In this document: piece after piece, positions 1-64,000 of the stretch | Numbering within the stretch: the stretch's first letter is position 1 | Layout of the letters: every line of letters begins with the position of its first letter | Assembly (NCBI GenBank): GCA_001643675.2 | Contig: LSRY02000031.1 | Coordinates: 558,001 to 622,000 of the forward strand | Length of the DNA: 64,000 bases | Direction: 5' to 3' | From: Monocercomonoides exilis PA203 | Lineage: Eukaryota; Protista; Preaxostyla | The notes under the pieces: generated by a model | The model's input: only the letters and a program-made list of their open reading frames with translations | Told to the model about the DNA's origin: nothing | The model's database searches: none | Position numbers and translations under genes: made by a program

Positions 1-2506
1 CTACAAATTCCACTCCCTTTTTCGGTTTCTCATTGAAAATGCGTACGCCTTCGTTGATCAGCATCTTCGCATTCTTCACCTGCTCAATGGCCAAAAGGTT
101 GGTTTCTGTGGCACTTCTGCTCATGCTGTGTGAGAAGGATGAAGGGAAAGTGACTGAAGAAAAGGAAGAGGAAGAGGAAGTTGAAGAGGAAGAAGAGGAA
201 GAAGGCAATGATGATGTGGGTGATGTGTTTGAGTTGTTGTTGCTTCCTTTTTGCTCTCCATTCACTTTATCTTCTGCTCCATTCACACTCCCTTCACGAA
301 TAGAAGATGCTTCACTGTCTTTTGTGTCATCTGGTTTTTTCTCCTCCTTCTCTTTCTCTTTCTCTTTCTCTTCTTCCTTCTCCTTCTTATTCTTATTCTC
401 TCCTTCTCCTCCCTCACCCACCGTAGAAGCAGCAGCTGTAGCATCAGACACAATCACGCCTCCCGTCTTCATCTTGATCTGCCCTTCTGTCCCTTCCCAC
501 TTCGCCACTTCTGCATTCCCTCCTTTCGCTGCAAACTCCGACAGCGCTCGTGTGATCGTCTCTAAACTGCGCAGCCCCCACTCTTGCAGGTGCATCTGCT
601 CTTGTGTTGCCTTGAGTGTTTGAGAGGAAGAAGAGGAGGAGGAAGATGATGTGACCGATGAAGAATCAGGAGCTGGGGCGAGTAATGAGGAGGAGGAGGA
701 GGCGTCGCTTCCGGGAAAGGCAGAGGAAGATGCTGTTGCCAAAGAAGACGATGAAGAAGTATTTGAAGCAGAAGCAGAAGCAGAAGATGAAAAGGAAGAA
801 GTAGAAGAAGAACTGCTTCCACTGTTGGCATTCCCATCAGCACCAGCCAGCGCGCCTATTGAAAACGGCTGTGCCAATTTTGTGATGGAGAGGATGAGTG
901 TCTCAAAGAGGTTTGTTTCATACAGCCGGCAGTCGAAGTTGAGGAAGATGTTAGCAAGCAGCTGCCCATCCTCAAAGAGCGGTGTGAATATCTCCAAAAA
1001 CGAGATCTTTTCGGGGATTTGCGTCTCTTCTGCCTGCAGCACACGCAGATACACCATCAGCAGCGTCTCAAACTCCGTCCGGAAGCGCAGTCCAAACAGC
1101 TTCGTGATCTGCGCGATGAGGGCGACGGAGAAGCGGAAAATGTGCGGGTTGGGGAAGCCGGCATTCGACAGCACGGCAGGGACGACCTGGTGCTGCACAA
1201 TGCGGGTGAGCTGGCTGTCTCCCCGGAGCACATCGCCGCAGCGCATGAGGATCGACAGCAGCGTCTGGAGAGAGACGATTCGCTGCTTGAGTGAAAGCTC
1301 AGAGGCGAATGTGCCGTCGGGAAGGAGGGAGGCAGTGGGGTTGTGCGAGGGAGATGCACTGCTGTTGGAGGAAGAAGAAGATGATGATGATGATGAAGAG
1401 GAGGAGGAGGGTTGCAATGAAGAGGAGGGTGGAGTGGAAGATGAGGAGGTGGAAGAGGAAGAAGAGTCCGAAGAGGATTGAGTATTTGAGGCTTCTTTTT
1501 TAAGAGCTTGGGCAGCCGGAGTTATTCTGTTATAAAAAGATAAATTTCATTGTCAAAGAGTATTATGGAAAATTTTCACATTTTGAACAAATTTATATTT
1601 AATATTATATTTTTTCATAAAAAATAGATTATTTTTAGAACGTAAAATGATTTAATAATGAAAGAAGAAGTGCTCATACCCTCCAACCTCATTTGTTGAT
1701 GTCTGACAAAGAAGCTCTAAAAGTTGAATGCAGTCTTCAGTTGCAGTTGTTAGTTCTTCCACTGAATTCGCATCTTCTGTTTTGGTTTTGTCATTCAAAG
1801 CAGCTTCCTTTATTTTCTTCAATTTCATAAAGAATGTAACGCTCAATTGCTGAAGTGTAATAATAGCGGAATCTCGAAGTGAAGCGCTGGAAGGATCAAG
1901 ATGAATCCTCATGATATGTCGAAATGCAACTTTAAACATATCTGAATGAATTTGGCAATGCCCTGAAGTGACCAATGAAGTGTAGACTTTTAAAACATTT
2001 GATTGAATTCCAGTTTTAATAAGGCTTCTAGTAGAATGAATTCCTTTTACAACTTGACAAAGAAGTGTATCATCTTCGTTGTTATTTCTTTTCGTTTCAC
2101 CCGTTAAAAAACCAGAATCAGCCATTTTCTAAATAACACATATTTGTAAGTCAAAATATTTTCAAATTCAATTTCGTGTAAATGCACACAATAATAAGTT
2201 CGAGAGATGCTTCAACAAGGTCATTTCTGTTTGATGCAAGTGCTTGTGAAATCGGCTCAAAAAATTCGATAGAACTATAGAAAAAAGTAAACTTTTTAAT
2301 GAAACAATTAATTTGCATACCATTTGGTCAATTTTCCATTTGAAATGGAATCTGAGGAATGAAAAATGTTAACAAATGAATAAAATGAAATAATTTTCCT
2401 TTCCCATCAAACCAATTTGTAACTTCAAGAACGTTTTAATGTGCGCATGCTTAGAATCGCAAGCACTGGCAACTGCCTTTACAGCTTGTGCAACAGATGA
2501 AAACAT
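1..2506 (-). CDS. Large ARF guanine-nucleotide exchange factor (BIG/Sec7/GBF1 family), 5' part; multi-exon, continues past window start
   Basis: Minus-strand translation gives a probable start MFSSVAQAVKAVASACDSK (ATG 2506) and a DCB-like exon (LLCQVVKGIHS..VLKVYTSLVTSGHCQIH). It then gives a HUS-box region (GQLLANIFLNFDCRLYETNLFE, ~900-970) and, at the window edge, the Sec7 domain start (EGVRIFNEKPKKGVEFV). Exon boundaries are approximate. Confidence 0.85.
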
Positions 2507-3504
2507 TGCGATCTGGCCCACAACAATATGATTCGAGCACAAAAGTTTTTTGAAGAATATAGAAACAAGTTTTTCTTTTATAAAATTAAAGCTTATGTGT
2601 GTGCATGTGTGTTTCATATTATTGTTGTTTTATTTATTGTAAAAAACAATAAAGTTAATGTTTTTTACTTCATGAAGAACATCTCTCAAATAAATTGAGA
2701 AAAGAATAAAAAAAAAAAAAGACAAAACAATTGCTGGACAAACGATGAGGTGTTGAAACAATTAATAAAAAAAAAAATACAAATTGATGAATAAAGAATA
2801 AGAATTTCTATGAGACGATTAGGAAATTAATAAAAATAAGAAAGAAAGAGAATGATGATTCCAAAAAGATATACACAAATGCGTGCACGAATTAAAACAC
2901 AGAATACAATCACTTTTTTCCTCTTTTTCAGAACAAAATGAATGGTTCGCAGAATTGCAACGATGACACGCGCAAAAGTTTAACAAACAAAGTGCGATAA
3001 AAAATGTAGTGCAATAAAATAAGAAGATTTGAAATTCACTAAAGAAAAGTCTGGAAATGTTCATTGAATAAATAGAATTGCAAGTGAATCTGGAGATTCT
3101 GTGTTGGCCAGCAAATCAACTGAAAATAAAAAGGATATTAAAAAAATAAATAATTAATTAATTATTTTTTTCATGAGAGTAACAAATTTCATCTTGACAA
3201 TGAAATGAATTGCACAAACATTTCAGTGTAAATGCAAATGTTCACTTTTTATTCTCTAATTTGGCTATTTATTGTGTCTATTATTGATAATACTCATTAA
3301 AAATTAGTTTGTTGTTTGCAATATGCGCATCGTACTTTTTGTGCTTAGTTCCTCAATCCCCACTTCTGACAGCAATTCTCTCATCCTCTTCCTCTTTTCC
3401 TCTTTATCTCTTCCTTCCTTCTTTCCTTCAATCTCACTCTAACTCGCTCTCTCTCTCTTTCTCTCTTTCTCTCTCAATCCCAACTCTATCTCAACCTCCC
3501 CTCC

Positions 3505-6346
3505 TTACAGCTGCATCGAAGAGAAGAAAGTAGTGCAAAACTCCTTCCACGCAAATGTCTCTCCAGAAATACGCTTCATGTTCACAAAGCACACTTCCTC
3601 CAGTCTGGGCAGCTTGCAAATCTCAATCTCGAATCTGATGGCTTTGTCAGGATACTCACACTTCAGCACATACGACCCTTCCACTCGCTTGAATCCAATT
3701 CTCTTCTTCTTCAGCAGCCCTGTCACTTCCTCGAGAATCACCTGCGGTGGTTTCGATGACGTCGCTGAGACATTAAACAGCCCACGGAACACTCTCACAT
3801 CCTTCTGCCCTTCTTTTGCTCCTTCTTTTCCGTCTTTTCCTTCCTCCTCTCCTTTCGCCTTCGACTTCTGCTCCATAATACTTGCCAGCTGCGATGTGGC
3901 ATCTCTTGTAGCTGCAACAGATGTTCTTCTTCTCGATGCATACGCCGACTTTGCTGCTGCCTGCTGCGCTGCCAATCGCTCTGCAGGCATTTCTTCTCCT
4001 TCGCTAATGGCTGGTGCTGGGACTGAAGGTCTTGTCGATGAAGAAGGAGTGGACGAAGAAGAGGCACTTGCGGATGCTGACGGGACGGATGATGGTGTTG
4101 CTCTCACACCACTCGCTCCGTGTCCCTGCGCTGCCGCTGCAGCTGCAGCTGCAGCAGCCTTCCTCTTCTGCTCTGCTTGCTGTGCCTGCAGAAGAAGAGC
4201 TGCTCCTTCTGGATCCTCCTCGTCTTCCTCATCACCGTCTGGCAATGCTCCCAGCGCAGAAACAGCCTGCGGCTGCTTCGGTCTGGCGCCAACAGCAAGC
4301 GATCCAGTGAATGATGATGGGATAATCTCCTTCCCTGTCTCGTCCTTCGCCACAATGCCCCTCTTCGCTGCTGGATCCTGTGTGAACGTAATTGCTGGTG
4401 GAGCATTTGTGTGCCCTGCAAATAGTGATTGTCTCCTTCTTGATTGTGTCGCAGCCTGTTTTGCAGCTGCCATCACTGCATCGTCCTGTTCGCCTGGCTT
4501 CATAGCTGGCCTGGTGGTGACGACAACTGTAGTGTGTGGCACAGCTGACGGGATAGTTGACGAAGAAGGAGCAACTGAAGACGATGCTGAGGAGGATGCA
4601 GCAGCTGATGAAGGAGTGTTGGCTGATGATGCTTTTCCTTGCGCATCCAGGAACGGCGACTTGGCCTGAGGCGGGACAGCCTGCGAGTTTGCGCTAGAAA
4701 TAGGCGAAGCGCTCTGTGCAGGCGAGGCCTTCTGCACCTGAGTGACTGTTGGCGCTGTGACTTTGTCACCAGAAGCAGAAGCAGCAGACGAGCCAGACGG
4801 AGGCTGAGCAGTCGGTCCTGTTGCTGCCCCTGCCGCCATCGATGCTGCTCCGTCCTCAGCGAGCGGGGTAAACACAAACTGTCTTCCTGCCTCGGCTGCC
4901 TCTCTCATCCGCTTCTCCAGCAACAACCGATATGCCGCTACAATCTGGTTGTGCTTTTTGGCCTTAATGCACATGATAGTCGTGTCGCGTGCAAATCCCA
5001 GCTTCTCCAATTCCTGAATGATAGTCTCGTCAATCACCTGGTCCAGTCCTCCTGTGCTTGCCGTCATCCCCAATGCCCTGCTCTGCCCGCCGCGCGTGCC
5101 ATCTTCTCTGATCTGCACTTCTTCAATTGTCTGCCCGACAAATAGATCCACATACCATGGATGCTGCCGGATCTGGGCAATGGTATAACGCTTAGTCGGA
5201 TCTGTGTTCAGTATCTTGGAAATAAGATGTTTGCACTCGCTTGATAATGTAGAAGGACAGCGATATCGTGCATTAAGGATCTTCTGATATAAGGCTTGTG
5301 TATTCTGGTCTTCAAACGGGAGATACCCGCACACAAGTGCAAATAAAATAACACCACAACTCCACACATCAGACATTTGACCTGCATACATCTTTCCTTC
5401 GATCATCTCTGGTGCTGCGTAGCAAGGAGATCCGCAGGCCGTCTTCAAAAGTCCCCCTGGCTTTATTCTGTTTGAAAGGCCAAAATCAATGATCTTTAAA
5501 GTTCTGTGACTGTTCAAAAGAAGATTTTCCGGTTTCAAATCTCGGTGGATAACATAATGTTGATGACAGTAATCAACTCCATTCATCAACATGTGGAAAA
5601 AGCGACAAGCTTCCTTTTCCTTCAAACGGCCATGGTGGACGATGTAATCCTAATTTCATTTTAAAAAAAAAAAGCATTTTTTAAAATATTCAAGACAAAT
5701 ACAAAACATAAAAACAAAAATGTTAAGAAACATACAAAAAGTTCTCCTCCATCAGCGTATTCAGTAACAATATAAATATGTCGTTGTGTGTCTTAAATAT
5801 ATATAATAAATGCATAATGAACAAGCAGGAATGAATATTATTTAACAAATACGTATAATAATCTTTGCTCTATCATACCTATCACTTCATACAACTTAAT
5901 AACATTCGGATGATAAAGTAATTTTAAAACGTTAATCTCGCGAGTGATTCTTTCCATATCGGCAACGTCTTTAATTCTATCCTTATCAAGAATTTTCATT
6001 GCCACCTAATTAAATTACAAACAAATTGTTTTTAACGATTTTAAAAGTTTATTTCTTTGAACAATTGAAAAACAAACTTTTTCTCCAGTGATCGTGTGCG
6101 TTGCTAAAGTTTAAAATAATAATCGCCAAAGAAAAAAATTTAAAACAAATATAATTCGCAATAAAAAGCTTGCATCATTATTATACCAAGTTTCACCTTG
6201 CCAAAACTTCCTTGCCCAAGAGTTCTTCCAAGAAGATAATTTCCGACTCGTTTAACCTGTAAATTTTTGTTGCACCAAAAGCAAGTTAATAGAAATCAAA
6301 CCTTTGTTTCGACTGGTGCTTTTGCATCCGTCGCGGTATTTGACAT
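3505..6346 (-). CDS. SNF1: SNF1/AMPK-family (CAMKL) Ser/Thr kinase with UBA-like and C-terminal KA1 domains; 6 exons (6346-6302, 6256-6187, 6103-6078, 6005-5879, 5791-5736, 5649-3505)
   Basis: Spliced at GT-AG introns it reads YLLGRTLGQGSFGKVKLA, VAMK, HRDLKPEN, DFG and LKTACGSPCYAAPE. The C-terminus FNVSATSSKPP..FEIEICKL..MKRISGETFAWKEFC is KA1-like. Confidence 0.9.
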
Positions 6347-7848
6347 TTTCCTTCCAAACACAAAAATTACGATCAAAAAACTGTAATTTGATATATGGTG
6401 ATCAATAATTAATTTTTTATCAAATGAACTTTTTGTTCCAACAGAAAAAAAATTTTTTTTGCAATCACAAACAACGAAAGGTTAAAAATGTGAAGAATGT
6501 TTAAGTAATTCAATGCAAATGTTGTTATATAGATTGAATGTGTTTTTATGAGAAAAACAATTTTGAAAAAAAAAGATAAACTCGACTTTATTCTTAAAAA
6601 TTATTCAACACAGAAAATTAAAAACAAAGAAACGAAAATGAAGATAAAAAGCACATAATAATTTTTCAAGTGAAACTATAGTGTATAATTTTCTCACTAA
6701 TGTAGATTATTTAAAAAGTTTTTTAATTTTAAATATTTTTTTTCCTGATGTTTTCTGCAATTCTCAAATCACTCTTTCATTCTTTTCTCATTATGAGATT
6801 TGATGATTAATGATTGAACGTGTTTCTAATTTGATGAATGGAAAAGAGTTAACTTCATTTTGTTTTTATAAGATTTATTTCTGCCTTTTTTGTTTTTAAT
6901 AGGATTATTAATTAATGTTTTACTTAAAAATTTTAGAAAAAAAAATTTTTTTTCCGGAGTACAAATGAAGAATTTTAATAAAGCTAGTTTGTGATATGAA
7001 AGTTATTGTTCAAAATTATTTATCAGAAAAAATATCAAAATTAACAATGAGTTGTTCGAAATGAGAAATTGTCTCATATTATACAACAATTGAAATACAA
7101 CTGATGGAAATTTGAATATAGAAAATTTTTCAAAAATAAAAAATTATATTTTTGAAGAAAACATGAAAAGATTCAAATTTTGAGAAAACAAAAGATTTAT
7201 TTCATTCTGTTCTATTCAAAAAATAAAAGTCAAAAAAATTAAACATACGAATGTCTTTTTTTTTTCGAAAAATTAAAAGTTAAAAAAATATCGATAACAA
7301 AAGGTTAGATAAAAAATGAAAATATTTGTGTGAATTACATAACAAAAACTCCTTATTTAACTTCAAAATATCTATCCATCATTTCGGAATTGTGATATTC
7401 TTTTCTTAAATAGAATTTCACTTGATTGATGTAGTTTTATTTATGTTATGATTTTGAATACAAAATATATGATTATTATTTAAAAAGATGATAATTCTCA
7501 CAACCACAATAATTTTTTGTAGTATTCTAATAGAAATAAATATTTTGTGAACAATATGATATTTAATCTGGGATTATTATTTTTTGCAAAAGAACTTTTA
7601 ATTGTTAATCAAAACAAAATAAAATGGATTTTTTTTCTTTCCTTTTATGTGTTTTTATTCCTGCAAATGTATTGTTTCTGTAAAGGGAAATTTATCATTG
7701 ATTAGTTCACATTTCCTTCCAGTGGAATTATTTGAATGGAAACAGAAATTTGAATAATATAAGATATTCTGACTAATTTTGAAAATCAAACTACAGCAAT
7801 TTCTCAAAATAAAATTTGAACATGTGTGAAACAAAATCAAGTGTATGT

Positions 7849-7933
7849 GGGACAAAATTTTTGACTTCAGGCATTTTCTTTGAAAAATTATTGGCCAAAG
7901 ATGAACTTTTTGAAATCAAAAATTATTAAAAAA

Positions 7934-7997
<64 letters not shown>

Positions 7998-8166
7998 AAA
8001 TACATGTGAGGTCACGGAACATTTAGTAATTATTTCTATGATGTTTGTTTTCAGTTATGAAAATAAAAAATTTTTTGAAATTTGATCAAGTTTAAAAATG
8101 TTATAAGTAAAACAATTTTTTCGTGCATTGTGCAAAAAAAAAGCTTGAAAGTTCATATTTTTTGTC
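7849..8166. mobile_element. Copy of ~270-bp GGG...CCC MITE-like repeat family, with an internal expanded poly-T
   Basis: Starts GGGACAAAATTTTTGACTTCAGGC and ends AAAGCTTGAAAGTTCATATTTTTTGTC. It is colinear with copies at 59892, 61543 and 62209. A ~60-nt T run lies at 7937-7996. Confidence 0.7.
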
Positions 8167-9278
8167 ATATGAAAAAACAGATATTCTCTGTCTTTAAGCT
8201 CTTTGCAAGATTTTTTCAAAAAGCTGGAATAATTGCTGGTACTTATCAACTGAACAACCAAAAATAAACTGCTTGGATTTCAATGAAAAATAAATCATAT
8301 ATCCTTCAATCCACAAAAATTTTTGTGTGGTTTTTTTTGAGATAATTTTTTTATAGATTATTTCAGTGCGAAAATTTGTTTTGAATATTAAAAAATGAGT
8401 GTTACAAAGTTATGAATGAATTTCATAAAGTAATTTTTTCCCTTTAATGTCAATCTTCGACATTTGATATTGTTGTTTTGCATTCATCATTAGGAATAAA
8501 AATATTAGGCTAATCGCGATAAGTTTTGGAATATATAACACCCCGAAAATATAAAGATACCATTATTAATCATATATTTAATTGTGATGAGTAAATCTTT
8601 TTTATATCTGGAAAATTCAAAAATTCACCATCACTTTACCAATTAATGATGAATAAAAAAAGAAAAACTGTTTCTGCTCGTTAAAAACAATGAGTTCAAA
8701 ACTTTTGCATCCAATTTCGATAAAACGACAGACCTCTCATTTATTATTTCTTTTGAATGGAAAAGTATTCATTATTTGAAAAATGGTCAAACTAATAATA
8801 TATTCAGGTTTTTCTTTAATCATTTACCAAAGATTTTCCTTTCTTCTCCAATATTATTTTTTTGAAAGAAGCAAACTTGCCTATTCTTTCACACAAAAAT
8901 TTTGAAAAAAAATTCTATTCAACTTTAAAATTTTGGAAAATACATTTTGAAGTGATTCCAAATCTGACTACAAACAATTAAAAAAAACGCTTTTTGAAAA
9001 TGCAAAACCAAACAAAAAAAAAAAAAAAACCATTCAACAGTCACCCGCAAAAATTTAGCGATGTGAAATTGTTTCAACAGGACACAAATGAATGGCTCAA
9101 TTGAAAAATTAGAAAAAAATAAAAGCAATAAAAAAAGAATTATGCTTTTTCCCTCTCTCTAAACAAGAGAGAGACCCAACAAAAATAAAAAAAAAAAGAA
9201 ATACAATCTGCTTCATTCTCGATAGTCCTCAAAAATATCAAAGCATTTCAAAACATAAATTAGAAACAATCGTTTTGC

Positions 9279-10703
9279 TTACAAAAACACAAAATACTCT
9301 TTAAGACTTTCACTCATTATGTTAACATTAGTGATATCAGTTCTTTCCACATCATTAAAGCTTGTGATAACATCTTCGCATCCTTGCTCTTCCATCTGGT
9401 CAAACACCATTCTTTTCGTTTTCTTCCAATGTTTGCGGTTGAAATCCTCAATTGAATTTCTTCTCAATCTTCTTGAAATATCTAAAAAGAATTCCAGAGA
9501 CACTCTTGCAATTGCTGTCTTCAACGTTGATTGTTGAATATTCTCCAAAAAGAGAACTAATATATCACTCTCCAAAAAAATGCCAATACCATCACATATG
9601 GATCTTGAATTTGAATGAAACCAAGTTACTGTCGCATCAGACAATTCTGGTTCATCATTCCTTGATGCTCTGCATAGCTTGACAAGGCAGCAAATCAGTT
9701 TATCAAATCCCTCTTGCAACAAATTGAAAAGCGAAGGCAAATTATGGATTGTCTCTGCCCATCTTTTCATCACTGAAACTTCTTTTTGCTCTTTCCAATT
9801 CTCTTTTTCCTTCTTCCATTTAACACATTTTGACAGCTCTTCAAGTTCTCTTGCTGCTTCTCTCCCAAAATGTAGCTCATTCACTATCACTTCTTCTAAG
9901 CTTTCTTCATGATAGAATCTATTTATCAAGAACTCCCAAACAGATTGATATGCAAGTCGAGTCAAGTTGTGATGCTCCTGGTGACATTTGATGATTTCTT
10001 TTATTTCCTTCAAATACAGATTTTGTTCAATTGTCTTATTAAAATCAGAAAGAAATTCAAAAACTTCAAAAAAGAAATAGAAATACTCATACATAATATT
10101 TACCAATTTTGCTCAAAGCCAGCAAAGCCATTTCCACTTCTTTTTGCGCTTCTTTGCTTTCCTCTTTGTTCAGAGCAACTTTCAGCAAGCACGGAATACT
10201 AATTGGAAAAATATCATATGAACAGACAAAGCGCCCATCCAGAAGACTAAGATAGCATTCGCAAAGATCAGCCAAAAGCTTTTCATTCTTTTCTTCTTTT
10301 ACGCGATACTCATAAAAAATCATCCCTCCGAAACTATCGATCAGCGAAGTTCGATCAAAGTTTTTTTTTGTCAAAGAGAACAAAGATTTGCAATATCCAA
10401 TGTGTCCAAACAACAATGCTGCATTTTCGACAGTCATTTTCTCATCATTGATCAATTCATTTATATCACGAAATAATTCCACAGACATGACTGAATCCAA
10501 ATCATTTTTGTTCATTTCATTAATCATTCCATTCATCTCTATGATTTTCTGCTTTTGTTCCGATTCATTAAGTTTTGACAGCGTGGAGGCCAACTCTGTT
10601 AACAAAATAAAGAAACACTATTCATTCAAAAAAAAAGCAAAAACAAACCGATAAAATTTCCTGTCAGTTTTTTATTCAGTCTTTCATCAGTAGTTGCTTT
10701 CAT
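9279..10703 (-). CDS. Lineage-specific alpha-helical (ARM/HEAT-like) hypothetical protein, multi-exon; paralog of 16324-17756
   Basis: ORFs 10087-10605 and 9279-10106 are joined by a short intron, with a probable ATG at 10703. Shared motifs with the paralog are EQKQKI.EMNG, EEKNEKLL.DLCECYL, SIPCLLK.AL..E..EAQKEVEM.LLALS, YL.EIKEII..HQE..NLT.LAYQS.W and MEE.G.EDVITSF. Confidence 0.75.
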
Positions 10704-11553
10704 TTCGATTGTTGTATATTCTGTGCAAGTGAAAAGAAATGGAAATTCAATTTACGAAATAATTGACAGAAACAAACATCTTCCTTATCCTTCAAAAACC
10801 TTTGAGAATAATGACAGATCAAATGGATTATCCTGATAAGTATTTGATATTATTGGAAAAAGAAGAGGTAAAACCGGTCAATATGCTTTGGCTAGAGAAT
10901 CAATATGATCCTTTTTTCTCCTTGCGATCAATCCTTTAATAAAGATCATAATCCTAAAGAATTTTTGGTTAAACTTTTTGAATAATGTTCCATTATCGTC
11001 CTTTCAATGCATTCGAATTGATGATATTATTCTCAATTATATTGGTTTTCTTTCTCCAAAAATATCTCACATTTTATTCCGATTCAAAAAAGAAAAGAAT
11101 ATCGTTGAAGAAAACTCCGATTTTTTGAAGTGAAAGCTTTTTTTATGCAAATTAGCCTTTTTTGTTTTCGCTTTTTGATAAGAAAATAAATTAGTTAGAG
11201 AGAATTTTTTTCTATTGAATTATTTTTGAAGTGAATGTGAAGAGAATTGAACAACAAATAAAGATAATTTCATCACATGAATAACAAGAAAAAAGAGTGA
11301 ATGATAAGCAACTATTGAAATTTAGGCTTTTCTTTGAAATAAGTCAATTAATTGAATCTTTTGAATAAATAAAGTTCACACTTTTTTTATAGAGATATTT
11401 GAGAAAGCAGTTTGCATTAAATAATTGCTTATTCAGTAATTTCAAAGTTTAGTGAGATTGAAAATATGTCAAAACAATAATTATTTCAATATCAAACAAT
11501 GTTCATTTACAAACATAGTCAAGTTGTAAACTTTGACTAACTTTCACAAATAT

Positions 11554-11555
<2 letters not shown>

Positions 11556-11596
<41 letters not shown>
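11556..11596 (+). repeat. Poly-A tract (~41 nt)
   Basis: Directly visible homopolymer. Confidence 0.9.
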
Positions 11597-11600
<4 letters not shown>

Positions 11601-11639
11601 AATGCAGCAAAGCCAACAGAAATATAGTTCAAATAAATT

Positions 11640-12110
11640 TCTTGCAAAAAGAATCGAGATGAATGATAAAGCTCAGAACATAATCCACCTCATTTCGCTT
11701 CTTTGGCAGTAACACAGAAACAAATGGCAGAGAAAATGATGTCTTTTTTAATGGAAGCAATATCACTCAATCCCCATTCGAGAATTGTGGATCAACAACC
11801 CCATCAAAAAGGGTATGGAATGCAGGAACAGCTGATAACGCTGAATACAATGGCTGGCTCCCCTTCATTGCCCAGAATAAAATCGTTGTCAGCAATGGAA
11901 CTGATGTCGATGCCTGTGGCAGACCTCAACAAACCCCATGTGCCACCATCGAGTATGCACTCAACGGATTCATCTCCCTCCTCCAAGACGCCTCTCTCAC
12001 TCCTCTCATCTCCGCTTTCACTTCCACTCAAACACTTTCCTTCAATGTCATTGGCGCAATATTCACTGAAAATGATTGACTTTTTCTCATTCCCATAAAA
12101 ATTCTTTCTT
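11640..12110 (-). pseudogene. Possible relic of a Cys/Gly-rich surface-protein gene
   Basis: A short minus-strand frame (CILDGGTWGLLRSATGIDISSIADNDFILGNEGEPAIVFSVISCSCI) has composition like the large surface proteins. It is bounded by stops and has no intact gene model. Confidence 0.3.
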
Positions 12111-13034
12111 GCCAAATTGATTCATCTTCAAATTGTAATTATTTTCTTCATCAAAAAAAAAAAAATCCCTTGAATCTTTATCTTCTTTTCATTTGAAGTC
12201 GATATCATCGCTTATTTTTCAAAGAGATGAAAATCAACTCCTATAAATTATATTTCTTCAAAATATCCTCTTTTAATTTCTCTTTTTCGATGAGTTCAAA
12301 TTGAGCTCAAGAAAAAAGATTCATTGTTTTCATCTCTTCAAATAGTATTTCTTCAGTTGTATCTGGCAATTTTCTTCAGATTACATTTTCATCAGCTTTC
12401 TTATTCCAACTTGTTCGCATACGATTAGTGCTTGAATCTCACATAATTTCTCTTCAAATATGCTTTTCCCTCTGAATTGCTTTTCCTTCTCATTTCATTT
12501 GCAACAATTCGTCGATGCTTCATATCTGTGTAACCTCTCGAAGGCTATTGCTTCAAACATCCAAACAAAATATCTTTTCTGTCTGTTTTCTGTGAATTCT
12601 TTCATCTTCCAAATGCTTCAGCAACCAAATGAAAAAGTCAGAATCATTTTCTTGTTGATGACGTGCATGCTTTCCTTTGCTTAATAGCAGCAATGATAGA
12701 TGAGTTCTGGCACTGAATTCGATGGAAGTTGAACGAAATGAAAAAAACAGTTTCAGTTTTGTTGTTCATCGAAGATGTTAAAGGAGAAGAAGATTTTTAT
12801 GAAATTAAATAAATTTGTGCAGATAGCTTTTTTTCTTCGCCGGAATTGTGATTGAAAAATGAAAAGAAAGCTCATTTATCGATTGACTGAAGAGACGAAG
12901 GAAAGAAATTGAAACAATTTTCAGTTCAATTTAATGGTTAAACTGAATTGAATGGCATATAATGCATTTGAAGATCGGCGGTCTGATTCAGCAGGAAGTG
13001 AGAGGAAAAAGACAAAGATGTAGCAGAAGTAGGC

Positions 13035-13328
13035 GAAGAAGGAGAAGGAGAAGGAGAAGGAGAAGGAGAAGAAAGAAGAAGAAGAAGAAGGAGAAGGAGA
13101 AGGAGAAGGAGAAGGAGAAGAAAGAAGAAGAAGAAGAAGGAGAAGGAGAAGGAGAAGGAGAAGGAGAAGGAGAAGGAGAAGAAAGAAGAAGAAGAAGAAG
13201 AAGAAGAAGAAGAAGGAGAAGGAGAAGGAGAAGGAGAAGGAGAAGGAGAAGGAGAAGGAGAAGGAGAAGGAGAAGGAGAAGGAGAAGGAGAAGGAGAAGG
13301 AGAAGGAGAAGGAGAAGGAGAAGAAGAT
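13035..13328 (+). repeat. Pure-purine (GAAGGA)n/(GAA)n microsatellite, ~290 bp
   Basis: Direct reading shows three (GAAGGA)n blocks plus a long final block, separated by (GAA)n runs. Confidence 0.95.
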
Positions 13329-16323
13329 GGTGAAGACGAAGTTCAAGTCGAAAAAATGTGAATATATGTGGTGATAGAGAAATGTGCAATCAGTCAAATA
13401 ACATTTCTGAAGAAGATGATGAGGATGCTTTGCATAATGTCGTTGATTGGCCAAAACGTCTCATTTGATGTGTAAACTTCAGATTGGTTTGAAAAATTCA
13501 ATCACAAAATATGTTACGAACTGATTGTGGAAATCAATAAAGTTGTATTTCTTCAAAGTCATTTTCCCTCTTTTTGCGATTTCCTCTCCATTCCTCTCAA
13601 AAACAGAAAATGATAATATCCCTCTATTTATTTTCCTTTCCATTCCCTTCTTTCATTCAGCTCACAAACTTCTCAGAAAATATCAATCCCCTCCTTTTCT
13701 TCATCTTTCCCATTCTCCTCCAAAAAATATTCTTTTCCTCTCATAAAAAATACACTTCTTTCAAGCCTTTCAACATTTCTCAATTTTCCTCTTCTTTCCT
13801 GCTTTTGCCCTCTTTTCTTTCTTTTCAAAATCCATTTCTCCAATCAACAATAATCACCTTCTTCATCATCCTCAGCCACTTCTCTACATATTTACTATAT
13901 TATCTTCCCCAAATCTAGACCCACTCTTCTCCATCCCTTTGTCTCCAAAATTTCTTTCATTCAAAAAACCCTCTCGAAATATTAACATTCTCAAAAATAC
14001 TCAACTCCTTCCCTCAGCAACAAATAATCCTCTTTCATCTCTTCTCTGCACAATATCTCTCCTGTGCCAGATGTTGATGAAATAAACGAGATATATTTCT
14101 TTTGGTGGTTGAGAATATTATTAAAGGAGATGATCATGCCAAAAACAGAAAAAAACCCCTCTGGACATCCACCACAATGTGTACGGGATGAAAAGACCCT
14201 TTAATGAGATATACGAAGAATTTTGCAGAGATTCTTTCATTGTTGCATTCAACCATTCTGAGACTGAAATGAAGAGATTGATTTTTTGAATGATGAAGGC
14301 TGTGGAGATGAAGCTGTATGGCAAAAAACAGTCGAAGAGCGGTTTGGCATTATATATTTTTCTATATATGAATGTTTATCCGTTGACTGTTTTTGTGTTG
14401 TTTTCAGGGCAGGAAATGGAAAAGAATGAAAATGAATGAAAGCGGGATATCTCGTTGTGCAGGGTGACCACCGAGTTGGGAGAGTGAATTCATACGAAAA
14501 GTTTGCAGGGTGAAGATATTGAGAGGAAATTGGCTGCTAATTTTTGTTGAATCTGATTGGATTTGAATTGAAAAAGATGGAATTTGAGCAGAAATCAAAA
14601 ATTTCACATTTTTCGGAAGAGCAAGAAATCGATGCATTTGATGGAGAAACAACTGATGGAAAGGAAGGTTTGCGAATCAGATGATGAAACACGTGAAAAC
14701 CGAAGAAATAATTAAATTGAATTGGTAAAAGCAGTTGCCAATGGGATAAAATATAGAAAATTACTGAAAAATATGTTCTGAAGGTTTGCTGTTATTTTTT
14801 TTGAAGTGATTATTATTTTTTCATTCAGGATGTTGAAAAAGCGAAGGATCAGATGGCTTTGAAGAGGAAAAAGAAGAAATCATATTTCCACAATAGTTAC
14901 AGCGATGCACCAATTCTTAGAACTTCAATTTGGATAGCGAATGACAACTTTTTTGAGAAGGCATTTCATTTTTTGTTTGTGAACCCAGATCAAACCGACT
15001 GAGAAGTCAAAGGGATGAAAAAAGCGAATAAAAATTGCATGTTCAGATGAATCGACAAGAAACCTTATGGAAATTCTTCATCCAAAGATTTATCTGCATC
15101 AACATCATTTCATGTGATAGTGTGCCAGTTGCAGCAGAAACATTTCGATAGAAAAAGACTGTTTCATGAAGCGCACAAAATGTTTTTTCTGATTGCACAA
15201 TTAATTATTAGTGATTCATCTTTGTAGAATTATCAGCCAGAGATGCAACAGATCTCTTCTCGTTTGACTCAAATTAACAGAGAAAAGCCCCAACAGAGAG
15301 GTGCTTCATTCCCGATGTCTTTTCATCATCTTCTTCATATTTTGCCACAAACAACCGTTTTTAACTGTCTTCTTCGGCTTCATCTTCTTCCTTCTTTTGG
15401 ATACGTAATGAGCGAAAACTGAACGAATGAGATAAAAAACCATTCTTTTTGTGCGTTGATCGATAATCCATCGTTTTTGGAGACTCTTTTTTGGAAATCG
15501 TTTATGACATTCACATTGACTCAGATGAATGAAACAAGGAGAAGAGGGCAAAAGATAAAAAAGTTATTGAGTGAAGACAAGGAAATCAGCCCAACCGAAA
15601 AGAGAGACAAGTCACTTTTACAGAAATGCATCTGAAACAGCTTCTTCATCTTCATCGAGTTTTTGTTTGGAGAATTATCGTAATGTTCTGATAGAACAAC
15701 TATTTTCTCTCCAATCCAATCTGAAACAACTTCATTTGTGGGACATTTGAAGTTGAAGAGCAGAAGCACGCAATTGGATGGCATTTTGTATCTTCATAAT
15801 CTTCTTCTTATTCTCAATTGGTTTTGACGATTTTTGTTTCACCTTTATTGAAGCTTCTTCATTTTATTTCACTTCAAATTCAACTTCTGTGCTTATCTTC
15901 TATTCATACAATGAAATACCGCTAATTTCAGTTATTTCGGAATGGTTCAGTTTGCACACAAGGGGAAAATGCATTTCTTCTTCTCACTCTTCCTTCTCAT
16001 TTTAATCATCTTTTCAAAGAGAACAAGGTGCTTCAACCGGAAATGGCAGAGAAGGAAGCTTCCGAAAAAGCAAACGAGCGAGCGAATGCTGAATTTGAAG
16101 AGTGTTTTTTTGACGAAACATTGGATGAGGAAGCGAATCGAAGTCATTGAACAATTTGCTGAATGTTCTTTTTTTGTTGTTTCATTTCACTTGAAATAAG
16201 TGAATGAATGATCTTTTGACCAAAAAACTTCAAAACAATTGATTATTTTGAGTATTTTGTGAAATGATAAAAAAAGAAAAAATAAATACCATTAAGCAAC
16301 AAAATTCATTTCATCTCATTTTA

Positions 16324-17756
16324 TCAAGCATTCACAAAATAATCAGAAATGTCAAACGATAAACCGCAATAGTATTTTTTTTTCTTAAGAAAATGAAGCA
16401 ATTCACAAAAGCTTGTGATGACATCTTCGTATCCCTCTTCTTCCATCTTTTCAATGATCTTTGAAAATACCTTTCTTTTCGCTTCTTCCTTTTCAACATC
16501 ACCCTTTTTCTTCAATCGAATCGAAACATTCATAAAGAATTGCGCGTTTCCATTTACCACATGGTCATTCAATGTTGGCCTCTGAATCTCCTCCAAAACA
16601 GCATCGACGGCTCCACTTTTCAACAAATCTTCAATTTTCACAGAACTGTTACTTGCAACATACATTAATGAAAAAGTGCATATTCCACAAATGCCTGTGT
16701 AATTATGCTTCGCTGCTCGAAAGACTTGAACAATGCTGTTAACAAGCCCAGAATATTCTTCATTCCACCGTGCGCACGGGAAGAAGTTGAAATTAATGAT
16801 ATGGAGCCATCTCACCAAAATTCGAATTTTTTTTGATTCTTTTGCTTCTTTTCCTCTTTCTTCTTTCTTTCTCCTCCAATTCACACAATGCATCAGTTGT
16901 TCCAACTCTCTCGTTGCTTCTCTCTCAAAATGCAGCTCATTCACAATAACTTTCCCCAAGCAGTTTTCGTTTCCAAATCTGTTCATCAAACATCCCCAGG
17001 CAGATTGATAGGCAAGCTGCGTCAGATTGCGATTTTCCTGATGATATTGGATGATTTCTTTGATTTCATTCAGATACTTTTCTTTTTTTATTTTCTGTTC
17101 AAAAACAAGGGAAAAAATCACACCAAATATTCAGAGAAAATGCACAAACATAGATGGAATTAATGTAACTCAGCGCCAACAGAACCATTTCCACCTCTTT
17201 CTGAGCTTCCTCGTTTTCCTTTTCATTCAATGCAAATTTCAGCAAGCAAGGAATACTAATTGAAACCAAGTCTGAAGATGAAGCATCGTTTAGCAAAAGA
17301 TAACACTCACAAAGATCAACAAGAAGCTTTTCATTCTTTTCTTCTATCTTCTCATTTTCACTTATAATTATCTTCTCGAATCTAGACCTCAATGAAGATC
17401 GTATAAAATCCAGGTTCCATAAATTCTTCAGAACGGAGCAATATCCCATGTGTTTCAACAGTTTCAAGGCATTCTCCAAATCTATTCTTTTTTCTTCTAT
17501 CATTTTATGAATTTTGTTGAACAGTTCTTTTGCACAAACAGAAAGCAATTCGTCTCTATCCATCTCGTCCATTAGTCCATTCATTTCTTCAATCTTCTGT
17601 TTCTGTTCATCCTCATTGAAATCTTCCAGTTCAGAAAACAATTCTTCAATTAAAAAATAAATAACAATGCAATAAACAAGAATATAAATGGTGCGTCAAC
17701 TGCAAACGAGTGAACTTGTTAGTAATGCTCATCTCCTTCAATTTTTGAAAATCCAT
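16324..17756 (-). CDS. Lineage-specific alpha-helical (ARM/HEAT-like) hypothetical protein, multi-exon; paralog of 9279-10703
   Basis: Built from ORFs 17099-17641 and 16324-17121, with a probable ATG at 17756 (MDFQKLKEM). It has the same motif set and intron layout as the upstream paralog. Confidence 0.75.
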
Positions 17757-20199
17757 TTCAATCCCAAAAATAATGAAATTTTAACATAAATATTGCATTA
17801 ACATATGTTTGGAAAGCAGAATAAAATAACAAATAAATATATAAAACAGCCTTAATATACATGTGCTCACACCGTTGTTTTCTGCATTTGCATTTTGACA
17901 AAGGATTATGAAGAGAATCAACGTTTTATCTTTTTCTTTATTTGTTATGGATTCAATGATCGAATTGATTAATTTGAACAATGATATCAATTGGCAAATT
18001 GAGAGAACGTTGAGTGAACATTAACTTCAGAATTAGCAATATTATTTCCTGTGTTTGTGTGAATAACCAGAAAGGCATTCCCAACAACGGAATAATGAAT
18101 GATATTTTTTGTTTTTGGTTAACTGAAGAAATCCAACGATTTTATTGTTTAATAGAGGTATCGGTGTGTGCGCATTTTTTATTGTTCTATTGATTGCGAA
18201 GATATTTCCATCTATATCCTTTCCAAAGCCCAGGAATCTTGTTAATTGTTGAAATGGCCAATCTCCTCTATACGGAGCATAACGATGGGAATGGTGATAG
18301 CTAATGTGTAACAATTAGCAAATAAAGGAATATGTGCAAGTGCCATGATTTTCATAATGTTTTTAATTTGAAACAAGAAATATTCACAAATTGATTAAAT
18401 TATTTGTTGAATGAAGATTAAAGAGGATGGAATTCTATGGGGGAGAAATCCGCACGAAATTATATAGCATTTAGGGACATAAGGCAGAAGGAACAGTCTG
18501 TGGTATTTTTTGGAGGCAAGGAAAGTGGTTTTCCATATCAAGAGAAGAAGATTAATTGCGAAAAAAAGGGAAGAAAACAACAAAGCAATGCGATTGGAGC
18601 ACAGAAGAATTTCATGTTGATTCATCTTCATCTTTTTTTTGCGATCAGAAGAAAATGCTTGTGCGATATGGAATTTTTGCTGTTCATTCGAGAAGATAAT
18701 CCATTTTGCTTCAAAACAGAATATGATAGAAAAATGTGAGTTCTTTTAAAATGAAGCATTTGATTGGATTCTCCAGAAAAAGAAAATTTGTGTTTGGCAA
18801 ATGAAAATGCTGTTTCACCATCTTGTTAATTTGGGGCATATTGAACTGGAAGGAGCAGTGGGATAACAAATTTGCTTTGATCTGCTTTGACTGCATCAGG
18901 GCTGCCAGAATGTTTTGCCATCGCATTCTTCATTTTCTTCCTTCATTTCATTTCACCCTCTTCCTCCTCTTCATCTTCTTGTTTATCGCATTCTTCTATT
19001 TCCTATTATCCTTTCCCGCCTCTTCTCGCTCCTCCGGCACCGCCAGCGCAATCGCTGCTGGCGACAGAACTACATCCTCCATCCTCAGCCCAACCGCCTA
19101 CAACCACTTCTCCACAATCTCCCAAACTTCACACGCTGTAACTCCTCATCCCATCACTTCATCGTCCAGCACCACCACCGCACGCCTCGACTGCAGCGAT
19201 CGCGACACCAGCCGCGCTATCGCCGACGGCAGCAGCGACGGGTCAAACAGATCGTAGATCCACGGGAATGCATTCATACAGCCGACACAAAAATCTGCTT
19301 TTCCTCTGGCTTCGTTCCCACAGACGCTGCATGCGACGGAAGCTGCGCCACCAGCGGAACCGAAAGCATCGCCGAAAGCGCCACATCGTACGCACACACA
19401 ACACCCCCATACAGCACCGCCCGCCGAGCCACAACATATCCCCGCAGAGTCTGCAGCGCCCGTTGTGCCACATCAAATCCCGGCTACAACAGTCTCATGT
19501 ACCGCACATACACCCAAGCTGCCTCAGTACCACAATCCGCAGCCGTCTCTCGATATCGTCCATCACTGCTGCTGAAGTGCATGAAGCTGCCAATGCTGAT
19601 GCTCTGAAGATCTATTACATGCGCTAAATATGATGAAGAAGATGAAGATTGTTTATGCTCTGTTGCTTCTTTTCTGCGTTTTTGTGCAATTGGTATGGAA
19701 AAACAGAGAGGCATTCAACTTTTATCACAGATCGCGCTTTCTGTCGTGATGACACAGAAATGCGAGGAAAACAAAAGCCCTATTTGTTGAATTGCTCACT
19801 TCAATCATCTTCCTGGTACTTGATAACAATCATTCCTCGCCTATATGGAGAGTGTTAAATATTCAACAGGCATCCATGTTTCAAATAAAATATTTATTCA
19901 TTTTGAATAATGAAAATATTCTATTTCCCCTCCGAGAAATATAAGCTGAAATTTTCACTAAAGCTTTTTTTATTCGAAAAAATCAAATGCTGATTTACAA
20001 AATATTATTTATCAAAATTGCAAATTGATGAAAAAACCAAACAACTGCACGAAAAAAGTTCCAAAAAATATCAAAAGAACACATTTGTTTTAATATATAT
20101 TTTCATCATTTATCTTCGAATAATTAGCAACATTCAGAAAAATTATTAGATCAATAATTGTAATATAAAGTCTTGATTTATCTGTTTTTTATTTTGTAA

Positions 20200-23100
20200 A
20201 TGAGTGGGCAATTACTTTTATTCATTTGTTTGCACATAGCTAAGGCACTTGTAATGCAAGATTTCTTTCGAAGGCATGAGTCGAATAATCATAATGTTTG
20301 TTCTGGTGCAAGTTCTTATTGTTAACTCATTAATTCTAACTAGAGAGAACTATTTCCCGTAGAGTTGAGAATAAACCAGACTAAGGCAACCGAAAATAAT
20401 TCAAATATTATTTATGAAGTGAGAGAACTATTTCCTGCTCCAATCACGGAGATTATTTCTTTTTTTTCTATTTTCAATTCTTCTGTGGGATTGAGGTTGC
20501 TAACGATGGATCATCATGCTGTTTCGTCTTTTCTACTCTCAATAACATATTCTAGAACAAGAATCGAATCATGCATCATCTTCCAAAATTCTTCATCTTT
20601 ATTTTTATTACGAGAAAGTTCAATTTTTATTGGAAACTTGAGCTTACTTCAAAAAGCAGAAGCGTTCACTAACAGTCTCATATCTTCATGTTACGAATTT
20701 TCTTCTTTTATTTTGAGTGATTCCATTTTTTCAAATTTGGTCATATTTTCTACAGACAATTTCCTTATTTCTGGAAAGAGCCAAAGCGAACAGATTGATG
20801 GCTGCGCCTTCAAAAACATTTCTGTGAAGCATGACAAAAACAATTATCGCCATATTGATCATTCTTCTTGTTTAAGTTTGATGGAGAATTGCCTTATATC
20901 ATCTTCTATGAACGTTCTTGAAGGAGGGATTGTGAGTGGAACAGAAGGATCTGGTTCATTCACCTGCAACAATTGCACATTTATTCAGAATGAAAGAACG
21001 GATCGGAAAGTGAGAAATACAGACAGACAGTCAACAACTCAAACACAGACATACAAGAATGCTGAATGGATTGGATGCTCTGCGCCTTGTGGAGGAGCAC
21101 TGTATGTTCATGACAATTCGAGTGCAACGCTGACAGTTGAGAATTCGTCATTTGTGAAATGCAATGCGACATCCACAAGAGGAGGGGGAATATTTGCTTT
21201 GAATATTGGAGAATGCACTGTGAAACATTCCACATTTGTTGAGTGCTATTGTGTGTCATCAACAAATTATGGAGGAGCTGGGGCAGAAATTTCTGGAATG
21301 ACAATCCAGGTATTTATTGAAAACTGTTTGTTCAAAGATGAATGGTCTGAGAATGATGCTGGAGGACTTGGGATTTGGAGATCAAAAACAGAAAAAACAA
21401 AAGATTGTGTATTAAATTGTTTATTTCAAAATTGTAGCGGGCATAATTCAATAGATGGTGATGGCGGAGGCTTTCTTCATTGGTTTGCAGTTGACAAAAT
21501 CGTTATCAGAAACTGCCTTTTTCAAAGTTGTCATTCAGATTGCAATGGTGGTGCTGCAAACCTAATGACGAACGAATATAATGGAAATCTTTTGTGGTTT
21601 TGCTTTTTCCACAATAACACAGCACCATATGGAAATGACATTTATGTGCATGATTATTCCACAGACTCCCAGATTGCTTTCTGCTATTCAACAAGAACAG
21701 AAGGGGTTAGGTATTATGCAGGTGGAGATAAAAGTGATTGGCTTCCCAATGAAGGAGGAAGAAGCAGATTTGTTGCTTCGGTGGAGAATCAGACAAATGC
21801 AAAAGACACATTCAGCTGTGGGTTGAATGAAAGTTGTGCATGTCTCACAATCAGCCATTGCCTTTCCCAAATGATTGAAGGGTTTGTGGAGGAAATAAGG
21901 GTGTTGAGTGGAACAGTTGTGGAAGAAAAAGGAATTGATGTTGGAGAGAAAACAATCTCTGTGAATGGGGTTTCTTCAGCTGGTTCTTCCATTGAAACAA
22001 AATTCGAGGGAAATGGATTGAGTCTGTTTTGTATTGGAACAGGGGAATTGGCTGTGAGTGATCTATCTGTGATCCACAGCACATCGTTTGAAAACAACAG
22101 GCGATGCAGACTGTTTGAGGTTGAGGGAAATGGGTTGATGGATGTGAAGAGAATAAACATTTCGATGGATTCTGCTCATTCAGAAGAGAGGAGCATTCAA
22201 AACTCACTTGTGAAACTGGAAGGGGGAGAGTTGAAGATGCAAGACGTGAGATGGGAACAAACATTCAGCACCACGAGTGTGATATCACTTTCTCAAGAAT
22301 CATCTGTGACATTGTCTCTGGATAACTGTGTGTTCAGCAACATTGTGAGAACAACAGCCGGATCATCTCTGATAAGTGTGAGTGAAGGGTCATATTCGAT
22401 AACTCTTGATGGATGCACGATTGATGGGTGTGGGAATGAAGACTGTGAGTTTGGAGGGGGAATGATGGTTGAAGTGGGAAGTGGGAGTTCATTGAAGATG
22501 AATGGAGGCTTTGTGAAGAACTGTTATGCCTCGACCACTCAAGGCAGAGGAGGAGGAATTGGGCTGAAAGTGAAAGACATAAGTGCAGACTTTCTGATTT
22601 CATCAGGATTTGAAGGGAACAGGGCCAGATGGGGAAGTGACATTTTTGTTGACTCGATCGATCTGGAGTCAACTGCAACAAGTGGGAAGATCGCTTCATT
22701 GACTGCCTCATTGGAAACAAAGAGCAAGATGCAAGGATATGAAAATGGGGATGAATCGTTCCCAATTCCACTGTGTATCTATTTGTGGAACAACTTTTCT
22801 GCGCCAGCGTTTGTGGGAGGAGGATCACTGAGCCATGATTTCTCGAAGTGTGGATTTGAAGAGTTTCCATGTTCATCCATTTTGAAGGCAGTGTCGCTCC
22901 ACTATGAAGGGGAGAAAAAGGATGTTGCTCTTCTTGAGCCATTTGTCTTTGAGGAGGAACTGGGATTAACTTCACATGAATGGAGCATTGCATCCAAAGA
23001 GAATGAGATGAAGTGCGATGTTTGTGATCAGAAAGAGGGAGCTCAAAGTGGATTGATTGAAAACACAGTTTCTGTGTCTGTGACTGGTATTGTATTTTCA

Positions 23101-26100
23101 TTGAAGAAATCGCTGACCTTTCATGAGAGTGTGTTTGAGTGTCATTCAGGGAAGCTCACACTGAATGGATGTGGGATGGAAGGAGGGGATGAAGCTATTT
23201 CGACTGTGTTTGTGAAGGCTGTTGGAGGGGTAGTGGAGGTGAGTGAGTTTGGATCAGAGAATATGAAAATTGGAGATTCATCGATATTTGCTGTTGAGGG
23301 GAATGCTGAAAGTGTGCCTTCGATGAATATGACTAATTGTGATTTTTCCGAAATCACATTTGATGATGGGTGTGTTGTTGAGTGCCGCGAGGGGATTATT
23401 GAAGAGATGTCAGGATGCACATTTTCATCGATTACTCGTTCACGGGGAAGTGGAGGATGCATCAGCATTGTGAACAATGAGGATGATGATGATTATGGAA
23501 GAGATTTCAAAGTGAAAATAAATGACTGCACATTTGAAGGGTGTGCTATTACTGGAGAGGAGGGATATGAGATTGGAGGAGGTGCACTCTTTTGTGAAGC
23601 ATCTTCGAAAGCGAATCTGTTGATAAATTTGTGTTCGTTTTATTGTTGCAGAGCACCATATGAAGAGGGAAGTGTTGGATATGGAGGAGGAATAATGCTG
23701 AAGATACTGAAAGAGGAAGAAGAAGAAGGAAAGGCAGGGTTTGTGATATCTTCACCTGTTTTTTCATCTGAGAAGCCAAACAATGCGAAATATGGGAAGG
23801 ATCTGTTCATTTCATCTCCATCGCTTGCCAAGAGCATCAAGAACGAAACCCTGCCATTTGTGAAAGACAAACTGGAGATGCTGTCAGAGGACTCTCTGAT
23901 GGGATATGATGGAGAAAACAAAGAGTGTGCAATCCCGCTGATCTATTTCTGGAAAGAAGTTGGATCGAGTGTGTATATTGCAGAGGAAGGAAACAATGTT
24001 GTTGTGTGTGGCTTTCCAAATCTTCCGTGCCAATCTGTTGATTATGGGATGAATCGGATCGGCAGTTCAACAGTTGAGACGATGATGATTCATGGGATTT
24101 GTGATGTGAGGAGTGTGATTGGGATGAATGGGATGAAGGTGGAAGGAACAAATGGGGAGTCAGACAAAATCCAATTTGTTCAAACACTTGAAGGGGATGG
24201 AGATGATGTTGTTGAATGCAAAGGGGTTGTTCAGTTCAGTGAATTGGGGATTCTGATTCCCAGTTCCTTTGACAACGGAGCAAATATCCTCATCCAGACA
24301 GGATCAGATTCAGTCAAAACGAGAGTTGTGAGCTGTTCAATTAATAGGAGTAACAACGTGGAAGATGAGGTGTCATTTGTTCTGATCAGTGCTTCGAAAG
24401 GAATTGTTTTGATTGAAAAAACAAAAATAGCTGGATTCTCAACGATGCATGAGATAATGAGCATATCAGCTGATTGTGTGACAACCATGAACAGTGTGAC
24501 ATTTGAAGATATTTCATTGAACGGGAAAAGTGCAATTGCGATGAGTGAAAGTGTGTTTCCTGGAGTTGGGAATGATAATGCAGAAGAAGTGTGGAATGTT
24601 CAATTTGAACAATGTTCATTTGTGAATGTGAAGCACAGCGCGTCAAACAACCCTTCATTGCTTTGTTGTGATGTGTCGAATGATGTGAGATTGAAAATAT
24701 GGAACTCAACAATTGATGGATGTGGATCGACAAGCTCGAATGAAGGAGGAGGGATGTTTTTCCTTCTCAACGAAAGGGGAAGATTGGAAGTGAATCACAC
24801 AAATGTGACAGAGTGTTTCTGCTCGAATATTGGGAGAGGAGGAGGACTGTTTTTGAAATCACAGAGTGTCTCGCAGAAGGCATTGCCATTTGTGCTGTCG
24901 AACATCACATTCCTTCGGAATGTTGCATCGAAGGGGAGAGATGTGTTTGTGAAGTGCACAGACCTTGACTCGCAGATAAGTGAGTCACAGTTCCTGATAA
25001 ACTTTGGGGAGCCATTTGTGAGGGAGCTGGCGATATGGGGGTGCACAGCAGACAATTATGGGGATGAAGAGGATCTGCTGAGGAGGGTGTTTGTGTTCAG
25101 GAGCGAATTCATATTTGTTTCATCGATTGTGGAGAACAGCAGCGACAGCAAGCAGTGTGGGGAGATGAAGAGCACATGCACATCGCTGAATGTTGGGGTG
25201 AGCCACATCATCCCATCGGATTATTCTCTGCTGTTTGTTTGGAATGAAACAGAATTGACTGGTTCGTGTTCAGCTGAGAAGGTGACGATCAAGTCGATGG
25301 AGGCGAGCAGGAATGGGGAGATAAAAGTGAGAGAGATTGAGCTTGTGGGTGAGGGAGTTGTGAGAACTTCAGAGTCTGTTCGATTTGAGAAGGTGTCATT
25401 TGTTTTTGGTGGAATGGGAAATGTTGTCTGTTCGTGCTTGATACACCAGCTGAATGGATCTCTCATTCTGGAATCTGTTTCATTCTTGTCAGAGAGCAGA
25501 ACAACAGAAAATACACAGACCCTTTTTGACTTTTCTCTGATTGTTGTTGAAGAAGGGTTGTTTGAGGCAGATCGGTGCATTGTTGGACACTTGAAATTCT
25601 CGAAGCCTGTGTTTCAGATATTGAGTTCTGAAAGGGCAACATTTGAGGATGTGGGAGTGGATGATGTGGAATGCAAGAGTTCGTTGATTGAATGTGGGAA
25701 AAGTGAGAAAGTGAGTGTTTCGAAGTTGGGAGCCACAAACATTGACTTAGAAGAGAGAAGCCTGATCTCACTTGAAAACAGCCACTCACCACTCGTTTTG
25801 TTATTGATGGTATCATCATTCACAAACATCAGCCGATCGAGTGATGGGTCTTGCATTGTTTGCACAAGTCAGCCGATGAGTGGATTTGAGATGTGCAACT
25901 GCTCTTTTCACGAGTGCACATCAGATTCGCCAAAGGGGAGCCAAGTGGCGATAGCATTGACACAGGAGATATTGATGGAATTGTGTGTGTTTGAGGGGAA
26001 TCTGGAAACAGGAACAGAAAGGAATGAGATTTCTGAGGAAGTCTGCAAATGGAATGGTTCTGTTGTTGATTTCACAAATTGTTCTGTAGAATTGAGAGAT

Positions 26101-27729
26101 ACAACAATCTGCAACTCCTCAAAAGGAGGAATGAGTGTGAGTGGAGGATATGTGATGATTGAGGCAGGTAACTTCAGCAACAACAGCCCTTCGATTGAGA
26201 ATTACCCATCTGTGCGAAGAAACATTATTTGCTCTGATTCTGCTTCGCTGACAATCTCCAGTTTGAAAGGTGGTGATGGAGTGAAAGACAATTCATCACT
26301 TTGGATTCTGAATGAAGGATGCACGCTTGATGGAATAGCAGGAGAAAGGTCATCTTCATTTTTCATTTCAGTGTTGGAGAGTGTTGAAGCAAAGGAAGTG
26401 GGAGAAGAAGTGGAGATTGTGTTCAAAGGGAAGCTTCTTCTCCCATGCGACTTGTCATTCATGGTTGTGAAGCAGATGGGAGAAGAAAAGCAGATTGAAA
26501 AATATGAGTTTGATGAAAGTGGATGTGTGTCAGAGACCGAAGTTGAAGGGAGACTGCCAAAAGAGATGATAACGGAAGCAGGAGAAGGGGTGGAAGTGAG
26601 TGTGTGCATTCTGTTTGGAGATGGAAATAATCCATCATCAACAAATTCATTCATTTTAAAGAATGCAAGCATAACTCTTCCAAAAGGCGATGAAATAATG
26701 TTTAAAAGTGAGAATAAAATTGAATGGAGTTTATTTGCCTTTATTGGATGTATTGTTATTGTAATAATTCTGTTATTTGTGATTGTTGTTGTTGTGCTCC
26801 TGAGAAAGAAATTGAAGGAATTGGAAAGGAATGTAGAAAAAGAGAGATTAGAAAATGAGCAGATAATGGGGAAGATTGAGAGGAGAAGAAGAGAAGGGAA
26901 TGGAGGGAGCTTTGAGATGAGTGAAATGCCATCCACATTACTGGAAGGGATGACAAGCCAAATTCCGCTTCTCATTGACAACGATGATCTTCCAGAGCCT
27001 CAGTCAATGAACAATGATGAAATACTGAATGAAAACGATCTTCCAGATTTGGAATCTTCATTGCCATTTTCTGAAGATTGTTCTATTTCCTTGGTATCTC
27101 AATCTCATTCACTCAATGTGATATCAGCGAAGAAGCCATTTCGAGAGAAGGAGAAAAAGAACATCAAAACATTACATTCAGTAATTCATTCGGTGCAAGG
27201 TAATTTCACACTGGGAACAAGAGCGATTGATGTTGTTGATGGGAAGGAAGTGGTTATGGAAGTGGCAGAGCTGTTTGAGCATTTGATTTCTGTTGGAGAT
27301 GAAAGGGTGGAAATGATGGGGAGGCAGTTGTGTCCATATACAATCTTTGTTGAAGAAGGGAACGAAAATGAAAAATACATATTGACTGAAGAATTGGAGG
27401 ATGAAAAGCAGAAGGAAGAAATGAAGCGATGGAAGGCTCCAGAAGAAGGAAATGAAGAAGATGGAATTGAAAAGGCAGTTGTTTTCGCACTTGGACTGAT
27501 TCTTCATGAAATGACAACAGGAGAGGTGCCTTTAAGCGAGTGCATTGCTGAAGAAGCGCTAGAGATGATGAAAGATGGGGTGCGACCGCTGACAGAAGGA
27601 ATCGAAGGAGAAGATCTGGTTGAGGTGATGGAGAAGATGTGGGCAGATGAGCCAAACGAAAGACCCACATTGGCAGAGATGAAAGAATTATTGAGAGAAT
27701 TGAAAGAAAACAATGAAGAGCAACAATGA
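20200..27729 (+). CDS. Giant type-I membrane protein: signal peptide, pectin-lyase-like right-handed beta-helix ectodomain (GG[A/G]x / FxxN repeats), TM helix, degenerate kinase-like tail
   Basis: The ORF 20365-27729 is 2454 aa. An upstream ATG at 20200 (MSGQLLLFICLHIAKA, signal-like) is probably joined by a short intron ending at ~20343. The TM segment is WSLFAFIGCIVIVIILLFVIVVVVLL. The tail RWKAPE..AVVFALGLILHEMTTGEVPL..MWADEPNERPT matches kinase subdomains VIII-XI only. Confidence 0.85.
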
Positions 27730-28245
27730 ACAAAAGATAAAAAATCCATTCTGATTGAACAACAAATAGATAATCACAACTGATTGTAAAATCAATCACC
27801 ATTTAATCTCAAATTCATTGAAATTGTTAAATGCCCGACTCTAATTTTGCGTTATTGTTTGTCAGATAAAAGAAGCATAATACAATTCATTTTTAAAATA
27901 TCACTTCATTTTTTGTTCAATAAACAGAACAATTAGCAAACCTCAAAAGAAATTGCTTTATTTTCTCAGATAAAACTATATTAATTAAATAATATGAAAT
28001 AAATTATCTTGTTCAAAAAAGAGTTGAGCAAAAAACAAACAAAAATTGTTTTGCATTTTTTTCGCTGACTATAACAAAATTCATGTTATATAGCGAAACT
28101 TTGTCAGTTAAGTTCAGTTTTGAAAATGCGAAAAATAAAATCAATTTCGTCTGCTATCATTTTATTTATTCATTCTTTCGTGTGTATTGAAATATTAGTT
28201 ATTTATTTATGTATTAATTTCTCAATTAATATTATATTATATTTA

Positions 28246-28454
28246 ATGGATGATCCTTTTTGAAATCATGCTTCCGTTCGAGTTTTGATCAAAATTTTAA
28301 TCTCAATGTGATTTTTATTAAATGAATTATATTGGAAAATACATTCATCTTAAGTTGATGTTTCACAGAAATATTACTTTTACGAAACTCCCATTGAGAT
28401 TTAATTTTTGATCAAAACTCGTTCGAAAGCATGATTTCAAAATGGATCAGCCAT
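28246..28454. mobile_element. Small MITE-like element with ~63-bp imperfect terminal inverted repeats
   Basis: ATGGATGATCCTTTTTGAAATCATGCTTCCGTTCGAGTTTTGATCAAAA..CTCAATG pairs with CATTGAG..TTTTGATCAAAACTCGTTCGAAAGCATGATTTCAAAATGGATCAGCCAT. Confidence 0.7.
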
Positions 28455-28471
28455 ATTATATTATATTATGT

Positions 28472-29440
28472 TAGGGTGAGTTATTTATCATATCCCCTTT
28501 TTTTTATCGGGACCTAAAATTTCTGGCTCTCCGGAGCACTTTTCGAAAAAAATAAATAATAGAAAATTATAAACACATTATTATAAGCTATTCCTGAAAA
28601 TCTTTTTTCATATTTTTATTTTAGTGAAAAGATCTGGTATTTTTTGTTTTATTTTTCAGATCAAAGACTTGCTCGTATTTTCACGAGCTTTTTGTTTTGA
28701 GATTTTTAAGTGTTATTCTTGTTATTAAACATAACTTCTTTACAATTTTGGTTATTTTTCATTGTTAAACACTTCGTTTTTTTATTTCTTTTTCCATTTC
28801 ACTAAATATCGACAAATAGAAGATTTTGAAGTGATATTTGAGTTGCTTTGTTTTTTAATGTTGAGAAATAGTTGAAAAAATGATTGAAATGATCATCACA
28901 AAGATTTTGAAATGAAAGAATGAAATTTGAAGCAAAAAACGCAAAAATACACAAAAACAAGATTTTTTGTAATAAAATCACGATCATAAAAAAGTTTAGA
29001 TTTTCTTCTTTTTGAACACCTTTATGTGTTAATAGTTTTTATATTAAAACTTGAAAAATAATGAAATATTTTGTTTTAATATATGAATTCTTTATTTTGT
29101 CGATATTTAGTGAAATGGAAAAAGAAATAAAAAAACGAAGTGTTTAACAATGAAAAATAACCAAAATTGTAAAGAAGTTATGTTTAATAACAAGAATAAC
29201 ACTTAAAAATCTCAAAACAAAAAGCTCGTGAAAATACGAGCAAGTCTTTGATCTGAAAAATAAAACAAAAAATACCAGATCTTTTCACTAAAATAAAAAT
29301 ATGAAAAAAGATTTTCAGGAATAGCTTATAATAATGTGTTTATAATTTTCTATTATTTATTTTTTTCGAAAAGTGCTCCGGAGAGCCAGAAATTTTAGGT
29401 CCCGATTAATTTTTTGGGTACCGATAAATTTCTGACCCTA
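28472..29440. mobile_element. Non-autonomous foldback element (hAT-like termini TAGGGT(G/C)AG) with 311-bp inverted arms
   Basis: Segment 28506-28816 is the reverse complement of 29096-29406. The ends are TAGGGTGAG and CTGACCCTA. The flanks TATTATGT / TATTATAT are a possible 8-bp TSD with 1 mismatch. There is no ORF. Confidence 0.8.
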
Positions 29441-30122
29441 TATTATATTATATTTTTCATTTTTATTTTGTGGTTAATTGGAAATGTGTGTGATAAACAA
29501 TATTCTTCACTTCACCCATGGGTTAAATCGAAAAGTGGTTTTTTCCATTTAAGTTTCAAATATAATGAAATGTGCTGATGAAGAATACAAAGCTCTTGAA
29601 GATAAAGCTTTTGGACGAAAAGAAGAGGAAGAAGATACAAGCTCCGATATCTAAAACGAAGATGAATTATTGGACTCAGATAGAGTGTGAATATAAGATA
29701 TATCATCAGATGAGAATGAGGAAAGAATTGATTCATCCGAATGGGAAGTCAAAAAAAAATTTCAGATTTTTTCGCAAATGGCTATTAAGAAACAAATAAT
29801 CAATATTCTTTCTTTGATTATTTTTTGTTAAAAATATATTTTTCAACGTGGTTGATAAGAACCATTTGCCAAATAAAGGATTATATATTTTCACAAGGTG
29901 AAGTTTTATTCGAATTGATTGTTAAAAAGAGAAAATTTTGATTATTCGAATTTAGCATTTTGCAATAATAAGCCGGTAACGAATCGTCAAAATTTTATTA
30001 TTTTTCAAAAACCTTTTAATGATAAACTAAAAGCATAATCTTTCAAAAATTTCAAGTATTTACAGAAAATATTATCTTCACTCCAAAAAATATATGAGAA
30101 GTTGTTGATCTGAAAGTTTTTG

Positions 30123-33100
30123 ATGCAGGTTTTTTAATTCAATTTTTCATGTTTTTAAGCAATGAATTTGGAAACAATAATAATTTATATTCGCAATTAT
30201 TTATCATTTGCTGAACTTTTATTTAGTGGAGTCCAAATGCAGATATTCTTGCTCAACTCATAAAAACATTTTCCACATCTGTTATTGCTGATTCCGCGGC
30301 TCAACGCAAACTTTATCAAGTATGAGCATTCATAGAAATCCATCATATATTTATTATTGCATTTGAAGACTTTGTCTCAATGTAAATTATCAATTGTAGA
30401 CTATCCTCTCTATTTGTGCTGGATTTCATTTGATGGAATGCTTGACAATGAAACTATTAGAAAATTTGCTATGACTCAGCTGAAAAATCTGATTTTCGAT
30501 TCTTGCTTTAATTTTAAAGAGGAACAACTCATTTTTTGTAAACATATTGCTTTTGAAAACCTTGGAAATGAAAATGAAAGAACGAGACACATTGCAACCG
30601 TGTTATACTCATCCTTTGTAGAGAAAGAAGGTTCGATATTTTCAAATCGTTAAAAAAAACTTTTTTCAGCGTTTTTTTGAAAAACAGGTTTGAGCGAAAG
30701 TTGGGACTCATTTCAGGCATTAATCAAACTCATGGAGCGCGAAAACTTGCTTGTTGTTGATGGTGCCATGCAAGCGTTTTATATGATCGTTCAGCCAAAA
30801 ATTGCTTCTTTCACGAACAAACAAAATGAAATGTTTGTTAAAAAATTGTGAAAACAAACAAGTGTTTAATAAAACCCAAATCTAAAAAATACTTTTTTAA
30901 ATTTTATATTTTTCTTTTATTTTTGGAATTTTTATACCATGTGAATCTTCAATATTATATTCTGATTTATTTCGAAATGCTATTTATCTTATACAATATT
31001 TCATCATCTCTATTTACAGGATTTTTTCTCTTGTGTATCCTTCTCTCCTGAGGCTTGCCAATGATCCTACTCATGCGAACCTACAGGCTCATGCATTTGA
31101 GATCATCTATTTATTTGTCTGTAACAGCCCGCCTTCGTTTTTCTCTTCTCTTCCGACTCTTCTGCCAATTCTTTTTGCACATCGCATATCGCCTTCCCCG
31201 CTTATCCGCAAGTGCATCATCCGCTCATTCACAAAGCTCGTCCAGATTTCTGCTTTATCTTCTTCCTCTTCCTTTTCTTCTTCTTCTTCTTTTTCCCCTT
31301 CTTCTTCTCAGACAATCACAGCTTCATCAACAACACAGCAGCCTCAACAGCAGTCCCAGCAGCCCGATGCCATTGCCCGCCTGCTGCTCCCCGGGCTGGC
31401 TGAGCTCATCGCCCATATCCTCTCTGCCATGACCGACGCCGATGCCGACGTGCGCCTGGCAGCCTGCGACTTCTGGAGCGAAATGGCAGACAACGAGGCG
31501 ATTGCGACTAGCGAGGCAGTCACAAGCAGACTGGGCGATATCATCGTGATGGTAGTGAGCCGCATAAAGATGAGCAGAGATGAGCTGGCAGAGGAGATGC
31601 CGTTCTTCAGGGACGATGCAGATGTGGCAGACAGGGACACAGACGTACCTGTGGCGTTTGGCGCGGTGAGGGCAAAGGGAGGCGGGAGAAGCTGGGTGGG
31701 AGGAGGAGGAGGAGGAGGAGGAGGAGGAGGAGGAGGAGGAGGAGAGAATGATAACGATAACTATGACGACGGCGAAGACGACGATGAAGAAGAATTTGAG
31801 GATGAGGCATTCAACAAGTTTGGGGACTCGGCAGAAGATGGAGAGGATGATGTGATGTTCAAACAGACGAATGGCATGTGGACGGAAAGGACGAGCTGCC
31901 TGTTGGCGCTGCAGATGTTCTGCATTGTCTACGGCACGGCACTCACTCAGCCGATCATTCAGATCCTGGGGGTGATGTTTGTATGCGATGCCTTTGATTA
32001 TTTTTGATTTGTTTTTTTAAATTTTTTAAATTTCAATTTTATTTGAAAATATTTTTTGTTTTTCTTTCTTTTTTTCCCTTCTTTTTTAATTAATCTATTA
32101 TCTTTTTCTTATTAACAATCCATCCAAAAAATAAAATAAAATAAAATAAAATAAAATAGGCTCTATCCTCTGCCCCTTCTTCCCAGCCCTCTTTTTCCCC
32201 TTCTGTTTCACCAGCCATTCAATCACTGCTCATTTCACCTGACGAGCCGAATTGGCTTTTGTCTGAATCTGCGCTTGTGATAATCGGTTTCATCTGCCAT
32301 TATCGTGTGGAGATCTTTGCCCCTGTCACTTCATCCACTTCACCTTTCCCATCACCTTCAGGTGCTGCTTCTTTTCCTTCTCCTTCTCCTCAAACAACCT
32401 CATCACCAACTTCTTCTTCCTCTTCCTCTTCCTATCTTCTTGGAATAGCTGGCTGGATTCTCTCTTTGGCTGCCTCTTCTCCTCACCCAATGATCCGCAT
32501 GCGGTGCAATTGGTGTTTGGGATACCTGTCACGCTGGCTGAGCGGGCCGATCGGAAAAGAAGAAGACGACAGAGAAAAAGCGAAGATTTTGAGGAGAAGA
32601 GAAAGAAGAAGGAAAGCAGGGGGTGTTAGCGATAACGATGATGAAGATGATGATGATGAAGACAGCAATGAGGAAGACTTTGGAGGAGGAGGAGGAGGAG
32701 GAGGCATTTCTTCACTTGGAGATTATGACAGCTCATCTTCCGTGCAGTGTCCGACAATCAACAAGATGGGTTCACTGATCACTCTCCACACATACAACAG
32801 AAGAAACACGAACGACGCCGAGACAGAGATTCCTTTCGCTCCAGACTTGTCTCTTCTGGAAAGAGCAATACAGACGCTGTGCAGAGGATGGCAGGACAGG
32901 AACAAAAGGGTGCAGCGGGCGGCCTCGTGTGCAATGAAGAAGATTGTGGGCGCTGTGAAGGAGAAGATCAGTCTTTTCATCACCACAATCATCCCAGCTG
33001 CCTTTGCGTCGCTCGAAATCTGCTCGAAGAGGAACCTACTGTTCCTCATTCATGTGCTCACGCCTGTGTTTTCGTACTGCCCGCTCCCTCTTCAGAGCCA

Positions 33101-34646
33101 GGAATCTCTTTCAGTCATCTTCAATTCCGTCTGCCAGCGTATCCAAAAGGCAGTGGCGAGGAACGAAGAAAAGACGGCGGAGCATCTGGTGAGCTTTCTG
33201 GATAGCATCATCCAAATGGCTGGCTCGTTTTCCTCTCCCTTTGCAGCGATGCTGGTGAAAGTGCTGTTTGACTACATGGCACAGATTGTGGAGTGGAAGA
33301 AGAAAGAAGCAGAGAGAATAAGAGTTAAAAAGGAGATGAATGCACAAAGCATACAAAGTGCGCAGAACGGAGAAATAGCTGCTTTTGGAAGCACATCCGG
33401 AGAAACTCTGCCTCCTCAGCCTCTTTTTGCATTCAGTGAAGACGACGACATGCAAACAGACCTGCTGGTTACTCCGCTTAACTGCCTGGATACACTCATT
33501 TCTTCTGCCGGCTTGCCTTCTCTTTCTTCTCTTTCTTTGGACTCTCTTCATTCGGTGCTGCTGTACTGCCTCAGCCTGCGCCATGTGAATGTGTTCTCTG
33601 CCACATGTGCTGTGATTGCATCGATTGCTAAGCAGAATGTGGGGCTGCTGAACCCGATTTTGGCAGAGACACTTTCTTCCATCTCGACTTTTCTGACAGA
33701 AGAAGCAGAGAAAACAGGCTGCAATTCTTCTTCTTCTTCTTCTGCTGCTGCATCTGCTTCTACAAGCACTTTATCGTCGTCATCTTCTTCTTCATCTTCC
33801 AGAACAAAGTTGAAATACTTGCCTCCTTCACTTGGCAATGTTGTGTGGTGTTTAAGTGAAGTGATTGTCGCATTAGGAGCCTCCTTCACGTTTGACAAGC
33901 AGCTTCTGATTAAACAGCTTCTTGTTTTCTTCAGCTGCGACACAAAGACAACAGTTGACGATGATCACCCGTTTATGCGAGTGAAGAAGCACAGAAAGAA
34001 AGGAAACATAATAAATGTGGGAGGAATGAATGAACTGTCAGTGATGTCATCATCATCATCATCTTCTTCATCATCCTCTGATCAATCATCGAATTACGAG
34101 ACATTTTCTCCCTGGCAGCACGAAGAGACCACTGCCACCCTCACAAACATTGCTGAGTGTTGTGCTCGCATCGCCTTGTTTTCTCCTGCTGAGGTGGCAG
34201 CTGTTGTGTCGCAGTATTCTGTCCCGCCTCGCCAAAACCCAGCTTTCATGTTCAAATTGGAGAAGAGTGAAGACGAAGAGTACGAGGCGCTGGTGAATGC
34301 CCTGCCTCGGCTTGTTCCTTCTCCCTCGGCGGTGAGGCTGTGGCTGGCGTATCTGTCACACTACACAGCAGACACAGCGAGTGAGCAGCTTGTTGCATTT
34401 TCGGGGATAACAAAGGCAATTTCTTCTTCTCCTCAGCTGTTTTTCCCTGAGTTGTCTTCTGTTCTGAGGATGTATGCCAGCTGGAAGGGAGGAGAGGTGG
34501 AAAGTGGGCTGAAGGAGGCTGTGAAAGGGATTTTGATGATGTTTAAGAAAAAAGGGGAAGAACAAGGTGCTTGGAATGAGTTTTATGCAAGAAGGATAAG
34601 TGCGAAGGAGAGGAAGAAGTTGAAAAAATTCTTTGATTTTGAATGA
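30123..34646 (+). CDS. TNPO1: Transportin-1 (karyopherin beta-2), multi-exon
   Basis: The N-terminus is MQ|WSPNADILAQL. Later blocks are DADVRLAACDFWSEMA, an acidic H8 loop (DVADRDTDV...), WTERTSCLLAL, MIRMRCNWCLGYLSRW, QDRNKRVQRAASCA, KRNLLFL and TNIAECCARIALFSPAEVA. All are colinear with known transportin motifs. Confidence 0.85.
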
Positions 34647-35091
34647 AAAGAAGAGAAGAAAGGAAAAAAGAAGTTATTTATAAAAAAAATTAGGGTATTT
34701 TTTTCTTTAAAAACAGAAAGAAATGCAAAGAAATGCATTGAAGTTTCACTTCACATTCTTTTTTCCAAACAAAAAGAAAAAGGAATGTGAAGCATTCATC
34801 ACTTCAGAAAAAAAAAAAAAAAATGAATGCTTCAATGCAGTTTTCTTTGCAATTAGTATTTATTTCTTTTTCTTCTCTTCTTCTCAAAATTTTCAATTCA
34901 CTATTCAAAATTCAAAGTTCATTGCGTTTTGTGAAATGAATTGCAAACACAATGAAAAATATTTTCAAAATAAGTGAAATTTTTCTTAGCAATTTCAAAT
35001 TAAAAATGCATGGAAAAAGAAAAACAATATTCAAATTGCCTCATTGTCGAGTTAAACAACAGCACATTTCCCTGATATTTTCATTTTGTTT

Positions 35092-36865
35092 TTAAAAATC
35101 TGAAAATCTGAAGATATTGAGAGAAAATGAAAGAGTGAATGAAAAAGGAAAATTTGAAATCATTTTGACATTTGAAGAGCAAATAGCGTTATTTTATTAG
35201 AAAACAAAAATTTCAAATTTCAAATTTTGTAAACACAAAAAATAAATATACGCAAACCTGACAGCTTTTCTAACAGAACAAGTGTATCCTTCTTTGAACT
35301 TGTATGCGACAATTGGTTTTGTCCACGCTGCACTTAAAGGCTGAAGGATTTGTGAGATCTGATGTTGAGCAGCGGATTGAGGATTTCGAGAAGAAGAAGA
35401 AGAATAAGAGGAAGAGGAAGAGGAAGAAAAAGATGATGCTGAAGGAAACAGTTTTGATAGGTTATTTAATTCTTGTCTCTTGTTGTTGAAAGGAGAAGAA
35501 AGAGAAGATCTATTTGAAGATATCGCATTTTCACTGATATTCTGCAACTGCTCTACGGTTTTCATTCCTTCTTTTTCTCCTTCTTTTGCATTTCCTTCTT
35601 TTCCCTCATTTCTATTATTAACATCTTTCTCTTTCTTCTTCTCCATCTTCTTCATTATTCCTATTTCTGCTCTTCTCATCTGCTCAATCTCTATCAAATG
35701 TGACAGAAGCTGTTTTTTGCTTGAAGGCAGATCAGCTTCGGGGTTCAGCGTCATCAGCGGATTAAGTTGACTGGGAAAAGGTTATATTAAAAATGGCAAA
35801 TAAAAGAAAAGAAAAATGTAAATTTCCGAATGAAAAACATGACAGATTATAAACAATTCAATCAAAACAGCAAGAAAAAAATATTTTTCGTTTTATTATT
35901 TCTATTTTCATTAATCTGGTTTTTCATTTCTCTCTCCAAAAAATAAAATAAAATAAAAATAAAAATTATATTTTCATTCAATCTCTCTTTCTCTCAAATA
36001 TAAAACATACGGTTCCATCACATATTCAGCCCCAGCCTGTTTGAATGAGATGCCATAGTCTGCAAAAATAGCCACAACACGCTGCAAGCCGCTCTGCTGT
36101 GTAGAAGTTGAATACATCATGGCCGTGTCTGAAGAGCCATCTTTCTTTGCATTGAGGAATGATAAAGAAGAGGCAAGAAGAGAAGAAGAAGAAGAGGAAG
36201 AAAAAGAAGAAAGAATGGAATTTGCATTTGAAAACGAAGTATTTGAAGTGTAAAGCGGGGGGAAACAGATCAGAGGCAGATACTTCAGAATCTGCTGAGC
36301 AGACGAAAGAGAAGAAGAGGAAGAAGGCTGCACTGTGAATGAAGCCGAGGTGGTAAGAGCAGAAGAAGAAGACGTGTTGATTCCACATTCGCCACTCACA
36401 TAGGGACGAATATGCGGTTGGATTCCACTCAAAAAGCGACGAAGGCGAGAAAGAGAGTCAGACACGGCAAAGGAAAGATCTCTGAGGAGGAAAGGAGGAG
36501 GAGCAGTGAATTGATGGTGGGAAGGAGAGGGAAGAGAAGGTTTTGAGTGGAAGAGAAGAGAAGAAGAGGAAGAGGAGGAGGAGGAAGAAGATGATGAATA
36601 AGTATCTGTCTTTTTTTGAGAGGCAGAAGGAGTAGCTGCAATGTGGAAGCGAGCAGAAAGATAAGGAAGCAAGCGAAGAGACGAAAAAGACTGTTTTGTC
36701 TTTGCAGAACGGGAAAATGTGTCAGAAAACGAGGCGATTTCGTCAAGTTCAGACATCACTTCCAGCTGGTGGAGTGTTTGTGAAGGGGAAAGAGTAGAAT
36801 AAGAAGAAGAGGAGGAGGAGGAAGAGGAAGAAGAACCGAAAGAAGAAGTCTTTTGTGAATTGAAT

Positions 36866-36900
<35 letters not shown>

Positions 36901-37321
36901 AGAAGAAAACGATGAAGATGACGATGAATAATTCTGCTGATTTGGATTCCATTTGTGGAAAGCATATGGAAATGAGCACCACATCCACTCCATCACTCTC
37001 TCTGGCTCCAAAGAGACAGATGCCGAAGAAGAAGAAGAAGTCGTCGAAGACGATGACATTGTCAAAATACGCGAAATATCCTCAAAATTGCAGAGAATGT
37101 TTGGAGTGAAGACTAAATTGATGATGTCAAACATGCCAAACCGGGAAAACTTCTGCAGTTGTTCTCTTCTTTTCTCGGCTTCCTTCTGCTTTTCTCTTCT
37201 TTTTTTCTCTTCTTCAATCGCTTCTCTTTCTCTCTCCATTCTCCTCATCTGCCTTTTGTTCCGCAGAAAGAACACATTTCGCCTCGCATCGCTCATTTTG
37301 AGTATTTCATCCACATTTCCA

Positions 37322-37356
<35 letters not shown>

Positions 37357-40300
37357 TTCATCTTCATCATCATCTCCCTCACTTTCTTCTCCTTTCCCTT
37401 CTTTTCCTCCTCCTCCTCCTCCAAGAATCCTCCTCCTTCCAAACTCCATCTCTTCTCCTCCATACACTTCCTTATCATCGTCTCCATCGTCTTCTTCATC
37501 TTCTCCTATGCTTCCATACCTTCCACTCAACGATTGAATAATAATCTCTCCATTTCTATTTCTCTTCCTTTTCTCCTTCTGCTCCTTCAAAATGTCAATC
37601 ATCTTTCGCTCTTCTTCAGCTGCTTTCTTCTTCTCCTTCTGCTCTTTTTCAATTTGCTTTTGTTTCTTCTTCTTTTCTTTCTTCATTTTGCCTTCTTCAT
37701 CACCTTCCTCTTCCTCTTCTTCACTACTACTGCTGCTTTCATCATCATCCTCTTCTTCCTCTTCCTCTCCTTCCTCTTTCTTCCTCTTCATCTCCTCTTC
37801 TTCCCCTTCCTCTCTGCACCCCCTCCTCAGCTGTATCTCATTCAAAACTGCTCTCACATCTCCGTTCTTCTCCTTCAAAAGAGCATCACAGCCAGAAATG
37901 CTAAAAGGAAGGTTCTCCTTCTGGCAGATGAACTGAATGCGCTTGAGAAGAGGAGAAGAAGTGTATGTGATCGTTGGGGTGAGCAAGGAGCTGGTGAATG
38001 AAGAGGAAAAAGCAGAAGACAAGTACAAAGACGAACGGAGAAGAGAAGAAGAAGAAGAAGAAGAAGAAGCTCTTTCGGGTGTTGCAAAGGGCTTAAATTG
38101 GAGATGGCGGGCAACGCGAAGAAGAGGGCGGATGAGGGGATTATACGGATCGTTGCAAATGATGATGATGGGACGAGACAATTGTACATAATTATTCTTT
38201 TGATTGGACTTTTTGTTGAATTTGGAAGCAAGTGAAGTTATCTTCATTCTCTTTTTTGCTGAGGCTTTTTCATTCTCGTCTTCATCTTCACTGCTTGAAC
38301 TTCCTTCGTTTTCTTCTTCTTCTTCTTCATTTGCACCTTTATTCCCCTCCTCCTTCTGCTTCCCTCCCTTTTGCCCCTTTGCGCCCCCTTTTCCTCCGTT
38401 CTCTCCATTCTTCCTCTTCTTCTTCTTCAGCTTCCCTTCGCACAAGTCAACAAGCATTTGTATTCCTCTCACTTCTTTCTCAGTCGAGCGCAGCGCATCC
38501 AGCTCATCCACAATCACACACACTGGCTTCATCAGCTCGCTGGCATCCAAAGTGACTGATGTTTGAGAAGAAGAAGAAGAAGAAGAGAAGGAAGAAGAGG
38601 AAGAGGAAGATGAAGAAGAAGAGAAAGGCAGTATATTCCTTCTGGTTGCATTCAGCTTCAAAGACTCGCTTTCCACAATGTCCAAAATCTTCTCTGTCAG
38701 ATTGCTTTCTCTCTCTCTCTCTCTTTCACCTCCATTTTCTCCTTCTCCCTCGTTTCTCTCCACTGCAACAAGACTGCTCCCTCCCTTTCCTCCTCCTCCT
38801 CCTCTTCTGCCTTTCGCCTTGTCCTTCGCAGAAGCCTCTTTGTCTTTCTTCCTCCCGCCTGCCATTTCATTCGCATTCACATCAACCACACGATACCCTG
38901 CATGCCTCGCTATTACACGTGCAGCTGTCGTCTTTCCTGTGCCTGGGGGGCCAGAAAGAATGACAATCTTGTTTTAATATAAATGAGAGAAAGAGTGAGA
39001 AAGGGAAAGAGAAAGAGAAAGAAAGAAAGAGATAAAGATAAAGAAAGTGAATTTAGGAATTTGAAAAAAAAATTATAGAGTTATTTTTTTGAGAAAGGGA
39101 GTATGGGTTGATATTAATTAATTAAATGTTTATTTGTTTGTTTGTTTGTTGAAATAGATGATTACGATGGTTGGTTACAGCATGATGAATAATTTGAATG
39201 TCAATTTGTTTCAAATTCACAATTTCAGCAATTTCAAACGCGCATTTCAGATTTGAGAAATAAGTGAAAAAAGAAAATAAATGGTATTTAAAAAAGAAAA
39301 TAAAAAAAAGATTATGTTAAACATATCAAACAATAACAGTGAAAAAAAAATATCACACCTTTTGAATTGGCCTCCCATCTTCGCCCAGCAATGTCTCATA
39401 TTCCGTAGGCGGCTGATTCGCCTGTTTTCCATCTCCGTTCTTCCACCCGCCTCTCCACCCGCTGCCTTCAAACTTCCTCTCACCTCTTCCTGCCATCTCA
39501 CCCTGCTTATACGGTCTGTTAGCTTGTTCGCCTCTGAAATTTGTGCTTTCTCTTGTTCCTTCCTCTGCCTCCTCCTCCTGCTGCTGCTTTTGGAGCGCAA
39601 TGACCTTCTCGCTCGTCTTCTTCTGGTTTCCGAAGAATCCTGAAGGAGACTTAGCTGAATACGGAAGAGACGAACTCGAAGGCAAAGAAGAACGATAATT
39701 GGTCTGCGGAGCGACTGCTGAGCTTCTGCTGCTGAGCTCATTCGCCTTTCCTGCCTGGAAACTCCCTGTTTTTCCGTATTTGCCGCTTCCTTTCCAACTC
39801 TCATTGCTAAATTGCCCTGTTCTTTCTCTGGTGAATCCCTTGTAATCACCTCCTGCTCGTGTGTTCCACTCAAATTTGCGAGGAAAAGGTGCATTCAGCG
39901 GACGGGGCTTAATAGAGAGAGGCCTGTGAAAGGCTACAGGATCCCATGTTTTCAGCCATCGGAGCAGTTCCACATTCAAATCCTGATAGTTTTGATAAAA
40001 GTTAATGTTTGGCATGTATAAGCAATCAAAGAAATGGAAAAAAATATAATTTAATTGCAAAGAATATTATTCAATAAAAAAGAATTTATAAAAAAAAGGC
40101 TTATATAGCATCTAAAAGCATTCATTTTCAGATAAATAGCATATTATTCCATACAGGATTTGTTATAAGTTCTGAAAATTTTCGAGGTTCATATTTTTCA
40201 ACAAGCAAACGCGAGGCATCGTGCAACTCTAACTTTTTTCCAATTGGAATGCTTTTTGGATCATTTTGTTGCAACTTTGAAAATGCAGTTTTTTCTCTTT

Positions 40301-40894
40301 TCTTCTGTTTCTTTGCACGCTTTTCTTCAATCGCAATTTCTTGTATGATCTTATTGTTCAAAAACAGCGAAATTTTGTTGATACAAGCAATATTACAATA
40401 AAATTTAAACAATTTGCACTTGATAAATAATGAAACTTACAAACATTCTCTTGTATGTCTTCCATTAGAATATGTATTTTTTTAAACATTCCTTTGTCGA
40501 TTTGATCTCTTCCTTTTTCTGAAGATAAAGAAATAAACTGTTGGGAAGTTTGTGCATGCTTGCTTTCACTTTGCTTGTTTTTTAAACAAACATTTGAAAA
40601 GTTCAAAAATAACGGATTTTTTGCTGCAAGATCAAAATGGAGTTCTTTCAACCAAAAGCGCGACGCTTTCGGAAGTAACTCTCCATAAGAATTTATTTCT
40701 GTCTTCTCATTGTTGCTGTCAAATCTGTCGAATGTTGGATCAGCATATGGAAACACACATGTGATGGAAAGCGGACCAGAGCATGATTCGCGTTCTTTTT
40801 TTGTAATTATTGGCTCGAATCCAAGAGGTTCCCATGGAGCATCTAGTGTTGTAATTCCTTCTCTTGATTCACCATCGCGTGAAGAGAAACTCAT
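35092..40894 (-). CDS. CTF18: Chromosome transmission fidelity protein 18 (alternative RFC large subunit), multi-exon; start may extend to ~41063
   Basis: Motifs are LLVEKYEPRKFSELI, NVELLRWLKTWD, Walker A ILSGPPGTGKTTAARVIARHAGY, Walker B VIVDELD and RPIIIICNDPY. The C-terminal Dcc1-binding motif is YKFKEGYTCSVRKAVR|FSDF*. Confidence 0.9.
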
Positions 40895-41610
40895 TTATAT
40901 AAACACAGTTTCTTTCAAATTTGATTTTGTTCAAATAATGATAAAAATGTTATGGTTTCAGAATTGATTTTTTATTATTGACACAATCATAAACCTGATA
41001 AACCAGAATGAGCATTCAATTTTTTCGATTATACGGATATAACCTTGAATAATTTGGCTTCATTAAAATGAAACTGAAACAGAAAATGAAAAAAGAATAT
41101 GGGCAAAAATTTTTGCATTATGAAAAAACCTTCTATTTGTTCCATTCTTTTTCTTCAATCATTTCATTAAAAATCAATCGCAACGATGCAAAAAATTACT
41201 GAAAAATTCTCAAATTGAGAAAATAAATTACGAAAATATTGAATGGAACAAAATTCATAAATCAAAATATTTTTTTCCATATCTCTTTCCTTCATTAGCA
41301 GTGATGTATCACAAATAGACGGAAAAAAACTGTTTGTACTGTTGTTAATAATATCTTCCCGTTAAAAAATGATAGCATTAACATTTAAAGAAAGAAATTA
41401 ATAAATATTGAAATAATCAAATATTCATTTTTTTTCATTAACTTTTTTATTCTTTAATGTGTGAAGGAATTTTGTCGCAGTTATTTTATTTTCATATCAT
41501 CTCCTCAATCAACATTCAGTTTTTTCACAAAAATGTTATCTATTCGTGAATATAGTTATTCTTTTTAACATGAAAAAAAAATTATTTATATAAATTATTC
41601 TTTAGAAATT

Positions 41611-42508
41611 TTATAGTGTCAACTTTTTAATGGGACTTTTTCCTTAATTGGCACTTTTTATGTTTTTGCTTACAAAATGTCGAGAAACGAGAAGTTGTTT
41701 TCAGCATTTTACAAATCCTTTTTAACAGGTTTAATTCTATTTATTTACTGTTTTCATTTTTATTTTCGTTTTTTTACACATCGAGAAATTTCGTTTTTTT
41801 GCTAAATTTAATAGGACTTTTTCTAGCCAACCAGGCAACTCAAAAGAAATTGGGGACATGTTTTATATTGCATTTGCTTCGAACGATTAATCTTTAAAAC
41901 CTTTTTTTTCACAAACACCTTTTTCTTGATTTTTTCGCATTTCAAATTCTCATCAGCATAAAAAACATAAAACTGTTTATTTCTTTATTAATATAATGAA
42001 ATGAAAAAAATAAAAAAATGATATGAAAAACAAATACTTTGATAATGAAGTGTTGAAAAAATAAAACATTCTCATTTTCTATTTGTCTCAAACTGACAAA
42101 TGGCGCTTACTAAAAATGATCAATGATCAAACTTTTGTAACGAAGTTAAGTTAGAAACAAAAAGAAAATGAGAATGTTTTATTTTTTCAACACTTCATTA
42201 AACAAGAAAGTGGAGAATCAATTCCTTCTCTTATTTGAGAGACGCCACAATCTATGGGTCAGTCGCCCATTTGTGTGTTTTGGTGTATTGGATAAAAAAC
42301 CACTTTGCGCTTATAAACCCATAGGCGCAAAGAGAAGGAACTACAAAAAACACGAACAGTTTTGAAAACAAAACTTCAAAGGGTGGGAGTGAAAACGGTG
42401 GTGGGCAAAGAGAAGGAATTGATTCTCCACTTTCTTTTTTAATTAAAGTGCATAAGCACCTTAATTATCAAGAAAGTGTTTCATCAATTCCTTCTTTTAT
42501 TTGAGAGA
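41611..42508. repeat. Left inverted arm of the element
   Basis: It mirrors 46724-47621 with a constant coordinate sum of 89232 (no indels). Only one mismatch was noticed (42496/46736). Confidence 0.95.
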
Positions 42509-42513
42509 ATCAA

Positions 42514-45438
42514 TTAGTTGGATGATGAAGCCATCATTACTACCACAATGTGCGTCCTCTTTGCTTTGTTGCTCTCATCCTCCTTTTTTGCTTGTGATCT
42601 TGTTCGAATAATGAATCGCTCTTTAAGTGACTTCTGATTCTCCATCTCCTCATCAGGCTCATCCACTCGAGAGGGAAATTCAACAGTATCTCTAGCTTCT
42701 TCCTCACTCAAACATGGCTTCATCAGGCGCTTCTTGTCCCTCAGTACCATCCCAGATTCCATTGCTCGTATATCATTTTTGTTCCTCTGGTCTCTTTCTG
42801 GACTGGCGTACGCATTGCCACCATCTTCGGAACACAGCTTGGTTGCTAACTCTTCACTGGGAACGTTCATAGTTGAGGCAATCACTTTCCACAAGGTTGA
42901 AGCAAGATTGGCCTTCACATAATGCTTCACCAAAGTGTCTGTTCTAGGGGAAAGACGGGCAAACTTCGCAATCTGAGTTGGTGGAATTCCAGACATCGTT
43001 AGCGTTGAAAGTGTTGCATCCTTTGTTGAATAAGGAGTAAAATGGCTTTGAATTCCTGCTTCCTTTAACGTCTCCTTTGCTAATCGTCTGATGCCTTCCA
43101 CTGTTAGAGGCTGAAAAGTTTCGGTATTTAAAAACAATTTATTTCCATCTGGTCTTCTTCTTTGTATTTCTTCCCACAAAACCTGAATAGCCGAAACTGG
43201 GCAAATTGTCGGGTTTTCATTTAAAAAAGGAACGGCAATCTCTGTTCGATTGAGCGATGTTTTGAGCCTTGTGTCCAAGTTTATTCTTTCCTGCTCAAAT
43301 ATGGATCGTTCCATATCTACCCTTTCCAACTCTGTAAACCTGCACGCAGTGAATAACATGGTGAGCACAATGGCTTTCATTGTCAGATGTTTGAAACTCA
43401 AGCTTTGATTTTCTCCAAGATTAGAAAAGTATGTCAAAATGGTCTTCGGATTCCAGATCTCTTGAATCTTCTTATTTCTTGTCGTCTCCGTTCTTCTAAA
43501 CCCTCTAAACAATATTTTTATTATCGGAAAATCCCCTAAATTTGTGTTGTAAACCAAGCTTGTGAAAAATGAAACTGCTGAGCGGATGAGCTGCAAACAT
43601 GACAGCTTCATTCCATTGTCTCTAAGTGTAATAAATATGCTGGAACATCGAGCTGCCCACTCGTGAATATCCTCTGGAATTATGCCCATATCACTCTTTT
43701 CCCACTGTTCTCCAAAGTGTGCGAAGCCGAATAAATATCCATCCCACGTCGACTGAGCAATTCCCGATATGCACTCCTCTGCCAATGAAACTGGGAAAGA
43801 TCTTTCTTCCAAAGCCCTTCTCCACCAGCTCTCGCCTTTAACTCTTGTGGATTGATCAATATGACTCTTAACCGGCCTGGAGGAAGACATGCACCTGTGC
43901 TTGCCATTGATGGTCCCTTTCTCAGTACTGTTCTCAGACTCCTCCATTCGAATGTCCGATGAGGCGTCTTCTCCAATAGCACATCCCAGTTCTGCCCATT
44001 CCAGTTCGGCAAGAGTAATACTACTGGTACTCTCTCCTTCTGTGCCTTCCGAATCGTCATTGGTATCAGGGGAACTGGGGGGTGTGCCAGAACGCACTCT
44101 TTCTTCCATGGATATGCTAGACCGTCTTCTCCCAATGGGCTTCCTATTCCACGCCAACGCTCGACCTTGTGGTTGTGTTGAGCTGCAAAGGCGTCCATTG
44201 TTGGAGTAACTTATAGCACCACAAGAATCTGAGAGAGTTCTTCGTCTGTAATTCTGTAGCCTCCAACTCTTTCCAGGCGGGACAAAGCATCGGCTCTTGT
44301 GTTTTGTTATCCGGGGAGATGAACTGCTTTCAGGACTATTTTCAATTTCTCCTTCAATGTCCATATCCTTTTGAGTGTTTGACGGAGATTCCTTCCTGCA
44401 TTCCATCTGTTCACGTTGAAAACAACTGTTGAATTGTCTGACCGAAGTTGTATCTGTGATATCCGACTTTCTGATAGGATTGGGGCAAAGTGAGTTAATG
44501 CAAGTTCCACTGCTTTTAATTCTCTGTAGTTGGATGATTGGTTTTTCACAGAGAATGGAAAACGACTGTGACAATCTAGTGACATTCTGTTTATTCTGAG
44601 GGCTGCTCCCCAGGAGCGTTCTGATGCATCTGTGGTTAGAACTGCTTCTGGAATAAACACTGGATTTAGTCTGCGTCTGGTATTCTTCCTCAATGTCCAT
44701 CTCCATCTTCTTATCTGCTGGAGGATTGAAGCATTCAGCCTCATCATTCCATCCCATCCGTTTGTTAAAACTCCTTTCTGCAACAATTTGAAGATTGATT
44801 GGAGGTGCAAAAATGCGTCTGGCAGAACGAAGCGTGTAGAACTGAGCTTTCCCACGAATGATGCTAAGTCCTTCTCTCTGACAGTCTTGGCTCTTATGCA
44901 CCTTCTCTCCCACTTGTGACACAGCTCTCGCACTGCCTTTCTTCTTTCCTCCGTTAGACACACATCGAAGCTGGTTGTATTCAATTCGAATCCCAGGAAA
45001 CTGAACTGCGAACTCGGTATGAGGTTGCACTTCTTCGTGTTTATCTGCAGACCAAGACTTTCCAAAAATACGATTATCTCCTGTATTATGTTCTTCAAGA
45101 TTTGCTGATCTTGATGCAGAAAAAGAAGGTCGTCCAAATAGGCAATGACTCTGACATCCCATCTTCTTCTTATCTCCGCTGTCACCTTCCTCATTATATG
45201 TGTGAACAGGCGCGGTGCATCTACAAAGCCGAAAGGCATTCCTTTGAAGGAGTAGTCTTTTCCCATGAATCTGAAAGCAAGATTGGGAATTAGTTCTCTT
45301 GAAACTGGAATTAAATAATAAGCTTGTTCCAAGTCTAGGGATACTGCGTAATCCTTCCGTCTTATCAGCCGTTCCACTGTTTTCTCTCCGTCGCACTTGA
45401 AATGTGTTCTTTTCACCACTGCATTCAGTTTCCGACAA
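42514..45438 (-). CDS. Tyrosine recombinase ORF of the DIRS-like element (YR domain in the C-terminal ~400 aa; N-terminal part overlaps pol)
   Basis: Contains a SAM-like ISGIAQSTWDGY segment, then IRSAVSFF, IWNPKTIL, LTMKAIVLTMLFTACRFTEL (catalytic R), RLKT (K), ICPVSAI, FTPYSTKDA and LVKHY (catalytic Y). The true start is unknown. Confidence 0.85.
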   Translation of the reverse strand: MSETECSGEKNTFQVRRRENSGTADKTEGLRSIPRLGTSLLFNSSFKRTNSQSCFQIHGKRLLLQRNAFRLCRCTAPVHTYNEEGDSGDKKKMGCQSHCLFGRPSFSASRSANLEEHNTGDNRIFGKSWSADKHEEVQPHTEFAVQFPGIRIEYNQLRCVSNGGKKKGSARAVSQVGEKVHKSQDCQREGLSIIRGKAQFYTLRSARRIFAPPINLQIVAERSFNKRMGWNDEAECFNPPADKKMEMDIEEEYQTQTKSSVYSRSSSNHRCIRTLLGSSPQNKQNVTRLSQSFSILCEKPIIQLQRIKSSGTCINSLCPNPIRKSDITDTTSVRQFNSCFQREQMECRKESPSNTQKDMDIEGEIENSPESSSSPRITKHKSRCFVPPGKSWRLQNYRRRTLSDSCGAISYSNNGRLCSSTQPQGRALAWNRKPIGRRRSSISMEERVRSGTPPSSPDTNDDSEGTEGESTSSITLAELEWAELGCAIGEDASSDIRMEESENSTEKGTINGKHRCMSSSRPVKSHIDQSTRVKGESWWRRALEERSFPVSLAEECISGIAQSTWDGYLFGFAHFGEQWEKSDMGIIPEDIHEWAARCSSIFITLRDNGMKLSCLQLIRSAVSFFTSLVYNTNLGDFPIIKILFRGFRRTETTRNKKIQEIWNPKTILTYFSNLGENQSLSFKHLTMKAIVLTMLFTACRFTELERVDMERSIFEQERINLDTRLKTSLNRTEIAVPFLNENPTICPVSAIQVLWEEIQRRRPDGNKLFLNTETFQPLTVEGIRRLAKETLKEAGIQSHFTPYSTKDATLSTLTMSGIPPTQIAKFARLSPRTDTLVKHYVKANLASTLWKVIASTMNVPSEELATKLCSEDGGNAYASPERDQRNKNDIRAMESGMVLRDKKRLMKPCLSEEEARDTVEFPSRVDEPDEEMENQKSLKERFIIRTRSQAKKEDESNKAKRTHIVVVMMASSSN

Positions 45439-45809
45439 TCGAGAATTTGTCTCCAGCTGCCTGACTTCTTTTGAATGAGAAATACATTGTTTCTGTGTTT
45501 GACCTCTCTCTGCTCCATTGGGATTACAACTCCTGTTCGTATTTGTTCTTCTAATATTTTCTTGAACTCCTTGATCTTTTGTTGGTTGAGAAGCAACGCT
45601 CCGTCTCTAAATTGAGTTTTGCTGAGAGCTTTTCGGGCTTGCTTGCTCTTCCACATGGCCTGTACTCCTCTGCTTATCAATTTCTCTCCTCCGATTCGCT
45701 TCCATGCCGAGATAATCAATGCTGTTCTTCCTCCTATCTGCCTCCTCTGCTCTGTCTCCTTGTGAACTGGACCCAAAATTGTTGACGCCCCCTTGGTCTC
45801 CTGCTCCAA
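43680..45809 (-). pseudogene. DIRS pol: reverse transcriptase - RNase H - N6-adenine methyltransferase-like domain, interrupted by two in-frame TAA (44307-44309, 44211-44213)
   Basis: RT motifs are WRQILDCRKLN, SLDLEQAY, GMPFG and AYLDDLLF. RNase H motifs are LTTDAS, SSNYREL, RSDNST and HLPG*QNTRADALSR. MT-like motifs are MDAFAAQHN, DGLAYPW, LAHPPVPLI and LPNWNGQNW. Confidence 0.85.
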
Positions 45810-46684
45810 CCGCTCTGGCTCCTCCTTCTTCCGAATTGCTGTCTTCTTGCGAGCGCTGAGGACCGGGGGGACCTCCGAAAAAACCGCGGGTTTGAACGAG
45901 GAAGGGGATAACTTAATCTTGTTCGAAGTGTATCTGGTTATTCTCTTGCAGTAGTCTGAACTCGTGTTAGAGGAAATGTTGGTCTTCGGAAACCTCCTTC
46001 AAACTTAGCTTCTTGTCTTGCTTCTCTGAGAATCAGTTCCTGTCTCTCTATGAGGATTCCCGTTGAATCGTCTGCACTCATTAATGTGGCAGCCCTGAAA
46101 CCAAACCTGCATTGAATTCGAACCGTTCGTGCCTCTTGAAGCGCCTTGGTAATCAAAATCAAGATGTCAGCCAGTCTTTGTTTTGCACCTTCCTTTGAAG
46201 TCGGTATCTCGGCTAAGCCTATGAGCGCAGCTTTAATTGCCTGGAAAAGATAAATCTCCATCTTGTAACCCGCCTGATCTAACGCATCGTTAATCCAGTT
46301 CTTTGTTCTCTTGGAAGCGGGTGGTTCTTGAGATAACAATGGGCTAAAATCCTGTGTTGAATACTCCTCAACAACATCTTGGACGGATATAGTGGAAAGC
46401 TTTAGATCATAAATTGAAAAATTTGGCGCCTTTCCAAAAATGTCCTCAAACTCCTGACAAATACGTTGAGACATCTCTATGTCATCTTCGTTTTCCTTTC
46501 TGGCATCCGAATGGGTCACCTCCTGTGTCAAACTTTCCGATGACGAAGGTGAAAAAATTGACGCGGAAGATAAGATGTCCTGTTGAGAAAAGGTCCCTGG
46601 TTGGCTTTGCGCCCCACTGTTCTGCATTGCAGCCTCAGCCGACGGCGTAAGTCCAACAATCGGAGAGAATTGTGAAAAAGACAT
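45734..46684 (-). CDS. Gag-like ORF1 of the DIRS-like element, with one in-frame TAA at 45938-45940
   Basis: A 248-aa ORF begins at the first ATG inside the arm. The same frame continues past the TAA with an Arg-rich tail (PRFFRRSPR..FGRRRSQSGWSRRPRGR..RGGR*), as is typical of DIRS gag ends. Confidence 0.65.
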
Positions 46685-46723
46685 TATTGATCAAATGTGG
46701 CGACTGACCCATTGATTGCGGCG

Positions 46724-47621
46724 TCTCTCAAATAATAGAAGGAATTGATGAAACACTTTCTTGATAATTAAGGTGCTTATGCACTTTAATTAAAAAAGAA
46801 AGTGGAGAATCAATTCCTTCTCTTTGCCCACCACCGTTTTCACTCCCACCCTTTGAAGTTTTGTTTTCAAAACTGTTCGTGTTTTTTGTAGTTCCTTCTC
46901 TTTGCGCCTATGGGTTTATAAGCGCAAAGTGGTTTTTTATCCAATACACCAAAACACACAAATGGGCGACTGACCCATAGATTGTGGCGTCTCTCAAATA
47001 AGAGAAGGAATTGATTCTCCACTTTCTTGTTTAATGAAGTGTTGAAAAAATAAAACATTCTCATTTTCTTTTTGTTTCTAACTTAACTTCGTTACAAAAG
47101 TTTGATCATTGATCATTTTTAGTAAGCGCCATTTGTCAGTTTGAGACAAATAGAAAATGAGAATGTTTTATTTTTTCAACACTTCATTATCAAAGTATTT
47201 GTTTTTCATATCATTTTTTTATTTTTTTCATTTCATTATATTAATAAAGAAATAAACAGTTTTATGTTTTTTATGCTGATGAGAATTTGAAATGCGAAAA
47301 AATCAAGAAAAAGGTGTTTGTGAAAAAAAAGGTTTTAAAGATTAATCGTTCGAAGCAAATGCAATATAAAACATGTCCCCAATTTCTTTTGAGTTGCCTG
47401 GTTGGCTAGAAAAAGTCCTATTAAATTTAGCAAAAAAACGAAATTTCTCGATGTGTAAAAAAACGAAAATAAAAATGAAAACAGTAAATAAATAGAATTA
47501 AACCTGTTAAAAAGGATTTGTAAAATGCTGAAAACAACTTCTCGTTTCTCGACATTTTGTAAGCAAAAACATAAAAAGTGCCAATTAAGGAAAAAGTCCC
47601 ATTAAAAAGTTGACACTATAA
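46724..47621. repeat. Right inverted arm of the element
   Basis: It mirrors 41611-42508. The ORF track shows an identical 65-aa ORF on opposite strands in the two arms. Confidence 0.95.
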
Positions 47622-49183
47622 CTAATATTTCAATTTGTTCAATGGTTGGTTAATGTCAAATGCTTCTGAATTTAATGAAAAATTATTTTTTTATTTGTCT
47701 CATTGCTATTGTTTTTCAAAAATGATTGATTTTTATTCTGTAAGAAAGAGCAAATTGCAGAAAATAAAAAATAGCTAGAATTGTAAATAACATAGAAAAA
47801 ATAAGTTGTATGTGCAAAAGATGAGCTGAATCGTCATTAAAATGGAAAAATCCATCGAAAGTTAGATTTTCAAAAAACAAAAATTATTTGTTTCTAAAAT
47901 ATATAGGACTACAAAAAAAATATTGTTTTTGAATAGATGTGGGTGATTATTTATGATATCATATTATTTCATTTTAAAATTTCGATTGTAAAATTTCACT
48001 TGAATATTCATAAAAGAATACTGAAAAGTGATTTTACTAATTAAAGATGTCTTCATTTTCATTTTGGCTTTTTCATTTGTTTATGAAATGGTTTTGATGA
48101 AATCTTTCATCAAAATACAAAATCTCTATTCAGTGACAAACAACCTTTGAAAAATAAACACTCCGAAAAAAGTTTTGATTTCAAAAATATTCATACATGC
48201 CATATATATGTTTATATACAACCGTGCAAACTGCTGCAAATTAATATTGAATATTTGTTTCGATATTTGTATTTCATATTTAGTCATGATAAGAAAAAAG
48301 GTTTAATTAAAAACCACCATAACATCTTTTTCAAGCGTTTCTGTCCTGAGATTTTTGAATAATATATTTAATTTCAATTTGAATTTTATTAGAAACTTTT
48401 TATTTATTAATTTATTTTTGAATTGAGATGGAATTCATAAGAAAAATATAATCTCGTTCGAAAAGATTATTGAACAAAAAACAAATTATAAATAAAGATA
48501 TTTCATTCTGCAAACAAAAAAGTCTTTAAACCTTTAAAATATTGCTTAGTTTTAAATATGAGTTTCTTTCATTTTTATTATTAATTTGGTGAAAAATTAC
48601 CCGTACCAAATGAACAAAATTTAAATTCCAAAAAGTTATATTTTCAAAAGTTCAAACCTTTTGGATTTGGTTTATGAAAAGAAGTGAATCAAAAACCTTT
48701 CAAAACATTAAAAAAAAATCCCCAATTTGAATGAATGCATTATTCTCTTATCCTTTGTCAATCTCATTTTCTTACAGATAACAGAGATGACTGCCATCCT
48801 CCCATTCTGCATTCTCACTGTGTGAAAGAAAAATAAACTGTTGAAAATGACAAACGTGAACGAAAAAAAGAATACCCCAATAATACTGAATTTGAAACAG
48901 AAATCACCAGGTGTGTGCCGATTGGGAAAACTCCAGTGGTTCCAAGGAAGAAAGTGAAAGCCTCATCATGGCTCGGGACGAAGAATGCAGCGAATGACAA
49001 TCCACTCCCGAAAGCATGAATCTGATACGGCAATGCTGTTTTCTTCCCAACGAGACACAAACAAAGGAAGGAATTGCTTTCAAACAAACATTTGATTCTT
49101 CTCATCCAACATTCTCCCAGCTCCACTTTTCAATTCCCCAGGTTTCCCAAATGCATTTCTCAAATGAAAAAAAAATCAGTGTT

Positions 49184-52100
49184 TCATTCCATCCGACTGA
49201 AGCTCCCATCTGTGTCTTCGCTGTCTGCCTCTTCACATCTCGATCCATCTCCAATGTCCAACGCGTCTGATGCCGTCACAAACATCGACCCCATCGGTAT
49301 CTTCATGAACAGCTCCCGCTTCACATCCCCCAATGTCACCCGCTCATCCCACCCCTGCACCACACACTTCTCCTCCAACTCCCGAAGACTGCTCCCTCCC
49401 ATCTTCTCCACCTTCGGCCGCTCCCCATTCACTATCTTCTGCCCTGCCACCACTCCCTCATACTCCCCAAACGGGATCTCCAGCGTCACACACTCCCACA
49501 CCATCATCCCAATCGAAAACACAACAGACTCCTTCCTCGCCCCCATCTTCTTGTTCATCTGCAGCTCTGGAGCCTTCCACCTCAGGCACTCTTTTTTGAA
49601 GGCATCCTCATCCTCTTCAAATGCTGATGAAGGAAGGGAGTCATCATCATCATCATCACCATTATCACTGGTAGATGTCACAACTGTTGATGATGAGATG
49701 GAGGATGAATCTGAATCATCATCTGACAATAAGTCAGAGTGCATCACAATACAAATCACCATGTGTTCTGAGAACAACACAACGTGAGGACTCAGATTAT
49801 TCAATGATTGAAGAGGGTTTTCCATCTCGTCAAACGAGTGGAGTGCCCCATTCGCCACCCAGAACAACACCTGTGCTGCCGTTTGTTCTCTTTCTTTCAA
49901 CGAGCCAATTGCCATCTCCTTCTTCGCATTCCTTCCATGCAACAGCATGAACAGCGAATCCCTCAAATCCACAATCAGCTTCTCATGAGGCGATGAACAG
50001 TCCATTGCATCCACCAAGTTTGACATGGATGAGGTGGTTGGACACAAATCCTCCCCTCTAACAAATGTGGAGTCTGAATCAGTTGTTGAAGTGGATGAAA
50101 TGGATGAAATGGAAGGGGATGGTGATCTCTTTCGAATATCTTCTTCTTCAACCTTCTCCAGCATCCATTCTGGAATCTTGTCTGAATCTCTTCCAAGAAT
50201 GTATTCTGTTGAGCCACTCTCAGAAAGAAGATGTTCCGATGACTCTGAGTGTCCCAAGCTTTTTTCATAAACTCTCTTCTTTATCCTCTCTTCATTCTTC
50301 TTCTCTGCCTCTCTTTCAGCTCTTCTCCACTGCTCCTCAGGTGACATCTCCATCGTCACCATTTCAAACGCCTTCGGATCCTTCTTCACTGTGTCTTCCA
50401 CAATTATCTCCAACTCTTCTGTTCTTCTCTTTTGCTTCCTCCATCGAATAATGAATATTATCGACACAATTAGAATGATTAGAAGAACAAATGCCATGAT
50501 AATAACAATCAACAACAAATACGATTTCCCTTCTTTTCCTCCTTCAACAAGTTTTCCTTCTCCATTTGTTTTTGATTCGCTCTTGTTCTTCAGGATGAAA
50601 GAATCAGTTGATGATGGATTATTTCCATCACCAAACAGAATGCACACACTCACCTCCACCCCTACTCCTGCATCCGTTATCGTCTCTTTTGGCAGTCTCC
50701 CTTCAACTTCTGTCTCTGACACACATCCACTTTCACCAAACTCATGCTGCTCAATCTGCTTTTCTTCTCCCATTTGCTTCACAACCATGAATGACAAGTC
50801 GCATGGAAGCAGCTCCTTCCCTTTGAACACAATCTCCTCTTCTTCTCCCACTCCCTTTGCTTCAATACCCTCCAACGCTGGAATGAAGAATGGAGACACC
50901 CTCTCAGATACAATCCCTTCTAAATTGCATCCTCCATTCAGAATCCAAAGTGATGTATTTGGTAAAACTCCATCTCCTCCTTTCAAGCTCGAAATGGTCA
51001 GTGAGGCAGAATTTGAGCAAATGATATTTCTTCTCAATGATGGGTAATTCTCAATCGAAGGATTGTTGCTCTCAAATCTTCCATCTTTGATAATTATTGT
51101 GCCTCCACTCGCACTCATCCCTCCCTTTGATGAGTTGCAAATCGTGGTGTCTCTCACAACTGCTTCACTCTTCGACAAGTCAACAACTGACCCATTCCAT
51201 TTGCACACTTCCTCAGAAATCTCATTCCCTTCTGTTCCTGTTTCCAGATTCCCCTCAAACACACACGATTCCATCAATATCTCCTGTGTTGATGTGATTG
51301 ACACTTGGCTCCCCTTTGGTGACTCTGATGTGCACTCATGAAAAGAGCAGTTGCACATCTCAAATCCACTCATCGGCTGACTTGAGCAAACAATGCTTGA
51401 TCCAGAAGTTGATCGGCTGATGTTTGTGAATGAAGACAACACCAATGACAAAACGAGTGATGAGTGGCTGTTTTCAAGTGAGATCAGACTCCTTTTTTCC
51501 AAATCAATGCTTGTGGCTGTAAACCTCGAAATGCTCACTTTCTCACTTTTCCCACATTCAATCAACGAACTTTTGCACTGAACACCATCTATTCCTACAT
51601 CCTCAAATGTTGCCCTTTCTGAATGCAATATCATGAATACAGTCTTTGAGAATTTCAAGTGGCCAACAATGCACTTTTCTGCCTCAAACAACCCTTCTTC
51701 AACAACAATCAGAGAAAAGTCAAAAATGGTCTGTGTATTTTCTGTTGTTCTGCTCTCTGATAAGAATGAAACAGATTCCAGAATGAGAGATCCATTCAGC
51801 TGGTGCATCAAGCACGAGCAGACAACATTCCCTATTCCACCAAAAACAAATGACACCTTCTCAAATCGAACAGATTCCGAGGTTCTCACAGTTCCCTCAT
51901 TCCCAAGCTCAATCTCTCTCACTTTTATCTCCCCATTCCTGCTCGCCTCCATCGACTTGATCGTCACCTTCTCAGCTGAGCACGAACCAGTCAATTCTGT
52001 TTCATTCCAAACAAACAGTTGCGAATAATCCGATGGGATGATGTGGCTCACCCCAACATTCAGCGATGAACATGTGCTCTTCATCTCCCCACACTGCTTG

Positions 52101-55100
52101 CTGTTGCTGCTGTTCTCCACAATCAATGACACAAATATGAATTCGCTCCTGAACACAAACACCCTCCTCAGCAGATCCTCTTCATCCCCATAATTGTCTG
52201 CTGTGCACCCCCATATCGCCAGATCCCTCACAAACGGCTCCCAAAAATTTATCAGGAATTGTGATTCACTTATCTGCGAGTCAAGGTCTGTGCACTTCAC
52301 AAACACATCTCTCCCCTTCGATGCAACATTCCTTCGGAATGTGATGTTCGACAGCACAAATGGCAATGCCTTCTGTGAGACACTCTGTGATTTCAAAAAC
52401 AGTCCTCCGCCTCTCCCAATGTTCGAGCAGAAACACTCTGTCACATTCGTATGATTCATCTCCAATCTCCCCCTCTCATTGAGAAGGAAAAGCACTCCTC
52501 CTCCTTCATGAGAACTTGTCGATCCACAATTGTCAATCGTTGAATTCTCTATTTTCAATCTCACTTCATTTGTAATATCACAACAAAGCAATGAAGGGTT
52601 GTTTGACGCACTGTGCTTCACATTCACAAATGTGCATTGCTCAAATGGAATATTCCAAATTTCTTCTGCATTATCATTCTCCCTTCCAGGAATAACATTT
52701 TCACTCATCGCAATTGCACTTTTCCCGCTCAATGAAATATCCGAAAATGTCACGTTGTTCATTGTTGTCACACAATCAGCTGATATGCTCATTATCTCAT
52801 GCATCGTTGAGAATCCAGCTATTTCTGTCTTTTCAATAGAAACAATTCCTTTCGAAGCACTGATCAGAACAAATGACACCTCACTTTCAGCATTGCCAAT
52901 TGTGCGAATCGAACAGCTGACAACACTCGTTTTGATTGCTTCTGATCCTGCTTGGATAAGGATGCTTTCTCCGTTGTCAAAGGAACTTGGAATCAGAATC
53001 CCCAATTCACTGAACTGAACAACCCCTTTGCATTCAACAACAGCATCCCCATTTCCTTCAAAAGCTTGAACAAATTGGATTTTGTCTGATTTGCCATTTG
53101 TTCCTTCCATTTTCATCCCATTCATCCCAATCACACCTCTAACATCACAAACCCCATGAATCATCATCGTCTCAACTGTTGAACTGCCGATCCGATTCAT
53201 CCCATAATCAACAGATTGGCACGGAAGATTTGGAAAGCCACACACAACAACATTGTTTCCTTCCTCTGCAATATACACACTCGTTCCAACAGATTTCCAG
53301 AAAAAGATCAGTGGGATTGCACATTCCTTGTTTTCTCCATCATATCCCATCAGAGAGTCCTCTGTCAGCATCTCCAATCTGTCATTCACAAATGGAAGTG
53401 TTTCGTTCTTGATGCTCTTGCCAAGCGATGGAGATGAAATGAACAGATCCTTCCCATATTTCGCATTGTTTGGTTTATCAGATGAAAAAACTTGTGAGGA
53501 TATCACAAACCCTGCCTCTTCCTCGTTTATTATCTTCAACATTATTCCTCCTCCATATCCAACACTTCCCTCTTCATATGGTGCTGTGCAACAATAAAAC
53601 GAACACATATTAATCAACAGATTCGTTTTCGAAGATGCCTCACAAAAGAGTGCACCTCCTCCAATCTCAGTTCCCTCCTCTCCGGTAATAGCACACCCTT
53701 CAAATGTGCAGTCATCTATTTCAACTTTGAAATCTCTTCCATCAATATTATCATCATCCTCATTGTTCACAATGCTGATGCATCCTCCACTTCCCTTCGA
53801 ACCAGTGATCGATGAAAATGTGCATCCTGACATCTCTTCAATAATCCCCTTGTGGCACTCAACAACACTCCCATCACCAAATGTGATTTCGGAAAAATCA
53901 CTATGAGTCATGTTCATCGAAGGCACACTTTCAGCATTCCCCTCAACAACAAATATCGATGAATCTCCAATTTTCATATTCTCTGATCCGAACTCACTCA
54001 CATCCACAGCCCCTCCAACAGCCTTCACAAACGCTGTCGAAATAGGCTCAGTGCCTCCTTCCATCCCGCATTTGCTCAGTGTGAGCTTCCCTGAATGACA
54101 CTCAAACACACTTTCATGAAACATCAGCGATTTCTTCAATGAAAACACAATGCCAGTCACACACACAGAAACTGTGTTTTTTATCAATCCACTTTGAGCT
54201 CCCTCTTTCTGATCACAAACATCACACTTCATCTCATCCTCTTTGGATGCAACGCTCCATTCATGTGAAACCAACCCCAATTCCTCCCCAAAGACAAATG
54301 GCTCAAGAAGAGCAACATCCTTTTTCTTCCCTTCAAAATGGAGCGACACTGCCTTCGAAATGGATGAACACGGAAACTCTTCAAATCCACACTTCGAGAA
54401 ATCATGGCTCAATGATCCTCCCCCAACAAACGCTGGTGCTGAAAAGTTGTTCCACAAATAGACACACAGTGGAATTGGGAACGATTCATCCCCATTTTCA
54501 TATCCCTGCATCTTGCTCTTCGTTTCCAATGAAGCTGTCAATGAAGTGATCTTCCCACTTGTTGCAGTTGATTCCAGATCGATCGAATCAACAAAAATAT
54601 CGCTCCCCAATTTTGCTCGATTTCCTTCAAATCCTGATGAAATCAGAAAGTCTGTATTTGTATCTTTCACTTTCAGCCCAATCCCTCCTCCTCTCCCTTG
54701 TGTGGCTGAGGCATAACAGTTCTTCACAATGCCTCCTTTCACATTCAATGAACTCCCACTTCCCACTTCAACCATCATTCCCCCTCCAAACTCACAGTCT
54801 TCATTCCCACAACCATCAACAGTGCATCCATCAAGAGTTATCGAATATGACCCTTCACTAGCACTTATCAGAGATGATCCTGCTGTTGTTCTCACAATGT
54901 TGCTGAACACACATTTATCCAGAGACAATGTCACAGATGATTCTTGAGAAAGTGATATCACACTCGTGGTGCTGAATGTTTGTTCCCATCTCACATCTTG
55001 CATCTTCAACTCTCCCCCCTCCAGTTTCACAAGTGAGTTCTGAATGCTCCTTTCCTCTGAATGAGCTGAATCCATCGAAATGTTCATTCGCTTCACATCC

Positions 55101-56953
55101 ATCAACCCATTTCCCTCAACCTCAAACAGTCTGCATTGCCTGTTGTTTTCAAACGATGTATTGTGAACAACTGACAGATCATTCACAGCCAATTCCCCTG
55201 TTCCAACACAAAACAGACTCAATCCATTTCCCTCAAATTTCGTTTCAATGGATGAGCCAGATGAAGAAGCTCCATTCACAAAGATTGTTTTCTCTCCAAT
55301 GTCAACTCCCTTTCCTTCCACAATTGTTCCACTCAACACCTTGATTTCCTCCACAAACCCCACAATCATTTGAGACAGGCAATGACTGACTGTCGAGCAT
55401 GCACAACTTTCATTCAACCCGCAACTGAATGTGTCTTTTGAATTTGTCTGATTCTCCCTCGAAGCAACAAATCTGCTTCTTCCTCCTTCATTTGGAAGCC
55501 ATTCGCTTTTATCCCCATCTGCATAATATCTTACCCCTTCTGTTCTTGTCGAATAACAGAAAGCAACTTGGGGGTCTGTGCTATTGTCCTCAAAATTAAT
55601 GTCATTTCCATATGAAGCAGTGTTACTGTGGAAAAAACAAAACCACAAAAGATTTCCATTAAAACCATTTGTCATTACACTTAATGCACCTCCCCGAAAA
55701 TCTGAATGGCATCCTTGAAATAAACAGTTGTGTGCAACAACTTTATCAACCGTATGCCAATGAATAAATCCTCCACCATCTGAATGTTTGAACTTGTTTG
55801 CACTGCAATTTTGAAACAAACAATTTAATACACAATCTTTTGTTTTGTTTGTTTTTGAACTCCAAATACCCAGTCCTCCAGCGTCATTTCCTGACCATCC
55901 ATCTTTGAACAAGCAATCATCAATATATAATTGAATTGTTATTGTGGAAATTTCAACACCAGCCCCTCCACAATCACTTGAAGAGACACAATAACACTCA
56001 GCAAATGTGGAATGTTTCACTGTGCATTCTGCAATACTCTCTGCAAATATCCCCCCTCCTCTGGTTGATGTCGCATTGCATTTCACAAATGAAGAATTCT
56101 CCACTGTCAGCGTTGCACTCGAATTATCATGCACATAAAGTGCTCCACCGCATGCAGCAGAGCATTCAATCCATTCAGCATTCTTGTATGTCTGTGTTTG
56201 AGTTGTTGACTGTCTGTCTGTATTTCTCACTTTCCGATCCATTCTTTCATTCTGAATAAATGTGCAATTGTTGCAGGTGAATGAACCAGATCCTTCTGTT
56301 CCACTCACAATTCCTCTCTCAAGCACATTCATCGATCGTTTAACATCACAATCCTCCATTTTGCTCATCTTCATCATCCTCTCTTTTCCAGTTTGTACTG
56401 TCTCTATTTCACAATATTTCTTTGAGATATTCGCAAATTTGCAGTTTTGGATTCCTTCAAAACTTCCTGAACCGTCTCTCAGAAAACTTCCTCCACTCCC
56501 ACAAAACACAGCATCCTCAAACTCACTGTTTCTCACAAACAACGAAGACAAGTCACCCCCTTCCATCTTCACCACACTCCCCATCATCCCACATTTCTGA
56601 CCATTCCCAACACCCAAAGTCGTGTTTATCAGACAGCATGCCCCTCCATTCCTCACATAATACCCATTCCACTCATCGTTTCTCACAAACACACTCCCCT
56701 CAACCTGCAGCAATGATCCTGCTTTTATTTCAATCATCACACAATCTTCTGGCTTTTCAAGCAACATCCCCTTCATTTCGACTGATGAGTTATACATTTC
56801 GCAGAACATTTGAACAACGCTTCCCTTCCCCAAAATACCACTCTTCTCCATTCCACGAACATGGAAATGATCATGTTCATTTCTCAATCTATCATTTCTT
56901 TCTTTGCCACAAATGGCTGACAACAAACACACAAGTATAATGAAGGGAATCAT
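49184..56953 (-). CDS. Giant type-I membrane protein (2589 aa): signal peptide, beta-helix ectodomain, TM, degenerate kinase-like tail; paralog of 20200-27729
   Basis: The signal peptide is MIPFIILVCLLSAICG, and the ectodomain has GGA/GGG+FxxN repeats. The TM is YLLLIVIIMAFVLLIILIVSIIFII followed by RWRK. The tail is LRWKAPEL..SVVFSIGMMVWECVTLEIPF..GERP. Confidence 0.9.
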   Translation of the reverse strand: MIPFIILVCLLSAICGKERNDRLRNEHDHFHVRGMEKSGILGKGSVVQMFCEMYNSSVEMKGMLLEKPEDCVMIEIKAGSLLQVEGSVFVRNDEWNGYYVRNGGACCLINTTLGVGNGQKCGMMGSVVKMEGGDLSSLFVRNSEFEDAVFCGSGGSFLRDGSGSFEGIQNCKFANISKKYCEIETVQTGKERMMKMSKMEDCDVKRSMNVLERGIVSGTEGSGSFTCNNCTFIQNERMDRKVRNTDRQSTTQTQTYKNAEWIECSAACGGALYVHDNSSATLTVENSSFVKCNATSTRGGGIFAESIAECTVKHSTFAECYCVSSSDCGGAGVEISTITIQLYIDDCLFKDGWSGNDAGGLGIWSSKTNKTKDCVLNCLFQNCSANKFKHSDGGGFIHWHTVDKVVAHNCLFQGCHSDFRGGALSVMTNGFNGNLLWFCFFHSNTASYGNDINFEDNSTDPQVAFCYSTRTEGVRYYADGDKSEWLPNEGGRSRFVASRENQTNSKDTFSCGLNESCACSTVSHCLSQMIVGFVEEIKVLSGTIVEGKGVDIGEKTIFVNGASSSGSSIETKFEGNGLSLFCVGTGELAVNDLSVVHNTSFENNRQCRLFEVEGNGLMDVKRMNISMDSAHSEERSIQNSLVKLEGGELKMQDVRWEQTFSTTSVISLSQESSVTLSLDKCVFSNIVRTTAGSSLISASEGSYSITLDGCTVDGCGNEDCEFGGGMMVEVGSGSSLNVKGGIVKNCYASATQGRGGGIGLKVKDTNTDFLISSGFEGNRAKLGSDIFVDSIDLESTATSGKITSLTASLETKSKMQGYENGDESFPIPLCVYLWNNFSAPAFVGGGSLSHDFSKCGFEEFPCSSISKAVSLHFEGKKKDVALLEPFVFGEELGLVSHEWSVASKEDEMKCDVCDQKEGAQSGLIKNTVSVCVTGIVFSLKKSLMFHESVFECHSGKLTLSKCGMEGGTEPISTAFVKAVGGAVDVSEFGSENMKIGDSSIFVVEGNAESVPSMNMTHSDFSEITFGDGSVVECHKGIIEEMSGCTFSSITGSKGSGGCISIVNNEDDDNIDGRDFKVEIDDCTFEGCAITGEEGTEIGGGALFCEASSKTNLLINMCSFYCCTAPYEEGSVGYGGGIMLKIINEEEAGFVISSQVFSSDKPNNAKYGKDLFISSPSLGKSIKNETLPFVNDRLEMLTEDSLMGYDGENKECAIPLIFFWKSVGTSVYIAEEGNNVVVCGFPNLPCQSVDYGMNRIGSSTVETMMIHGVCDVRGVIGMNGMKMEGTNGKSDKIQFVQAFEGNGDAVVECKGVVQFSELGILIPSSFDNGESILIQAGSEAIKTSVVSCSIRTIGNAESEVSFVLISASKGIVSIEKTEIAGFSTMHEIMSISADCVTTMNNVTFSDISLSGKSAIAMSENVIPGRENDNAEEIWNIPFEQCTFVNVKHSASNNPSLLCCDITNEVRLKIENSTIDNCGSTSSHEGGGVLFLLNERGRLEMNHTNVTECFCSNIGRGGGLFLKSQSVSQKALPFVLSNITFRRNVASKGRDVFVKCTDLDSQISESQFLINFWEPFVRDLAIWGCTADNYGDEEDLLRRVFVFRSEFIFVSLIVENSSNSKQCGEMKSTCSSLNVGVSHIIPSDYSQLFVWNETELTGSCSAEKVTIKSMEASRNGEIKVREIELGNEGTVRTSESVRFEKVSFVFGGIGNVVCSCLMHQLNGSLILESVSFLSESRTTENTQTIFDFSLIVVEEGLFEAEKCIVGHLKFSKTVFMILHSERATFEDVGIDGVQCKSSLIECGKSEKVSISRFTATSIDLEKRSLISLENSHSSLVLSLVLSSFTNISRSTSGSSIVCSSQPMSGFEMCNCSFHECTSESPKGSQVSITSTQEILMESCVFEGNLETGTEGNEISEEVCKWNGSVVDLSKSEAVVRDTTICNSSKGGMSASGGTIIIKDGRFESNNPSIENYPSLRRNIICSNSASLTISSLKGGDGVLPNTSLWILNGGCNLEGIVSERVSPFFIPALEGIEAKGVGEEEEIVFKGKELLPCDLSFMVVKQMGEEKQIEQHEFGESGCVSETEVEGRLPKETITDAGVGVEVSVCILFGDGNNPSSTDSFILKNKSESKTNGEGKLVEGGKEGKSYLLLIVIIMAFVLLIILIVSIIFIIRWRKQKRRTEELEIIVEDTVKKDPKAFEMVTMEMSPEEQWRRAEREAEKKNEERIKKRVYEKSLGHSESSEHLLSESGSTEYILGRDSDKIPEWMLEKVEEEDIRKRSPSPSISSISSTSTTDSDSTFVRGEDLCPTTSSMSNLVDAMDCSSPHEKLIVDLRDSLFMLLHGRNAKKEMAIGSLKEREQTAAQVLFWVANGALHSFDEMENPLQSLNNLSPHVVLFSEHMVICIVMHSDLLSDDDSDSSSISSSTVVTSTSDNGDDDDDDSLPSSAFEEDEDAFKKECLRWKAPELQMNKKMGARKESVVFSIGMMVWECVTLEIPFGEYEGVVAGQKIVNGERPKVEKMGGSSLRELEEKCVVQGWDERVTLGDVKRELFMKIPMGSMFVTASDALDIGDGSRCEEADSEDTDGSFSRME

Positions 56954-58763
56954 TGCTTAAATGTAAATAATGGGTTCATGATCCCATATTTCTGGTTATA
57001 TCCCATTATCTTGTGGAGAATCAAAAAACATTATTTCATGTATTGATTCCATTTTCTAAATCCAATTCACTGCTTTTAATTTTATTTTTCTTAATCATTC
57101 GATTTTAATATTTATTCCAAGAACCTGCCTTCTTCAATAGAATTTTTCTTTTTTCTTCAATTATTTAGATTCTTGTATCTCCAAACAAATCCTATTTGAA
57201 TGAACTGCCTCATCCACTCAGCTCCTTTTGCATCTCCGGGCATCTTCATCAAAATATTGGCTTTCATCTCGAATATCAATGCTTTCTTCACCTAATTTCA
57301 AATTTTCCTGAAAATACATATAAAGATATAAAAATATCAAAAAATAAAAAGAAATAAAAATAAAAATACCAAGAAATAATTCTGTATGCTCCAAAGCTGC
57401 ACATTATTGCTTTTGCTTCATTCAGTAAAAATTGCTTCAACTTTTCATCGTATCTCCAAATCCTCCTTTTCTGGCACGTCTTTCCATGGAATTTCTTTTT
57501 TCTTTTTTTCAAAAGAGAAATTGATTTTTGATTCAATATCCTCTGTTCTTTCTCTTTTCTGATTTTTCTTCATTTTCTACATCTTTTGACCCTCGTTTTG
57601 CTCTCTTCTATTTCTGATCAACTGTTTTTCAGGTCTTCTTCTTCTTTGATGCATTCAATATTTTCTACAGAATTTTCATTTTCTTTGTTTTTCCTCTTTC
57701 CAGTTTGTTTTTAAATCTTTCGAGCTTCAGATCATTCTCGATCAGCAATCCAATGAAATTCTTCCTCTTTCAGATATTTTCTTACTCCTTCAAAAATTTC
57801 TCAATTCAGCCTTTTCTTGCCTTTAATGAACATTCACTATTGTTTTTTGATGAATAAGAGGAGATTTGGTAATTGCCAATCGTGATTACTGCTCTTTTCC
57901 AAAAATAAGTTTTCTATATTCACATTTCCGCTATAGAACTGTTATGTTATTTACATCTTTATGCAATCGGAGAAGGATTTGAATGTCTCTGTGATTAATG
58001 ATCAAAATAATCCATTTTTTTGATGATTTAATAAAAATGCATAAAATATAAATCTAAAATAATTTTCATAAAAGAAAACGTCAAACCTCAAATTCATTCT
58101 GCATTTCCGTTGTTTTTGTTCTTGGTCTGTTTTCTCTTCAGATTCGAGTCTGACAAAGCAATCATTTTTTTTGCATTTTCGGGCTAAATGCAGCATTTCT
58201 GAGGCAAATGAAATTAGTCAAAAAGAAACGAAAATAAAAGCAAACGGTAACTCAAAATATGATTATTTTGCTCAGGAATAACTTGGAATGGCTTTGAATG
58301 AATCACTTTTTGAAAAGAATTCCATTCAATCATTCATATCATAATGTTTTGCAATAAAAGTGGAGTTTCTGCAAAAGCACAAATAATTAAGCAGGAAGGA
58401 AAGTGAATAAAAGCATTTGTGCTTTATCTGCCTTCAAAATGAGTAATTTTCTGTTTATAAAAATAACTGGAACAAACCGATAATTCACTCTTCATCCTTC
58501 TAAAAATGAAAAATAAATAAATGTTTGTGCAAGTTTCATCGTGAAACAATCCTCAATATATTCATTAAACTCCGGAAAAATGAAAAAGAAAAAGTGCAGG
58601 AATTCTTATGTTATTATGGGGTGAAAATATCATTCTGTAAAGTTAAATCAAAAAATATATCTAATTTCTTGTTTTTGATAGCATTATTGGTAGAAGTTAC
58701 CTGTTAATTTCATTTCAATATTATTGTGGAATTAAGAAAAAATGTGATTTTGTTTAACTTTAT

Positions 58764-59469
58764 ACACCAAAAATTATTCAAAATCGAAAAACTTTCAACC
58801 AAAGTCGAAAAAGTTTCAAACGAAATCGAAAAATTTTCAAGAAAAGTCGAAAGTTCGACATTTTTCAAAATTTCAAAGAGTTGACAAAATTCAATAAATG
58901 TCAAAAAACATTGTGATTGTTGAAAGATAAATGATATATGTAATTTTGACGATTTTTCATCATTTTTACGATATTTTTCTTCACTTTCTTTTGACCATTT
59001 GCAAATTTTAAAAATATGAGAGTTATTCGGACATATTTTTATCTCTTTTCAGTTGAAAGCACTCTTCTTCACAGTAAATATTCCATAGAAATTTTTTTTC
59101 TTATTTTATGTGGAATGAAGAATACAGTATTTGCTCTCTTATTTCGTGTTTTTTCATCATTGACAACTCATTTCTAATTGAAGGAAACAAATGTTTAATG
59201 TTTCGTTAAGAGTTTATTTTTGAGTTTATTTTGATTCGAAATTTTCAAAATATGCAGAAAACAATAGCACAAGCATTGCTAATAATAATCACAAAAACAA
59301 AAGAACATAGATCTACTTCAATTGAATTCTCTATATAAATCGTTCATTTTTTTGTCAAGGTTTCTATTTCGGTTGAAAGTTTTTCGATTTCGTTTGAAAC
59401 TTTATCGACTTCGAATGAAAACTTTCGACTTTGAATGAAAGTTTTCCAACTTTGAATAATTTTTGGTGT
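58764..59469. mobile_element. MITE/foldback-like element with ~100-bp inverted arms built from ~21-bp subrepeats
   Basis: ACACCAAAAATTATTCAAA is followed by (AAA[G/A]TCGAAAAA.TTTCAA..)x3-4 at 58764-58860. The reverse complement lies at ~59365-59469. Confidence 0.7.
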
Positions 59470-59891
59470 TAGATGTTGATTTCAAATGAAATACCACAAA
59501 CAGAAGTGATTTTATTTGATAATTACTTGATTTCATCGGTTTTTATAAAACTTTTTTCCCCTCTTTTTTTTCGACGATGATTTGAGACATTTTATTTTTT
59601 CCTTCAGAATTTTTATATTTATGCAAAATAGAAGACTTTCTGCTGAAGATTAAAAATGTTCACTTTTCCAATTTTAAAAATATTTTTTTATAAGAAAGAA
59701 TTATAACAAATAAATATATAGGCTATCATTTTTGTAATCAAAAATTATTTTTGTGTGTTATTTTCTTTTGTGTTTTTGTAATTTTTTGCCAATAAAAGAC
59801 TATTTCTGTGTCAAACGATTCAACAATTTTCTGTTTGAAAAAAGCAAAGGGATTGTTTTATTTCTTTTTGAATAACATTCCATAAATATTA

Positions 59892-60158
59892 GGGGAAAAA
59901 TATGAACTTTCAAGCTTTTTATGCACAGAACATGTAAAATTGTTTCGCTTATTGCATTATAAAAGTTTATCAGATTTCTAAATAAATTTGATTTTCATAT
60001 CTGTCAACAAACATCATTGATGTTTTAACTTTATGTTTCGTGGCCTCACACGTATTTCTTAAAATAAACCGATTTTTTTCTAATTTTTTGATCATAAAAA
60101 GTTCATCAAAGATACATAATTTTTCAATGAAAATGCATGAAGTCAAATAATTTGTCCC
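59892..60158. mobile_element. Copy of 270-bp GGG...CCC repeat family (left of Merlin relic)
   Basis: GGGGAAAAATATGAACTTTCAAGCTTTTT...GAAGTCAAATAATTTGTCCC. Confidence 0.75.
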
Positions 60159-60899
60159 ATTTGAATAATAAATTCAAATTGTTTGTTCATGTTAATAACA
60201 CATGTTCTTGATTCACAAAAAAGTGAGAGTGAAAGGAAAAAAAGAATAGAGACAATTCAACAATTGATACGAGCAAATGGATAAACATTTCTTCATTGAT
60301 GAAAAAAGTTCAAAAATAATGTTTTCGCAAAAACTTTTTATATCAATCAAATCAACAACGGGAAATAAGCATTATATTTCAAAATGTGTATATCTCAAAA
60401 AGACAATAATTACTAAAAAAAATAATATGAGCATTTACTTTTTAATTTAATAAACTCAAATAAATGCTTGCTTTTGCATATACAAAATTTAAAAAGATCA
60501 AAAATATCATTGTTAATTTATTCAAAAAAAAAAAAATAATTTTATTTATCATGATTGATATTTTTGTTGTGATAACGAACAAATACAATTTGTCAATATT
60601 AAAACAATAACACTTTGGATACCTTAAACTCACATTTTCTTTGAAATATGAATATATGAGAATGAAATTTGTGACTGTTTGTGTCATTTTTCAAAAATCA
60701 TATTTATTTAACAAGTGAAATGTCATACGAAAAATCAGTCCAAAAAAGTTTTAAAATTATTATTATCAACAAATTTGTCATTATTTTTATATCAAAAAAC
60801 GCAATTGGCAAAGGAGTACATGAAGACCTACGCTTGTTTTGACATCATTAATAAATATTGAAAACATCAATAATAATTTATTCACCTTGGATACTGCAA

Positions 60900-61517
60900 T
60901 TTTTTGATATTGTATAGTCCAAAAAATTGAGGTGGACATTTGGAGCAGGAGAAAGAAAAGGCGAAGAAGATCGAGGAAAAAAATTTGTGGTCATTGTGCC
61001 AAATCGAAAAAATCAAACTCTTATCCCTATTGTTTAAAATCGAATCAAAAAAGGAACAACAATAATCAGCGACGAGTGTGAAGCTAAAACTTGTTAGGGA
61101 GAAGTGGGTTACACCCACAAAACCGTCTCCTACAAACAATGTTATGCTGATCCAATAACAAAAGAAAATCCAAACACTTTAGAAGGAATATGGGCGTATT
61201 TGCAATCTTTTTTCACTCGATATGGAGTGAGAGAGCGATTTATTCCTTGAGTGCTTGCGACATTCATTGTTAAAAGGTCAGGTTAGCTTTCCTACGGAGA
61301 ATTCAAAGAAAAAAATATTAATTTTAAATCTGAAGATGAATTTGAATTGGAAATTGATGATGATGAGGATGATAATTTCTTTTCCAATTGTTGATTAAAA
61401 CGATATTTTTGGGAATTTGAGATGAAGATGATACTGAAGAAGAACTTTCAAAATCAGAAAGCGAAGATTCAGATCCTTTTGGAGCTGGAGCAGGTGAAGA
61501 TTTTTCAGAATTTTAAT
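60900..61517 (+). pseudogene. Decayed Merlin / IS1595 (ISXO2-like) DDE transposase
   Basis: It translates as RWTFGAGER..KFVVIVPNRKNQTLIPIV*NRIKKGTTIISDE..GYTHKTVSY..YADPITKENPNTLEGIW. This matches the Merlin pattern WVFG.ER..VPDR...L.PII...GT.I.SD..GY.H.TVNH...DP.T..TN.IEG.W. Several stops are present. Confidence 0.8.
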
Positions 61518-61542
61518 AAAAAATAATTTTTAAAAAAAATAT

Positions 61543-61811
61543 GGGACAAAACATTTGACTTCAGGCTTTTTCATTGAAAAATTATGTTCTGAAGATGAAC
61601 TTTTTGATACCAAAATTAATAAACAAAATTTGTTCATTTTTATAAATACTTTCAAGGTCGCAAAACATGATGTTATTATATAAAAATTTTGTGCATATAC
61701 GGATATTAAAACCAAATTTATTTTGAAATCTGATCAAGTTTAATAATGCAATAAGTGAAACATTTTTTTTAATGCATAGTGCAAAAAAAGCTTGAAAGTA
61801 TATATTTCCCC
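61543..61811. mobile_element. Copy of 270-bp GGG...CCC repeat family (right of Merlin relic, inverted relative to 59892 copy)
   Basis: GGGACAAAACATTTGACTTCAGGCTTTTT...AAAAAGCTTGAAAGTATATATTTCCCC. Confidence 0.75.
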
Positions 61812-62208
61812 TTTTTTTGTGTTTTTTCAATCACAACACATTTTGCAAGATGTTTCTCACTGAATATTGATAGAATCGTAATACAAACTTCAGTAATAAT
61901 TATAAAGTCAGATCTTTTGTGGTGCGTTTTGGATCATTGTGCAAAGAATATTTTTCTTGTGTGTGATTTTTTTGAAATCGAATAGTTTCCATTCAAATTA
62001 TCGGTTTGAAAAATCGTGTTCGATGTTTGGAAAAAAGCACTTGAAAAAAATCAAATATTTTCAAGAAGCATTTGTCTTTCTTAGATCTCGAACATCGGCT
62101 TTTTAACATTTTGCAATGCATTAGTCTTTTCCTTCCAAATAAACTTGAAAAAACATAAAAGCTGTCTAATTTTTTTTTTGACAAGTTCCATTTGTTTAAT
62201 TTTCAAAT

Positions 62209-62478
62209 GGGGGAAAATACGGACTTTCAAGCTTTTTTTGCACAATGCAAGAAAAAATTGCTTCACTTTGAACATTTTTAAACTCACCCAGATTTCAAAA
62301 ACAATTTGATTTTCATTACTGCAAACAAACATCATTGATGTTATCACAAAATGTTTTGTGACCTCACATGTATTTCAAAAAATAAACCAATTTTTTTTCA
62401 AAATTCTTTGATCACAAAAAGATTATCTGATGTGCATAATTATTTTATGAAAAAGCTTGAAGTCTCATATTTTCCCCC
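62209..62478. mobile_element. Copy of 270-bp GGG...CCC repeat family
   Basis: GGGGGAAAATACGGACTTTCAAGCTTTTT...AAAAAGCTTGAAGTCTCATATTTTCCCCC. Confidence 0.75.
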
Positions 62479-63401
62479 AAATAAAGTTTAATTATCATAT
62501 TTCGATCAAATTCAAATCCTCATTCACCAAATTCAGATGTTATATAAACAAAATCTTGACAATGTCATTATTACCATTTTTGTGAGTTTCGTGAGTGGGA
62601 ACTGAAATTTGATCGAAATATGATATTTAAACTTTATTTGAAAATTCAACAAAAGGAACTTTACAAAAAAATTTAGACAGCTTTTTAATTATCAATATCC
62701 CGAAAAAAGTTATGATTTCAAAATAATTACCAATGGAGAAAATTTTTTGAATCGTTTTGTCATCAATGCAAAAAATTTTTCTTATTGATGCTGCAAATAG
62801 AGAAATACATATCAAAGCTTTTTTCACAAAAGAAAAATTGATATATGCATTCTTCCCTTTTTCATGACTCAGAGAATAAAATATTTCCGTTGAATTCAAA
62901 TTCCCAAAGATAAAGATGAAAACCTGTTTTATAAACGAAGCAGAAAGAAATCAGAAATATATTGTAATTTTGTAATTTTCATCATAAATCACTTTGAAAT
63001 AGTTTGTTATCAATTGAATTTAAAACCAATTCAAAATTTGATAAAGTTTAAAATTCTTTCCAATTCGTTTCTCGTTTTATAACAATAACAATCGATATCC
63101 AACATACATTGATTTTTCGAAGTGAATTCAACAATTCCAAATTGTTCAGTGAAGCGAAAGAAAACTCCTTGAGGTGAGAAAAATGATAAAGTGAAAAATT
63201 GAAATTGAAAAATATCAAAAAGATAGGCAGCAAACAGTATGGCAAGGCAAGTGAAGTGGAAAAGAACATTAATTCCGTCATCTTCTTTATTGCTCTTTAT
63301 TTAAAAATCGAAAAAAAATTTCAAAAACTTTATTTTTCACCTTGTCACAATTCTTTGTATGCCCATTTTCACTTTCTTTCTCTTCAAATACCATCTCTTT
63401 C

Positions 63402-64000
63402 TCACTCAGCAAAGAACCTTCGCTTTTTGGCAGCATGCTCCACCTGCTTCTTAACCAGCGTATCTGCCCCTGAGCTGTGCTTAAACGAAGGATGAGAGGC
63501 ATCCAGCGAATACGATCCATCGTCAAACAAAGCAGAAAACCGCTTGTCTTCTCCTATTTCACTCACAATTTCTGCTTCATCTCTCTTTTTCAGCGGCTTT
63601 TGCTGCTTTTCTTTCCCTTTCTCCTTCTCCTTTCCTTTTCCTTTTCCCTTTCCCTTTCCGCTTCCTTCTTCTTTCTCTCCCTCTTTCTCCTCTCCTTCTT
63701 CTGGCAGCCCCAGAAGCCTCCTTCTTTCTCGCAATGCCTCTCTTTCGGCTATCTTCCTCTGCTCTTCTGCCAACTGCTTTGCCTGCTTTCGCTCTTCAAT
63801 ACGCTTCTGCTTCTTCATCTGCCTGTGCGAAATCTGTCTTCCTTCTCCCTCTCCTTCCTCTCCTTCTTCCCTTTCATTCAAGAAATCTAATTCTTCTTTC
63901 TCTCTTCTCTCTTCTTCTTTTCTCCTTTGCTTCATGCCTTGCTTGCTCAACGCTTCCTTGTAATACTCCTTTTCTTTCTGAGCCATCTTTCCATCTTTTC
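63402..64000 (-). CDS. ESF1: 3' end of NUC153-domain nucleolar pre-rRNA processing protein (ESF1-like)
   Basis: A K/E-rich region is followed by EDKRFSALFDDGSYSLDASHPSFK (NUC153 pattern DxRFxxLF...DxxxPxFK) close to the C-terminus. NOL10/Enp2 is the alternative assignment. Confidence 0.65.
   Translation of the reverse strand, partial: KDGKMAQKEKEYYKEALSKQGMKQRRKEEERREKEELDFLNEREEGEEGEGEGRQISHRQMKKQKRIEERKQAKQLAEEQRKIAEREALRERRRLLGLPEEGEEKEGEKEEGSGKGKGKGKGKEKEKGKEKQQKPLKKRDEAEIVSEIGEDKRFSALFDDGSYSLDASHPSFKHSSGADTLVKKQVEHAAKKRRFFAE

Follow-up and report, generated by a model that had tools for sequence, protein, structure and literature searches.

The window, a stretch of 64,000 nucleotides from a Monocercomonoides exilis PA203 contig, contains an element whose minus strand carries three open reading frames (ORFs) in the order putative gag, reverse transcriptase (RT)/RNase H, tyrosine recombinase (Table 1). 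The RT is of the Ty3/gypsy-related type (Pfam RVT_1), with a weak RNase H-like Pfam match in the same ORF, and a tyrosine recombinase is present in place of a DDE integrase (Pfam Phage_integrase; E = 5e-8, with a score of 33.4 bits where the cut-off is 27.1). The N-terminal third of the recombinase ORF overlaps the RT ORF in another frame. At E <= 0.01, Pfam gave no methyltransferase match for the ORFs between RT and recombinase, and no gag family match either. Judged by these domains, the coding core is that of a tyrosine-recombinase retrotransposon. A feature search of the ESM Atlas returned generic eukaryotic RT clusters and nothing else, and a search of the literature on Monocercomonoides and DIRS found nothing. 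Read in the orientation of the element, the order of its parts is left extension, left ITR, ORFs, left ICR, right ICR, spacer, right ITR.

Table 1. Features of the locus, with positions in the window, strand, and the observation on which each assignment rests
Feature	Positions	Strand	Observation
Left arm of host foldback MITE	41614..42042	+	TA at 41614-41615; tip GTGTCAAC from 41616
H1, the MITE center (innermost 52-nt arm segments and 54-nt loop)	42043..42200	+	Same center in six DIRS-free units
Integration junction, host ATT then right terminus (ATT|AAAC)	42197..42203	+	Form shared with 16 further left junctions, flank-TT|A-run-AAGAAAGTG
Right ITR (outer part of U)	42204..42274	-	Outer 29 nt (42204-42232) are the right terminus
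Unique 133-nt spacer, interior of U, between ICR and right ITR	42275..42407	-	Conserved at 92-96%
Right ICR	42408..42439	-	Complementary to right terminus; the perfect 29-nt "U stem"
Left ICR: mini-hairpin (42440-42467) and core-end repeat (42470-42508)	42440..42508	-	Complementary to left extension and left ITR tip
Long ORF ending in tyrosine recombinase domain	42514..45438	-	Pfam Phage_integrase, residues 684-826
Reverse transcriptase/RNase H ORF, 500 aa	44307..45809	-	Pfam RVT_1, E = 1.3e-29
First ORF, 248 aa	45938..46684	-	Putative gag from position alone; no Pfam match
Left ITR	46693..46762	-	Repeat comparison within window and across copies
Left extension (mini-hairpin copy)	46765..46794	-	Canonical copies stop here at ...GCACTTTAATT; right ends of 20 copies
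Extra mirror copy, atypical for the family: inverted U (46796-47028), junction, inverted H1 (47032-47189)	46796..47189	+	Perfectly complementary to 42043-42436
Right MITE arm, perfect mirror of left arm	47190..47621	+	0 mismatches over ~430 nt; TA at 47617-47618

Several inverted repeats adjoin the coding core. By repeat search, H1 has 52-nt arms (42043-42094 and 42149-42200) that are 94% complementary around its loop; the hairpin lies where the earlier note had placed it, with arms of this length rather than a stem of ~43 bp. The segment designated U (42204-42436) ends, as had been described, in a perfect 29-nt inverted pair (42204-42232/42408-42436). The 28-bp mini-hairpin is also borne out: it has 12-nt arms with one mismatch around an ATAA loop and folds as single-stranded DNA (ssDNA) at -6.5 kcal/mol (z = -4.6), with 0 of 200 shuffles as stable. 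The core (42470-46762) starts and ends with one repeat, as had been read, present as an inverted pair (42470-42508/46724-46762) that matches at 38 of 39 positions. Folded as ssDNA, the interval 42030-42470 is predicted to form three hairpins in series, separated by 3-nt linkers (z = -16.5). A mirrored series on the far side of the core had been noted as well, and we find it to be an inverted repeat of 898 nt (41611-42508/46724-47621) with a single mismatch, at 42496; its outer edge, however, does not lie at 42030-42043, since the repeat extends 430 nt further outward to 41611. H1, U, the mini-hairpin, the junction motif, and the mirror copy are all real and far beyond chance.

We searched the organism's own genome (82.3 Mb, 101 contigs), found about 27-29 related loci, and mapped the modules on each. 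In at least 14 copies besides that in the window, U, mini-hairpin, core, and mini-hairpin follow one another in one orientation, directly succeeded by unrelated flanking sequence. All copies have 85-93% complementarity between positions 1-70 of U and the left ITR (46693-46762). The ITR pair is inverted, not the split direct repeats of PAT/Ngaro, and is 87-95% complementary in canonical copies. The left terminus of canonical copies is 96-100% complementary to the left ICR over 66-79 nt, and the left ICR has a predicted fold of -25.5 kcal/mol (z = -7.9). The right ICR and right terminus pair at 29/29 or 30/30 positions in most other copies, and the spacer keeps its orientation in all U-carrying copies. 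Comparison across copies shows that U corresponds to the right ITR, spacer, and right ICR and that the mini-hairpin with the start of the core corresponds to the left ICR; it likewise shows the end of the core with the second mini-hairpin to correspond to the left ITR with its left extension.

This arrangement is that of the DIRS1-like elements, in which, by definition, the ICRs are complementary to the termini and a divergent part of the ITR follows its own ICR; their extensions are complementary to the ICR only, and their termini lie on NTT, mostly ATT, with integration at an identical trinucleotide without duplication (PMC3266345). With these elements (Dictyostelium DIRS-1 and the set of PMC3266345) the present one shares RT/RNase H and a tyrosine recombinase, ITRs of ~70 nt, a long ORF overlap, two adjoining ICRs at the 3' end, one per terminus, termini on an NTT/ATT trinucleotide with no target duplication, and a divergent ITR part following its own ICR (GGAGAA versus TTTCAT at positions 10-15). 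It differs from them in having its extension, itself a 28-nt palindrome, on the left (5') terminus, where extensions have been reported in fungi and amoebozoa only (PMC3266345). It also differs in the 133-nt spacer that parts ICR from right ITR, in giving no methyltransferase match in Pfam, and, for the window copy, in a mirror duplication outside the family plan. The element is a DIRS1-like retrotransposon whose left extension is palindromic; it lies within a MITE and bears a local inverted duplication. The hairpins outside H1 are replication signals (ICRs and termini), whereas the H1 hairpin is host sequence. The ICR is essential for DIRS-1 retrotransposition, and in the model for DIRS elements the ends of ssDNA cDNA anneal to the ICR and are then extended (PMC7192593). 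This DIRS1-like family is now cleanly annotated, and its palindromic extension, perfect ICR/terminus pairs, and ~20 copies make the ICR/terminus system unusually legible.

A scan of the 82-Mb genome gave 52 exact matches to the junction motif, CACYTYA(N)TTA-N2-3-AAGAAAGTG, and 0 to a reversed control pattern, so the recurring junction form described earlier holds. All 52 matches fall within DIRS copies; a canonical copy has three of them, and the window has six. When a canonical right end is joined to a canonical left end, the sequence produced is identical to the reverse complement of the ICR, which identifies the recurring site as the circular junction together with its image in the ICR. These results support the identification of the motif (...CACTTTAATT|AAAAAAGAAAGTG...) as the circular-junction sequence of the element, with crossover at the NTT trinucleotide. 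In the copies, the left boundary always reads flank-(N)TT, then an A-run and AAGAAAGTG, and the right boundary always reads ...GCACTTTAATT, ending in AATT, followed by flank; across 17 junction pairs there is no target-site duplication, and the termini lie on an NTT common to the target. We rebuilt the empty sites of 15 independent insertions and compared them with the 24-position junction, using random TT sites in the window as a control. Rebuilt sites match the junction at a mean of 11.5/24 positions, compared to 7.8/24 for random TT sites, and 0/20,000 resamples reach the observed value, in a sample of surviving insertions that is biased to AT-rich intergenic DNA. This comparison supports the view that integration may prefer targets resembling the element's own circular junction, and it provides sequence-level evidence for such a preference. 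The part of the earlier proposal that makes the motif a crossover site of the recombinase is thus upheld by the NTT junctions and the target-site resemblance, but the part that makes the arm a cassette array is not.

The DNA in which the element lies belongs to a separate repeat family. The interval 41612-42200 recurs in palindromic arm-H1-arm' units of ~1.0 kb at at least 40 DIRS-free loci; at least 40 units across the genome place the edge of the family at 41612-41615. Their tips read GGGTCAAC...GTTGACCC, with TA on most sides of seven units. In six DIRS-free units the arms are ~477 nt long and 95-99.6% identical (2-24 arm mismatches) around the same central hairpin. The arm-H1-arm family is a foldback MITE: its copies are short, non-coding, numerous, and dispersed, their terminal inverted repeats are conserved, and they have a TA target duplication. 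Its ~1.0-kb units, ~477-nt arms, 54-nt loop, conserved tips, and mostly TA flanks are those of foldback or palindromic MITEs with TA duplication; no autonomous partner or transposase was identified for the family. Comparison with the DIRS-free units shows H1 and the 430 nt outside it to correspond to the center and arm of this TA-flanked, ~1.0-kb foldback MITE, and H1 to be of host origin. H1 occurs without any DIRS and does not qualify as a module of the element, as it had been taken to be. Similarly, the degenerate site CACTTCATT-ATC-AAAGTA, which had been read as the outer edge of the array, is native MITE sequence, found in DIRS-free units as CACTTCATTAT(T/C)AAAG. By its boundary sequence, the DIRS insertion is at the ATT that ends CACTTCATT, adjoining the MITE center, and forms a normal left junction. 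In an ungapped comparison, the MITE integration site ranks in the top 2.5% of random TT sites for junction resemblance. We also considered whether the MITE is itself a DIRS-derived ICR relic, as its junction CACTTCATTATCAAAG resembles CACCTTAATTATCAAGAAAG, but set this aside, as the ungapped score reaches only that rank.

The window copy departs from the rest of the family in its mirror. It is the only one among all copies with a U-type site on the gag side (gag-side U, 0 other copies; H1, 0 other copies). Outside the hinge formed by the terminus/ICR repeat, the mirror extends for 829 nt with 0 mismatches, and the sole mismatch of the 898 nt lies inside the hinge repeat. By comparison, 3/52 positions differ between the two stems of H1, themselves the innermost parts of the arms of this MITE. 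The mirror is thus both unique and perfect. With 0 mismatches in the mirror, compared to 3/52 in the H1 stems and 2-24 in the arms of DIRS-free units, the right arm must have been overwritten. The mirror includes host DNA and the integration junction and is therefore later than integration; the arm had been taken for a record of serial site-specific integrations, and this composition makes it a post-integration inverted duplication instead. Conservative site-specific recombination is unable to duplicate host DNA in inverted orientation, whereas fold-back copying is able to do so. For this reason, we attribute the mirror to fold-back copying hinged on the terminus/ICR repeat rather than to serial integrations by the recombinase. 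The position of the lone mismatch is in line with this reading, because a copy tract beginning inside the hinge would leave exactly such a mismatch.

Based on these observations, we consider it probable that a DIRS1-like element integrated in a foldback MITE and that one of its ends, together with host flank, was later mirrored onto its other end by fold-back copying. The minus-strand element would have integrated by a normal NTT crossover at the ATT beside the center of a ~1-kb MITE. A 3' end at the left terminus would then have annealed to its complement in the same strand, the left ICR, and its extension leftward along the template would have placed an inverted copy of mini-hairpin, U, host junction, H1, and the entire MITE arm on the gag side. 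By rejoining the right side through MITE arm homology, the product would have yielded the 898-nt near-perfect inverted repeat. The recurring site would on this model comprise the sequences used in DIRS replication to rebuild the termini and the place of recombinase crossover. The inverted repeat passes the TA flanks of the MITE by 3 nt (TTA/TAA; 41611-41613, 47619-47621), an overrun that may be due to chance (a few percent) or may mark the point at which the mirror copy ended. A stop 3 nt beyond the MITE TA is unexpected for free-running fold-back, so that a homology-guided return, or repair of a whole-arm heteroduplex, must be assumed. Two other origins were considered and ruled out. Insertion at the center of a pre-existing palindrome in the window does not account for a mirror that holds element sequence (U) and a second H1 loop, and sister-chromatid recombination between inverted termini would mirror a whole chromosome arm, not 859 nt.

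Palindrome formation and arm-to-arm conversion occur at inverted repeats in Tetrahymena rDNA and in yeast, by fold-back priming or template switching beside a short inverted repeat. As in those systems, a short inverted repeat with a non-palindromic spacer would serve here as the hinge, one side would be copied inverted onto the other, and step-like tracts of perfect identity adjoin the hinge. In contrast to them, the hinge is the terminus/ICR repeat of a retrotransposon with a 4.2-kb coding core as its spacer, and the copied sequence forms short interstitial tracts (155 bp to 2.9 kb) that do not reach a chromosome end.

Mirrored flanks are found beside the terminal repeats of other copies as well. 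On contig C80 (G000:C80:635000-654000; L037 and L040), a copy with a mini-hairpin at both ends and without U (L020) lies at the center of an inverted duplication, a palindrome of ~17-18 kb with arms of ~6.5 kb. The inner ~2.9 kb of these arms is ~100% identical and the outer part ~65-95% (about 90%), with a sharp step between the two, and the pattern suggests a near-identical step of ~2.9 kb inside an older palindrome. At a locus on contig C66 (L024/L028), the mirrored flank measures 155 bp. At a third locus, on contig C32 (L026/L029), a copy without U is flanked on either side by a truncated MITE unit; ~170 nt beside the element are mirrored and a further ~400 nt are directly duplicated, a mosaic that needs more than one template switch. 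Since C80 was copied in the opposite direction, no single polarity fits all loci. Taken together, these comparisons suggest that mirrored flanks beside terminal repeats are recurrent in the family, in either direction.

These loci led us to a more tentative proposal, that DIRS terminus/ICR repeats act as recurrent fold-back hinges, nucleating and homogenizing palindromes of host DNA that range from 155 bp to several kb at at least four loci. The copying may belong to replication or repair by the host, or the RT of the element may carry it out in runaway synthesis primed at the ICR. If this proposal is true, DIRS elements would be builders of gene-bearing palindromes. If the mirrored host DNA with its step-like identity tracts is real, DIRS termini would promote local palindrome formation, which is relevant to genome instability around tyrosine-recombinase retroelements. 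The recurrent DIRS-centered palindromes are the sole part of this analysis that merits follow-up.

For the mirror in the window, we weighed whether the copying could have taken place on a cDNA. In this scheme, transcription would read past the right ITR, through H1, and along the MITE arm, and the transcript would be reverse-transcribed. The first strand would anneal by its 3' end to the left ICR, as it does in a normal DIRS cycle, but synthesis would not end at the circular junction and would carry on until it reached the 5' end of the cDNA; homologous recombination with the mirrored cDNA would then convert the donor locus. The pairing of terminus and ICR on which the DIRS model relies for self-primed synthesis is exactly the hinge seen here, and DIRS-1 cDNA has been reported to be linear and single-stranded (PMC7192593); moreover, the plus strand of the window has the polarity of a first-strand cDNA, and its 5' part folds into the predicted stems. 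Against this route, an extra recombination step into the donor locus is required, and the C80 mirror runs the opposite way over ~2.9 kb of host DNA, a better fit to a DNA-level event. We therefore regard a cDNA origin as unlikely, and we favor fold-back copying during DNA replication or repair over copying on a read-through cDNA.

We also asked whether the mirror is a product of assembly. In that case the true locus would be arm-H1-DIRS-arm', with the inverted U and H1 contributed by the assembler or by chimeric long reads, and the left extension, ending ...GCACTTTAATT, would join the MITE arm ATCAAAGTATTTG directly. The public data over 41700-47690 consist of four runs from one study, in short unitigs of ~100-280 nt, some with a loxP linker from a mate-pair library. 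None of these unitigs spans the mirror, and, because of the symmetry, the mirrored and simple structures cannot be told apart by any 31-mer, so that a 99.9% inverted repeat is beyond checking by short k-mers. Two copies with identical flanks on different contigs (L014 and L016) suggest that the assembly is redundant in places. On the other hand, the structure spans only 6 kb and lies ~600 kb from the contig start, where ordinary long reads would span it, and its non-palindromic 4.2-kb center is unlike a missed-adapter fold-back read. Three other loci, on other contigs, have mirrored flanks beside terminal repeats of the element. An artefact appears improbable in light of these points.

The earlier note had interpreted the junction sites as delimiting cassettes (H1, U, and the mini-hairpin) that were serially integrated or are invertible and excisable, as in integrons and shufflons. 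The element has in common with integron attC and shufflon systems a tyrosine recombinase and hairpin-forming sites on single strands, and the junction is a plausible recombinase site, with a CACTTT/AAAGTG dyad and crossover at NTT. In addition, five copies lack U (L010, L012, L017, L018, and L020), and L009 (C21:774560-779149), with U, shares its left flank with L018 (C21:94876-99180), without U, while their right flanks differ. The common left flank implies at least one loss of U after integration. However, L010, L017, and L018 retain the right-terminus variant GGAG at repeat positions 10-13, followed by core sequence, which places the deletion breakpoint within the shared ~25 nt of the terminal repeat and not at the proposed crossover. 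Homology-driven deletion would thus fit the loss of U better than excision by the recombinase. The L009/L018 pair suggests that DIRS copies took part in an ectopic exchange or in a partial segmental duplication. Nor do the copies behave as cassettes do in integrons and shufflons: no U inverted relative to the core and no variable module order were found among the mapped copies, and none of the 52 exact matches in the genome represents a junction site apart from a DIRS copy or a free cassette. The motif scan and catalog of module order and orientation that the earlier note had suggested gave a fixed arrangement in all U-carrying copies, with an ordinary single ITR plus ICR plan for U, mini-hairpin, and core ends, which is the outcome it had named beforehand as counting against cassettes. 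With H1 belonging to the host MITE, three U-less copies broken inside repeat homology, and an inverted duplication of host DNA that is impossible for conservative site-specific recombination, the cassette-array reading is largely refuted by its own criterion, and we consider it very improbable. This removes a tempting but wrong integron-like reading of a eukaryotic retroelement.

Several further observations were made at these loci. L014 (C52:22683-27290) and L016 (C38:848823-853431) are identical in their displayed flanks on both sides; one of the two lies ~22 kb from a contig end, and the pair may represent redundant or haplotig assembly. L021 (C80:1302164-1306218) and L022 (C80:1338234-1342303) lie ~32 kb apart in opposite orientation, with similar flanks and the same internal gag deletion, and are probably part of a large inverted segmental duplication. 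On C66 (G000:C66:225000-230400; L038 and L041), the RT region of a DIRS copy is split by a ~5.3-kb insertion with 484-bp inverted repeats that are 98.8% identical. In the window itself, positions 36500-38650 hold a dense purine-rich (GAA/GAG) tract and its complementary low-complexity counterpart, with many imperfect inverted repeats, and this region may encode acidic repeats.

Follow-up and report, generated by a model that had tools for sequence, protein, structure and literature searches.

In the window analysed here, a 64,000-nt stretch of Monocercomonoides exilis DNA, a DIRS-like retroelement lies between two long mirrored arms, which raises the question whether the locus represents a new hybrid mobile element or a single rearrangement. 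The sequence is taken from the Nanopore assembly of M. exilis, produced with Canu, Nanopolish and Pilon. A nematode origin, as base composition might suggest, was rejected on a 100% protein match to MONOS_11312. In this assembly the arms (41611-42508 and 46724-47621) are 898 nt each, 100% complementary and separated by a 4215-nt spacer, which bears out the near-perfect 898-bp arms of the preliminary description. The sequence outside the arms is unique, as also claimed: the left flank (41285-41610) has no second match in the genome, the left and right flanks differ, and the locus lies mid-contig. An Rfam search of the 64-kb window gave 0 matches. Judged from its comparison with other copies, the locus is a one-off rearrangement in which a DIRS element is nested in a foldback transposon, and not a new hybrid mobile element, Table 1.

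Table 1. Features of the locus, with position in the window, strand and the observation on which each assignment is based.
Feature	Position	Strand	Basis
Left TA flank of the foldback transposon	41614..41615		Putative 2-bp target duplication; TA at both tips and in most free copies
Left foldback arm, 479 nt	41616..42094	+	More than 40 genomic matches; 179 termini; conserved motifs
Foldback-centre loop, asymmetric, 54 nt	42095..42148	+	Hairpin folding; inverted in the right-hand copy
Right foldback arm, first 51 nt, with TT (42198-42199) at the DIRS join	42149..42199	+	3' junction alignment of 17 DIRS copies
DIRS 3' ITR (right ITR in element orientation)	42200..42267	-	84% complementary partner; tip common to 17 copies
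DIRS internal complementary region (ICR)	42408..42508	-	Complements of the 3' tip and the 5' tip, joined
Predicted tyrosine recombinase (YR) ORF, 974 aa	42514..45438	-	PF00589
Predicted RT/RNase H ORF, 500 aa	44307..45809	-	PF00078
Putative gag-like ORF1, 248 aa	45938..46684	-	Role from position only
DIRS 5' ITR with 29-nt left extension	46699..46791	-	5' end common to 19 of 20 other copies
Templated inverted insertion, locus-specific, 397 nt	46792..47188		Exact reverse complement of 42044-42440
Remainder of the right foldback arm, 428 nt	47189..47616	-	Mirror of 41616-42043
Right TA flank of the foldback transposon	47617..47618		Sequence at the right tip

The core (42198/42200-46791, ~4.59 kb) is, by its predicted genes and its termini, a canonical DIRS1-type retrotransposon. 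On the minus strand, the RT ORF matches PF00078 at 1.3e-29, with a weak match to PF17919 besides, and the YR ORF matches PF00589 at 5e-8 (33.4 bits, curated cut-off 27.1 bits; domain at residues 684-826). The first ~377 codons of the YR ORF overlap the RT ORF in another frame. The gag-like ORF1 has no Pfam match, and an exact-protein look-up found nothing on record for it. The residues encoded by 43381-44400, between RNase H and YR, gave no match to a methyltransferase-like domain at E = 10 when searched with Pfam rather than with a dedicated profile. No DDE ORF is found among the ORFs of the element, in agreement with the preliminary description.

The ITR pair (42191-42267 and 46699-46775) is 77 nt long and 84% complementary. 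In the ICR, 42408-42446 is complementary to the 3' tip and is joined to 42439-42508, which is complementary to the 5' tip; the canonical 5' end, finishing in GCACTTTAATT, is at 46791. The natural pairing between the ICR side and the 5' terminus recurs in 14 other DIRS copies, where it extends over 66-104 nt at 83-99%. In the window copy it stops where the perfect arms reach their inner end (42508/46724).

Elsewhere in the genome there are at least 20 full-length copies of the DIRS family, all with canonical asymmetric ITR/ICR ends and without arms. The 5' end of 19 of 20 other copies stops at the equivalent of 46790-46792, followed by unrelated flank, and the remaining copy is 5'-truncated at the equivalent of 46775. 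Aligned at their 3' junctions, 17 copies share the tip but have different flanks, each with TT just before AAAAAAG. Aligning both flanks of 15 copies, as had been proposed, revealed no duplication, just the shared TT at each junction; for two further copies, a genome-wide search with the 5' flank found no mirrored copy across the element. Arms at family-level identity are absent from the other ~27 full or partial copies listed. The window copy is 90-94% identical to 16 sisters, among which the median pairwise identity is 93.2%, and by this measure it is old.

The genome comparison identifies the outer 430 nt of each arm as part of a ~1.01-kb TA-flanked foldback transposon. Its termini have 179 tip matches genome-wide (0 in the control). 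For the arm, more than 40 matches of 80-92% identity were obtained across the genome, most of them arranged in inverted pairs with ~162 bp between the partners; the nearest relative of the window arm is 92% identical to it. The family comprises ~90 dispersed copies with no ORF; it has the terminal inverted repeats and the many dispersed copies by which a TIR DNA transposon is recognised. Twelve complete copies are 1006-1016 bp long, except for one extended copy (1523 bp), and the identity between their arms is 94.2-99.6%, never 100%. One family member (L015) is a 1522-bp palindrome, 98.4% self-complementary, whose arms have taken in the loop and ~200 nt of new sequence. This is an inward arm extension of the same kind as that at the window locus.

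The 16-nt subterminal direct repeats noticed at 41627 and 41808 are present, and 10 of 11 family copies retain them at arm positions 15 and 195; they look like transposase binding sites. The tips are indeed flanked by TA, but their position had been set 2 nt off, the true TA being at 41614-41615 and 47617-47618. The family tip reads TA followed by GGGTCAAC, and the window copy TA followed by GTGTCAAC, so that the "TAGTG" tip described earlier results from one G>T change and a chance TA in the flank. Most free copies likewise have TA next to both tips and no duplication longer than this, and a Merlin-type target duplication of 8-9 bp was not found around the foldback copies. The proposal that the outer arm halves would rejoin directly as a palindrome does not hold, since the free copies keep a 160-nt hairpin centre between the arms (equivalent to 42041-42200; folding energy -46.9 kcal/mol, z = -13.9).

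One 2.4-kb family member (L083) contains an ORF of 359 aa for a predicted IS1595/Merlin-type transposase (PF12762, 3.6e-20). The ORF sits in a separately dispersed 1.4-kb Merlin/IS1595-type unit, and none of the three close copies that were compared has foldback arms around it. As this unit occurs elsewhere without the arms, L083 is another nested insertion, and its transposase was rejected as the autonomous partner of the foldback. A non-exhaustive search found no DDE transposase between matching foldback tips. Foldback arms around no more than their hairpin centre occur as free copies; arms enclosing a DDE transposase of their own did not turn up in this search.

These comparisons bear directly on the two readings offered earlier. 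The first was a YR retroelement travelling inside DDE-mobilised ends. Separate genome-wide searches with the arm, the ITR, the core and the junction find the composite once in 82 Mb and at no other locus with different flanks, whereas its full-length sisters are canonical and armless. Such copies, which the preliminary description itself held would mark the locus as a one-off, are therefore what the genome contains, and the claim of a new hybrid-transposon class is not supported. The second reading was a DIRS-like element targeting the centre of a foldback. Its anatomy is confirmed but the targeting is not, as 17 other DIRS copies lie in unrelated DNA and one in a foldback relative.

It is the symmetry of the arms that has to be explained beyond the nesting. 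A simple nested insertion would resume at 47189, which fits the geometry of the free copies (1006-1016 bp). The DIRS 5' end is separated from this point by the 397-nt inverted insertion, which is composed of 241 nt of the DIRS 3' region (46792-47032), a 51-nt piece of arm (47033-47083), the loop in inverted form (47084-47137) and a second 51-nt piece of arm (47138-47188). Its loop matches in inverted orientation at 54/54 positions and in direct orientation at 16/54. The insertion is absent from every other DIRS copy compared and from the free foldback copies. It abuts a pre-existing inverted homology on either side, one of 70 nt between the ICR and the 5' tip and one of 428 nt in the foldback arm. 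Each arm thus contains about 240 nt from the DIRS 3' end, which was duplicated as an inverted copy along with the foldback centre. Both had been overlooked inside the arms in the earlier reading.

We consider it probable that the nested insertion is old and that the arms were made alike recently, at the DNA level, by hairpin-primed templated repair or by gene conversion. First, a palindromic non-autonomous TIR transposon of ~1.01 kb, with 479-nt arms and a 54-nt loop, inserted at TA. Second, a canonical DIRS of ~4.59 kb integrated at TT, 51 nt into the right arm and without duplication, as its sisters do. In a third, much later step, the stretch linking the DIRS 5' end to the rest of the right arm would have been rebuilt on the template of the mirror-image left side. 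Once a break had been resected, the DIRS 5' terminus would pair with its own ICR over 70 nt to form a hairpin with a large loop; synthesis from the 3' end would then copy the DIRS 3' region, the foldback centre and the left arm, and the new strand would re-anneal to the existing right arm over 428 nt of homology. This would leave the 397-nt templated inverted insertion and arms that are alike at all 898 nt, and continuing arm-to-arm gene conversion would hold them identical. Comparison with other copies shows the first two steps, while the third is one that we infer.

The DIRS copy (90-94% to its sisters) and the arm (92% to its nearest relative) are diverged, yet the two arms show 0/898 differences, which is why the mirroring should be recent and at the DNA level. 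Several points count against this scheme. Identity over the whole 428-nt outer arm demands synthesis through the entire arm, or else strand segregation or mismatch repair favouring the new strand. In addition, the duplication around a DIRS copy in a foldback relative (L061) is direct and not inverted, and the proposed mechanism does not yield it. No simple nested allele (with 46791 joined to 47189) and no foldback-only allele was seen; the left flank being unique, no paralogous foldback-empty site exists in the genome.

The same relative speaks for a duplication made at DIRS integration. In this alternative a cruciform-prone palindrome would be cut symmetrically on its two strands, which would place the centre on both sides, and the arms would be homogenised later. 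The DIRS copy in L061 sits 250-260 nt inside one arm of this foldback relative (75-79% identical), and the palindrome centre is present on both sides of it as a direct duplication of 559 bp (552/559 identical, loop 56/56 direct), with the same junction sequence at both ends. The hairpin-primed scheme leaves this duplication without explanation. By a post hoc estimate, two of ~27 DIRS copies in a repeat family covering ~0.1-0.3% of the genome is above chance. However, the loop in the window has the inverted orientation instead, and the duplication also takes in 241 nt of DIRS sequence, so that a second, conversion-type event is needed anyway. The 15 copies compared on both flanks and the two searched on one show no duplication either. 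We regard a duplication at integration as unlikely.

A comparably small chance is given to the locus having preserved, as a fossil, an ICR-guided fold-back of DIRS replication that overran the circular junction. If true, pairing of the DIRS ICR with the terminus would be a recurrent palindrome seed here, and some symmetric products could be moved by a DNA transposase.

Mirroring during DIRS replication, with the product then mobilised, appears very improbable. In this scenario, minus-strand cDNA made from a read-through transcript would fold on the ICR, as it normally does to restore the ends, and extend past the circular junction through transduced foldback sequence, and the symmetric molecule, cut at the foldback tips, would be inserted at TA by the DDE transposase of the foldback, yielding a true hybrid passenger. 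It would account for the inner arm boundary at the ICR/5'-tip pairing and for both ends being intact transposon tips with TA, and run-off extension would give exactly equal arms with 100% identity. The ICR is essential, and DIRS-1 cDNA is single-stranded and mostly linear (PMC7192593). However, there is no source copy (nearest DIRS copy 92-94%, nearest arm 92%, no second composite) and no transposase with these tips was found in our search; two rare steps are required, as well as a transcript reaching beyond the foldback tip.

That the symmetry is an artefact of Canu, Nanopolish or Pilon, the true locus being a simple nested insertion, is equally remote: ten Pilon rounds were applied to repeat-rich sequence (PMC8767320), the exact identity over 898 nt is unusual next to the 94-99.6% of free copies, and the public reads, from the assembly's own sample, are unitigs of ~100-280 nt of which none spans an arm or the structure, but an insertion of 397 nt is beyond what polishing can create, the free copies came out of the same pipeline with differences between their arms, the flank too would have been mirrored by a fold-back chimeric read at this mid-contig locus with its differing unique flanks, an 87-nt contig matches 47605-47691 exactly (17 nt of it on the arm side), and with a read N50 of 8.9 kb at ~150x coverage (PMC8767320) many reads should span 6 kb.

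The locus can be compared with three known systems. The foldback resembles the TA-flanked foldback or long-TIR MITEs of the Tc1/mariner type in being nearly all two long inverted arms, with TA on both sides, conserved subterminal direct repeats and no ORF, and differs from them in its tip, GGGTCAAC instead of CAGTG. Tc6/Tc7-like elements offer a comparison.

The core agrees with DIRS1-like elements (PMC3266345) in having RT/RNase H and a tyrosine recombinase on one strand with a long ORF overlap, imperfect ITRs (here 77 nt, 84%), a pair of ICRs, side by side close to the 3' end, that complement the two tips and overlap at their junction, a left extension pairing with the ICR only, and integration at a short shared sequence (here TT) with no target duplication. 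It differs in that, past the 5' terminus of the window copy, 241 nt of its 3' end are repeated in inverted orientation, and in its host, an oxymonad (Metamonada). According to the survey of DIRS1 (Piednoel et al. 2011, PMC3266345), presence in Metamonada or excavates is uncertain. The genome paper of M. exilis left these repeats unclassified, and no searchable paper mentions both DIRS and Monocercomonoides. A well-preserved DIRS1-type family with intact ITR/ICR architecture is here documented in an oxymonad.

In yeast, foldback inversions that are primed by a hairpin and resolved through homology are an established process (PMC7467729; PMC11724301). There, as proposed here, foldback inversions and templated inverted insertions start at a short, pre-existing inverted homology able to form a hairpin once the DNA is resected and are resolved via a second homology. 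If such TE-seeded fold-back is common in the repeat-rich M. exilis genome, it would help to explain its many inverted gene duplications. The window locus differs from yeast in that the hairpin stem would come from a retrotransposon replication signal (ICR/5' tip) and the return path from the second arm of the host palindromic transposon; with this stem and this arm the event would stay local (397 nt) and both unique flanks would be kept. It would then offer a base-resolved case in which a retrotransposon pairing signal and a host palindrome jointly template a local inverted duplication.

The composite locus is a nested insertion, a DIRS copy inside a foldback transposon, combined with a local templated inverted duplication. 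The preliminary description was right about the long symmetric arms, which are 100% complementary and 4215 nt apart, and about the lack of a DDE ORF in the element. The core has three ORFs on the minus strand. Two of them, the RT ORF and the recombinase-bearing ORF, lie in different frames and overlap; DIRS1-like elements are known to have long ORF overlaps. Whole-genome searches (82,301,135 bases in the 101 contigs of the M. exilis Nanopore assembly) found the composite once and divide each arm into three parts, see the table.

Features of the composite locus and of the rest of the window, in window coordinates.
Feature	Position	Size	Description
Left / right arm	41611-42508 / 46724-47621	898 nt	
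Arm, outer part		430 nt	>40 genomic matches, 80-92% identity, nearly all as inverted pairs ~162 bp apart
Arm, middle part	42041-42200	160 nt	falls between the inverted outer-arm pairs; hairpin with 52-nt stems and 54-nt loop, -46.9 kcal/mol, z = -13.9
Arm, inner part	42198-42508	~310 nt	at least 17 sites, 87-96% identity, without outer parts, always adjoining core position 1
Canonical DIRS	42198/42200-46791		
Internal complementary region (ICR)	42408-42508		
Gag-like ORF	core, minus strand	248 aa	
RT/RNase H ORF	core, minus strand		PF00078, 1.3e-29
Recombinase-bearing ORF	core, minus strand	974 aa	tyrosine recombinase domain PF00589, 5e-8
RT/recombinase ORF overlap	44307-45438	1.1 kb	
Intervening insert	46792-47188	397 nt	exact reverse complement of 42044-42440
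Insert, part 1		241 nt	DIRS 3' end
Insert, part 2		51 nt	foldback arm
Insert, part 3			loop, inverted: 54/54 inverted vs 16/54 direct
Insert, part 4		51 nt	further foldback arm
Remaining right foldback arm	47189-47616	428 nt	
Further small foldback	28503-28826 / 29086-29409	324-nt arms	98% complementary, 259 nt apart
Inverted duplication	20905-26663 / 50586-56335	~5.7 kb	arms 85-91% alike, ~24 kb apart

The outer 590 nt of the arm is thus part of a free-standing palindromic transposon of ~1.01 kb. Its tip pattern occurs 179 times in the genome and the control 0 times, with most occurrences paired ~1010 bp apart. Twelve complete copies have an arm-to-arm identity of 94.2-99.6%, and their tips read GGGTCAAC...GTTGACCC with TA on either side; no duplication longer than TA surrounds any of the 12. 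The 16-nt subterminal direct repeats reported earlier are real, and 10 of 11 family copies keep them at the same arm positions. The proposed TA-flanked tip holds in that TA flanks the foldback tips, but its placement was off by 2 nt. Since the window copy reads GTGTCAAC while the family tips read TA followed by GGGTCAAC, the Tc1-like "TAGTG" is a copy-specific substitution plus a chance flanking TA.

Eleven of these 12 copies measure 1006-1016 bp. The remaining one, L015 (G000:C32:1012906-1014427), is extended to 1523 bp and has grown into a 1522-bp palindrome, 98.4% self-complementary, whose arms include the normally asymmetric loop and ~200 nt of new, unrelated sequence. Inward extension of this kind is also seen at the composite locus.

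A check for a DDE transposase between the outer arms found none with the foldback tips. The 2.4-kb foldback member L083 (G000:C14:463500-466430) contains an IS1595/Merlin-type ORF (1188-2267, minus strand, 359 aa, PF12762 at 3.6e-20), rejected as the foldback transposase since it lies in a 1.4-kb Merlin/IS1595-type transposon that is nested within the foldback arm and dispersed independently without foldback arms (at least 8 copies with 95-100% protein identity, >100 related matches genome-wide). This abundance agrees with the Merlin elements previously reported from M. exilis (PMC8101967).

The 4215-nt core is matched by at least 20 full-length copies at 85-92% identity. They have one 3' tip in common, where the flanks end in TT, followed by AAAAAAGAAAGTG. 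Of 20 copies, 19 have a 5' end that corresponds to window 46790-46792 (...GCACTTTAATT), followed by unrelated DNA, and one is cut short at the position that matches 46775. The family element is ~4.59 kb long and asymmetric, with 77-nt inverted terminal repeats that are 84% alike and a 29-nt left extension at the 5' end. The ICR consists of the complements of the 3' tip and the 5' tip, directly joined in that order, and a further 14 copies show its pairing with the 5' terminus, over 66-104 nt at 83-99%. Neither a target duplication beyond the common TT nor flank repeats were seen in the 15 copies compared on both flanks. No other element-centred palindrome was found within the family, and no methyltransferase-like domain was detectable in the window copy.

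Some DIRS loci have peculiarities of their own. Two copies on different contigs, L043 (C38) and L047 (C52), have identical flanks and 99.9% identity; they may reflect either segmental duplication in the recent past or a duplicate left uncollapsed in the assembly. Two inverted copies ~32 kb apart (G000:C80:1302164-1306366 and 1338086-1342303), with a common internal deletion and similar outer flanks, suggest a large inverted segmental duplication including the element. In the most diverged copy, L081 (G000:C1:65318-66618), the 5' end is followed, at ~position 490-501, by 13 nt resembling the 3' tip, which may be a circle-junction remnant. L082 (G000:C44:532300-537100) is an inverted repeat whose arms (99.75%) measure at least 1985 bp, are separated by a ~813-bp spacer and each contain a 250-bp DIRS 5' fragment; they may extend past the stretch covered.

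At the composite locus, the junction between DIRS and the foldback is a TT that lies 51 nt inside the right foldback arm. A simple nested insertion would run from 46791 directly into 47189-47616, but the 397-nt insert intervenes. On either side of it is an inverted homology that predates the event and is now 100% alike: the ICR/5'-tip pairing (70 nt) and the foldback arm (428 nt).

Over its 3' 1.75 kb, the window DIRS shows 90-94% identity to 16 sisters (median pairwise identity of the sisters 93.2%). It has no close relative, and the foldback arm reaches only 92% identity with its nearest relative, so both insertions look old. In contrast, there is no difference between the arms at any of the 898 positions, so the mirroring is recent, or maintained by arm-to-arm conversion. 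It probably arose on DNA in place, not in the original retrotransposition. We infer a five-step hairpin-primed repair. After a break at, or close to, the point where the DIRS 5' end meets the right arm, resection would expose the DIRS 5' terminus, which would pair with the ICR into a hairpin with a 4.2-kb loop. The 3' end would then extend outward, first through the 3' region of DIRS, next through the centre of the foldback and finally through the left arm, and the new strand would re-anneal to the old right arm.

A minority reading is that DIRS integration cuts palindromic targets at symmetric sites. It is kept alive by L061 (G000:C32:220300-226300), where a deletion derivative of DIRS sits in a relative of the window's foldback (75-79% identity). 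This DIRS lacks the ICR and has a 1.1-kb internal deletion; each of its ends is of the 3'-tip type, and the junction sequence is the same at both. A direct duplicate of the palindrome centre lies on either side (627-1185 and 4348-4906; 559 bp, 552/559 identical), with a loop that matches at 56/56 positions in direct orientation. Such a direct duplication cannot result from hairpin-primed copying that uses the element's own flank. The earlier idea that DIRS aims at the foldback centre is right about the anatomy, as the copy is nested in the foldback, in its right arm. Targeting of the centre is not supported: 17 other copies sit in unrelated DNA.

We disfavour an assembly artefact for the composite structure, known here from the assembly sequence, because the locus is mid-contig, its left and right unique flanks are unlike each other, a 397-nt insertion cannot be created by polishing, and arm differences survived in free foldback copies that went through the same pipeline. 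No sequenced piece spanning an arm was found in the public runs retrieved, all of them short unitigs from the assembly's own sample. The assembly was made with Canu 1.8 (read N50 8.9 kb) and polished with Nanopolish and ten Pilon rounds; 35% of it is unclassified repeats, and DIRS is nowhere mentioned (PMC8767320). The hybrid element of the preliminary description, a tyrosine-recombinase retroelement within DDE-mobilised ends, is rejected, as the composite is single and DIRS (at least 20 canonical full-length copies) and foldback are each free-standing elsewhere.

Elsewhere in the window, the product of the ORF at 3505-5625 matches Monocercomonoides MONOS_11312 at 100% identity, which makes the host an oxymonad protist and not an animal. 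The ~5.7-kb inverted duplication, which explains the mirrored GC skew, extends over two very long ORFs without introns, of 2454 and 2589 aa. A C-terminal kinase-like domain was found in 49184-56953, the ORF of the two that was scanned. The DIRS composite lies off-centre within the spacer of this duplication.

The DIRS and the foldback are new members of known element kinds; no paper in the literature searched contains both DIRS and Monocercomonoides. In yeast, hairpin-primed foldback inversions are documented that start at a pre-existing inverted homology and are resolved at a second homology (PMC7467729; PMC11724301). The architecture of the M. exilis DIRS is the DIRS1-like architecture of Piednoel et al. 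(PMC3266345).
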